A DNA stretch of 41,629 nucleotides, taken from positions 1 to 41,629 of IMG/VR virus record IMGVR_UViG_3300011443_000013. One strand, written 5' to 3'. The position numbers and the translations under genes are program-made. Numbering within the stretch: position 1 is the first letter of the stretch; every line of letters starts with the position of its first letter. The notes under the pieces are model-generated. The model searched no databases. It was not told the origin of the DNA and saw only the letters and a list, made by a program, of their open reading frames with translations. Positions 1 through 41,629 of the stretch are shown here, in pieces. The DNA comes from a virus. Its lineage: Duplodnaviria; Caudoviricetes.

Positions 1-118
1 ACTGATGGCCGTACCATCCTTCGAATTGGTTTTTCATTTCTGTAACTGTTTAAGTGAATTGCTGTATTGCAAGTGAAGTGTTATCAGGTCGGTTCTTTTC
101 TGGTTCTCAACAAACTGC
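1..118. repeat. Terminal direct repeat copy 1 (identical to 41512-41629); circularity overlap
   Basis: actgatggcc...caaactgc is repeated exactly at the window end; minus-strand ORFs 34..243 and 41330..41548 continue across the junction. Confidence 0.95.
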
Positions 119-243
119 CAGAACTTTTCAATTCCAGTAGCATCGCAGCACCGGCAATAGTCCATGTAGTCACGTAGCCCTGTGCCGTTACAGTTTCCGC
201 AAAGGATGGAGTTTTCGAAGTAAAAGCGTTTCATTTGTCCCAA
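34..243 (-). CDS. Small DnaJ-type zinc-finger protein
   Basis: CGNCNGTG and CRCCDATG (CxxCxGxG-like) pair; overlaps neighbouring genes. Confidence 0.65.
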   Translation of the reverse strand: MGQMKRFYFENSILCGNCNGTGLRDYMDYCRCCDATGIEKFWQFVENQKRTDLITLHLQYSNSLKQLQK

Positions 244-461
244 ATTTTAGAGTCGCCACAATAATCCATTATCGCCGGGTAAACAGATTCTTTTACCTCT
301 ACTACTCCATAGGCGTTAACCCTAGCGTTTTCCTTTTTAATCGGGATGGTTACTGAACCCTGATCTTCAATGTACATCGTGGGGGAATAGGTAAAAGATA
401 CAAGGAACTTATTGCCTAAATCCTGTACTATTTTACCGTGTTGTAGTGGTCTGTATTTCAT
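231..461 (-). CDS. Hypothetical phage protein
   Basis: 76-aa ORF with ATGA overlap with the HNH gene. Confidence 0.65.
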   Translation of the reverse strand: MKYRPLQHGKIVQDLGNKFLVSFTYSPTMYIEDQGSVTIPIKKENARVNAYGVVEVKESVYPAIMDYCGDSKIWDK

Positions 462-841
462 GACTGTAGTGTTTGAAGTGTTGCGGCAATAGCTGCCATT
501 TTATGTCTGCCTCCTTTATGCCTTCCTTTGGTTAACATATCTTTCATATTATCGGCCTGTGTTCCTAAAAATAGATGGTCAGGGTTAACGCAAGCTGGAT
601 TGTCACAACGATGTAAAACAGACAGCCCGTTAATAGCTCCACGATAAATTTGATAAGAGAACCTATGAGCATAAAAAATCCTTTTTTCAGAACCCATAAC
701 ACCGTAACCGTATCTTTCGTGTAAAGCGCCCAACCAATACCAGCAGCCATCAATGCTATAATAAATTTTAGCCTCAAAATACTCCTTAACTGATGGTTTA
801 TTAGCCCATCTTACCGCGATTGCTTTTTGCCACCTATTCAT
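458..841 (-). CDS. HNH homing endonuclease (HNH_3-like)
   Basis: CWYWLG..YG..AHRFSY..VLHRCDNPACVNPDHL..DNMKDM motif series. Confidence 0.9.
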   Translation of the reverse strand: MNRWQKAIAVRWANKPSVKEYFEAKIYYSIDGCWYWLGALHERYGYGVMGSEKRIFYAHRFSYQIYRGAINGLSVLHRCDNPACVNPDHLFLGTQADNMKDMLTKGRHKGGRHKMAAIAATLQTLQS

Positions 842-984
842 TTCTTTTTGAGTTTGGTCAGATCCAATAAAGTCACCGCAATCACAGCCGTTTCCATGTA
901 GGCTTTTACTGATTGCTTTTTAAGCTTCGCAACCTTTTTAATATCTGGAATGATATTGTCTTCAATGTCAATTATTTTTCGCAT
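838..984 (-). CDS. Ribbon-helix-helix (CopG/Arc-like) regulator, 48 aa, not in the ORF track
   Basis: My translation MRKIIDIEDNIIPDIKKVAKLKKQSVKAYMETAV...; alternating beta-strand then two helices; ATGA overlap with HNH; promoter directly upstream. Confidence 0.75.
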   Translation of the reverse strand: MRKIIDIEDNIIPDIKKVAKLKKQSVKAYMETAVIAVTLLDLTKLKKK

Positions 985-1002
985 ATCCTGATTTTGATAT
1001 GC

Positions 1003-1035
1003 CAAAGATATGCTAAAAGTATATACACCTACAAG
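1003..1035 (-). promoter_or_regulatory. Bacteroidota sigma-A type promoter for the RHH-HNH operon
   Basis: Minus strand reads CTTG-N21-TATCTTTG (consensus TTTG-N19-21-TAnnTTTG). Confidence 0.7.
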
Positions 1036-1048
1036 CTTTAGGTAATAT

Positions 1049-1648
1049 TTATTTTGAGATAGTTAAAAACAGCACTCCCCCGGCCAGAATTGCGGCAGAC
1101 GTTTTCCAGAAGCCTTTCCGTCTCCGTTCTTTGTTGTAGTCCCTCTCATTTTTTACCGCTACTTCTTCCCATAAGTGCCCTTTTGTGGCTTCGACCAGGA
1201 TCTGATCCTCCCGGGCTTTGATGATGGCTTCTAAATCAACCACTTCGGCACTGTGGGATAGCTCCAACTGGGTAATAATTTGGTCCTTTTGGGTTAAAAG
1301 GCTGTCGGTTACCTGAATAAACTGCTTTAGAAGTGGCACAGAGTCGGACATGACCACTACCGGGGGCCGTAAATCGGTTAGTTTTCGGGTTAGGGTTGAA
1401 TTTCGCATTTGTAGCCCTTTTAAGACCACCGAATCTTTAGCCCTATCTTTTGCCACCTTAGAACGGATCGTTGAAACTAGGCTATCAGCTTTAAGGGATT
1501 TGGCCTGTAGCTGAGATATACGCTGTTGGTGCAATCTGTTGTCTGTAATCCTTTCGGCTTGCTGCCGCTTACCTTCCGACCTTTGCCAGAGGATGAAAAA
1601 TATAAGAGCAACGATAATAAGCCAAGCAATCGGTTCGCGGTAGTTCAT
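1049..1648 (-). CDS. Spanin-like membrane-anchored coiled-coil protein
   Basis: Likely start MNYREPIAWLIIVALIFFILW (N-terminal TM), long coiled coil, basic patch then C-terminal hydrophobic segment; four DS[LV] motifs. Confidence 0.6.
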   Translation of the reverse strand: MNYREPIAWLIIVALIFFILWQRSEGKRQQAERITDNRLHQQRISQLQAKSLKADSLVSTIRSKVAKDRAKDSVVLKGLQMRNSTLTRKLTDLRPPVVVMSDSVPLLKQFIQVTDSLLTQKDQIITQLELSHSAEVVDLEAIIKAREDQILVEATKGHLWEEVAVKNERDYNKERRRKGFWKTSAAILAGGVLFLTISK

Positions 1649-1839
1649 TTGGCTTCGTGTTTGGAGAGACAAAAATGAATTCTTTCTTGTGTTATCGGTA
1701 AAAGAAACAACTCTTTTTCTAATTGTTTTAGCATATCCACCAGTTCCGCTTTGTCAGCCTGAAGTTCACCCATCTTAGTATAGTAACCCTCAACTGCAAT
1801 TCTCAGCCGCTCATTCTCTGCCTTGAGCGCAGCGAGTTC
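1645..1839. repeat. Three-block inverted repeat with 40496..40705
   Basis: 1803-1839 vs 40496-40532 (34/37), 1744-1766 vs 40578-40600 (23/23), 1645-1669 vs 40681-40705 (25/25), all reverse-complement matches. Confidence 0.9.
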
Positions 1840-1908
1840 ATCCCTCAGTGTTTTATCACGCCTGTCATTAGCAGCCGCCATGCCGTAATAGGCTTCCATA
1901 TCTTCCAT
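1645..1908 (-). CDS. Small coiled-coil protein, paralog of 40466..40705
   Basis: Shares ELAxLKAENERL, LQADKAEL and LSKHEAK* with 40466..40705. Confidence 0.75.
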   Translation of the reverse strand: MEDMEAYYGMAAANDRRDKTLRDELAALKAENERLRIAVEGYYTKMGELQADKAELVDMLKQLEKELFLLPITQERIHFCLSKHEAK

Positions 1909-1916
1909 ATCTCTGT

Positions 1917-2207
1917 TTAGTTAAAGACCTAAAAGTTCGGTTCATAACTGTGAATCATACCCTCAAATATTCTCAAATGCTCCATGCATGTAGGATTGAT
2001 AAACAGCATTCCACCATCTGGCAGAAACAAAGCAAAGTTTTGGGTATTATAAATACCTGTTAAAACGATTTGAAGTTTACCTTGATCGCTTTCACCTATC
2101 GTTTTTTCCATGTAGGTAGTTGGATCGTTGGAGATACTCATTCCAAATTCAATCAAGCGTTCTTTTGTTATTTCTGTGGTCATAATTTTAGTTAGTTAAA
2201 GACCTAA
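1917..2207. repeat. 16-bp direct repeat ttagttaaagacctaa flanking one gene
   Basis: Copies at 1917-1932 and 2192-2207. Confidence 0.85.
1929..2183 (-). CDS. Hypothetical phage protein
   Basis: 84 aa, begins MTTEITKERLIEFG; A-rich leader; fits the operon. Confidence 0.7.
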   Translation of the reverse strand: MTTEITKERLIEFGMSISNDPTTYMEKTIGESDQGKLQIVLTGIYNTQNFALFLPDGGMLFINPTCMEHLRIFEGMIHSYEPNF

Positions 2208-2220
2208 GATTTGTTTTGGT

Positions 2221-2469
2221 TCAGATACTTCCAATTCTACTGATTGTTATTTGTGACGTACGTTTGAATGAGTCCCTTTTAGGCTTCGGCTTGTCATCAA
2301 AAAACAGGCGAACTTCAACTACAGGATTCAAAACAAACGGGTTTTTCTTCTGTTGTTCCTTTGGTCTTATCGAATAACAACCAGTGCTATACCATCCCCC
2401 TGAATAACTTGTATCAGATAAAGTCCATGCCGTATTTGCCGCTGTCGTGTCACAAAAAACATTAACCAT
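2221..2469 (-). CDS. Hypothetical protein
   Basis: 82-aa ORF filling the gap in the minus-strand operon. Confidence 0.5.
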   Translation of the reverse strand: MVNVFCDTTAANTAWTLSDTSYSGGWYSTGCYSIRPKEQQKKNPFVLNPVVEVRLFFDDKPKPKRDSFKRTSQITISRIGSI

Positions 2470-2491
2470 AGCTTTACACCTTAAAATAGAT

Positions 2492-3229
2492 TTAATCCTT
2501 TTTGAGTTTACCGTGTTGAACTAACTTCTCGACCAATTCCTCAGCGTGTTCCTGAGTCAGCGCCAGCACTTCAACATTGCCCACCTTGAAATACTTATAC
2601 CCTGCTGTAGCGGTGTTCCTAACTGGCTTTTCCCGGCCATACTTTTGATAATCGGCGTCTGTCATACCCGGAACTTTCGATCCTTCCTGAAGTGATTTAG
2701 CCCATTCCTTGAACGCTTTATATCCTGGTCCTTCTTCAGCCGGGGGGATTGGTTGTTCGTATTCACCGCTTCTTTCCTTCCGTAATTCTTCTTCGATCAC
2801 TACATACTTTTCATCCAAATACTTCTCCATCCACTTCCGTAAAACGATTCCATCCATCCGGAATATTTCACCATACTGACCAATACAACCACGTTCAAAG
2901 CACAGTTTAAAATCTGCCAGTGATTCATTCGGGAACATTTCTACCAGTTGGGTAGCGATGAACTCCATCTGTGGGACCGTTAGGTTATTGGATACAGAAA
3001 CCCTTTCAGACAGTTTTATCAGTTCGATCTTTACGAAGATCACTATCTTTCCCTGCCCTACGATCTTAATCAGATCGCATATTTTAGGCTGGTCTAAAGA
3101 TTTTCCGATTGAATTGGGCATCGACAGCGCCGCTTTGTTGAAATCACCCGCCGCCAAACTCTCGCACAATGTCGTTTGCGAGAGCTTCTTTAAGGCTGCT
3201 GGTATCTCGTTGTTTTTTTGAAGTTCCAT
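2492..3229 (-). CDS. Putative helicase loader/replication accessory protein (DUF6633-like)
   Basis: Directly downstream of the initiator; SLADFKLCFERGCIGQYGEIFRMDG..LRKWMEKY motif typical of Bacteroidota phage loader-like proteins; start uncertain (3229 or 3259). Confidence 0.6.
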   Translation of the reverse strand: MELQKNNEIPAALKKLSQTTLCESLAAGDFNKAALSMPNSIGKSLDQPKICDLIKIVGQGKIVIFVKIELIKLSERVSVSNNLTVPQMEFIATQLVEMFPNESLADFKLCFERGCIGQYGEIFRMDGIVLRKWMEKYLDEKYVVIEEELRKERSGEYEQPIPPAEEGPGYKAFKEWAKSLQEGSKVPGMTDADYQKYGREKPVRNTATAGYKYFKVGNVEVLALTQEHAEELVEKLVQHGKLKKD

Positions 3230-3866
3230 TGTGTATAATTTCGTCGTTCCAAGATTCATTTGATAGGTAGGTTAGTGGGTTCTTACGGTACTGGATTTCA
3301 GGGGTAGCCCGGACATACAATTCCAAATGCTCCATGATTTTTTCGCGCGCCGCCTGTTTAATCTTTTCCCATTTTTTCAGGCATTTGGGTTTATCCTGTT
3401 TTTTATCGTATAGATTCCAGAAGTCATCGAAACAAGGCCAAACAGTCACTTCGCCGACATTGGCGGCGTTCGCCTTCGTTTCTGATTCTGTTTCGTTTCG
3501 TTTCGTTTCTGTTTCAGGCGGCGACTCGCGGCGAGTTGTCCGCGGCTCGCTGTCAGGTTGCGGAAAAGTGTTGCGCATGTTTCTAAGTCGCTGTCCGAAG
3601 TTGACAATTCGCAAATATTCTTTGCCCTCTACGGTATAAGCACATAGTATCTTAGCGTCAATGCACTCATTAACCCATTTAGATATACTTGAATCTTTAT
3701 ATTCCTTCAAAGGAAATAAGGCAGCCCGGATTAACTTAGGATTGCTGTAAAAGCTACCATAGTCATCGGCCTTCATTATCAGACGGGTAAAAAATATCTC
3801 AGCTTCTGGACTAAGTAAGTCGATGGATTCTGAAGCGGTCCAATCTCTTAGGATTCTATTGGCCAT
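3144..3866 (-). CDS. Phage replication initiator (replisome organiser-like)
   Basis: N-terminal EAEIFFTRLIMKADDYG winged-helix region, low-complexity ETETK linker, C-terminal FDDFWNLYDKK..KW..NPLTYLSNESWNDE domain. Confidence 0.8.
   Translation of the reverse strand: MANRILRDWTASESIDLLSPEAEIFFTRLIMKADDYGSFYSNPKLIRAALFPLKEYKDSSISKWVNECIDAKILCAYTVEGKEYLRIVNFGQRLRNMRNTFPQPDSEPRTTRRESPPETETKRNETESETKANAANVGEVTVWPCFDDFWNLYDKKQDKPKCLKKWEKIKQAAREKIMEHLELYVRATPEIQYRKNPLTYLSNESWNDEIIHNGTSKKQRDTSSLKEALANDIVREFGGG
3476..3516. repeat. Tandem tttcg/tttctg repeats within the initiator linker (candidate origin/iteron region)
   Basis: ttcgtttctgattctgtttcgtttcgtttcgtttctgtttca; lambdoid origins lie in the initiator linker. 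Confidence 0.4.
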
Positions 3867-3957
3867 AAAAGCATGCCCCCGACAAATCGCGGCTGTCCAC
3901 GAGAACCGATAGGTTCAAAGAGGCACGAAATGTCAGGGATACTTTTAATGTTTTCAT
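3856..3957 (-). CDS. Putative 33-aa leader peptide overlapping the initiator start
   Basis: MKTLKVSLTFRASLNLSVLVDSRDLSGACFYGQ*; stop lies within the first four codons of the initiator. Confidence 0.4.
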   Translation of the reverse strand: MKTLKVSLTFRASLNLSVLVDSRDLSGACFYGQ

Positions 3958-3968
3958 ACGTGAACAGC
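3867..3968 (-). promoter_or_regulatory. Structured 5' leader RNA (long stem plus possible pseudoknot) upstream of the initiator
   Basis: 3946-3924 pairs with 3891-3867 using G-U pairs on the minus strand; inner hairpin GAACC-UAUC-GGUUC; GCUGUUCACG (3968-3959) complementary to CGUGGACAGC (3901-3892). Confidence 0.6.
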
Positions 3969-3985
3969 TACATTAAAACTATAAA

Positions 3986-4312
3986 TTATTTACATGATTT
4001 CCAAACAGAAGCAAAAGCCCTATGTGCTGTTACATTCTTTACCGGGGCATAGCCTACCCTTGTAATTAAGCCCTCCTTTGCCGCCCTTAGAACGATGTGG
4101 CCAAAGGCCCGTTTACTTGGCGGTTGTTCAATAAGGCCAGTAATCGAGTCCCGGAAGTCTTCAGCCTGGAAAGGAGCGCCATTGCCGGAAATGAACCTTT
4201 TAAACAGTCCGTAAACCTTGTCACTCCACTGGTCATGTACCCGGTCAGCGTGGTCTACAGCCCTTTTAATTCCCTTATCGCGGGCTTCAAAACTTAGTTC
4301 TATCTGATTCAT
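3986..4312 (-). CDS. Conserved phage hypothetical protein (possible winged helix)
   Basis: PPSKRAFGHIVLRAAKEGLI..H....VW pattern common in phage early regions. Confidence 0.7.
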   Translation of the reverse strand: MNQIELSFEARDKGIKRAVDHADRVHDQWSDKVYGLFKRFISGNGAPFQAEDFRDSITGLIEQPPSKRAFGHIVLRAAKEGLITRVGYAPVKNVTAHRAFASVWKSCK

Positions 4313-4490
4313 ACGCTTTAGTTTTGTATTTCAAATGCCATCCTTTTGGATGTTGACAATCCCGGCAGCTATTCCGAATACTCTCATGGATAGCCTTTAC
4401 ATACCCCCCAACAATGTATTTTGAGGTAGATTTGTTGAAGAATGAAATGGGCAATTCCTGCCCGCATTTGTTACATTTCTTTTTTTCCAT
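4287..4490 (-). CDS. Zinc-ribbon protein
   Basis: KKCNKCGQELPISFF...SCRDC. Confidence 0.7.
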   Translation of the reverse strand: MEKKKCNKCGQELPISFFNKSTSKYIVGGYVKAIHESIRNSCRDCQHPKGWHLKYKTKAYESDRTKF

Positions 4491-4528
4491 AGTTTAAAAT
4501 GTGGAAGGTGCTTACCAGTTCCGGCCCT

Positions 4529-4828
4529 CTATTTCCGGGGATTCTGATAGCCCTCCCACTGAAAAATGTTTGTGTTAAAACTTATTGCGATTTTAACCGC
4601 CCTAAATCTGCTTTTACTGAATCCAAATCCGGGCCGCTTGCCTACATCATCCGAGTAAACATGACAGAACCAGCCTGAACCATTGACCATATCACGGCCT
4701 TTGTACAAGTACACCCTCAAACCACGAATCTCTTTGTAGCAGCATTTATCGTAACCGTGTGTTTTAATTTGGCTCAAAATAAATTCGGATACTGTTGTTT
4801 TCCTCTCCTTATCTTTCCGCAACTCCAT
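4529..4828 (-). CDS. Hypothetical protein
   Basis: 99-aa ORF in operon orientation; start uncertain. Confidence 0.55.
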   Translation of the reverse strand: MELRKDKERKTTVSEFILSQIKTHGYDKCCYKEIRGLRVYLYKGRDMVNGSGWFCHVYSDDVGKRPGFGFSKSRFRAVKIAISFNTNIFQWEGYQNPRK

Positions 4829-4946
4829 ACCCTGATATCATCACTGAAGACCATGTCGTTCACGTGGCTATAGCCTTCGGCTCCGGTGTACTTTTGCTTC
4901 TTTGGGCCTACGTTTGGACTAGGGTAGGCTTTCTGTTTCATCTTGT

Positions 4947-5759
4947 TCATAGCGGTAGCTGGGTTTGGTAGTCGATCAATTTAATAGGCCGTTTTTCTTT
5001 GTACACTCCGCACATTTCAGCACACGTTCCACAGTGGCCCAAATAGGTCTTCCGGTTGTACTTGCTTACATACTGCTTCTTACCTAAGAACTTGGATTCT
5101 TTGATCTTAATAACCCCGTCTTTGACGTATGGATTATGTTTTGAAACCCTTAACACCGTGTCCAGTGTGGGTGTGTGTTTAAATAGCTCTGCCTGTACTT
5201 TTGCCAACCTATGGCCGGTTTCATTGGTCAAATCAAAGTCCGCCGAAACTATCCTTAGAACTGATTTACAGAAGGGTTTCAACCTCAGAAACTCGTTCAC
5301 CGAATTAACCAGGTGTCCAGGCTCATCCAGCGCAGACACCGACGTATTGACGCAGATGTTGTACCCTGACAATTCAATCAACTGCTCATCTGTGAGCTTG
5401 TTCCAGTGCTTGGTAATAATCACAATCTCCTTATTCGCGGGCGCGATCCATCGACAAATGTTTAATGTATGTTGCCAGTCCTCAGAGGGATCTCCCATAG
5501 TACCCATCCGCACAAAGGGCAAATCAATTTTACGTATTTGGTTAACGATCTTAACACGGTGTTTAACATTCTGAAAGTCCCGGAACACGGTTTTCTTAAA
5601 GTCATAGCCATACATCCGGGCAGCTTTGGCGGCGTAGCAATCATTATAACATCCGTTCCGGTTCTCTGCAGTCCCGGCGGTACACCCAATCGAGGGATCT
5701 AAACTGTAGACCCCCCGTGAGTTGTAGGTTAATGAAATACGTTGGCTGTAGGTTCTCAT
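4947..5759 (-). CDS. Radical-SAM-like Fe-S protein with atypical cysteine spacing
   Basis: GC-x10-C-x3-CYA, VRMGTMGDP, IITK, NTSVS, C-terminal CxxCxxxC. Confidence 0.65.
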   Translation of the reverse strand: MRTYSQRISLTYNSRGVYSLDPSIGCTAGTAENRNGCYNDCYAAKAARMYGYDFKKTVFRDFQNVKHRVKIVNQIRKIDLPFVRMGTMGDPSEDWQHTLNICRWIAPANKEIVIITKHWNKLTDEQLIELSGYNICVNTSVSALDEPGHLVNSVNEFLRLKPFCKSVLRIVSADFDLTNETGHRLAKVQAELFKHTPTLDTVLRVSKHNPYVKDGVIKIKESKFLGKKQYVSKYNRKTYLGHCGTCAEMCGVYKEKRPIKLIDYQTQLPL

Positions 5760-7183
5760 AGCCTACCGATATTTGGGTACAGGTCTTTTATCTTTGAAAC
5801 ATCCCCTTTGTAGAAAGCATATATTTTCTGTTCACGCTTTGGAAACTTGCGATGGTGCAGTGTTTTCTTAGCATGGGCCAACCTGGTAAATTCACTTTCC
5901 AGGTACACAATCTTATTGTAGATCAATAACCCTTGTGATTTAAACCATAGCTCATGTTCAGCCTCACAACCGTAATATCCAGTATCTTTTCCACGGCTAT
6001 CGCCAGTCATTACCACAAAGAAACAATTATCATTTAACGCCTCAATTGCTTTCTTATACCCAGCGAACAACGTATCCCGGAACTGTTCATAGGTCGGGAT
6101 GGTGTTCAGTTCGCCCTCTGGCGGGTTGCCATCATAGTCTAGATACTCTTCTACTTTGTAATAGGGTGGGCAGCTAAAAACTAAATCGTATTTTTGATGT
6201 GGGGCATAGGTTGAACTATCCGCTTTTATCCATTTCGTACTATAGAAGTCCTGACACAGTGCATTGTTAGCATCACATTGATTTTGTCGGATCTCTGTGG
6301 CCACGTATTCATAGTTGTACGACCCGGTTATAAATCCAAACTGCACACCACCACCAAAAGGATTGTAAACTCTAAAACCCGCCTTTGGCATAAACATTCG
6401 AAGTATGACCTCACACGCTGTAGGATCCAACACCGAAGCATTGCCGTTAAATGACTTACCTTTTTCGTGTACAATCTCGCCATCTTCATCAATCTTTCGC
6501 TCGGAAAGGATCACATTCGACATACCGTTAGCACCCTGCCAGCAGCCATCACGCGAGGCGAACCGTGGGTTAGGTATGTTATACTTTTCCCCGGCCGCGT
6601 CTATCTTTGCGTTCCATTCTCTTTTAGTTCGCAACCAATCTCCCTTAACTGAGTTCCATACATTTGTCATTGTGATGTGAGCCAGGAATTTCATACGAAC
6701 GTCAGCTTCGTTACCATGTACCAGGTAGTGAAACTGTCCCATCTTCAGATAGGTTTTAAATCCCAAACTGTGGAATAACTTAGCTGTTTCGTATTTAGAG
6801 CGCGGGTCGGTTGTGATGATGGCCGGGTAACCGAATGTGTTATATTCAATTATTTTATTCACCATTCTGGAATACAAATCTACATTGATAGTATCCGGGT
6901 AGATGGCGGACTGTAGCAAACAAAACTCTTTTGCATCGTGGTTAACCTGGAAAGTAAAGAAGCCTTTGAACTCTCCGTTAATTTTAAGGATCACAGCCGA
7001 ATGAATTTGCATATTCTTCCGGGCTGCCCGGTAGGCTATCTTATCCAATATTGCCAACGTTGCAATATCCTTTTCATAGCCTGAACCGATCACGGTTTCA
7101 ACGGTGAACAATTCTACATCTTGTTTGAATATTGGTAACTGTTTTGGATCAATTACAACCTCATTTTCTAATTCTATTTGCAT
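5756..7183 (-). CDS. GNAT-like domain fused to an amino-type (N6A/N4C) DNA methyltransferase
   Basis: MTase motifs SVLDP, VYNPFGGG (motif I), EIR, DLVFSCPPYY (motif IV); N-terminal ~160 aa has GFFTF strand and LFHSLGF GNAT signature; start 7183 or 7207. Confidence 0.8.
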   Translation of the reverse strand: MQIELENEVVIDPKQLPIFKQDVELFTVETVIGSGYEKDIATLAILDKIAYRAARKNMQIHSAVILKINGEFKGFFTFQVNHDAKEFCLLQSAIYPDTINVDLYSRMVNKIIEYNTFGYPAIITTDPRSKYETAKLFHSLGFKTYLKMGQFHYLVHGNEADVRMKFLAHITMTNVWNSVKGDWLRTKREWNAKIDAAGEKYNIPNPRFASRDGCWQGANGMSNVILSERKIDEDGEIVHEKGKSFNGNASVLDPTACEVILRMFMPKAGFRVYNPFGGGVQFGFITGSYNYEYVATEIRQNQCDANNALCQDFYSTKWIKADSSTYAPHQKYDLVFSCPPYYKVEEYLDYDGNPPEGELNTIPTYEQFRDTLFAGYKKAIEALNDNCFFVVMTGDSRGKDTGYYGCEAEHELWFKSQGLLIYNKIVYLESEFTRLAHAKKTLHHRKFPKREQKIYAFYKGDVSKIKDLYPNIGRL

Positions 7184-7197
7184 ATGTTTATTAAGTT

Positions 7198-7317
7198 TTA
7201 TCCCCATATCACTCTACATGAAAGCCAAATGAAGAACATTGAAATAATGAATCCGACTGCACACGAAGCCAATGTACTCCAGACGTGTAGCCATTTAGTG
7301 TCGATTGTTTTTTTCAT
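7198..7317 (-). CDS. Small membrane protein (39 aa), not in the ORF track
   Basis: MKKTIDTKWLHVWSTLASCAVGFIISMFFIWLSCRVIWG; ATGA overlap with the upstream gene. Confidence 0.55.
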   Translation of the reverse strand: MKKTIDTKWLHVWSTLASCAVGFIISMFFIWLSCRVIWG

Positions 7318-7682
7318 GTTGTTAGTTGGTCAAGTACGGTTTTAAGTTCTGAAATATGTTTTTCCATATGGAATGAATAGTAAGACTCGAAAGTTTTATG
7401 GCCGTCCGGCTGAAGTTCCCATATGCGATAGAGGCAATTCCTGACGCGCTGTGACTTCGTTTTACCTGGAAGGTCGACTTCTAAACTGTCGATCTGATCA
7501 AGTTCCCTTTGGGCTATCGTTTCCTTAGGGCTAATATACAGCGCCACTAATTTACCTCTGTGTGAAAATATCTCCCCTACGTTGGCCGGGGATAACTCCT
7601 GCGAATCAAAGCAAAGTTTAAGACTGCCGTCTTGTAGGCTTCGGATAGAACCGAGTATTGCGGGTAGGATTATGCCGTTCAT
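7314..7682 (-). CDS. Conserved phage hypothetical protein
   Basis: IRSLQDGSLKL..QEL and KTKSQRVRNCLYRIWE..FESYY..MEK motifs. Confidence 0.75.
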   Translation of the reverse strand: MNGIILPAILGSIRSLQDGSLKLCFDSQELSPANVGEIFSHRGKLVALYISPKETIAQRELDQIDSLEVDLPGKTKSQRVRNCLYRIWELQPDGHKTFESYYSFHMEKHISELKTVLDQLTT

Positions 7683-7897
7683 GGTTTAGGGGGTTCAGGT
7701 AGTGGCATCCAGTGAGTGACAGTGTTCTCGTTAATTTTTGCATAGCATGGTTGTTCATCACCTGAGTCACACCAATACGGTATAAACCTCTTATCCTCTG
7801 GGATTGTCAAGTAACCTATCTCAACGCATTCCAGCCAGTAGGTTAACACGCGAGTTTCTGATTCCGGCAGTCGATCTTTAACGCTTATCCATTCCAT
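7679..7897 (-). CDS. DUF551 family protein
   Basis: MEWISVKDRLPE...VTHWMPLPEPPK. Confidence 0.9.
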   Translation of the reverse strand: MEWISVKDRLPESETRVLTYWLECVEIGYLTIPEDKRFIPYWCDSGDEQPCYAKINENTVTHWMPLPEPPKP

Positions 7898-7899
7898 AG

Positions 7900-8376
7900 C
7901 TACTTGATAAAAACTTTGAGCCCTGACGTTGATTTCTTTGCCGGAGGGCGTATCGTTATAAGTTCACCCGTCATTCTATCCAGAATATCCATTGGTCCCG
8001 GCAGGGCTCTTAAAAAGGCTTCACGTTCCTTTCTGCTGTTTGCTGCATTCTTTTCATCGGACGAATAAATCTCCCAGTCCGTATCATTGCAAACCGAGTA
8101 ATCGTAAGACGTTCCGATCTCAGCCTTTTCAATCTCATTCCCCATGAACTCAAACTTCTTATCGGGGTACTTCTCCGCTTCGGTTAACAGATTTTCTTGT
8201 ATCTTTTCAGTGATGATCTTAAAGGCTTTTTCCATTCCACGGATCTGAACCAGCAGCCACAACGGGTTTTCCCCGTCATATTTAACCGACTGAACCACAC
8301 GGTTGGCAAATTTATTTACCTGGTCGGCCGTCGAAGGCATTAAATGTATTACTGAATTGGGCGTCATGTCATCCAT
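7900..8376 (-). CDS. Conserved Bacteroidota-phage protein (recombination module)
   Basis: EIGTSYDYSVCND..W, TGELI..PPAKKST motifs; adjacent to the SSB-like gene. Confidence 0.65.
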   Translation of the reverse strand: MDDMTPNSVIHLMPSTADQVNKFANRVVQSVKYDGENPLWLLVQIRGMEKAFKIITEKIQENLLTEAEKYPDKKFEFMGNEIEKAEIGTSYDYSVCNDTDWEIYSSDEKNAANSRKEREAFLRALPGPMDILDRMTGELITIRPPAKKSTSGLKVFIK

Positions 8377-8380
8377 AGTC

Positions 8381-8767
8381 TTAAAGTTTACTTATCATCT
8401 CTGAATAAATCATTTCGAATATCATCGGGAAGTCTTTCAGTTCACCTTTGCCAGCAACTACAATGTCTTTTGCATACGCAGCACTATAGGATATCATTGC
8501 AACCCGCGGCTCTATTTGTGGCTTACCACCGGGTTTAAAAGGCTGGTCCGTCTGTGGCAGTGTAATTTTGTAATAGGTTCCTTTCTTACCTTCTTTGGCT
8601 TCGATAAGGTATTCAGTTACTTCACCTACTACGAACTTAGTCTGGTTCTCATTCTTGGAAGTATAGAACCCCTTGTCGCCGTTGTCTAGTTCAATGACGA
8701 AGGAAGTGTTCCCGTAGGAATCCTTTTGTGCCATCTGTGTGATTTTAGTTGTCTTAGCTTTTTTCAT
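8381..8767 (-). CDS. Putative single-stranded DNA-binding (OB-fold-like) protein
   Basis: Beta-rich N-terminus (FVIELDNGDKG..KFVVGE..EY) plus helical C-terminus; first gene of the leftward operon. Confidence 0.45.
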   Translation of the reverse strand: MKKAKTTKITQMAQKDSYGNTSFVIELDNGDKGFYTSKNENQTKFVVGEVTEYLIEAKEGKKGTYYKITLPQTDQPFKPGGKPQIEPRVAMISYSAAYAKDIVVAGKGELKDFPMIFEMIYSEMISKL

Positions 8768-8791
8768 TTCCGTTTATCGGTTAATTGTACG

Positions 8792-8823
8792 CAATACTAC
8801 AAACGCATAATATCCTATGCAAG
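8792..8823 (-). promoter_or_regulatory. Candidate Bacteroidota promoter for the leftward replication operon
   Basis: Minus strand CTTG-N20-TAGTATTG (one mismatch to TAnnTTTG) in the AT-rich divergent gap. Confidence 0.5.
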
Positions 8824-8892
8824 TCTTTTGTAAAATATATTTTGATAATTTCTTTTGCAAGTTAAAATATTTCTTTGTTGTTTTACACCGTT

Positions 8893-9051
8893 ATGATGAC
8901 AGTAGCAGAATTTGCCAGTAAAAAAGGGGTGCCGCTTCAAACGGTATATTCCTGGATTTACAGAGGGAAAACCGAGAAGAACGGATTTAAGGTTGTTCAA
9001 ATCGGCAGCATGAAATTGATTCAAGAACTCTCAAAAAAGAAAGTTGCATGA
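8893..9051 (+). CDS. Small HTH DNA-binding protein (excisionase/Cro-like), 52 aa, not in the ORF track
   Basis: MMTVAEFASKKGVPLQTVYSWIYRGK...; ATGA overlap with the HNH gene. Confidence 0.8.
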   Translation: MMTVAEFASKKGVPLQTVYSWIYRGKTEKNGFKVVQIGSMKLIQELSKKKVA

Positions 9052-9326
9052 TGTATCAAAAGATTAGACCACGTTCAGTTAAGCGATTGAAGCAGGAAAG
9101 ACAATACGCCAAGCTCCGAAAGGTGTATTTACATTGTCATCCCACGTGCGAGGTTAAAGGATGTGAAGCGCCAAGTACTGAACTACATCATCGCCGGGGT
9201 CGCGTGGGTGATCTCCTGACAGACGAAAGTAACTTTCTGGCAGTTTGCAGACCACATCACAACTACATAGAAAGCCATCCAGCAGAAGCAAAGGAACATG
9301 GGTACAGTTTAACACGAACAATATGA
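9048..9326 (+). CDS. HNH endonuclease (small, terminase-proximal type)
   Basis: HPTCEVKGC..STELHHRRGR...NFLAVCRPHHNYIE. Confidence 0.85.
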   Translation: MMYQKIRPRSVKRLKQERQYAKLRKVYLHCHPTCEVKGCEAPSTELHHRRGRVGDLLTDESNFLAVCRPHHNYIESHPAEAKEHGYSLTRTI

Positions 9327-9688
9327 GAGGCTTTTTCCCAGAAATCGTTTGGAGACTTGATGTAACTGATACTGAGTTAATTTTCACACAAGTGCCGTGT
9401 CCTGAAGACTGGGAACAAAAAAAGATTGAATTACCATACAATGACTATAACGGTGTTTTTTGTGGCCATAGGGACTATGATGATGTGAAATTTTCACTAG
9501 TCAGAAGATTGAAAGCTGAGAACTTTTATTCTGGACCCAGCGGAAGCAACACAAGTTTCAAAGACCAATGGGGTAATTTTAGCCTACTTAACTGGCGACA
9601 AGCGCATGGGTATGGATACGCCTGGGAACCTAGTACCTACTATGAATATGAAGGTAAAATGTACACCACTCACATAAATTTCAGATAA
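9323..9688 (+). CDS. Hypothetical protein
   Basis: Likely start MRGFFPE at the ATGA overlap. Confidence 0.6.
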   Translation: MRGFFPEIVWRLDVTDTELIFTQVPCPEDWEQKKIELPYNDYNGVFCGHRDYDDVKFSLVRRLKAENFYSGPSGSNTSFKDQWGNFSLLNWRQAHGYGYAWEPSTYYEYEGKMYTTHINFR

Positions 9689-9879
9689 TGGAAACAGAGG
9701 TTAAAAAAGTATCTAAACATATGCAAGCGGCTCTTAATCAACTAACTAAGCAGGTAGAATGGTTCGAACGGAAACGCGCCAAACTTCAGGATGAAGTCAC
9801 CGTCAGGGAAAAGGAAATAGACGAGCTAAGCACCTCAATAGAATACATCTCTGAACAGATAATAAAACTAAAAGGATGA
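9688..9879 (+). CDS. Small coiled-coil protein
   Basis: Heptad pattern; TAATG coupling to the upstream gene. Confidence 0.65.
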   Translation: METEVKKVSKHMQAALNQLTKQVEWFERKRAKLQDEVTVREKEIDELSTSIEYISEQIIKLKG

Positions 9880-10001
9880 ACAAGTTAAAGGAGATGTTCA
9901 TTCAGGATCCATTCATATTTTTAATGGGGATAGGTATGTTTCTGGTATGCATCTCAGTAAGCTTCTATTTGATTGTACTAACATTTAAATTGTATCTTTG
10001 A
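9876..10001 (+). CDS. Small membrane protein (41 aa), not in the ORF track
   Basis: MNKLKEMFIQDPFIFLMGIGMFLVCISVSFYLIVLTFKLYL; ATGA overlap. Confidence 0.5.
   Translation: MNKLKEMFIQDPFIFLMGIGMFLVCISVSFYLIVLTFKLYL
9968..10000 (+). promoter_or_regulatory. Consensus Bacteroidota promoter 3 nt upstream of the TerS ATG
   Basis: TTTG(9968-9971)-N21-TATCTTTG(9993-10000)-aat-ATG. Confidence 0.7.
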
Positions 10002-10003
10002 AT

Positions 10004-10366
10004 ATGTCCGAAAACAACGGGAAAACAGCGGGACTCGGTAATTTAAAGAACTTCCCCAAAGGGGTATCCGGCAACCCTAACGGCAGGCCAAAGAAAATCC
10101 CTGAGATTGATAAACTTCTTGCTGACGTACTTGGTGAGGATGGCCATGAAGCTACTGAGATTCTCAAGGCATTGGTAGCAAAAGCTAAAAAAGGAGATGT
10201 AAGAGCAGCCGAAGTTCTTTTAGATAGAGCTTACGGCAAAGCTAAACAGGACATTAACCAGAAGACAACCATTGATGACAATCGGTTTGACTACTCGAAA
10301 CTAACCCAGGAACAGCGTGAATATCTTGCAGAATTACAATTGGCCTGCGGTATGCGCTCAGAGTAG
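10004..10366 (+). CDS. terS: Terminase small subunit (DUF5681-type N-terminus)
   Basis: NLKNFPKGVSGNPNGRPKK, KAKKGDVRAAEVLLDRAYGK; precedes TerL. Confidence 0.85.
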   Translation: MSENNGKTAGLGNLKNFPKGVSGNPNGRPKKIPEIDKLLADVLGEDGHEATEILKALVAKAKKGDVRAAEVLLDRAYGKAKQDINQKTTIDDNRFDYSKLTQEQREYLAELQLACGMRSE

Positions 10367-11705
10367 CTTTGTCTGGTTCATACGTCACACCAAGCCTGAA
10401 TATGTATTCAACTGGCACCATAACCAGGTATGTGAGAAACTTGAACAGTTTGCTAGTGGTAAAATTAGGAAACTAATGGTATTCATGCCTCCACAACACG
10501 GGAAAAGTGAGTTAACAACCAGAAGATTCCCGGCATACATCTTAGGACAGAAACCGGACTGTAAAATGGCCATTTGTTCCTATTCAGCTACGATAGCAAG
10601 TACTTTTAACCGAGATATTCAGCGGATAATTGATGATAAACCCTATTCAGAAGTCTTTCCAAATACCTCATTGAACGAACAAAGCGCCGTGAACCCCTCA
10701 AAGAACACTTTTCTAAGAAACTCAGAGATATTTGAGATCATAGGGCATCAGGGCTTTGTAAAAACCGTTGGTGTGGGCGGATCGTTAACCGGAACACCTG
10801 TAGACATTGGAATTATCGATGATCCTTTCAAAGATCGCGAGGAAGCTATGTCAATCCGGATCAGGGATAAAGTATATTCCTGGTACACGGACGTATTTAA
10901 AACCCGTTTACACAACGACTCACAACAGTTGCTTGTAATGACTCGCTGGGATGCTGATGACCTTGCCGGTAGGATACTAAGAACAGAAAACGACTGGGAT
11001 GTGGTGGTATTTCAAGCCATAAAGGAACGGGAAACACCCAACGACCCCAGAAATAAAGGGGAAGCTCTGTGGCCGGAGAAACATAGCCTAGAACGCATTC
11101 TATCTATCAAGGAAACAAGCCCATTCACTTTTACATCTTTATACCAACAGGAGCCAAAGCCATCAGCGGAAGCATTAGTGTTCCCCGAGTGGGACGAATA
11201 CGAAGAAGAACCAGACATCCAACCTATTTACGGGCTAGACTTTGGATTCTCCAATGATCCGACCGCTATTCCCCAGGTGAAGATTCATAAACGGGATATG
11301 TATGTAAGGGAGTTACTGTATAAGAAAGGACTTACTACGCCTGAACTGGATGAACACATGAAAGCCATTCTTCCCAAACACGCCAGGATATCGGCGGACA
11401 GTGCCGACCCACGGACGATAGAAGACTTAAAACGCCGGGGATGGTCCAATATCAGCCCTTCAGTTAAAGGTAAAGACTCAATTGTAAACGGGATCAACTG
11501 GATTAAGGGGTTTAAACTACACGTACACCGCAACAGCCATAACCTGAAGAACGAGCTATTAAACTATCAGTGGTTGATGTACGGAGGACAGGCTACAAAC
11601 GTGGCTATTGACTCTCATAACCACATCATTGACGGGATAAGGTATAGCAAATCTTTGCATAGAATAAGTAATCCAGTGTTTCACACAACCTTCCACAAAG
11701 CATGA
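10317..11705 (+). CDS. terL: Terminase large subunit
   Basis: Walker A MPPQHGKS, Walker B IGIIDDP, VMTRW, nuclease motifs GLDFGFSNDP and NHIIDGIRY. Confidence 0.95.
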   Translation: MNILQNYNWPAVCAQSSFVWFIRHTKPEYVFNWHHNQVCEKLEQFASGKIRKLMVFMPPQHGKSELTTRRFPAYILGQKPDCKMAICSYSATIASTFNRDIQRIIDDKPYSEVFPNTSLNEQSAVNPSKNTFLRNSEIFEIIGHQGFVKTVGVGGSLTGTPVDIGIIDDPFKDREEAMSIRIRDKVYSWYTDVFKTRLHNDSQQLLVMTRWDADDLAGRILRTENDWDVVVFQAIKERETPNDPRNKGEALWPEKHSLERILSIKETSPFTFTSLYQQEPKPSAEALVFPEWDEYEEEPDIQPIYGLDFGFSNDPTAIPQVKIHKRDMYVRELLYKKGLTTPELDEHMKAILPKHARISADSADPRTIEDLKRRGWSNISPSVKGKDSIVNGINWIKGFKLHVHRNSHNLKNELLNYQWLMYGGQATNVAIDSHNHIIDGIRYSKSLHRISNPVFHTTFHKA

Positions 11706-11923
11706 CAAACAAGATATTCAGGTGGTTTATTCTAATGGCGCTGTTCATCTGGTTCTTAACCAGTTGTAGCGAGGAAGTAAGCCCCTGCGAACCCATGAAG
11801 CAGCGATGCAAAGAACTTCAGTATAAGATAGCCCAAACAACCGGCGCCGAAAGGGAACAATACTATCAATATTACCTAACAGAAAAGCACATACTCGAAA
11901 ACTGCCTAGCAACACATGATTAA
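11702..11923 (+). CDS. Small lipoprotein
   Basis: Signal peptide with lipobox FLTS-C followed by SEE. Confidence 0.65.
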   Translation: MTNKIFRWFILMALFIWFLTSCSEEVSPCEPMKQRCKELQYKIAQTTGAEREQYYQYYLTEKHILENCLATHD

Positions 11924-12557
11924 ATTCAAGATCAACGACCGCACAATAAACTACCCCTCACAATGGGAAGATCTTACCTTTGGTCAGTATTTACAATATT
12001 TCAATTTAAAGGGCGATTCAATACAATTAGTCTCTATCCTCTCGGGACTGGATTATGAATATCTCAAAGGTGCTGTCATAGTTGGCCTTGAATCACTGCT
12101 TGAAGCCTCAAAGTTTACATTAACTACTCCCAAGTTTGAAACCTACTATCCACAGGTGGGGAAATACAAACTCCCCGCCAACCGAAAAGGACAGTTCGAT
12201 ATTAGGTTTGAATCAATGGGACAGTTCGAAGATATGCGGGCACAGATGATGAAGAAAATGGACATCCAAGAACACACCGCCGCTTATGGTCGTTATGTGG
12301 CCATCTACCTACAGAAGATCCGCGACGGTCAATATGACCCAGCTAAGGTAGAAGAAGTCCAGGAAGAAGTACAAACATTCCCTGCGTGTGAGGTTATCGC
12401 AGTAGGACAATTTTTTTTTCTAAAGCTGTACAGCTTATCGACTGGCACAGCAAAAACATCCCTGAATACACCCCCGACTCCGACGAAATCGAAGCAGGAT
12501 TTGACGAACTCCAAAAGAAATTCGGCATCTATGCGACGATCCATGAAGTCTCGATAG
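11916..12557 (+). CDS. Tail assembly chaperone (G form)
   Basis: YPSQWEDLTFGQY, SMGQFED; T9 run at 12411-12419 (GQFFF) followed by a low-complexity S/T/K tail. Confidence 0.75.
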   Translation: MIKFKINDRTINYPSQWEDLTFGQYLQYFNLKGDSIQLVSILSGLDYEYLKGAVIVGLESLLEASKFTLTTPKFETYYPQVGKYKLPANRKGQFDIRFESMGQFEDMRAQMMKKMDIQEHTAAYGRYVAIYLQKIRDGQYDPAKVEEVQEEVQTFPACEVIAVGQFFFLKLYSLSTGTAKTSLNTPPTPTKSKQDLTNSKRNSASMRRSMKSR

Positions 12558-12688
12558 CCATCAACGTTCCCGAAGAAATCATTTACAAAGACTGGACCGC
12601 GCAACAGTTCTGGTACAAGCATCTGTATTTAGCGTGGAAGGGACACACGCAGGGAAAATATAGGAAGATACTTATGACTAAAAAATAG
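11916..12688 (+). CDS. Tail assembly chaperone GT form via -1 programmed frameshift (~257 aa)
   Basis: -1 frame from 12419 is open for 89 codons (SKAVQLIDWH...KFGIYATIHE...KILMTKK*) and ends just before the next gene. Confidence 0.75.
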
Positions 12689-12696
12689 CCTATATT

Positions 12697-13143
12697 TTGG
12701 CCGTGAGTCACAAGTGTCTGCGTTTATTGGTCGAACATACCGTTAAATCACTGACGGATACCGTACAATATTCATACGGAGAAGAATCCGATTTCGATCA
12801 ATCTAAAAAGCATCAGTTCTTAATGGTTAACACACAGCTCATGCCAGCGACTGCCGTGTTCGCTGTGGATGGCGTTTTCAATTACTCAAAGTCGTGGGTA
12901 ATTAGAACAGCCTTTTATAAGTACGACTCCCAAGCCTCAATAGATTATTATGAGATTCACGATGAACTGGATCCGTTAGTCGATCAATTCGTGAACAAGT
13001 TCAACGAGCGGGATGACTTGGTGATACTCTCAGTCTCAGAGGAGCCTTTTGTTAAAGCCCTTTCGGCTATTCTTACGGGGTACTTGGTTACCCTCACGGT
13101 CCGGTTAAACGATGATTTTGATTACTGCTTCGAGTGTGATTGA
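12697..13143 (+). CDS. Putative tail terminator protein
   Basis: 148 aa acidic protein in the tail module, ends EPFV..LTGY.VTLTV; start TTG 12697 or GTG 12703. Confidence 0.55.
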   Translation: MAVSHKCLRLLVEHTVKSLTDTVQYSYGEESDFDQSKKHQFLMVNTQLMPATAVFAVDGVFNYSKSWVIRTAFYKYDSQASIDYYEIHDELDPLVDQFVNKFNERDDLVILSVSEEPFVKALSAILTGYLVTLTVRLNDDFDYCFECD

Positions 13144-13609
13144 CCTTATAGAAATATTGCAACCCTTTGGAAATTCTGTAGTCAGTCAGATACAGCAGAA
13201 CCTTTCGGCCACTGGCACAGACGCTACCGGCCAAACGTCCAGATCTTTAAAATACACCGTAACCCAGGAGGGGACCAATACTATCTTTCAGGTAACAGGG
13301 AGGCCGTACTTTATGACCGTGGAAACCGGACGAAGACCAACCCCGACCTATAAACCGTCTCGAAACTTTGTGGCCAGTATTCAAGCATGGATGACCGCAA
13401 GAGGGATGCAGGGCCCAGCCTATGCGATAGCTCAGGCCATACACAAGAAAGGGACAGAACTGTACAGAAGTGGGGGAAGGACGGACATCGTTTCGAACGT
13501 CATCAATCAATCATTATACGATCAGATTGCAAATGCAGTATTAAAGAAGTTTATTAACCAATACGTGACCACAATTGCTAACAGTAATCAACAGACCACT
13601 AGGGCATAG
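13112..13609 (+). CDS. Neck/tail-completion protein (HK97 gp10-like)
   Basis: ATGQTSRSL, YFMTVETGRRP, IQAW, AYAIAQAIHKKGT. Confidence 0.75.
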   Translation: MILITASSVIDLIEILQPFGNSVVSQIQQNLSATGTDATGQTSRSLKYTVTQEGTNTIFQVTGRPYFMTVETGRRPTPTYKPSRNFVASIQAWMTARGMQGPAYAIAQAIHKKGTELYRSGGRTDIVSNVINQSLYDQIANAVLKKFINQYVTTIANSNQQTTRA

Positions 13610-15362
13610 ACTTACAGACGCAGAACTGGCGGCTTCGGTAACTGATTCATCAGGGGATGCGCTATTTACTACAGCCTTTTCGCATGGGTTAGTAGCCGGG
13701 GACTATGTCTATGTAATTTCAAACTTTGACGCTTACAACGGATTCAAATACGTTTACTCACCGACATACAACACGTTCAAACTTAGGGACTCTGAGACGG
13801 GGGACATCGTACCCTATTATTCAGATACGGATCTCGAATATCGTATTTCAGTGCTTCAGCATGGATGGTCGGCAGTCAATCAACCGATAGTCTATGAATT
13901 AGAATCCGATCTGTTCCCTAATAACGTGGACGAGGAAGCCTACACGCCTAACGTAGTAGTAACACAGGCGGACGCAGAAGGATATACGTTGCTTAATCTA
14001 TCGGCGGCTTTAAGTGACCCCACAGCATTAGCATGGATAGAATTAGTTGGGACGGGGTCGCTCGCTGGGCAATACCAGATCATCACAGTATTACAACCGT
14101 GGCAGATAATTATCAATTTAGACTACGATGCTTCCAATTCTTTCGGTGGGTATTTAGTCGTAAAGTACTATAAAAACTACTGCATTAACGTTCAGGTGTG
14201 GTCAGGAGTGGGCGCAGAGCATCCGTGGTTTGCTGAAAAGCCTTATGAACTTGCCGCGACCTTACAATACGTTCCAGACGAAAACGGACGGGCTAAGTTT
14301 AGCATAGCGGAGATTTTAAGAGGGTATATTAATACACGTAACAACCTGACCTTAAACACCCTGCCGAATAATTTAGACTTCATGACCGCGTTTTATATCG
14401 TCTACTTTGAGAGTTACGATACAAGTGATGGTCAAGAAATAACCACGTTCGAAGGGGATCCCACGCAAGATACTTTTGAAGGCCACGCGGTTAACGCTTC
14501 AATGCCTTTCAAGTCTTTGTATCAATCGTTTATGTCACTGTATGTAAATGAGGATGTTTACTTGGCTGAGTGGCTGTGCATTCAATCACAACCAGTTACA
14601 ATCGTCGGGTATTTCTTTGATCTTTCGTTTATCAATTCATTGAACGGTGTTGATATTTTAATAATGGAAAACGGGGTCTTAAACCAAACCATAGTAAATC
14701 CGGGGGTGGGGGTTATCCGTGTCCCTCTGGAATATACGTTGGCCGGGGAGTACTGCTATCAAGCCGTGACAAATGGCACTGCTGAAATCCCGGGTGTGAC
14801 AAGTTCTATAACATTACCAGCACTGTCATTAGGATCTAATCAGGGGGTTGGAACAAGCTGGACGACAGGAGCTAATCCATCAGTATCACTCACAGCAACC
14901 GCACCATTAGAGGCAGAACAAAGTAAACAGTGGGTACAAAGTTATGCCTTCGTTCAAGGGTATACTTACGAGTTTACCCCTAACATAGATTATGTCAATG
15001 ACAGTCTTTGTTTTATCAGATTTCAAATATTAGACGCAAGTGATAATATATTAATTGAGGAAAGCGAATCATTATCAGCGGGGTCCGGATCAGAGACAAC
15101 GCCAATTAGTTTTGTGGCCCCGGCGGGTGCAGTTAAATATGCCTACTTCTTTGAGTTTATTAATGGCATCGGTACCAATACCAATACGGTGGACATTGAT
15201 TCAATCACAGCTACACAGACAACCCCTACTATCCCAGCGGTGACAGCACAGGATATAACGGAAGTTATCTGCGTGACGGTACTAGAAGAATGTGATGATT
15301 CAGTAATAACAAGCGACGACGCACGACTATTGGAGGACGGAGATTTCCGGTTACTAGAATGA
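13575..15362 (+). CDS. Minor tail/baseplate protein with inserted beta-sandwich domain and C-terminal LLEDG motif
   Basis: Acidic, beta-rich 595 aa; HGLVAGDYV repeat-type motif; ends RLLEDGDFRLLE. Confidence 0.7.
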   Translation: MLTVINRPLGHRLTDAELAASVTDSSGDALFTTAFSHGLVAGDYVYVISNFDAYNGFKYVYSPTYNTFKLRDSETGDIVPYYSDTDLEYRISVLQHGWSAVNQPIVYELESDLFPNNVDEEAYTPNVVVTQADAEGYTLLNLSAALSDPTALAWIELVGTGSLAGQYQIITVLQPWQIIINLDYDASNSFGGYLVVKYYKNYCINVQVWSGVGAEHPWFAEKPYELAATLQYVPDENGRAKFSIAEILRGYINTRNNLTLNTLPNNLDFMTAFYIVYFESYDTSDGQEITTFEGDPTQDTFEGHAVNASMPFKSLYQSFMSLYVNEDVYLAEWLCIQSQPVTIVGYFFDLSFINSLNGVDILIMENGVLNQTIVNPGVGVIRVPLEYTLAGEYCYQAVTNGTAEIPGVTSSITLPALSLGSNQGVGTSWTTGANPSVSLTATAPLEAEQSKQWVQSYAFVQGYTYEFTPNIDYVNDSLCFIRFQILDASDNILIEESESLSAGSGSETTPISFVAPAGAVKYAYFFEFINGIGTNTNTVDIDSITATQTTPTIPAVTAQDITEVICVTVLEECDDSVITSDDARLLEDGDFRLLE

Positions 15363-15778
15363 TGGTTTCACCTTACCAGATTACATTTTTAAACCACTTA
15401 GGAGGTTTTGAGTATTTCTTGTTCACAGCGAAGAAAGAATACCAGGTTATTATCGAAGAAGCGGGGGAAACCAAACAAAACGTATTACCGGGATGGCCGA
15501 ATACTTGGGGAGAAACTGCTGATACTATACGGAAGCAAACCTATCGGAAGTCTTCCAATTCAGTAATAGTCAGAAGTCAATTCCTGAGTCTGGAACAGTT
15601 AGACGCTTTAACTGAGATAAGAACTTCGCCTTTAGTGCAGATCATGTATTCACGGACGAATAGAAGGACGGTGATAGTGGATACAGATTCATTCACGAAG
15701 TTCGACGAGAAGGACAAAGTATTTTCAGTAACATTTAAGATAACCTTTACCGATAATTTACCTAGTCAACGATGTTAA
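15359..15778 (+). CDS. Distal-tail-like protein
   Basis: ITFLNHLGGFEYFLF..., LTEIRTSPLV; directly upstream of the hub-like gene. Confidence 0.6.
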   Translation: MMVSPYQITFLNHLGGFEYFLFTAKKEYQVIIEEAGETKQNVLPGWPNTWGETADTIRKQTYRKSSNSVIVRSQFLSLEQLDALTEIRTSPLVQIMYSRTNRRTVIVDTDSFTKFDEKDKVFSVTFKITFTDNLPSQRC

Positions 15779-17973
15779 TTAAGTTGCCAGACGGGTATTT
15801 GGACTTTAACGACTCAATAGAAATTGAGCGGCAGATAAAGCTATTTGAAGACCTTGAAACCACAGACGGGGACTACTCCTATCGGTTTGAGGCTCCGATG
15901 ACGGCTAATAACATTCATCTTTTAGAGAACCCATTTCCTGACAACAGATCGAAACGAGTATATGAGAAGATCGACTGTGAACTACTGGACGACGAAGGGA
16001 ACCAATTGTACTTCGGATCTTTAAGAATAGAACGGGTTACCACTGTATTTGAACTGTCATTCTTTGCCGGGAATAACAATTGGTTCGGGCTACTCGCAGG
16101 GCCGATCGCAGATATTGACTTCTCAGACCTAGACCAGGCGCAAGACCTGTCAAACATCCTGGTCCAAATGGCGGCTACCTCCAATGTAGTATTCACATTA
16201 GTGGATAATGGGGCTCTTGTCACACGTGGCTACCGTCAGGTAAAAGTAGAGGACTACGTTGCCGGGATTTATGTGCACACGGTATTCAAAAGGATATTCC
16301 AGTTTCATTCAATTAAGATTCAGGGTGATCTATTCGATGAGCCGCTGTACTGGAAGTTGATTACACAACGGAATGGAAAGAGTCAGGCGCAGATCGACTC
16401 TGCCTCCTCTTATGTGGAGCAAAGTACTTTAATAGCGCGTCCGGGGGAAAACGTTAAATACCCGGTGGTCTTTCAGAATGATTCCGTGTACCCGTTTTAT
16501 GATGGTAGTGGGGATCCGTTCTCGTTAGTCACGAACTCATGGACCGCACCATTTAAGACTAAGATTCATATTGAAATGTCGTTCATTCCTTCAATAGTGA
16601 ATTCTACCTATAATCAACGGATCTACATAAACATAAACGGGGTGTTTACATTCGTGGATATCGGACTGGACGCTGGGGGATTGTATAACAGTGCAACCCC
16701 TGGGGATCAAACGTCTTTTACTTTAGACCGGACGTTTGTAGTGGAATCAGGGGACGTTTTAACATGGGATACCGAATGGCAGCAGTCCGGGGGATCAACT
16801 CAGAATGACGTGGTTTCAGGATGGGTTAAAATTACTCCAATTTACATTTATAAGGTATTCGGAGATTCAGTAGTGCCGGCGTGGACGCAAGGGGAATACG
16901 TCTCAAACATCTTCAAGATATTTAATGTATTACCGCATTTTAACTCGTTCACAAAGACACTAACATTAAACGTCTTCGACAAGCTCCGGGACAAACCGGC
17001 CATCGATCTGAGTCCGTTTATCTCTAATACTGAAATAGACTACATCGACTTTATTTCGAACTATGGTAAAAGGAATCTACTGAGTTATCAACAGGTAGAC
17101 TTCGATGAATTAAGGGATTATAACATACAGAACTTCTTTCCCTATGGGTCAGGGGTCATCACTTCAGATAACGGTTTTTTGGAAGACTCAGAAGACCTGA
17201 TTGAATCCGATTTCAGCAATCCGCAAAGCTACATTAACCCCGTGTTTGATATGAGCATGGAGCGCCTGAATTTAATCCAGTTGGAGACGGGCGACAATAC
17301 TAACCTAACCGCGGTCAACGACTCGGCAGGAGTAGCGAGGTTTGTGATTGATAAAGATATATTCTTAGTAGATGATTTGGTGCGTGTGGAATCTACCGAC
17401 CCATTCTATAACAAAGATTGGGTAGTGGACACGGTCACACCTGAAACTGCGCCGGGGGCTGGGGATGGATATGTTACGTTTGTGGGCCTTTCGTACGACA
17501 CCGCAGCAACCGGCACTTTGACTAAGTTGGAACACAAGTACAACGAATCGGATGAGGTGTATTTGCTGGTTCAGATACCGTTCTACCTTGTTACTTCATT
17601 CTCAGGGTTCTCAACTATCAAACTGGAATCCTTCGACCGTACGGAGATGTCATTGGCTTATTTTAATTTACTTCAACAGGGACGGGTAATAAACGACGAC
17701 TATAAACAAAGTCTTTCATTTGGAGAAATAGACCATCCGTTATTTTATCAGAGGACGATAGTAGAAACCTACTGGCAATTAGTCCAGCGGATATTCAACG
17801 ACCCTGTTAAGCTGTTTAACATTGTTTATATCCCGCATAAGTTGTTTGTAGCGATAGATTTCTTGCGTCCTTTTAAAGTGAGTACGGAAGAAACTTTTAA
17901 CCTGTATTACATGAATAAAATAACAGGTTACGAGGGTAATGACTGTGAGGTTCAATTAATAAAATTACCGTAA
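15772..17973 (+). CDS. Baseplate hub/tail-tip protein
   Basis: LDF...YSYRFEAPMTANN N-terminus and C-terminal YYMNKITGY..CEVQLIKL, typical of Bacteroidota siphovirus hub proteins. Confidence 0.7.
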   Translation: MLIKLPDGYLDFNDSIEIERQIKLFEDLETTDGDYSYRFEAPMTANNIHLLENPFPDNRSKRVYEKIDCELLDDEGNQLYFGSLRIERVTTVFELSFFAGNNNWFGLLAGPIADIDFSDLDQAQDLSNILVQMAATSNVVFTLVDNGALVTRGYRQVKVEDYVAGIYVHTVFKRIFQFHSIKIQGDLFDEPLYWKLITQRNGKSQAQIDSASSYVEQSTLIARPGENVKYPVVFQNDSVYPFYDGSGDPFSLVTNSWTAPFKTKIHIEMSFIPSIVNSTYNQRIYININGVFTFVDIGLDAGGLYNSATPGDQTSFTLDRTFVVESGDVLTWDTEWQQSGGSTQNDVVSGWVKITPIYIYKVFGDSVVPAWTQGEYVSNIFKIFNVLPHFNSFTKTLTLNVFDKLRDKPAIDLSPFISNTEIDYIDFISNYGKRNLLSYQQVDFDELRDYNIQNFFPYGSGVITSDNGFLEDSEDLIESDFSNPQSYINPVFDMSMERLNLIQLETGDNTNLTAVNDSAGVARFVIDKDIFLVDDLVRVESTDPFYNKDWVVDTVTPETAPGAGDGYVTFVGLSYDTAATGTLTKLEHKYNESDEVYLLVQIPFYLVTSFSGFSTIKLESFDRTEMSLAYFNLLQQGRVINDDYKQSLSFGEIDHPLFYQRTIVETYWQLVQRIFNDPVKLFNIVYIPHKLFVAIDFLRPFKVSTEETFNLYYMNKITGYEGNDCEVQLIKLP

Positions 17974-20045
17974 TGGCAGAGGAAACCATTTTATTAAACG
18001 TCAAAATAGATCAGTCGGACGCGCAAAAGCAGTTGGAAAAGACTGAGAAGAGTATTATTTCCTTAAAGAAAGAACAGGCTTCGCTTACCAAAGAATATAA
18101 GGCCGGGAAGGTTTCAGAAGACGAATATATTAAGTCTAACCTTGCACTACAGAAGGCCATAACTAATGAAACAAACCAGAAGCGAACACTAATCCGGGCG
18201 GTTGACACGGAGTCAAATTCCCGCAATGCATTAAAGTTAAAGATAGCAGAACTTGTAAAAGAGTATGATAATTTAAACACTGAGACCGCCGAAGGGCAAG
18301 CCCGTCAAAAAGCCTTAGCTGCTGAACTAACGAAACTAAACGACCAGTTTAATAAGTCCTCCAATTCTGCGGGACTATTCAAAGATCAAATAGGGAACTA
18401 TCCAAAAGCCTTTTCAGACGCAGCGGGACAGATTAAAATAGCTGGAGTTTCAGTAGGGGACTTTGGTAGTAAAATGCTGGCCTTTGCCAATCCTGTGACC
18501 GCAGCGGTGGGGGTAGTAGGTTTATTAGGATCGGCATTCCTTTCTACCAGGGATGGGGCTGAATTATTAGAATCGGCACAGTTTAAACTTCAGGCAGGCT
18601 TCCAGATTTTAGGCCGGGAGACCGCAAGTCTAGTTGATAAGATTTCGCATTTAGGCGGTGATGAAAAAGGGACCGGTAAGGTCACTAAATCACTGTTATT
18701 AGCGAACCCCGTTATAGCGGCGGTTATAATAAATCTTAAACTATTAGATAAGGTCACCGGGGGATATCTGTCAAGGTTAGCCGCAGAAAGTCAGGCGCTG
18801 GCGGATTCTAAAGCGGCTTATGATGATCTATTAAGATCGCAACTGGAGGAAAGTGAACAGGTAGCCAAACTTGACCGGCAGATTGCGGACCTGACCACCA
18901 AACGTGAAGAAGAAACCACCACGGTAGAACAGCGGGTTGCACTGGACCGTGAAATTTTAAAGTTAGAGGAACAGCGCAAAAATATTCTTATCGCTAATGC
19001 TCAATTACGTCTCGCTGCTTTGGAGGCTGACGCTAAACTACAGGGCGGAGTTAATAAACTTACAGATACACAGTTACAGCTATTAATTGCTACCAGGAAT
19101 GAAGTTCAGAACCTACAAGCTGAATATTCCGGTAGGACTAAAAAGATACTATCTGACATTGATTCTATTAACGATAAATTAAGGGATCAGGCAAAATTAG
19201 CAGCAAAGGCGGCGGATGAACTTAGAAAATCAGACGCAGCAGATGCGCGCGCACAAAGACGGGCTTTAGATTTCGCTCCCGATGCCCCGACTGTTGAACA
19301 GGACGTAGAAACCCCCGCTATGAAACGGGAGGCGAGGGAAACTGAGTTTCTAATTGAGGAGGGAATAATACGTTTCGATGCGACGCAGGATTTAAATGCA
19401 GCTTTAGAAAAATCCAATAAACAATTCTACGAAAAGGACTTAGCCAATAAGAAAAGAAACGCGGCATTAAAAGAACAGGTCGATCAGGCACAGCTACAAT
19501 CGGCCGCATCAATTCTTGATGCCACTGCATCACTTTTTGATCAACAATCGGACGAATACAAAGCGATCGCAAGTGCCCAGGTATTAATCAGTACCTACGG
19601 TGCGGCTACTAAAGCCTATGAGGCGGCTTTCCTTCCGTTGCCTACTATTGCCAGCCCTGCCATTGGTGCAGCGTTCGCAGCGGCAGCCATAGCACAAGGT
19701 TTGGCAAATTTAGCGGCTATCAACGGGGTGCAATTCGCTGAAGGGGGCTTTACTGGTCCGGGTTCTAAGTACCAACCGGCTGGAATTGTTCACGCCGGTG
19801 AATATGTCGCACCTCAATCAGTTGTGAATAGTCCACAAGCACAGCCCCACATTGCAGCATTAGAGGGAATGAGAAAAGGCTATGCCGACGGAGGATTCGT
19901 CACAGAACAGAACATCAGCCCTTATCAGATGGCCATGATCACCGCGAACGCAGTACGTAATATGCCTCAACCAGTTGTAGGAGTCCGTGAGTTTAACAAG
20001 GTAGCTGCTAGGGTATCCGTCAGAGAATCAGTTTCAAAACTATGA
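17973..20045 (+). CDS. Tape measure protein
   Basis: Long Ala/Leu/Glu-rich helical protein, QIGNY, FAEGGFTG..PAGIVHAGEYV, GYADGGFV. Confidence 0.9.
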   Translation: MAEETILLNVKIDQSDAQKQLEKTEKSIISLKKEQASLTKEYKAGKVSEDEYIKSNLALQKAITNETNQKRTLIRAVDTESNSRNALKLKIAELVKEYDNLNTETAEGQARQKALAAELTKLNDQFNKSSNSAGLFKDQIGNYPKAFSDAAGQIKIAGVSVGDFGSKMLAFANPVTAAVGVVGLLGSAFLSTRDGAELLESAQFKLQAGFQILGRETASLVDKISHLGGDEKGTGKVTKSLLLANPVIAAVIINLKLLDKVTGGYLSRLAAESQALADSKAAYDDLLRSQLEESEQVAKLDRQIADLTTKREEETTTVEQRVALDREILKLEEQRKNILIANAQLRLAALEADAKLQGGVNKLTDTQLQLLIATRNEVQNLQAEYSGRTKKILSDIDSINDKLRDQAKLAAKAADELRKSDAADARAQRRALDFAPDAPTVEQDVETPAMKREARETEFLIEEGIIRFDATQDLNAALEKSNKQFYEKDLANKKRNAALKEQVDQAQLQSAASILDATASLFDQQSDEYKAIASAQVLISTYGAATKAYEAAFLPLPTIASPAIGAAFAAAAIAQGLANLAAINGVQFAEGGFTGPGSKYQPAGIVHAGEYVAPQSVVNSPQAQPHIAALEGMRKGYADGGFVTEQNISPYQMAMITANAVRNMPQPVVGVREFNKVAARVSVRESVSKL

Positions 20046-20278
20046 CAATAGAAAACAAGTACAACGTTCCACGGGAAACCATTCAGAAAATGGTCAATGA
20101 TGGTGTTATCCCTTGTTCAGTAGTCAACCATTATCAAGTTTATGACCTGTTCCAACGCTACAAAAACGAGTGCCCCACCTGTACTCAAAACTCAGTGCTT
20201 TGGAGGGTAGCCGAGGAAAGAAACGAACCCTTCGATCGAATTAAAAAGATCGTCTACGAGCTGGGGAAAAAATTGTAA
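20042..20278 (+). CDS. Small helical protein (possible HTH regulator)
   Basis: C-terminal VAEERNEPFDRIKKIV resembles an HTH. Confidence 0.55.
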   Translation: MTIENKYNVPRETIQKMVNDGVIPCSVVNHYQVYDLFQRYKNECPTCTQNSVLWRVAEERNEPFDRIKKIVYELGKKL

Positions 20279-20313
20279 CTGTATTTACTTGCAAATCCCC
20301 GCACCTTTATTAC

Positions 20314-21474
20314 ATGACGGGGCACATTCAGATTTATGGCGGCATTGGCACAGAACGTAACGAGACAAGTTTTGAGAACGTCAAATCCCAACTAGACGCT
20401 GAAAAAGGATCTGAAGAACTAGCGGTCCACATCATGTCTCCAGGTGGGGACGTGTTCGAAGGAGAAGGGATCTACAACCTTCTAAAGAACGCTAACAAAC
20501 CCATAACAACTTACATTGAAGGTACTTGCGCCTCTATTGCGACACTTATCGCAGCAGCGGGCGACAAAATAGTTATGAACCGGACCGGAAGGTTTATGAT
20601 TCATAATCCCAAAATATCAGGTCTTAACTCACAGGCCGACGCAAGAGACTTACGCCATGTTGCCAACCAATTAGACAAGATTAAGACGCTCTTAATTGAT
20701 GTCTATGACCGGAAGACAACACTAGGCAAACCAAAACTATGGGAGTTGTACGACAACGAAACATGGTACACCGCAGACGAGGCCAAAACAGCCGGGTTTG
20801 TCGATGAAGTAGTAGACGCCATCAAGGCCGTAGCAAAAGTCGATTTTAAACATTACAACGAAATGAAAAATGAAGGACTATGGAAGAAGATTCAGAATCT
20901 ATTCCAGTTGAACAAGTTCAAAGCCGAGTTTGTGGAACAACTCGAAGACGGGACAGCTATTGTCGTGATGTCGGATGATGAGGACTGGACGGGCAAGGCT
21001 GTGATCTATGAAGATGGTACTAACCTTCCTGACGGGCAGTACAAATTGAAATCAGGAAAGGGATTCTCCGTGTCAGGGGGAACAATAGCAGAAGTTTACA
21101 CTGGGGAGCCACAAGCCCCCGCAACCGAAGAAGCCGAAGCGGCAGCAGATATGAAAGAACTAGAAACAGTAAAAGCACAGTTGGCTGAAGCTCTGGCGGC
21201 AAATGAAGCCCTTCAGGCTCAGGTACAACAACAAACAGCAGCCACTACAACGGCTAAAGCTGAAACAGTAAAGATCCAAAACCGGATGACCACCCTAGAG
21301 CAGGATTTCATCAAGCTCAAAGAGGAAGCATCGGTAACGTTCGGCGACAAGTCCGAGCCAAAGAAAGGTCCCGTCATCAAAAACGTGGGCAAGCAAGAAC
21401 AACAAGTCGATCCAATGGGCGATTACGCCAGAACCTATTTTAAAAACCGTAACATCATCAACGATGAAGACTAG
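20314..21474 (+). CDS. ClpP-type prohead protease fused to scaffold
   Basis: SPGGDVFEG, CASIAT, MIHNP, ETWYTADEAKTAGFVD; C-terminal coiled coil. Confidence 0.92.
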   Translation: MTGHIQIYGGIGTERNETSFENVKSQLDAEKGSEELAVHIMSPGGDVFEGEGIYNLLKNANKPITTYIEGTCASIATLIAAAGDKIVMNRTGRFMIHNPKISGLNSQADARDLRHVANQLDKIKTLLIDVYDRKTTLGKPKLWELYDNETWYTADEAKTAGFVDEVVDAIKAVAKVDFKHYNEMKNEGLWKKIQNLFQLNKFKAEFVEQLEDGTAIVVMSDDEDWTGKAVIYEDGTNLPDGQYKLKSGKGFSVSGGTIAEVYTGEPQAPATEEAEAAADMKELETVKAQLAEALAANEALQAQVQQQTAATTTAKAETVKIQNRMTTLEQDFIKLKEEASVTFGDKSEPKKGPVIKNVGKQEQQVDPMGDYARTYFKNRNIINDED

Positions 21475-22516
21475 AATTGAAAACTCAATGTATACGCCTG
21501 ACATCACGACGTATACCTATCCTGGCATCCTCTCCAAAGAGATCATCCAGAAGCCCAAGATCGATACTCCTCCACTATCGGCGCTCTATACGATCCGTAA
21601 TGGGGTGAGGTCCAAAGAGCAACTGCACCTTATGTCAGCGCTTTCGAGCGTGTTGGCGAAGGGAACAGCTACTTGTGAACCTACCTACACTCAGGCGGGA
21701 TCCATCACAGGTAAAACCCTTGAAACAGGGTTGTTTGAAATCAACCTTTCATGGTGTAAGAAAGAATTTCAGGGGCTTTTATCCACATTTAACGCACTGG
21801 GAGACGACCCGAACCTAGTTGGGGACGGTCTTTCAGGCTATGAACTGGGTGGGAAACTTCGCTCATTGATTTTAGATGAGATCCTGGAGGCTGCACGTAT
21901 TGACATCTGGAAAATTGCCTTTCTTGGTCAGTCAGCCTTCACTGGGTCTTCTGTTTACTCGACCATTGACGGTCTGTGGACTGCTTATTTGGATGCTTTC
22001 GCTTCTTATTGCGTGAAGACAGTACAGAACTCACTTCCTAACGGAGCGACTTCAGTATTGAACGCTGACGCAGCTAGGGATACGTTCAGGACGCTGTTCA
22101 CCGGCGCACCTTTGCTGTTGAAGCAAATGATTTCTTCTGGAAAAGTTAAACTGTTTGTAACGGGTTCAATGTGGGAAAACTACCTATTGAGTCTCGAAAC
22201 GAACTGCTGTGTTGAGGGTTCATGGAGACTCCAGCAGGACGGATCTAAAACACTTTACTACCGTGGCGTGGAACTTGTTCCTCTTTGGGTCATTGACTCA
22301 GCTTTGGAGAACGACACCACTCCTTATACAAACCTTTTGAGACACTTTGCGATTCTTACACTTCCTGAAAACAACATTTTCGGAACTGAGAACGCATCAG
22401 ACCTCAACAACCTGGAACTGTGCTACGATTGTAGGACAAAAACGACTTTCATTCAAGGCGAAATGAGATTCGGTGTTAACTTCTTGAATTGTGATTTAAC
22501 CGCGATAGCGTACTAA
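21464..22516 (+). CDS. Major capsid protein
   Basis: 350 aa directly after the protease/scaffold; IDGLW, YRGVELVP, NNIFGT, MRFGVN C-terminal pattern. Confidence 0.85.
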   Translation: MKTRIENSMYTPDITTYTYPGILSKEIIQKPKIDTPPLSALYTIRNGVRSKEQLHLMSALSSVLAKGTATCEPTYTQAGSITGKTLETGLFEINLSWCKKEFQGLLSTFNALGDDPNLVGDGLSGYELGGKLRSLILDEILEAARIDIWKIAFLGQSAFTGSSVYSTIDGLWTAYLDAFASYCVKTVQNSLPNGATSVLNADAARDTFRTLFTGAPLLLKQMISSGKVKLFVTGSMWENYLLSLETNCCVEGSWRLQQDGSKTLYYRGVELVPLWVIDSALENDTTPYTNLLRHFAILTLPENNIFGTENASDLNNLELCYDCRTKTTFIQGEMRFGVNFLNCDLTAIAY

Positions 22517-22517
22517 A

Positions 22518-23105
22518 ATGAACATAGTTCAATACGGACGACAACTGTTTCCGCTTAACTGCGGGATTACCGATGGCATGGACATCACCTGTGATGACCT
22601 CAAAAAACCCGGCGGAGTTTACCGGGTAGCTTGGGTGTTCAATCTTGGTGATCTTCGGACGCCGATCGATGTGACACTAGCTTCCTATATCACAAACTTG
22701 AACTTTAATACTTATGTATCACTGTACAGGTTTGAGTCGGCTAAATTTACTCACGAAGGGACGTGGGTAGAACAAGTCGGGGATTCTGGTAACGTGAGCT
22801 ATCAACAGACAGCTATCTTGCGATTAGCCAATGCCAACCCAACAGCGGACCGAGTAATCGAGAACGCGAGTGTTGCGGAGCTTGGAATAATTTTCAAAAC
22901 AAATGCTGGTGAGTTTCTGATATACGGCGCTGGTAACGGTTTAGCAGCAGATGCAAGCACGACCGGCGGAACTGGAAGACAGTCTACAGATTCCACTTTC
23001 ACAACGCTTAACCTGGTGGGAACTGAAAGGTACTTGCCTAAGCGGTTGTTGATCGGTGGATCTGTGACGACTACCCAACAGTATCTCGACGCGGCATCAT
23101 CTTAA
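22518..23105 (+). CDS. Major tail tube protein
   Basis: NCGITDG..C..KPGGV, IYGAGNGL, GGTG..STD, TLNLVGTE; followed by a terminator. Confidence 0.8.
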   Translation: MNIVQYGRQLFPLNCGITDGMDITCDDLKKPGGVYRVAWVFNLGDLRTPIDVTLASYITNLNFNTYVSLYRFESAKFTHEGTWVEQVGDSGNVSYQQTAILRLANANPTADRVIENASVAELGIIFKTNAGEFLIYGAGNGLAADASTTGGTGRQSTDSTFTTLNLVGTERYLPKRLLIGGSVTTTQQYLDAASS

Positions 23106-23122
23106 TAACCTGTAACCTAAAG

Positions 23123-23153
23123 AAAGAGCCCTTTTTAACCGAAGGGCTTTTTT
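23123..23153. terminator. Bidirectional intrinsic terminator
   Basis: aaagagccctt-tttaaccg-aagggctttttt between convergent genes. Confidence 0.85.
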
Positions 23154-23541
23154 ATTCAAATGGTTTTTTACCTGAAATCAAATCCTCAGGGCGATAATAT
23201 AATTTAGTCCCTATAGTTATAGGATATATCAATCCCTGTGTAGTCCATTCTCTTAGCTCTGTAACAGTTATATTCAGAAATTTAGCAGTCCTACGTTCAT
23301 CCATCATATACAAATTAGTTGGTAGTGTTTTTATTCGATGGAGAGCTTCAGAATTCGACCGCACTAATTGTGTCAATACTTCACCGACTTTATGAGAAAT
23401 CTTGTCCATGTGAAAGTACACAGTATCATCAATTTGCTCATTTATTAGCGATGCTATTGTTGTAGCTTGTTGTATAGGATTTAAAGAAATTCGCTTAGAC
23501 ACAATTTCTTTCCTACCCTTTCTCTTTTTTTTTATTGCCAT
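23152..23541 (-). CDS. DNA-binding protein with C-terminal HTH_17/MerR-like domain
   Basis: MMDERRTAKFLNITVTELREWTTQGLI....IGTKLYYRPEDL. Confidence 0.8.
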   Translation of the reverse strand: MAIKKKRKGRKEIVSKRISLNPIQQATTIASLINEQIDDTVYFHMDKISHKVGEVLTQLVRSNSEALHRIKTLPTNLYMMDERRTAKFLNITVTELREWTTQGLIYPITIGTKLYYRPEDLISGKKPFE

Positions 23542-23720
23542 GCTTTTTTGTCTGTCTCAATTAAATGTTCAAGTTGTTCACGTTTTATATACGTTCGGCG
23601 ACCTACTTTATAAGTAGTCAATTTTTTGAGTTCGATTTGTGCATAAACAAAGCCGCGTGAACATCCTAAATAGGCCATAGTCTCCCCCATTGTTAAAAAT
23701 TTCTTATCTATTATTTCCAT
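23532..23720 (-). CDS. Excisionase-like HTH_17 protein
   Basis: FLTMGETMAYLGCSRGFVY..I...KL..YKVGRRTYIKREQL. Confidence 0.85.
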   Translation of the reverse strand: MEIIDKKFLTMGETMAYLGCSRGFVYAQIELKKLTTYKVGRRTYIKREQLEHLIETDKKAWQ

Positions 23721-23805
23721 ATATGTACATATTGGTTTATATGTACAAAAATAATAATTTTATGTAGAATAATTGCGACACTTAAAAAAATACTTAAATT
23801 TAGCC
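23720..23805. promoter_or_regulatory. Divergent promoter/operator region
   Basis: Palindrome atatgtacatat (23721-23732); tatatgtaca repeats at 23720 and 23738, variant at 23759; minus-strand TATTTTTG at 23753-23746; plus-strand TTG-N19-TAAATTTA-gcc-ATG. Confidence 0.6.
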
Positions 23806-23982
23806 ATGTCGAAAGTAGAAATACTTGCAGAATTACGGGCTAATGGCCAAATAGATATTTTTCGTCGGTCTCCCAGTTGGGAAAAAGCATTTGATCTTTA
23901 TAAGAAGGAAAAAGGCGGTCATAAGAACATGAACTGCGGTTCTTGTTATGGCGATGTAAAGAAATGGCTACTGCTCAATTAG
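23806..23982 (+). CDS. Small CxxC protein
   Basis: Likely start MSKVEIL; NMNCGSCY. Confidence 0.65.
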   Translation: MSKVEILAELRANGQIDIFRRSPSWEKAFDLYKKEKGGHKNMNCGSCYGDVKKWLLLN

Positions 23983-24644
23983 TCCAGATATATTTTGAGC
24001 CTGAGCAAGAAAAAGAATTGTACCCTTTTTCAATTCCGTACAACAATAAAGGCAAGGTTACGGTATTTTTTGAGAATGAAGTCATTAGAAAGGTAGTTTC
24101 GGAGACAAAAGCGGATAAAATTGGAGTTTGCAGTTGGCGGTTAAAGGAAAAACAGCGGATGTACATCGGAAGACCGCGACCGATCACAGAAGAATTGATA
24201 AACAGCCACTATGAAGTTCTCTCTTTTACTCGCAACACGAAATACCATAAAATGTTGGCCTTCGCAGCCCAAAGTCACCTCCACTTTCAACCCGCTTTTG
24301 ATACAATCCTTAGATCAATTGGAAAATACCATGCATTTGAGATTAAAAATCCGATCTACCAGAATCACTTTATGGCTAGAGTGGACATCTATAGGCACTA
24401 TGTTAAAGAATATCTTTCGCCGACTATGGAATTGATTTCAAACGATCCTGTAATTAACGAAATGGCTATGCGGGATGCTAACTATTCAACACTGTTAAAA
24501 AAGGATCACTCGGACATGGTTGATAAGATAGGACTTCCTTATTATCCGATGGTTCCATTTTTACTTGAAAGACTGTTTTCTGTATTCTGTCAGAATGAAA
24601 AAATAAATGTAACGTATAATGATCAGCCTAATCCATCCAAGTAG
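23964..24644 (+). CDS. Putative glycosyltransferase (DUF4422-like)
   Basis: IGVCSWR, NHFMARVDIYRHY, PFLLERLFS. Confidence 0.6.
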   Translation: MATAQLVQIYFEPEQEKELYPFSIPYNNKGKVTVFFENEVIRKVVSETKADKIGVCSWRLKEKQRMYIGRPRPITEELINSHYEVLSFTRNTKYHKMLAFAAQSHLHFQPAFDTILRSIGKYHAFEIKNPIYQNHFMARVDIYRHYVKEYLSPTMELISNDPVINEMAMRDANYSTLLKKDHSDMVDKIGLPYYPMVPFLLERLFSVFCQNEKINVTYNDQPNPSK

Positions 24645-25284
24645 GGGAAGACCGGAGAAGGCGCACGATACCGCATGGACTTGGGCTGAAAAGTCGGGCC
24701 TTCCTTCTAGTCCTGCCCTCATGGCTGAGACTTCCGAATTTGAATATATTATTTCGTTGGATTTGGATGATCCATATAAGGATAAATATTCAGAACTATT
24801 TTTAAGCCAACAAAAGGTAATATCGAACAACAAATCAGTGGTAGAGGCAACAAATAAAGCGGCTGAATATTGCAGTGGGGATATAATTGTTTATCTATCA
24901 GATGATTTTCAATGTCCTAATAATTGGGGTCAATTACTTATTGCTGAATTTGCCAAATATTCAGGGCCAACGCTTATAAAAGTGGACGACTGTCTGCAAA
25001 AGTTCAATGTTCCGGTTTTGACTATCCCGATAATGAACCGTGAACTTTATAACAAACTCGGTTACTTCTTTCATCCTGATTTTAAGTCGATGTTCTGCGA
25101 TGAACATTTATACTGGAAGACCTATAACATGGGAGCTTTGAAGTTAGCACCGCATTTAAAATTCGAACATTGTCACGTGTCAGTAGGTAAAGCACCGGAC
25201 GATGAAACCTATCGCAGAAGCGCAAGGAACTGGGAACAAGGCAAGGCGATGTTTGCCAAACATAAACGGGCGGGATTTCCATGA
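24619..25284 (+). CDS. Glycosyltransferase family 2-like (GT-A)
   Basis: ISLIHPSRGRP, LDLDD, IVYLSDDF, FCDEHL, FEHCH. Confidence 0.85.
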   Translation: MISLIHPSRGRPEKAHDTAWTWAEKSGLPSSPALMAETSEFEYIISLDLDDPYKDKYSELFLSQQKVISNNKSVVEATNKAAEYCSGDIIVYLSDDFQCPNNWGQLLIAEFAKYSGPTLIKVDDCLQKFNVPVLTIPIMNRELYNKLGYFFHPDFKSMFCDEHLYWKTYNMGALKLAPHLKFEHCHVSVGKAPDDETYRRSARNWEQGKAMFAKHKRAGFP

Positions 25285-25865
25285 GTTCACTGGCGATATT
25301 AATATGTACTTTACCTGAACGCTTCGAAAAGTTGAAGCGGTTGAAGAACATTTTAGAGCCACAAGTCGAACGGTTCAAAGACCAGGTTCAGATAGTTTGT
25401 AATGATGCAGGGCGATCGATCCCAACAGGGACTAAACGTAATTTATTAATCGAACAAACCTCATCCGATTACTTCTGCTTTATTGATGATGATGATTGGG
25501 TGCATTCCTACTATGTAGATGAAATAGTTAAGGCTATGGAGTCCAGTCCTGATGTGATTACTTTCTGTGGATGGATCACCACCAACGGCCACAGCCGGGT
25601 AAACTGGCAGATCAAACTAGGGAACAGATACGAGGAACGGAACGGGATGTATTACAGGTTCCCTAATCACTTGGCCGTGATGAAGCGAGAATTAGTCCGG
25701 CATATCAAATTTCCTGACGTGTGGAAAGAGGAAGACTACCAATGGGCGGTACAGATCCACAATAGAAAGTTATTAAAGAGTGAAGTTCATATTCCTTTAG
25801 AATTATATCATTACGACTTCGACGAAACCAAACCACCCTATGCAAGACCCAATGGCGTTCGCTAA
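25281..25865 (+). CDS. Glycosyltransferase family 2
   Basis: LICTLPER, GTKRNLL, FCFIDDDD, EEDYQW. Confidence 0.88.
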   Translation: MSSLAILICTLPERFEKLKRLKNILEPQVERFKDQVQIVCNDAGRSIPTGTKRNLLIEQTSSDYFCFIDDDDWVHSYYVDEIVKAMESSPDVITFCGWITTNGHSRVNWQIKLGNRYEERNGMYYRFPNHLAVMKRELVRHIKFPDVWKEEDYQWAVQIHNRKLLKSEVHIPLELYHYDFDETKPPYARPNGVR

Positions 25866-26490
25866 ACAGATAGCGTATTCAAGCGAACAGACACTTTCAT
25901 TCAGCTATGCTATGGGGGCGAAATACAAGAACTCTGACGGGGTGTATGTTGAATGTGGGGTCGCTGCTGGGGCACAAGTTATCGCTATGGCTGCCGGGGG
26001 ACCGGACAAGATAATATACGCCTTCGATTCATTTGAAGGATTGCCATATCCAAGCAATAGAGATGACCAAATGCCGGGCATAAGGACATTAAAACAGTGG
26101 GAAATAGACGCACTGCCAGAACCCGGGAAACATCGGTTAGAATCTACCGGGGCTACCGTGGTCACTGTGGCTCAGTTCATGGAGAACTTACAGATAGTAG
26201 GCATTCAGGAATCTAACGTAGTGATCGTGCCGGGTTGGTTTGAGCATACCGTACCGTTCTATGCGGACGGACTACCGGAGATTGCAATACTAAGGTTAGA
26301 CGGGGACTTATATAATTCAACATGGGTCTGTTTAATGCACTTGTTTCCTAAGGTACTTCATGGGGGGTGTGTGATAATTGACGACTGGACGCTAGTAGGA
26401 TGTCAGGATGCCTGTAAGGAATATTTCGCTTTGATAGGATACGAACCGGACTACAAATTCATTTCAACGATAGCTTACTTTTTCAAGTGA
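25840..26490 (+). CDS. TylF/MycF-family sugar O-methyltransferase
   Basis: VECGVAAG, FDSFEGLP, GWFEHT, LRLDGDLYNST, IIDDW. Confidence 0.92.
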   Translation: MQDPMAFAKQIAYSSEQTLSFSYAMGAKYKNSDGVYVECGVAAGAQVIAMAAGGPDKIIYAFDSFEGLPYPSNRDDQMPGIRTLKQWEIDALPEPGKHRLESTGATVVTVAQFMENLQIVGIQESNVVIVPGWFEHTVPFYADGLPEIAILRLDGDLYNSTWVCLMHLFPKVLHGGCVIIDDWTLVGCQDACKEYFALIGYEPDYKFISTIAYFFK

Positions 26491-27071
26491 TGGAATTTAC
26501 TAAACAGTTTTATCAGGATACATGGGGTGAAGATGGCTACTACGAAAACTTTAGCTTCGGGGTAGGGATTGAGAATGTTTGTTCAGTCTCATTACATCCG
26601 TTCTTCTCATTGGAGAAAACAGCGTTAGAGATTGGTCCCGGAGGGGGAGTATTTACCTATCGGATGGTAAATAACTTTAAGCACCTGACAGCGATAGACG
26701 TCATACGGAAACCGAAAGCATTTGATGAGTATGAGAACTTCACTTATATCGAATTAGAAGACCAGAGTTTTGATTGTCCGGTAGAGGCTGATTCAATAGA
26801 CTTTTGTTTCTCGTATGGGTGTTTTTGTCACCTGTCAATAGATGCTTTGATTCAGTATTTCAAAGGGATAAACAAAGCATTAAAATCAGGGGGAGACTTC
26901 GTGTTTATGTTGTCAAACTATCCAGGGAAGGTAGGGGAGTGCTTGCCTTTAGGACACTTTGTACAAGGGGTTAAAGCAGTGGATTTAATTGTTGGGGACG
27001 GGTGGGAGATAGTAAATAAAAACCTACTTCCTGAACATAGGGATACATTGGTTCACCTTAAAAAGATATGA
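26487..27071 (+). CDS. Class I SAM-dependent methyltransferase
   Basis: LEIGPGGG, IDFCFSYGCFCHL, LKSGG. Confidence 0.9.
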   Translation: MMEFTKQFYQDTWGEDGYYENFSFGVGIENVCSVSLHPFFSLEKTALEIGPGGGVFTYRMVNNFKHLTAIDVIRKPKAFDEYENFTYIELEDQSFDCPVEADSIDFCFSYGCFCHLSIDALIQYFKGINKALKSGGDFVFMLSNYPGKVGECLPLGHFVQGVKAVDLIVGDGWEIVNKNLLPEHRDTLVHLKKI

Positions 27072-27709
27072 TAATACTTTCAATCTTAATTCCAACCATT
27101 CCAGACCGGGTCGAACGGTTTACTTATTTGTACAATGAAGTACATAGACAGATTGCCTACATGGACACCGTACATCCAACACTAGGAAGGATTGAGGTAT
27201 TAATAGACGACTCTCCCAAGTTCTTAGAAGGGGGACTGTCAATAGGAAAGAAACGGGAGGCGCTATTGAAACGGGCTGAGGGGAATTACTTATGTTACCT
27301 GGATGATGACGAAAGCATCGCCCCGAACTACGTTGAAACATTGGTAAGGCTTTGCCATCAGGGGGCGGATGTTTGCACCTTCAGGAACATTTCAAAGATG
27401 GATACTTACTGGATGGTGGTTGACATGAGCTTGAATTATAAGACCAACGACCAGGCTACCCCTGCTTTTATTGTCCGCCGGACCCCGTGGCATTCATGTC
27501 CTGTTAAAACGCATTTAGCAAAGATGTATTCTTTCGAAAACTCCAACTATGGGGAGGACTGGCAGTGGTTTCAACAAGTGCTAACGCATTGCACAGTTGA
27601 AGCGCACACGGACGCGGTAATACATCAATACAACCACGGTAAGCATTCAGAAGCAGATAAAATAACTAACCATGTACAGTCAGAACTCAGAGGAACAGCA
27701 CATACTTAA
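27068..27709 (+). CDS. Glycosyltransferase family 2 (paralog of 25281..25865)
   Basis: LIPTIPDR, IGKKREALL, YLDDDE, GEDWQW. Confidence 0.88.
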   Translation: MIILSILIPTIPDRVERFTYLYNEVHRQIAYMDTVHPTLGRIEVLIDDSPKFLEGGLSIGKKREALLKRAEGNYLCYLDDDESIAPNYVETLVRLCHQGADVCTFRNISKMDTYWMVVDMSLNYKTNDQATPAFIVRRTPWHSCPVKTHLAKMYSFENSNYGEDWQWFQQVLTHCTVEAHTDAVIHQYNHGKHSEADKITNHVQSELRGTAHT

Positions 27710-28277
27710 TTACTTCGGAGACTACGTAGGGACGTTCCTTGACTTAGGAGCCAATGATGGGGAAACCTTTTCTAATACCCGGGCACTAGCGTTGAAAGGA
27801 TGGAAGGGAATTCTAATTGATTGCAGTCCTACGGCAGTCACTCGGTGCAAAGAATTGTACAAAGATTTCAAAGGAATTTACGTGTATGATTATGCGATCT
27901 ATAAACACAACGGCAAGGAGATATTTCAGAACTCCGGGGCGCTATGTACTCCTTCCGATACTGGCCTGGTTGGTACTTTCCATCAACACGAGAAGGCCCG
28001 ATTTGATAAAAAGGTTCCTTATACCTCTGTTGAAGTCAAAACCTTCAAATGGAAAACCGCTTTGAACAGGTGGAAGATAAAAGAGTTTGACATGGTTTCA
28101 CTTGACATTGAAGGATCTGAAATCTACGTTCTGCCTGACATGGACCTATCCAAAACGAGATTGATTTGTATTGAATGGAATGGGAAACCGGAATTAAAAG
28201 AAGCCTATGAGAAATATTTGGACGGGTTCACGATCATTTATACGTCAGCCGAAAACATCGTTTATGCCAGAATTTGA
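27672..28277 (+). CDS. FkbM-family methyltransferase
   Basis: YSQNSEE, FLDLGANDG..SNTRAL..GWKG, SLDIEGSE, ICIEW. Confidence 0.92.
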   Translation: MYSQNSEEQHILNYFGDYVGTFLDLGANDGETFSNTRALALKGWKGILIDCSPTAVTRCKELYKDFKGIYVYDYAIYKHNGKEIFQNSGALCTPSDTGLVGTFHQHEKARFDKKVPYTSVEVKTFKWKTALNRWKIKEFDMVSLDIEGSEIYVLPDMDLSKTRLICIEWNGKPELKEAYEKYLDGFTIIYTSAENIVYARI

Positions 28278-28842
28278 TATAAACCTTTACGATGATGAGT
28301 TCTTTCAGTGGCACGTAACCCATGCCCGAAAATACTCCATGCGCACAATGGATTGGTACATCCAAAAATACAAACCTGATTCAGTCATAGACTTCGGCTG
28401 TGGGATAGGTAGCTACCTGGAAGCAGCTTACGACTACGATATTAAAATTCAAGGCTATGAGATTTCATTAGATGCCTTCCGCTACACTCCTGAATTTATC
28501 CGGCCATATATCCACTACACCGACTGTACTAATGTGTTATTACCGGGGGTGTTTGACACGGTGATAAGTTTTGAAACCGCCGAACATATTGAACCGGAAG
28601 GGACTAACCAATTCATTAAGAACCTTGTAAACGCTACTGGTAAGACGTTACTCTTCACAGCCGCCCCGCCAGGTCAGGAAGGAACCGGGCATATCAACTG
28701 CCGAACTCGAGACTTCTGGATGATGGAGTTTAGCGAGTTCCTAATCTTCAATGACGTGTTAACAGGGGAGATTTCAGAGGCGTGGGAGAAGCTAGGAGCC
28801 CCGTGGTATATCGTTAAGAACCTTTTAGTATTCAGCCGATGA
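28264..28842 (+). CDS. Class I SAM-dependent methyltransferase
   Basis: VIDFGCGIG, ISFETAEHI, FTAAPPGQEGTGHIN; likely start MPEFD. Confidence 0.9.
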   Translation: MPEFDINLYDDEFFQWHVTHARKYSMRTMDWYIQKYKPDSVIDFGCGIGSYLEAAYDYDIKIQGYEISLDAFRYTPEFIRPYIHYTDCTNVLLPGVFDTVISFETAEHIEPEGTNQFIKNLVNATGKTLLFTAAPPGQEGTGHINCRTRDFWMMEFSEFLIFNDVLTGEISEAWEKLGAPWYIVKNLLVFSR

Positions 28843-29468
28843 CAATAGTAAATTTCGCTACCGGACATTACCTCAGAGGGCAACAGAGACTTTCCCAAAG
28901 CCTTCACGCCTATAATTTCTTAGGGTTCACCGATTATAGACAGATAGGAAGCCCACCACACGCGGCGAGTCCCTATCAATTCAAGATCCACGCCATCGAA
29001 AAGGCTTTTGAAAAAGATGATATAGTCCTATGGGCTGATGCTTCGATGTGGCTTGTCGGGGACTTGTCAAAGATTGAGACACTGATAAAAGAGGACGGGT
29101 ATTTTATGTCAGAGGCGGGGCACTGGGTAGGGACATGGACCAATGACTTCACAAAAGCCTATTTCAACCTGACAGAAGAAGAGGCTAAAGTACCGGGTGG
29201 TTTCTTCATGTTTTCAGCGGGTCTGACGGGACTTAATAAGCAAAGCCCTGTAGCTATGGAGTTCTTTCGACAGTGGAAGGAGAGCGCCCTTGCAGGGTGT
29301 TTTAAAGGGGACTGGTCAAACCACAGACACGACATGACTTGCGGGTCGATCATCGCCCAACGGCTAGGAATGAAGTACCAGCGGGGCGGTCAGCATATGA
29401 GCTACATTGGGAACGGTTATTCAGCACCCGAGGCGGGGACGGTCTTTCATCTACAGGCATGCGTATAA
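28839..29468 (+). CDS. Putative glycosyltransferase (GT-A, nucleotide-diphospho-sugar transferase-like)
   Basis: PYQFK..I, VLWADAS, HRHDMT. Confidence 0.7.
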   Translation: MTIVNFATGHYLRGQQRLSQSLHAYNFLGFTDYRQIGSPPHAASPYQFKIHAIEKAFEKDDIVLWADASMWLVGDLSKIETLIKEDGYFMSEAGHWVGTWTNDFTKAYFNLTEEEAKVPGGFFMFSAGLTGLNKQSPVAMEFFRQWKESALAGCFKGDWSNHRHDMTCGSIIAQRLGMKYQRGGQHMSYIGNGYSAPEAGTVFHLQACV

Positions 29469-29653
29469 TTTTAGCGTGGTGGTTCTGGATCACCAATAGG
29501 AATAACGAACTAGCTCAAAAGAGACTTAAAATCTGTGCTGGGTGTGAGTTAAGAAAAGCCTTTGTATGTGGAGTTTGTTACTGCCCATTACAAGCAAAGG
29601 CAAGACTTAACGATGAAATCTGTCCACATCCCAAAGGGGATAAGTGGAAATAA
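29459..29653 (+). CDS. Small Cys-rich protein (DUF6171-like)
   Basis: RLKICAGC..CGVCYCPLQAKAR...CP..KW; likely start MRIILAWW. Confidence 0.75.
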   Translation: MRIILAWWFWITNRNNELAQKRLKICAGCELRKAFVCGVCYCPLQAKARLNDEICPHPKGDKWK

Positions 29654-29693
29654 AGCCCGAAGTTTTCCAGGCTCCGGGCTTCGTGGTTTTTTT
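29653..29693 (+). terminator. Terminator-like hairpin
   Basis: aagcccgaagttt-tcc-aggctccgggctt with a T7 run 5 nt downstream. Confidence 0.5.
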
Positions 29694-29761
29694 ACCTTCA
29701 CTTTATGGAAACAATGTCAAGTGAACATGACAAATATCACAATTTAAATGCCATTTAAAAA

Positions 29762-30559
29762 ATGCGGTTATGTGCTATTTACAACGTCTGGGCGGATTGG
29801 GATATCCTTGAATATTCGCTTAAAAACGTTGAACCTTTAGTTGATGGAATCATCATAGTAGGATCCACAAAGAGCAATTTTGGGGAAATTTTTCCTATCC
29901 CTGCGCATTTTTTAAACAGGGTCGTAATCCGGGAGCCACAATTTAAACAGGCGGCGGACAGCGAACGGGACAAGAGGAACTTTGGATTAGAACTCGCAAG
30001 GAAGGAAGGCTATACTCATTTTCTAACAATTGACTCAGATGAATTCTACGACCCTATTGAGTTCTTAAAGGGCCGTGAAATGATGCTATCAGATTTGAAC
30101 GGATTGGTTGTTAAATGCTATACCCTATTCGCTAAACCAACACTAACTATTGGTTATGATATTACCCTTGTCCCCTTTATTCATAAGCTCACACCGACGA
30201 TCAGACATGACTTCAACCGGAACTATCCATTTGCTTGGCAAGGTCCACAAATAAGAATAGACCCTACCAGAAGCCTTAACATTAACTCAGGGGTTGAACT
30301 CACTGACTTTACAATGTTTCATGCGTCATGGGTTCGCTCAGACTTCAAACGCAAGATCCGTAACTCCACAGCAAAGGCTAATTTGGAGCGAAGCACAATC
30401 TGGGAAGATTTGGTATTGGCAAAAGACGGATATTTTGTTAAGTTTTACCAAAAGCATTTACACACGGTGGTGAATCGCTTCAATATCCCAGACTATGGCG
30501 TTTTGGACGAAAATTTACAATCTCTGGCGACAGCCGACGAAAAGAACCAACCTGGCTGA
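29762..30559 (+). CDS. Glycosyltransferase family 2-like
   Basis: LEYSLKNVEPLVDGIII, ERDKRNFGL, LTIDSDEFY, MFHASWVR. Confidence 0.8.
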   Translation: MRLCAIYNVWADWDILEYSLKNVEPLVDGIIIVGSTKSNFGEIFPIPAHFLNRVVIREPQFKQAADSERDKRNFGLELARKEGYTHFLTIDSDEFYDPIEFLKGREMMLSDLNGLVVKCYTLFAKPTLTIGYDITLVPFIHKLTPTIRHDFNRNYPFAWQGPQIRIDPTRSLNINSGVELTDFTMFHASWVRSDFKRKIRNSTAKANLERSTIWEDLVLAKDGYFVKFYQKHLHTVVNRFNIPDYGVLDENLQSLATADEKNQPG

Positions 30560-32093
30560 AGGTAAATACCTTCCCTACTTCAACAACGATAACTTTCCTT
30601 TACAGTGGCATGATGCGATCTCAAAAAGTCCATCGGCGTCTTCGTGCGTTTCCACTATTCAGGATTTCTTAGAGGGGTCCGGGTTCTCACCGGATGAACT
30701 AGAGAAGATAGTTGTCAACGCTAAAGGGGAAACTTTCTTCCAGGTGCATCAAAAGACCTGTAAAGATTTCGGAGAATTTGAAGGGTTTTATTGGTTGCTT
30801 CGCTTCAACATTCAGGGGAAAATTACCGAGTGGGAGTTACTTCCTTTTGAGAACTGTCGATTAGGACAACCGGACGGGGCTGGGTATATTTCAAAGATCC
30901 TTTACAACCCTTTCTTCGGAACGTCAGACTTCACCACTGTTAATAAAAATACAACGTGGTATGATGTTTATAACCCTGTAACGATCAAAGCACAAATCAG
31001 GGATCAGGGCGAAGCGTTCAGGGGACAAGTTTATTTCTGCGGAACTACCAACGCTTTAAGTCGATACTACCCGATGCCACAGGCGCACAGTGCTATGGAC
31101 TGGTTTGAGATCGAACACGGGGTGTCTACCTACCATAAAGAGAACATTAAAAACGGGCTACTGATACCTTACATCTTAGTGAAGTATGGCAATCCAAACG
31201 ACCCTGCTAATAACCCGGAAGGGGACAGTTCAGAACAGAAACAAACCATAGCAGAAGCGTTCGATGAGGTGATTTCAGAGAACTTCATGGGAGCGGAACG
31301 AGTAGGAAACCTTATGGTGCATTGGGTAAACAACAAGGAAGAAAAGCCTGAAATTATTCCTTTGCCAACCAACGCAACCGGCGACCACTTTTTAGCCACA
31401 GCAACCCAGGCCACTAAGAATATAACAGTAGCCTTTAAAGTCCCTGCGATACTAGCAAACATAAACGAAGGGGTTTCTTTGGGAGGCGATGGTAACATGA
31501 TCCGGGTAGCTGTCAAACTAATGCAGCAACGGATGATCCCTAAACAGCGGATCCTGACGGACAAGTATCAAATGATTCTAAAGAACTTTCAGACTCCGTA
31601 CAATCAGGATATTAGTATTACTCCGTACAACCCCTACCCTGAGTTAGAAGTACTGGACGATAAAATCTGGAATGCTTTAACGAAGGAAGAACAACGGGAC
31701 TGGATTGAACAGAATACAGATGTGATTTTAACAGAAGTCACGCCAACGACTATACAACCAATTCCACAAGCACGGCAGTTAAACGCTATCCCTGTAGGGT
31801 TCCCGGATAAAATTCGGAACTCCGTTAAGAAAGCGGTGGACTTTAACGATAAAATGGGTATCAAATGTATCAGCACTGCGTCGCGCACGGTGTCAGATGC
31901 GATCATCAGTAATCAAAGCATGGGTTACAAGCAACTGAAACGGATCCACGGCTACCTGGAAAGAAACGACACGTTTAAAAACAAATTATTAAGTGAAGGA
32001 TGTGAGGTATTAAAGTATCACGCCTGGGGAGGAAGGGAAATGTTTGACTTTTTAGAGGGTAAACTTAAAGAAGTAACAGCATGGCTAAACTAG
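30495..32093 (+). CDS. Portal protein with an extra C-terminal domain
   Basis: DNFPL..SPSASSC..GSG, YYPMP..SA, IKNGL, FMGAERVG, ITVAFKVP; upstream of the adaptor. Confidence 0.88.
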   Translation: MAFWTKIYNLWRQPTKRTNLAEGKYLPYFNNDNFPLQWHDAISKSPSASSCVSTIQDFLEGSGFSPDELEKIVVNAKGETFFQVHQKTCKDFGEFEGFYWLLRFNIQGKITEWELLPFENCRLGQPDGAGYISKILYNPFFGTSDFTTVNKNTTWYDVYNPVTIKAQIRDQGEAFRGQVYFCGTTNALSRYYPMPQAHSAMDWFEIEHGVSTYHKENIKNGLLIPYILVKYGNPNDPANNPEGDSSEQKQTIAEAFDEVISENFMGAERVGNLMVHWVNNKEEKPEIIPLPTNATGDHFLATATQATKNITVAFKVPAILANINEGVSLGGDGNMIRVAVKLMQQRMIPKQRILTDKYQMILKNFQTPYNQDISITPYNPYPELEVLDDKIWNALTKEEQRDWIEQNTDVILTEVTPTTIQPIPQARQLNAIPVGFPDKIRNSVKKAVDFNDKMGIKCISTASRTVSDAIISNQSMGYKQLKRIHGYLERNDTFKNKLLSEGCEVLKYHAWGGREMFDFLEGKLKEVTAWLN

Positions 32094-32641
32094 ATAAACT
32101 TATTTTCTACGCTTACCTACGCGAAGAATGTGATTTGCCGGTGCATTTGGCCGACGAAGACCTTGAAAAGAAGATTTACCGCGCACAGGAGACACTAAGG
32201 ATGCTAATGGGCGATGATTTTTATCAGGATTTCCTCACGGCCTACAAAGCACAGCAGCCTTTTGCGTCTTCTGTCTATCAAAGTCTGTACGATCCGTACA
32301 TAAAACAGTATGTAGCGTGGCAAGCCAATGAATATTTCACGGCGACGGCAAATTATAAGCTCACAGCGGCGGGTTTTGTCGTTCACACGTCAACAACAAG
32401 TCAACCGGCGTCAGATGTTCAGATGGCCAACATCATTAAAGAAGCAAAATATCAAGCGCAGTATTACAAAGAGCTATTAGTGGGATTTTTAAAGAATCAT
32501 TCAACCGATTATCCTCTTTACGAGAACTGTTGCTGTGATAAAACAGGAAACGCTTTCCAGATTTCAGCAGTAAAGAATAAACACCGTCAACCGCAACCTT
32601 ACGGGACGTCCCCGGGGTGCACAAGCTATAAATGTAGATGA
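32081..32641 (+). CDS. Head-tail adaptor (DUF6712-like)
   Basis: IYRAQETL..LMGDDFY, YIKQYVAW, FLKNHSTDYPLY. Confidence 0.75.
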   Translation: MAKLDKLIFYAYLREECDLPVHLADEDLEKKIYRAQETLRMLMGDDFYQDFLTAYKAQQPFASSVYQSLYDPYIKQYVAWQANEYFTATANYKLTAAGFVVHTSTTSQPASDVQMANIIKEAKYQAQYYKELLVGFLKNHSTDYPLYENCCCDKTGNAFQISAVKNKHRQPQPYGTSPGCTSYKCR

Positions 32642-32982
32642 TACGCAGTCAATTATTCAACGGCACAGAACAGGAATTGGTAGTCTATAACCAAAAGGCT
32701 ATCCTGAATGAAGTTATTGAGTTTTACACCGTGGACGATTGTGAAGACGAAGAGACTGTATTTGGGTTCGTGGGGTATGTGAGTTCTTACTTTAGAATTT
32801 ACAACGAGAGGACTGGGACACTGATTAAAAATATTGCTTTGGCTCAGTCGGGTGGGTCTTTAATAGTAAACGCTTCGGTGTTAGACATGACCTTTGATAC
32901 GAACGGACTGTATTGGTATGAGATAGGATATTCTAACGGGTACGATATTGTTTTAAGGTACGGACCTTTACAAGTGGTATGA
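32638..32982 (+). CDS. Putative structural protein (head closure/BppU-like Ig fold)
   Basis: Beta-rich 114 aa ending GLYWYEI...LRYGPLQV. Confidence 0.55.
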   Translation: MIRSQLFNGTEQELVVYNQKAILNEVIEFYTVDDCEDEETVFGFVGYVSSYFRIYNERTGTLIKNIALAQSGGSLIVNASVLDMTFDTNGLYWYEIGYSNGYDIVLRYGPLQVV

Positions 32983-33161
32983 AAACTATTTTAAGAACGG
33001 AGAACAGGTCGAAGGTGAAGACGGGTAATCCTAAGACCACAATGGTCACAGGGTTACGAAGCAAGGTATTAAGTTCAACTCCTATTCCTGGGAACTTCAG
33101 ATTATTGGAAGATGGTGATTTTAGAATATTGGAAAATTCAGACTTTAGAATTTTAGAATAA
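32979..33161 (+). CDS. Small protein with three C-terminal LLEDG/DFRILE repeats
   Basis: NFRLLEDG-DFRILENS-DFRILE*; TAATG-coupled to the fibre gene. Confidence 0.75.
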   Translation: MKTILRTENRSKVKTGNPKTTMVTGLRSKVLSSTPIPGNFRLLEDGDFRILENSDFRILE

Positions 33162-33805
33162 TGGCTAACAAGAAAATTTCGGAATTACCGGCAGCCTCTA
33201 CCCCACTAGCGGGGACCGAACTTGTCGAATTAGTTCAAGGGGGGGTTAATGTACAAGCTACCGCGGCGGACATGGGCGGAGGAAGTGGAGGGCACGTTAT
33301 AGAAGAAGAAGGAACCCCGTTAACCCAACGGGCCAATCTTAATTTTGTTGGTGCTGGCGTGACTGCCGCGGATGCAGGAGGTAAAACGGTAGTTACTGCA
33401 AATGCCGCTACTGAATCACAAGTAGGGTCGGTCGAATTAGCCACAGCAGCAGAAACTTTAACAGGAACATCGACAACGCTTGCCACGCATCCGGCAGGAA
33501 TACTGGCTACTTATCCGATAGGACTAGCTTCAATAAACGCCACGGGCACAGTAATCTCATTCGCTATACCACAGATATACGGGCTTACTACAGCGGTATC
33601 TGGAAACGTAACCGCTTCTCATACGGGGGCAATAGTGGGTATGAATCAGATCGTACGACACAACAGCGGTACAGAGCCTACGTTCGGAAGTGAATTTAAG
33701 TTGGTTGAGGGTTCGCGTGGGTATGTGACCAGCGTCGATAATTTTATTTTTATGATTTATTATTCGTCTACAAAGATACAGTATTCAATAACTCAGGAGG
33801 AATGA
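33161..33805 (+). CDS. Fibre/decoration protein (KKISEL N-terminus)
   Basis: MANKKISELPAA, EEGTPL..NLNFVGAGVTA, ATESQVGSVELAT fibre motifs. Confidence 0.75.
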   Translation: MANKKISELPAASTPLAGTELVELVQGGVNVQATAADMGGGSGGHVIEEEGTPLTQRANLNFVGAGVTAADAGGKTVVTANAATESQVGSVELATAAETLTGTSTTLATHPAGILATYPIGLASINATGTVISFAIPQIYGLTTAVSGNVTASHTGAIVGMNQIVRHNSGTEPTFGSEFKLVEGSRGYVTSVDNFIFMIYYSSTKIQYSITQEE

Positions 33806-35664
33806 GATTTAAAAAGCCATTTACGACCGTCAACCGTTCAGGAAATACGGCAGGATATACGTTTATATATGATACTCTTTCGGATAGAACGAGGACAAGT
33901 CTTTATTATGACTTCACCAAGCTAACAGGGACTAACGGCACAGCTATTTCTAACGGTAACGCTGGGTTAGTTGACCAAAGTGGTAACGGGCATACCGCCA
34001 CAATTATCAATACGCCGGTTATTAGGGATGTTTCGATAAATGGAAGTACAATTAAAACGCTTCACGATGAGAGTACGAACTGTGTTAACACTAACACAAC
34101 GGGGGCTAGTTTTTTAGGCTCTACTTTTAACGGGGCTACAGGGTTTGAAATTTATATTGTTCTGCAGCTTCAGGACGGACAACCGGCAAGCACTCAAAAT
34201 ATACTGGGCGGACGCAAGCCAACAAACATTGGAGTAAACGTCTTTTTAGCCACAGATGGAAAAATGGCTATAGCGGTAGGTACAACGTCAGGTGTTTTTG
34301 TATGGAATACCAATGGTGCAGTATTTACTAATGGAGTGAATGAGACCGCAGTATTGAGGATGAGGGTTAATTTTTCATCTGGTGTAAGCTGCTATAAAAA
34401 TGGAGTTTTATTTGCCGGTAATTTTTTATCAGGTACAATATCGTCACCCACTCCGTCACAGATTGCCACAGATTTCACGGTGAATATGTACATAGGGGCG
34501 CTGAATGATAACGGTACGCCCACTTCTCCCGGCGGTATTACTTCTATTTTCAAGGTTCTTTTCATGCCGTTGCAGTCTACTATTACAGCCTTTCCGATGG
34601 ATGCTATTCAGGAGGAGCTAATGAGTTTCACCTGGGTGAACTGGGTGGCTGATGAAGTGCATGTTACGGCTGCGAACGTGGCTACACAGCGCACAGCGGC
34701 TATTACTGCGTTCACAAACGGGAACGGTCTTCATACCATTAGCCCGACAACTACGACTGGGATAACCGGAGCTATACATATTTGCAATACGGCGAATGTT
34801 TCTAATGCTTCATCATGGGACCGTCTTACGTTTGCAATGAATGATGTAGACGGGTTTAGCTGGTCGCATAAATGTTATTTAGCGCATACCAACCAAACGC
34901 CTAACGGGAAATTGCTTATTGTGTGTAACGGTCACGCGTCGGATGTAGCGAGTGGGTATGAGTCAATGTTTACGCAGGCGCTAGGCTATGGATATGATGT
35001 TTTATATTGTGCTATGCCTGTAGTGGGCGATAACACCGAAACCAATCCAACAATTACCCTGACAAGTTCATCAGGTCACAACCAAATGTTAAGCGGCGGG
35101 CTGGATCGGGTGGGTTACAGTCCGATTGAATTGTTTTTATTCGATAAGTTCTCAGCCATAAACCATTTAAACGGAAGCTATTCTGAAATTATAATAAACG
35201 GTAACAGCGGGGGTGGGTGGACGTCGTGTATTATTGGGGCGCTGGACGAGAGGGTTGATATAACATTTACTAACCGTGGTATGGGTCTGCGGTCGTTTAA
35301 GTTTAAGGAAACTGCCATTGACTACGAACAGGGTGGAATGCCTACCTACGCATGGACTTCAGCGATAGCGGGTACGACCGTTTCCGGTACTCGGTTATAT
35401 GCTATTTATACAGCTACAACTTTTTTTGATTTGTTAGCCATGTGTGCCAGTTCAGGGCGTCAGGTGTACAGGTTCACGCACCAGGCGGATGATTGCTGTT
35501 TCTTCGGTACGCAAAGCTGGGTGTGGATGGATGTAATGAAAACACTGTGCGGAACGATGGGAGGTCATTTCACAAACAGGGTAGATTTTAATCCAGCATA
35601 TGCTTCTCACATGTTTAGCGCCAAAGATATTACAGATATGTTTCATTACTTGGGAGACTTGTGA
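33802..35664 (+). CDS. Receptor-binding-type protein: LamG-like lectin domain plus alpha/beta hydrolase
   Basis: LVDQSGNGH..YKNG..MYIGA LamG-like N-half; NGH, GNSGGGW (GxSxG), DDCCF, SH in the C-half. Confidence 0.7.
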   Translation: MRFKKPFTTVNRSGNTAGYTFIYDTLSDRTRTSLYYDFTKLTGTNGTAISNGNAGLVDQSGNGHTATIINTPVIRDVSINGSTIKTLHDESTNCVNTNTTGASFLGSTFNGATGFEIYIVLQLQDGQPASTQNILGGRKPTNIGVNVFLATDGKMAIAVGTTSGVFVWNTNGAVFTNGVNETAVLRMRVNFSSGVSCYKNGVLFAGNFLSGTISSPTPSQIATDFTVNMYIGALNDNGTPTSPGGITSIFKVLFMPLQSTITAFPMDAIQEELMSFTWVNWVADEVHVTAANVATQRTAAITAFTNGNGLHTISPTTTTGITGAIHICNTANVSNASSWDRLTFAMNDVDGFSWSHKCYLAHTNQTPNGKLLIVCNGHASDVASGYESMFTQALGYGYDVLYCAMPVVGDNTETNPTITLTSSSGHNQMLSGGLDRVGYSPIELFLFDKFSAINHLNGSYSEIIINGNSGGGWTSCIIGALDERVDITFTNRGMGLRSFKFKETAIDYEQGGMPTYAWTSAIAGTTVSGTRLYAIYTATTFFDLLAMCASSGRQVYRFTHQADDCCFFGTQSWVWMDVMKTLCGTMGGHFTNRVDFNPAYASHMFSAKDITDMFHYLGDL

Positions 35665-35798
35665 CGCAGAAACAACTAGTAAAGGAGTTGATAAACTATA
35701 TCACCAATATGAACGAGCCGGAGCGAACGGCATTTCTGCTGGCTAGTTATAAGTTTAAAAAGAAACCAAAAAAAGAGGATTGCGGATGCAATAAATAA
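35661..35798 (+). CDS. Small basic protein ending DCGCNK (45 aa), not in the ORF track
   Basis: GTGA overlap with the upstream stop; fills the gap exactly. Confidence 0.5.
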   Translation: MTQKQLVKELINYITNMNEPERTAFLLASYKFKKKPKKEDCGCNK

Positions 35799-35799
35799 T

Positions 35800-35994
35800 A
35801 TGGAACTACTCTTAACACTTCTTATTTACATTCTGGTCTTCGCTGTAATATTTTACGCGGTGATTGAGATTGTGAAAGCTATGAACGTACCGGTACAGTT
35901 TGCTAACGTGATTAAAGTTATCATTCTAGCACTGTTTGTGATACTTATTATCTCACTGTTCTTCGGGGTTAATTTGCCGAAGCTTCGATTGTAA
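35800..35994 (+). CDS. Small two-TM membrane protein
   Basis: Two long hydrophobic helices separated by MNVPVQF. Confidence 0.75.
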   Translation: MELLLTLLIYILVFAVIFYAVIEIVKAMNVPVQFANVIKVIILALFVILIISLFFGVNLPKLRL

Positions 35995-37634
35995 TGCTTG
36001 ACGAAACTTTACCAGTTGTATTTGGAACCATGAGAATAGACAAAATTTACCGAGATGGACCTGTCTGGCGGGGCGATGTTTCCGGGCCAATTACAAATTA
36101 TCCGGCCATTGGACTGCTCGTCGCTGACGATTCAGAAATCCCGGAACCCGTACCACCACCATTATTAACCTCGGTAGACAACACAGACACAAGGTTTGTT
36201 TACTCCGGGGCATGGTATTCAGGCCCCACAACAGCCCCCGGATTTTACAGTAACACGATAGCTTATTCTTCTATAGCGGGTAATACCGCTATTTTGATTT
36301 TTAACGGGACCTCAATTGAAGTATTTTGTGAGAAGAAAGCCGGCCACGGATCCGGGACTTTTCAGGTAGACTCACAACCGCCAGTTACTATAAATCTAGG
36401 CGTCCCCGGTCCGGTAGGATCCACGTCAGTATTTAAAGTTGACGTACCAGCCGGGGAGCATACAATTAAGCTAGGCGTGGTTGGGAACGGATATGTGGTG
36501 TTTGACTACGTTAAAATAAACGGGTCGCCCGTGACGCCTCCTGTGCCTCCTGTCGGGGATATCGTAGTAAATCCGGGGCAGTCTATTAAGGCAGCGGTGG
36601 AGTCCGCCACAGCAGGGAAGACAGTTTTAATATCTGACGGGGGCTATTTTGAAACTAACATAAAAGTCCCTTTAGGGGTCAACGTTAAAGGTGCTTCAAA
36701 GTCAGGCGTGATTATCAGTTACCCAGGGACCGCACAGTCACAGGGAGAATCGGCACTGTTCGAATTTAAAGGCGGGATAACCGGAAACCAGACGATTTCA
36801 GATTTGACCATTGATGGGAACTACGCGCTGAATGGGGGAATAATTGTAGACAGTAGAAACGATGTTAAGATATTAAATGTAAGCGTAAAAGAGTGCACGT
36901 TTTTCGGGTCATGGTTGAAGAACGCCGTGAATGCAGAACTGGCAAACTCAGAATTTTATAACACTTCATGGGCTTCGACGGGGTGGGCTTCGGGGGAAGT
37001 TTGTCTATTCAATGTCACTAACGTGTCCATCCATCATAATTACATCCACACGGATAGGAACGATAAAGGCTACGCTATTAAGGCACTGTGGGATAATGGT
37101 TTTGTAAGCGGTAAGATATACTCTAACAATATGCCAATGGCCGCTACAAGTCTGTGGAACAGCGGAAGCTCGCCTAACATTGGAATTGAATTGCACAATT
37201 GCTATTACGCAGGAATTGAAATCTACGATAACGATATTATCAATCCGCTAAGTCTGGCAGCGCATCGTCCAACAAAGTCAGGACGGGTAGTAGTCAGAAA
37301 GAACAGGTTTAAAATGCTGCCAGTAGTCAACGGGGCTATTGAGTTAGTATGCTCTAATGTAACGATAGAAGAAAACACGATAGAAGGGGATGCAATTTTT
37401 ACAGCAAATTATCAGCCTAACGGTAAATGGGTGGATCAGATTATTAATAATAATGACTTCACAAGTGATGGATCTAACCCTGGATGGGGAGGAACGTTTT
37501 TAATTGGTCCTGACGGGGCGAACATGACTATTACTAACAACAGATTTAAGAATTTAGGAAGTTACCCGTTTGTGAAGCACATGGGTAACCCGGCGAATAG
37601 TGTGGTGGTGGATAGCGGTAATGTAAAGAACTAA
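35994..37634 (+). CDS. Carbohydrate-binding domain plus right-handed beta-helix (depolymerase-like) protein
   Basis: DNTDTRFVYSGAW..FNGTSI..QVD..GEHTI..VFDY module, Pro-rich linkers, then PGQSIKAAV, ISDLTIDGN, IHHNYI, IEENTI repeats. Confidence 0.8.
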   Translation: MLDETLPVVFGTMRIDKIYRDGPVWRGDVSGPITNYPAIGLLVADDSEIPEPVPPPLLTSVDNTDTRFVYSGAWYSGPTTAPGFYSNTIAYSSIAGNTAILIFNGTSIEVFCEKKAGHGSGTFQVDSQPPVTINLGVPGPVGSTSVFKVDVPAGEHTIKLGVVGNGYVVFDYVKINGSPVTPPVPPVGDIVVNPGQSIKAAVESATAGKTVLISDGGYFETNIKVPLGVNVKGASKSGVIISYPGTAQSQGESALFEFKGGITGNQTISDLTIDGNYALNGGIIVDSRNDVKILNVSVKECTFFGSWLKNAVNAELANSEFYNTSWASTGWASGEVCLFNVTNVSIHHNYIHTDRNDKGYAIKALWDNGFVSGKIYSNNMPMAATSLWNSGSSPNIGIELHNCYYAGIEIYDNDIINPLSLAAHRPTKSGRVVVRKNRFKMLPVVNGAIELVCSNVTIEENTIEGDAIFTANYQPNGKWVDQIINNNDFTSDGSNPGWGGTFLIGPDGANMTITNNRFKNLGSYPFVKHMGNPANSVVVDSGNVKN

Positions 37635-37646
37635 CCAACTAACTAT

Positions 37647-38222
37647 ATGAAAAAAATTGTCTTTCTATCACTTCTCATACTTGCCGCGTGTAGCTATGAG
37701 CCTGAAGTCAAACCCTCCCCCCCTTATGGGGCCAATGGTTCTGCCTGTGGAACATATTACACTAATTGGACTTGGCGCGATACGGGCGGATGGTCTGGTA
37801 GTCCTTTTGATGCCGGAAGAACAAAGTATTTTAGTAACTACTTTAAACCAGCTAGTGCCGGATCTACATTTTGGTGGCCACTAGATTTTTCTGCGATTAT
37901 ACGAGTAACTAATTATGGGAGAGGTAAAATCAGAGCCACTTATGGGGATTGGTCGCAAGATATAGCTGTTGGTGGATATGCTGATTTTTATTATTCATGG
38001 ACTCCTCCAGGTGGTCTAGGTTGCTTTAGCCATATACCAGATACCAGCCTACCTATTGCAATGTCATTTTATAGAGTGACTTGTGGCAGCACTAGTGGCA
38101 GTCCTTATAACGGGCAGTATTACATAGCTGCGAATGTTCAAGTAATCTCAGCAACGGGTAATAATAACTTTAACGGACTACAGGCATTTTTTGGAACACC
38201 ATCATCAACCTGTACAAATTAA
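37647..38222 (+). CDS. Lipoprotein (possible receptor-blocking/exclusion protein)
   Basis: MKKIVFLSLLILAA-C lipobox; aromatic/Gly/Ser-rich with four further Cys. Confidence 0.75.
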   Translation: MKKIVFLSLLILAACSYEPEVKPSPPYGANGSACGTYYTNWTWRDTGGWSGSPFDAGRTKYFSNYFKPASAGSTFWWPLDFSAIIRVTNYGRGKIRATYGDWSQDIAVGGYADFYYSWTPPGGLGCFSHIPDTSLPIAMSFYRVTCGSTSGSPYNGQYYIAANVQVISATGNNNFNGLQAFFGTPSSTCTN

Positions 38223-38223
38223 T

Positions 38224-38355
38224 ATGGCAAAAGAAACAGCTACAATCTACTATGAGATAGAAAAGGTTGTAATTATCGTAAAGGCTGGCGGTCAGGTTAT
38301 CCTTCAATCAGGAAGCCCAACGCCACCACCAAAGCCACCTGGTGGGAATGGTTAG
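38224..38355 (+). CDS. 43-aa peptide with Pro/Gly-rich C-terminus, not in the ORF track
   Basis: MAKETATIYYEIEKVVIIVKAGGQVILQSGSPTPPPKPPGGNG*; fills the gap between two genes. Confidence 0.65.
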   Translation: MAKETATIYYEIEKVVIIVKAGGQVILQSGSPTPPPKPPGGNG

Positions 38356-38713
38356 GCTTTCAGTTTTATTATTGACACTGTCTTTGAGTGTAGTGTTCTT
38401 ATTCTTTTCAAAGACAAAAAGAATAGGATTCGCTTTTAGCGAAGTTGAATTAACATTAGACACGTATGTCTGGATGTTATGTGAACACTTGGTTATAGTC
38501 GGCCTTGCTGTAGTAGTATTATTGCAGGAAAGAATATACCGGAAATCAATATCGGTCTATCTAGGTCTGCAAATGGTTGACACCATAGGTTGGATGTTGT
38601 TTTATGAAGACCCTTTAAAGAATTGGCCCTTCAGTTTTAACCAATTGAAAATAGCCATATTCTTTTTAGTGGTTGTTAACGAAATGAACCTATGGACGAG
38701 AAAAAGCCGATAG
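38348..38713 (+). CDS. Multi-pass (about 4 TM) membrane protein
   Basis: Four hydrophobic segments; likely start MVRLSV. Confidence 0.7.
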   Translation: MVRLSVLLLTLSLSVVFLFFSKTKRIGFAFSEVELTLDTYVWMLCEHLVIVGLAVVVLLQERIYRKSISVYLGLQMVDTIGWMLFYEDPLKNWPFSFNQLKIAIFFLVVVNEMNLWTRKSR

Positions 38714-38940
38714 TTAAGTATGATCGGGTGACCGAGATACGACTTGAATACCTGGAGGAAAATATTAGAGAAATCAGTAAAACGCTATATAACGATGGCC
38801 AGGGTATTGTATATGATGTTAAGCAACTCAAACACGCATCACAGTCTAACTCTAGCCGTTTTGCGGCTGTTATTAACGTTATCTCTGTTATTATATCTTT
38901 TGTGGTAATGATTCTCCTGATAATTGAAAAAATGAAATGA
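38692..38940 (+). CDS. Holin-associated protein with C-terminal TM
   Basis: Coiled-coil N-terminus, single C-terminal TM, immediately upstream of the endolysin. Confidence 0.6.
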   Translation: MDEKKPIVKYDRVTEIRLEYLEENIREISKTLYNDGQGIVYDVKQLKHASQSNSSRFAAVINVISVIISFVVMILLIIEKMK

Positions 38941-39500
38941 ATAAATTTCTACTCGTCAAAGACAGCGTAGTGTTAACAGAGCATATAACCCCGGTTATCG
39001 CAAGGCTTGATCCGTTCTTTGCCGCCCATAAGTTAACCGCATGGGTGACATCAGGGCTACGCCGACCAGAAGACCAGCTTAGGATTATCCGAAACGAATT
39101 AAACCGCAGGGGACTATCAGGGGACTATCAGCAAGCCTTTGAGGACATCGGGGCAAAGATAATGTATGAAGACAGTGAAGTTTATGCATGGCAGCCGGCG
39201 TGGAGTAAGTTGCTGTCTCTGGGTTTTATCGTCAACCCTCCATATCCGGCTGTCGCTTTAATGGACTACTTCAGACCGGGGAGCGACAAGAACAAAAAAG
39301 GAACTATGATAGGGGACAGCCCACACATTAGGGGAACAGCGTTTGATATAGGTGGGGGAAAGGACGGCGTGTTTAATGAGGCACAGGTATTAGAACGGGC
39401 GATGGGTAACGTGAGCGGGTTGAAAGGCTATCTAGTCGAGAGAAATAACAACGCGGTCCATGTAGACTGCCAGCCGATTGACATGACTAACTTCAAATAA
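38937..39500 (+). CDS. Endolysin, peptidase M15-like
   Basis: VTSGLR, SPHIRGTAFD (H-x6-D), AVHVD. Confidence 0.8.
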   Translation: MNKFLLVKDSVVLTEHITPVIARLDPFFAAHKLTAWVTSGLRRPEDQLRIIRNELNRRGLSGDYQQAFEDIGAKIMYEDSEVYAWQPAWSKLLSLGFIVNPPYPAVALMDYFRPGSDKNKKGTMIGDSPHIRGTAFDIGGGKDGVFNEAQVLERAMGNVSGLKGYLVERNNNAVHVDCQPIDMTNFK

Positions 39501-39501
39501 T

Positions 39502-39771
39502 ATGAGCATCTGGACCAAAGCAATTATCTGGACTAAAATAAAGGACACGTTTGCCATAGGGGGCATCCTGAGTCAGGGTGGTATGGAAGTTTTAAATTCA
39601 TCCGAGCTTGTTAAATTGATTGTAGCCGGGGGGACGGTGATCGGCTACGTGGTGGGGATGTGGATGGAGGATAAGGACAGGGATGGTATTGTAGATTTAT
39701 TCCAAACGGACGTTACCATCAAGTCAGATTCACCCATTGAGGTAGAGGTAACCAAAACAAAAGAAGAATGA
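39502..39771 (+). CDS. Putative holin
   Basis: Two hydrophobic segments, DKDRDGIVD motif, charged C-terminus; follows the endolysin. Confidence 0.55.
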   Translation: MSIWTKAIIWTKIKDTFAIGGILSQGGMEVLNSSELVKLIVAGGTVIGYVVGMWMEDKDRDGIVDLFQTDVTIKSDSPIEVEVTKTKEE

Positions 39772-40469
39772 AAACACTTCTATTACTTTTTATTGCATTG
39801 CCAGCCTTGTCTCAGACTTACAAGATTGGTGAGATCACCAAATTGTGGACACCAAAGCATGTTCAGGTCACCGACGGGCTGGTCTTCAAGTATAAACTTT
39901 ATAACGGCTTAGATACCGCCTATCGGTATAACATTGGTCCTGATCCTGATACGTTCGACGTGGTAGTAACATTTAAGAAACGATTGCCGCCGGTTAAACC
40001 TGATCTGGTTACTACAATCGACGACAACCAAATAGTCCCTGAGCAGAATTATCTCCCTGCCACTAGATTAGCTGATAACGTTTATAGTTCAACAGCATGG
40101 GCGCATATGAAGAATCAATCATGGAATGCGCTGCACTATGCAAACACTGTATCTTTTGTAGAGGGCATACCAGTAGGAGCATACGTTGAATTGACTTGCT
40201 TTTGTTATAAGGTTGAGTGGTGGGGTGAGCGAAGAAATAATCATGGTATAGTTTCAATCACTACAGATGGTGGATCAATAGTTAATGTAGATACCTACGG
40301 AACCAATTCAGACAATCCATCCACGCTACTATGGCAAAGCCCATCCTCAGCCTCAGCCATTAACGGCACACACAAATTCCGGGTAACTTATACGGGCACA
40401 AAAAATCCTGCGTCTACTTCATTTAGTATTGTACATGATAAGTGGGTTATTTATACTAAGCAACCATGA
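39768..40469 (+). CDS. Secreted protein with carbohydrate-binding-like domain
   Basis: Signal peptide MKTLLLLFIALPALS-Q; C-terminal domain related to the N-terminal module of 35994..37634. Confidence 0.7.
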   Translation: MKTLLLLFIALPALSQTYKIGEITKLWTPKHVQVTDGLVFKYKLYNGLDTAYRYNIGPDPDTFDVVVTFKKRLPPVKPDLVTTIDDNQIVPEQNYLPATRLADNVYSSTAWAHMKNQSWNALHYANTVSFVEGIPVGAYVELTCFCYKVEWWGERRNNHGIVSITTDGGSIVNVDTYGTNSDNPSTLLWQSPSSASAINGTHKFRVTYTGTKNPASTSFSIVHDKWVIYTKQP

Positions 40470-40705
40470 AGAGCGAATACATAAAAGAAATGCAAGAACT
40501 CGCTGTGCTCAAGGCAGAGAACGAGCGACTGAAGGAAGAAGCCAAAGGCATAAACAATTTGCTTGAGGCACTAATAAAACTTCAGGCTGACAAAGCGGAA
40601 TTGAAGGAAATCTTATACGAAGTATATAATCGATATGCTTCATTAATGTCAACTAAGATGCAAGACAAATTAAAAGGCGTTCTCTCCAAACACGAAGCCA
40701 AATGA
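40466..40705 (+). CDS. Small coiled-coil protein, paralog of 1645..1908
   Basis: Three shared peptide and DNA blocks. Confidence 0.75.
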   Translation: MKSEYIKEMQELAVLKAENERLKEEAKGINNLLEALIKLQADKAELKEILYEVYNRYASLMSTKMQDKLKGVLSKHEAK

Positions 40706-40959
40706 GGGAGGAAGGAGCACCAGCTTGGAACACGTGGCCAACAGCCCACAACGCGGAAGGATGGCAATTGAGAAATAAACAACGGTTGAAGGCAAACATT
40801 GAACTTGTGATCCGATTCAAACGGCGTGAACGCTGGCAACTATTGAAGGCTGAACTTGGAGAAGAATATTTGGAAGAAATTAAAACCAAAGGAATGAGGG
40901 GAGGCTTATTAATAGTGGGTTATTTCTCCCCCCTTCCTGCGGCCCGTACCGGTGTCTAA
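40702..40959 (+). CDS. Hypothetical protein
   Basis: ATGA overlap; last plus-strand ORF before the convergence point. Confidence 0.5.
   Translation: MREEGAPAWNTWPTAHNAEGWQLRNKQRLKANIELVIRFKRRERWQLLKAELGEEYLEEIKTKGMRGGLLIVGYFSPLPAARTGV
40891..40937. terminator. Hairpin at the convergence of the two transcription units
   Basis: ggaatgaggggag...ctccccccttcc imperfect stem; T-rich tail on the minus strand. Confidence 0.4.
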
Positions 40960-40981
40960 AGGATTTGGTTTAACGGTCGGA

Positions 40982-41233
40982 CTAATTTTCTTGGCTGAAC
41001 TTGTAAGATCCGTTGTCAGACATTTGAGAGGCTTCAATGTTACGGTTACAGTGGAACGCTATCCCTAAGTAATAGGCGATGGCTGGCGTCAATTCTCCCA
41101 GGTCGTTGTCACGGACGTAGACGTTTAACATCTCCGGGTTCCCTTCGATTTCGTGGAACTTACACGTACAACGAGCTTCGATACACGTCTTTAAAAAGAG
41201 GTCTCTTTCTTTGGCTTCGATCTTGATTTTCAT
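40982..41233 (-). CDS. Hypothetical protein
   Basis: Likely start MKIKIEAK (TAATG coupling). Confidence 0.6.
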   Translation of the reverse strand: MKIKIEAKERDLFLKTCIEARCTCKFHEIEGNPEMLNVYVRDNDLGELTPAIAYYLGIAFHCNRNIEASQMSDNGSYKFSQEN

Positions 41234-41337
41234 TAGGCAAAAAAGGTTAGGATTATGGTGATTAAAATTAAGATAGCACACAGCGGAGCTAATTTCTCCG
41301 ATAGCGTTTGATTTGGGTTATGGTCACGTTCAATCAT
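41233..41337 (-). CDS. Small membrane peptide (34 aa), not in the ORF track
   Basis: MIERDHNPNQTLSEKLAPLCAILILITIILTFFA; overlaps both neighbours. Confidence 0.5.
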   Translation of the reverse strand: MIERDHNPNQTLSEKLAPLCAILILITIILTFFA

Positions 41338-41548
41338 TTTCTGAATATTTAAGGTTTAAGTCAGAAGCCATTCTGTCGAAAAGTTCTATGTTTTCGCACT
41401 GTTCACGCCACTGAACTGAGCCTACTTTCACTTTGCCAGAAGCTATTTCTTCACCTAGTTTCTGCTCTGCTGCTGACTTGAGAAGGTTCCAGGTTTTCTC
41501 TTCCTTTCTAAACTGATGGCCGTACCATCCTTCGAATTGGTTTTTCAT
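41330..41548 (-). CDS. Hypothetical protein
   Basis: 72 aa; start overlaps the stop of the zinc-finger gene across the circular junction. Confidence 0.65.
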   Translation of the reverse strand: MKNQFEGWYGHQFRKEEKTWNLLKSAAEQKLGEEIASGKVKVGSVQWREQCENIELFDRMASDLNLKYSEND

Positions 41549-41629
41549 TTCTGTAACTGTTTAAGTGAATTGCTGTATTGCAAGTGAAGTGTTATCAGGT
41601 CGGTTCTTTTCTGGTTCTCAACAAACTGC
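41512..41629. repeat. Terminal direct repeat copy 2 (identical to 1-118)
   Basis: Exact match to the window start. Confidence 0.95.

What the first reader, a model, noticed from the sequence alone, without database searches (positions are those of the whole stretch)
23964..30559. Ten-enzyme glycosyltransferase/methyltransferase island inside the virion morphogenesis region: candidate methylated-glycan virion coat
Seen: about six GT-A-type genes and four SAM methyltransferases (TylF/MycF, FkbM and two class I) are interleaved and mostly overlap one another. They fill ~16% of the genome between the capsid/tail-tube genes and the portal, and the last GT overlaps the portal start. None shows a signal peptide or TM segment, and I found no nucleotide-sugar synthesis, flippase, polymerase or base-hydroxylase gene. 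Established: TylF/MycF enzymes O-methylate sugars, some mycobacteriophages glycosylate capsid and tail-tube proteins using GTs encoded among structural genes, chlorovirus PBCV-1 builds methylated capsid glycans, and Gtr-type seroconversion needs membrane proteins. Inference: a cytoplasmic assembly line that builds a multi-sugar, multiply O-methylated glycan on virion proteins from host NDP-sugars. A pathway of this size in a 41-kb Bacteroidota phage may be undescribed.
Basis: partly seen in the sequence, partly recalled or inferred. Interest (0 to 1): 0.85.

Follow-up and report, generated by a model that had tools for sequence, protein, structure and literature searches.

The report
Swappable sugar-coat cassette in Bacteroidota phages
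An uncultured 42-kb phage, probably of Bacteroidota, carries six predicted sugar-adding and four methyl-adding enzyme genes between its likely capsid genes and its portal gene, its relatives carry reshuffled versions at the same spot, and the set likely coats the virus particle with a methylated sugar chain, as the papers read here report only for mycobacteriophages and algal giant viruses.

Summary
All ten ORFs are intact. Three GT2s and four methyltransferases hit Pfam. The other three are also glycosyltransferase-like: g1 folds like the GT111 domain of WbbM, g9 has a GT-A fold, and g11 is a divergent GT2. Two GT2s and the TylF enzyme are homologous to mycobacteriophage Che8 gp108; the TylF enzyme also matches Corndog gp35. 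The essential Che8 gp110/Corndog gp38 enzyme has no homologue here.

All 32 distinct relatives spanning tube to portal carry an island that starts with g1. Its contents vary from two enzymes to a wholly different GT11/GT47/GT25 set, some with NDP-sugar enzymes. This genome's island is a mosaic of two lineages. The same cassette sits in an unrelated myovirus, and g9 homologues lie near giant-virus capsid genes. No integrase or thymidylate-synthase-like gene was found in 20 genomes.

Best reading (0.65): a cytoplasmic pathway that builds an O-methylated glycan on virion proteins; the target is inferred, not shown. It is a new variant of a known kind. This scan noted similar islands before on other DNA.

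The parts
20314..21474 (+). Clp-type head maturation protease (context)
   Evidence: PF00574, phrog_94
21464..22516 (+). Probable major capsid protein, 17.7% Ser+Thr (candidate acceptor)
   Evidence: Family profile hits Bacteroides phage BS-TP3 gp3 (E 8e-29 in a 12-protein set), which its depositors annotate as XkdG/major capsid by structure alignment; 3 of 18 members hit phrog_1623 'virion structural protein'; not folded
22518..23105 (+). Putative tail tube, by position and size only; 17.4% Ser+Thr (candidate acceptor)
   Evidence: phrog_19091 (unknown function) in 20 of 20 members; the BS-TP3 homologue gp4 is labelled 'head-tail adaptor' by its depositors
23121..23154 (.). Terminator-like hairpin after the tube gene, with U-tracts on both strands
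   Evidence: -16.6 kcal/mol, z -5.3 on the + strand; found on the - strand by the scan
23152..23720 (-). Private insertion of two HTH_17 genes; not part of the cassette
   Evidence: PF12728; absent from the relatives mapped; a contig of run X3 skips 23156-23818
23806..23982 (+). 58-aa CxxC protein before g1 in 31 of 32 relatives; probably virion backbone rather than glycan pathway
   Evidence: profile hits the N-terminus of BS-TP3 gp5, E 3.5e-5, in a phage without the island
23964..24644 (+). g1: GT111/DUF4422-like GT-A fold without DxD; first gene in every island; candidate priming or core enzyme
   Evidence: AF2 pLDDT 90; best match WbbM N-terminal domain 6u4b_A 7-261, Z 13.3, rmsd 3.3, 190 aligned, next row Z 8.1; Atlas neighbours carry DUF4422; 32 of 32 loci
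24619..25284 (+). g2: GT2 (D95-D96)
   Evidence: PF00535, phrog_14945; homologous to the N-terminus of phiAsp2 Pas34
25281..25865 (+). g3: GT2 (D69-x-D71-D72), homologue of the Che8 gp108 GT domain
   Evidence: PF00535, phrog_14775/8858; 30% over 178 aa to Che8 gp108
25840..26490 (+). m4: TylF/MycF/NovP-type sugar O-methyltransferase
   Evidence: PF05711 E 6e-27; PDB hits NovP and mycinamicin III 3''-O-methyltransferase; profile hits the Che8 gp108 C-terminus and Corndog gp35
26487..27071 (+). m5: class I SAM methyltransferase, substrate unknown
   Evidence: PF08241 E 5e-9; 5 of 23 near relatives
27068..27709 (+). g6: GT2 (D79-x-D81), paralogue of g3
   Evidence: PF00535; hhalign g3/g6 99.9%; 35% over 189 aa to Che8 gp108; 18 of 23 near relatives
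27672..28277 (+). m7: FkbM-family methyltransferase, the only core methyltransferase
   Evidence: PF05050, TIGR01444 above cutoff; 23 of 23 near relatives
28264..28842 (+). m8: class I SAM methyltransferase (the longest ORF starts at 28207), substrate unknown
   Evidence: Sub-cutoff PF13489/PF13649; 3 of 23 near relatives
28839..29468 (+). g9: GT-A fold enzyme (D67-x-S69, H162-R-H-D165)
   Evidence: AF2 pLDDT 96; best VIA match PBCV-1 capsid glycosyltransferase 2p6w, Z 14.6, rmsd 3.0, 171 aligned, tied with BoGT6a Z 13.7; 23 of 23 near relatives
29459..29653 (+).
   Evidence: Sub-cutoff PF19668, phrog_13558; 27 of 32 relatives
29653..29693 (+). Terminator-like hairpin and U-tract separating g11 and the portal from the rest
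   Evidence: -16.4 kcal/mol, z -3.1
29762..30559 (+). g11: divergent GT2 (D91-x-D93-E94) overlapping the portal; second candidate for the protein-priming step
   Evidence: 13 of 41 family members hit PF00535; profile's best PDB hit is the GmaR GT domain, E 0.007; 23 of 23 near relatives
30495..32093 (+). Portal protein (context)
   Evidence: phrog_11226 E 1e-48

Best explanation
The island encodes six predicted glycosyltransferases and four methyltransferases without membrane segments, which likely build a short O-methylated sugar chain, probably rich in 6-deoxy sugars, from host nucleotide sugars and SAM on virion proteins (likely capsid and/or tail tube) during lytic assembly. Inferred order: a core enzyme primes the protein. 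g1 is favoured because it is universal and is inherited with the virion genes; g11 is the alternative. g2, g3, g6 and g9 would extend and branch the chain, and m4, m7, m5 and m8 would cap its hydroxyls. The inner genes are exchanged between phages, which would give variable particle surfaces, much like O-antigen serotype loci. Shown: gene content, folds, position, conservation, mosaicism and purifying selection. Inferred: activity, donors, acceptor, order and benefit.
For: (1) Position: all 32 distinct capsid- or tube-anchored loci that span tube to portal hold an island starting with g1, and 72 of 73 tube loci (not deduplicated) with at least 1.8 kb downstream have g1. (2) Homology: g3 and g6 match the Che8 gp108 GT domain, and m4 matches gp108's methyltransferase domain and Corndog gp35. 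All 63 cultured-phage hits of g3 are actinophage records, and the two regions opened lie among or just after virion genes (LittleE, phiAsp2). (3) Far-clade islands hold a GT25 related to Che8 gp110 (E 2e-7 in a 15-protein set). (4) Relatives add a GDP-mannose 4,6-dehydratase or an epimerase inside the island, with GT11, which points to deoxysugar oligosaccharides; m4's solved relatives methylate deoxysugars. (5) g9 homologues (about 35%) lie in GT/Gmd/FkbM clusters near NCLDV major capsid genes (L075, L079). (6) The cassette also sits inside the morphogenesis region of an unrelated myovirus. (7) dN/dS is 0.01-0.19 wherever it could be computed. (8) g1 tree distances track portal (0.64) and tube (0.55), while g2, g3, g9 and g11 give 0.13-0.31. 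(9) Tyrosine integrase and ThyS were found in 0 of 20 genomes, with controls ringing.
Against: No glycan, activity or expression data exist. The island has no homologue of Che8 gp110 or Corndog gp38, which PMC12363180 calls the essential GTs, nor of gp109/gp37 or gp36. In the myovirus the cassette lies antisense to the structural genes and beside an unrelated capsid, which weakens a strict enzyme-capsid pairing. g1's congruence with the backbone may reflect its edge position only, and the one characterised GT111 extends sugar chains rather than priming proteins (PMC12269835). The capsid and tube lack an obvious C-terminal extension, and neither was folded. The capsid and tube seed alignments came from g9-found loci, so the survey leans towards island bearers. 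Cultured gut phages with the same gene order (BS-TP3, BV283P2) have no island, so this virion type can be built without it.
Confidence: 0.65

Rival explanations
1. The enzymes alter a host envelope glycan or glycoprotein from the cytoplasmic side (lipid-linked O-unit, LPS or Bacteroidota O-glycan), masking the receptor or blocking superinfection.
For: GT111, GT11, GT25, GT47, Gmd and FkbM are typical of cell-surface polysaccharide loci (established knowledge; GT111 in PMC12269835). Soluble GTs can act on lipid-linked intermediates. The cassette moved to an unrelated myovirus and sits antisense there.
Against: The position between head genes is fixed across the family. No flippase, polymerase or membrane protein is present. 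Tyrosine integrase was found in 0 of 20 genomes, and the capsid profile found only one 3.2-kb contig among 185,579 prokaryote genomes, so there is little sign of a lysogenic stage to benefit.
Confidence: 0.14
2. The enzymes glycosylate or methylate a host or phage non-virion protein, or a small metabolite, during late infection (counter-defence or lysis-related).
For: TylF and FkbM families are known from natural-product tailoring (established knowledge). Two relatives add a radical SAM/SPASM gene. m5 and m8 have no sugar-specific relative among solved structures.
Against: Six GTs of different families with swappable deoxysugar genes fit a surface glycan better. The closest characterised phage homologues belong to virion-glycosylation cassettes.
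Confidence: 0.1
3. DNA sugar hypermodification: the GTs add mono- to trisaccharides to hydroxymethylated bases against restriction.
For: Phage GT-A enzymes do this, some in neighbourhoods with structural genes (10.1101/2023.12.21.572611, abstract and section 9). The genome carries a DNA-methyltransferase-like gene at 5756-7207.
Against: ThyS-like gene in 0 of 20 genomes (control rang in 10 of 14). No DNA polymerase or nucleotide-metabolism hit in the ORFs scanned. The 5756-7207 gene is private to this genome (1 of 20). The cited paper regards GTs without a neighbouring 5mYOX or ThyS as less likely DNA modifiers.
Confidence: 0.06
4. Mostly passenger cargo collected at a recombination hotspot, with only one or two active enzymes.
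For: Two relatives carry only g1 plus one GT2 (L157, L162). HNH genes and an IS1595 transposase insert here often.
Against: All ten frames are intact, catalytic and SAM-binding residues are conserved, and dN/dS is below 0.2 where computable.
Confidence: 0.05

Closest known systems
Mycobacteriophage virion glycosylation cassettes: cluster O Corndog gp35-38 and cluster F Che8 gp108-110 (Freeman et al. 2023, not held; seen through passages in PMC12363180, PMC11256854, PMC13445384, PMC12619734; Corndog layout from passages of PMC4351075)
   Same: [quoted passage not shown]
   Different: Ten enzymes against three or four. No homologue of the essential gp110/gp38, nor of gp109/gp37 or gp36. Adds GT111-like, FkbM and A064R-fold enzymes. 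Bacteroidota host, family-wide variable contents, glycosylation not shown.
Chlorovirus PBCV-1 capsid N-glycan pathway (A064R, A061L; passages of PMC9614988)
   Same: Virus-encoded soluble GTs and SAM methyltransferases build and O-methylate a deoxysugar-rich capsid glycan. g9's best structural match is the PBCV-1 capsid GT 2p6w (Z 14.6), taken to be A064R domain 1 from recall.
   Different: Eukaryotic giant virus. 12% identity, and the match is tied with GT6 enzymes, so no orthology or shared specificity is shown.
WbbM N-terminal domain, GT111/DUF4422 (passages of PMC12269835)
   Same: g1 model superposes on 6u4b_A 7-261 at Z 13.3, well above all other chains.
   Different: 14% identity, no PF14393 hit for g1 itself. 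WbbM-N is a UDP-Galf transferase in O-antigen synthesis; g1's donor and acceptor are unknown.
Actinoplanes phage phiAsp2 pas33-35 and Mycobacterium phage LittleE genes 15-21
   Same: GT genes beside virion genes; Pas33 and LittleE gp15 match g3, and the Pas34 N-terminus matches g2.
   Different: Smaller sets in actinophages; no function was found for them in the papers read.

Membership tests
Actinophage virion-glycosylation cassette (Che8/Corndog) | Soluble GT genes with an O-methyltransferase in or beside the virion module | tested here: met
Actinophage virion-glycosylation cassette (Che8/Corndog) | Homologues of the Che8 gp108 domains and Corndog gp35 | tested here: met
   g3 profile E 4e-37, g6 5e-30, m4 3e-14 in a 15-protein set; BLAST 25-35% identity
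Actinophage virion-glycosylation cassette (Che8/Corndog) | Homologue of the essential GT Che8 gp110/Corndog gp38 | tested here: not met
   No island profile hits either protein better than E 0.045 over about 30 residues; only the far-clade GT25 does
Actinophage virion-glycosylation cassette (Che8/Corndog) | Capsid or tail tube carries a glycan that depends on these genes | not testable with these tools
   Uncultured phage; needs mass spectrometry
Phage DNA sugar hypermodification | ThyS-like pyrimidine hydroxymethylase | tested here: not met
   PF00303 in 0 of 20 genomes; control rang in 10 of 14
Phage DNA sugar hypermodification | TET/JBP dioxygenase | tested here: inconclusive
   PF12851 in 0 of 20, but the control rang nowhere
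Gtr-type seroconversion | Membrane flippase and membrane-bound transferases | tested here: not met
   Hydropathy maximum 1.53 in the island proteins; no such Pfam hit
Gtr-type seroconversion | Temperate phage with an integrase | tested here: inconclusive
   Tyrosine integrase in 0 of 20, control 14 of 14; serine recombinases were not searched
GT111 (g1) | Fold of the WbbM N-terminal domain | tested here: met
   Z 13.3, rmsd 3.3, 190 aligned
GT111 (g1) | Sequence match to PF14393 DUF4422 | tested here: not met
   No hit at E 0.01; 12% of members of a neighbouring Atlas cluster carry it
GT111 (g1) | UDP-galactofuranose transferase activity | not testable with these tools
   Needs an assay
TylF/MycF sugar O-methyltransferase (m4) | PF05711 above cutoff and similarity to solved members | tested here: met
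   94.9 bits against a cutoff of 23; NovP and mycinamicin III 3''-O-methyltransferase hits
PBCV-1 A064R-type capsid GT (g9) | Closer to A064R domain 1 than to other GT-A enzymes | tested here: inconclusive
   Z 14.6 against 13.7 for BoGT6a, tied within 1; Foldseek rank 6

The most novel reading that the evidence does not exclude
A large family of environmental Bacteroidota phages has glycan 'serotypes' on its particles. A GT111-fold enzyme (g1), inherited with the virion genes, primes capsid and tail proteins by a chemistry unrelated to the mycobacteriophage initiator. A swappable locus of GTs, deoxysugar enzymes and O-methyltransferases then sets the coat, moves between siphoviruses and myoviruses, and shares enzyme families with giant-virus capsid glycosylation clusters.
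Probability: 0.3. Interest if true: 0.78.

Novelty: new variant of a known kind. Interest (0 to 1): 0.52.

Why it matters
In the papers read here, virion glycosylation in tailed phages is reported for three mycobacteriophages (Che8, Corndog, Myrna), and its benefit is discussed as antibody shielding. A family of probably lytic phages, whose best sequencing-run holders are freshwater sediment and groundwater samples, keeps a roughly 6-kb glycan locus under purifying selection and keeps reshuffling it. That implies a selective force in nature other than antibodies, such as grazing, proteases, adsorption to particles or host recognition. The natural series from a two-enzyme island (L157, L162) to ten enzymes gives a direct way to find the priming enzyme. 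It also supplies uncharacterised GT111-like and GT-A enzymes, and warns against scoring such genes as host-metabolism AMGs.

Tried and rejected
Freeman et al. 2023 is not held, so its acceptor sites, gene knockouts and supplements were not seen; they bear on which Che8 genes matter.

tblastn of g1, g11 and the capsid against 50,697 phage records found nothing. Profiles of g1, capsid and tube found no meaningful PDB sequence hit; g1's top hit, RsgI, is taken as chance. m7, m5 and m8 have no informative solved relative.

hhalign between g11 and the far-clade GT2_4 gave only 4% probability, so they are positional analogues, not shown orthologues. The TET/JBP search was uninformative because its control was silent.

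Promoter scans (sigma-70, and the Bacteroidota-type TANNTTTG motif, recalled) were at chance level. Repeat search in 20-33 kb gave only chance-like pairs. Counting the recalled Bacteroidota D-S/T-x sequon and conserved Ser/Thr columns in capsid and tube gave no decisive acceptor site.

No RNA holder was listed. In the possible source run X1, identical contigs bridge g1-g2, g3-m4-m5-g6 and g11-portal, but no listed piece bridges 25256-25292, 27682-27924 or 29631-29743 (the table was cut). The g6-m7 junction therefore rests on the record alone.

The literature search for FkbM enzymes acting on sugars gave nothing relevant, so that link is recalled knowledge. No complex prediction was run, because the report claims no binding.


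Full report
OBSERVATION. The window is a complete phage genome with direct terminal repeats. The + strand late region runs terminase (10317), tail genes, tape measure, Clp protease, probable capsid, putative tube, island, portal. Ten enzyme ORFs fill 23964-30559 and are named here g1, g2, g3, m4, m5, g6, m7, m8, g9 and g11. Genes g1 to g9 overlap by 1-38 nt. A 64-aa Cys-rich ORF and a terminator-like hairpin (z -3.1) follow, then g11, which overlaps the portal by 65 nt. None of the ten has a hydrophobic segment above 1.53. The host is probably Bacteroidota: 37 of 38 cultured-phage portal hits have a named Bacteroidota host, and the start regions show no evident Shine-Dalgarno motif by eye.

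ENZYME IDENTITY. g2, g3 and g6 are GT2; m4 is TylF; m7 is FkbM; m5 and m8 are class I methyltransferases, m8 below cutoff. m4's solved relatives include NovP and mycinamicin III 3''-O-methyltransferase. Three ORFs had no family hit. g9 (120-row alignment, pLDDT 96) is GT-A; its best match is the PBCV-1 capsid GT 2p6w at Z 14.6, tied with BoGT6a at 13.7. g1 (pLDDT 90) matches the GT111 domain of WbbM at Z 13.3, with the next row at 8.1. g11 is a divergent GT2: 13 of 41 family members hit PF00535, and the profile's best PDB hit is GmaR (E 0.007), a flagellin GlcNAc transferase (passages of PMC9638930). The GmaR match is weak and covers the generic GT2 N-terminus. The count of six GT-like genes and four methyltransferases stands.

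FLANKS. The capsid profile hits BS-TP3 gp3 (E 8e-29 in 12 proteins), annotated by its depositors as XkdG/major capsid. The tube profile hits gp4 (E 2e-7), which they label head-tail adaptor. The small CxxC gene hits gp5. BS-TP3 and BV283P2 keep the order protease, capsid, tube-like gene, portal with no island, and L168 has none beside its tube homologue. The tail-tube label is unproven.

RELATIVES. Loci were fetched first with g9 (23 viral and 56 metagenome loci), then with capsid and tube profiles (60 and 55 loci). Those profiles were seeded from g9-found loci. Of the capsid- or tube-anchored loci, 46 span tube to portal, and they collapse to 32 by g1 sequence; shorter loci were dropped from this count. 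All 32 have g1. In the near clade (23), g2, g3, m7, g9 and g11 occur in 23, g6 in 18, m4 in 13, m5 in 5, m8 in 3 and Gmd in 2. In the far clade (9; capsid 28-36% identical where computed) the contents differ: GT2_4 in 9, GT11, MT24, another GT2 and FkbM in 7 each, an epimerase in 6, GT47 in 4 and GT25 in 3 (Pfam labels; counts, with profiles built from these same loci). L157 and L162 hold only g1 and GT2_4, in 1.56 kb. The median span is 6.3 kb. An epimerase/dehydratase gene is present in 8 of 20 near-complete genomes; 7 of those were seen inside the island.

MOSAIC. This genome is the only one found with both m4 and m5 and with four methyltransferases. Its tube, portal and g6 group with one lineage (capsid 76-85% identical in the closest members), and m4 is most similar to that lineage. 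Its g2, g3, m7 and g11 group with another lineage whose portal is 36-39% identical (supports 0.94-1.0). Identical contigs in the possible source run bridge most of these junctions but not g6-m7. Across 23 genomes, tree distances of g1 correlate with portal (0.64), tube (0.55) and capsid (0.42); 8 of its 9 supported splits are compatible with the tube tree. g2, g3, g9 and g11 give 0.13-0.31 against capsid, tube and portal, although g11 adjoins the portal. This shows co-inheritance, not co-evolution. dN/dS for island genes is 0.01-0.19 where synonymous sites were not saturated.

WIDER SPREAD. G020 (64% complete) is a myovirus with sheath, baseplate and unrelated terminase, portal and capsid genes. 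It carries g1, g2, g3, FkbM, g9, g11 and TylF homologues (32-57%) between terminase and sheath, antisense, and no backbone gene of the window matches it. The most distant g9 hits include giant-virus contigs where g9 lies in GT2/GT47/GT25/Gmd/FkbM clusters near the NCLDV major capsid gene (L075, L079).

COMPARISON WITH KNOWN SYSTEMS. Che8 gp108-110 and Corndog gp35-38 were fetched. g3 and g6 are homologous to the gp108 GT domain; m4 matches gp108's C-terminal domain and gp35. Nothing in the island matches gp109, gp110, gp36, gp37 or gp38. PMC12363180 (passages) names gp110 and gp38 as essential for capsid glycosylation and lists Che8, Corndog and Myrna as glycosylated. [quoted passage not shown] PMC9614988 (passages) describes the rhamnosylation and O-methylation steps of A064R and A061L. 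The island therefore works like these systems by inference but fails membership of the Che8/Corndog cassette. Six searches on phage virion glycosylation listed no description of such an island in Bacteroidota phages; listings only were seen for most hits, and subscription papers are not held.

RIVALS. DNA hypermodification lacks its handle-making gene: ThyS in 0 of 20 with the control ringing, TET inconclusive (10.1101/2023.12.21.572611, abstract and section 9). Host envelope modification stays open because soluble GTs could act on lipid-linked units. Against it are the fixed late position, the absence of membrane proteins and the absence of a tyrosine integrase.

EARLIER NOTES. The scan holds 13 findings with these words in at least 12 genomes, three of them apparently on this phage group. 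They gave the lead to Che8 and Corndog, which I tested. They are not independent support.

VERDICT. The feature is real, conserved and under selection. The virion glycan reading gets 0.65. It is a new variant of a known kind. The new points are the GT111-like universal first gene, the two-enzyme minimal islands, the serotype-like exchange of inner genes, the transfer to a myovirus and the link to giant-virus clusters. Interest 0.52.

Noticed in passing
window 4947-7207 (-): A 483-aa DNA-methyltransferase-like gene (phrog_498) with an extra N-terminal region, coupled to a 270-aa Cys-rich ORF of no family that looks radical-SAM-like by eye. The methyltransferase is private to this genome (1 of 20).
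   Followed up: partly
window 23152-23720 (-): AT-rich insertion of two HTH_17 genes between the tube terminator and the island; absent in mapped relatives and skipped by a contig of run X3.
   Followed up: partly
L157:9251-9955, L162:2127-2831: Minimal islands with only g1 and one GT2_4; the best natural test of the priming step.
   Followed up: partly
L210:2416-8043 (G020): The same cassette in an unrelated myovirus, antisense between terminase and sheath, with an extra GT2 and a short ORF that resembles the start of a methyltransferase.
   Followed up: partly
L075:6585-16607, L079:1016-7317, L078: Giant-virus contigs with a g9 homologue in glycan gene clusters; in L075 and L079 these lie near the NCLDV major capsid gene, and L075 also has Gmd, FkbM and a C-methyltransferase.
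   Followed up: partly
L123:9393-10184, L127:9391-10176: Radical SAM/SPASM gene inside the island of two relatives.
   Followed up: no
L005, L006, L019, L024, L052 and others; L013:8633-9562: Frequent HNH-like endonuclease insertions and one IS1595 transposase inside islands; a possible driver of the gene exchange.
   Followed up: no
window 23806-23982 and 29459-29653: Two small Cys-motif proteins flank the island in 31 and 27 of 32 relatives; function unknown, possibly Zn-binding assembly factors.
   Followed up: partly
L137, L140, L198, L202, L203, L204: In part of the far clade the capsid follows the tape measure gene without a separate protease hit, in some as one long ORF of about 750 aa, suggesting a protease-capsid fusion.
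   Followed up: no
L058:6878-7498 (-), L025:1595-2230 (-): A related antisense ORF of about 210 aa of no Pfam family is inserted after the tube gene in these two relatives.
   Followed up: no
window 33802-37634: Two large Ser/Thr-rich proteins after the head-tail genes, variable among relatives; likely receptor-binding proteins and further possible glycan acceptors.
   Followed up: no
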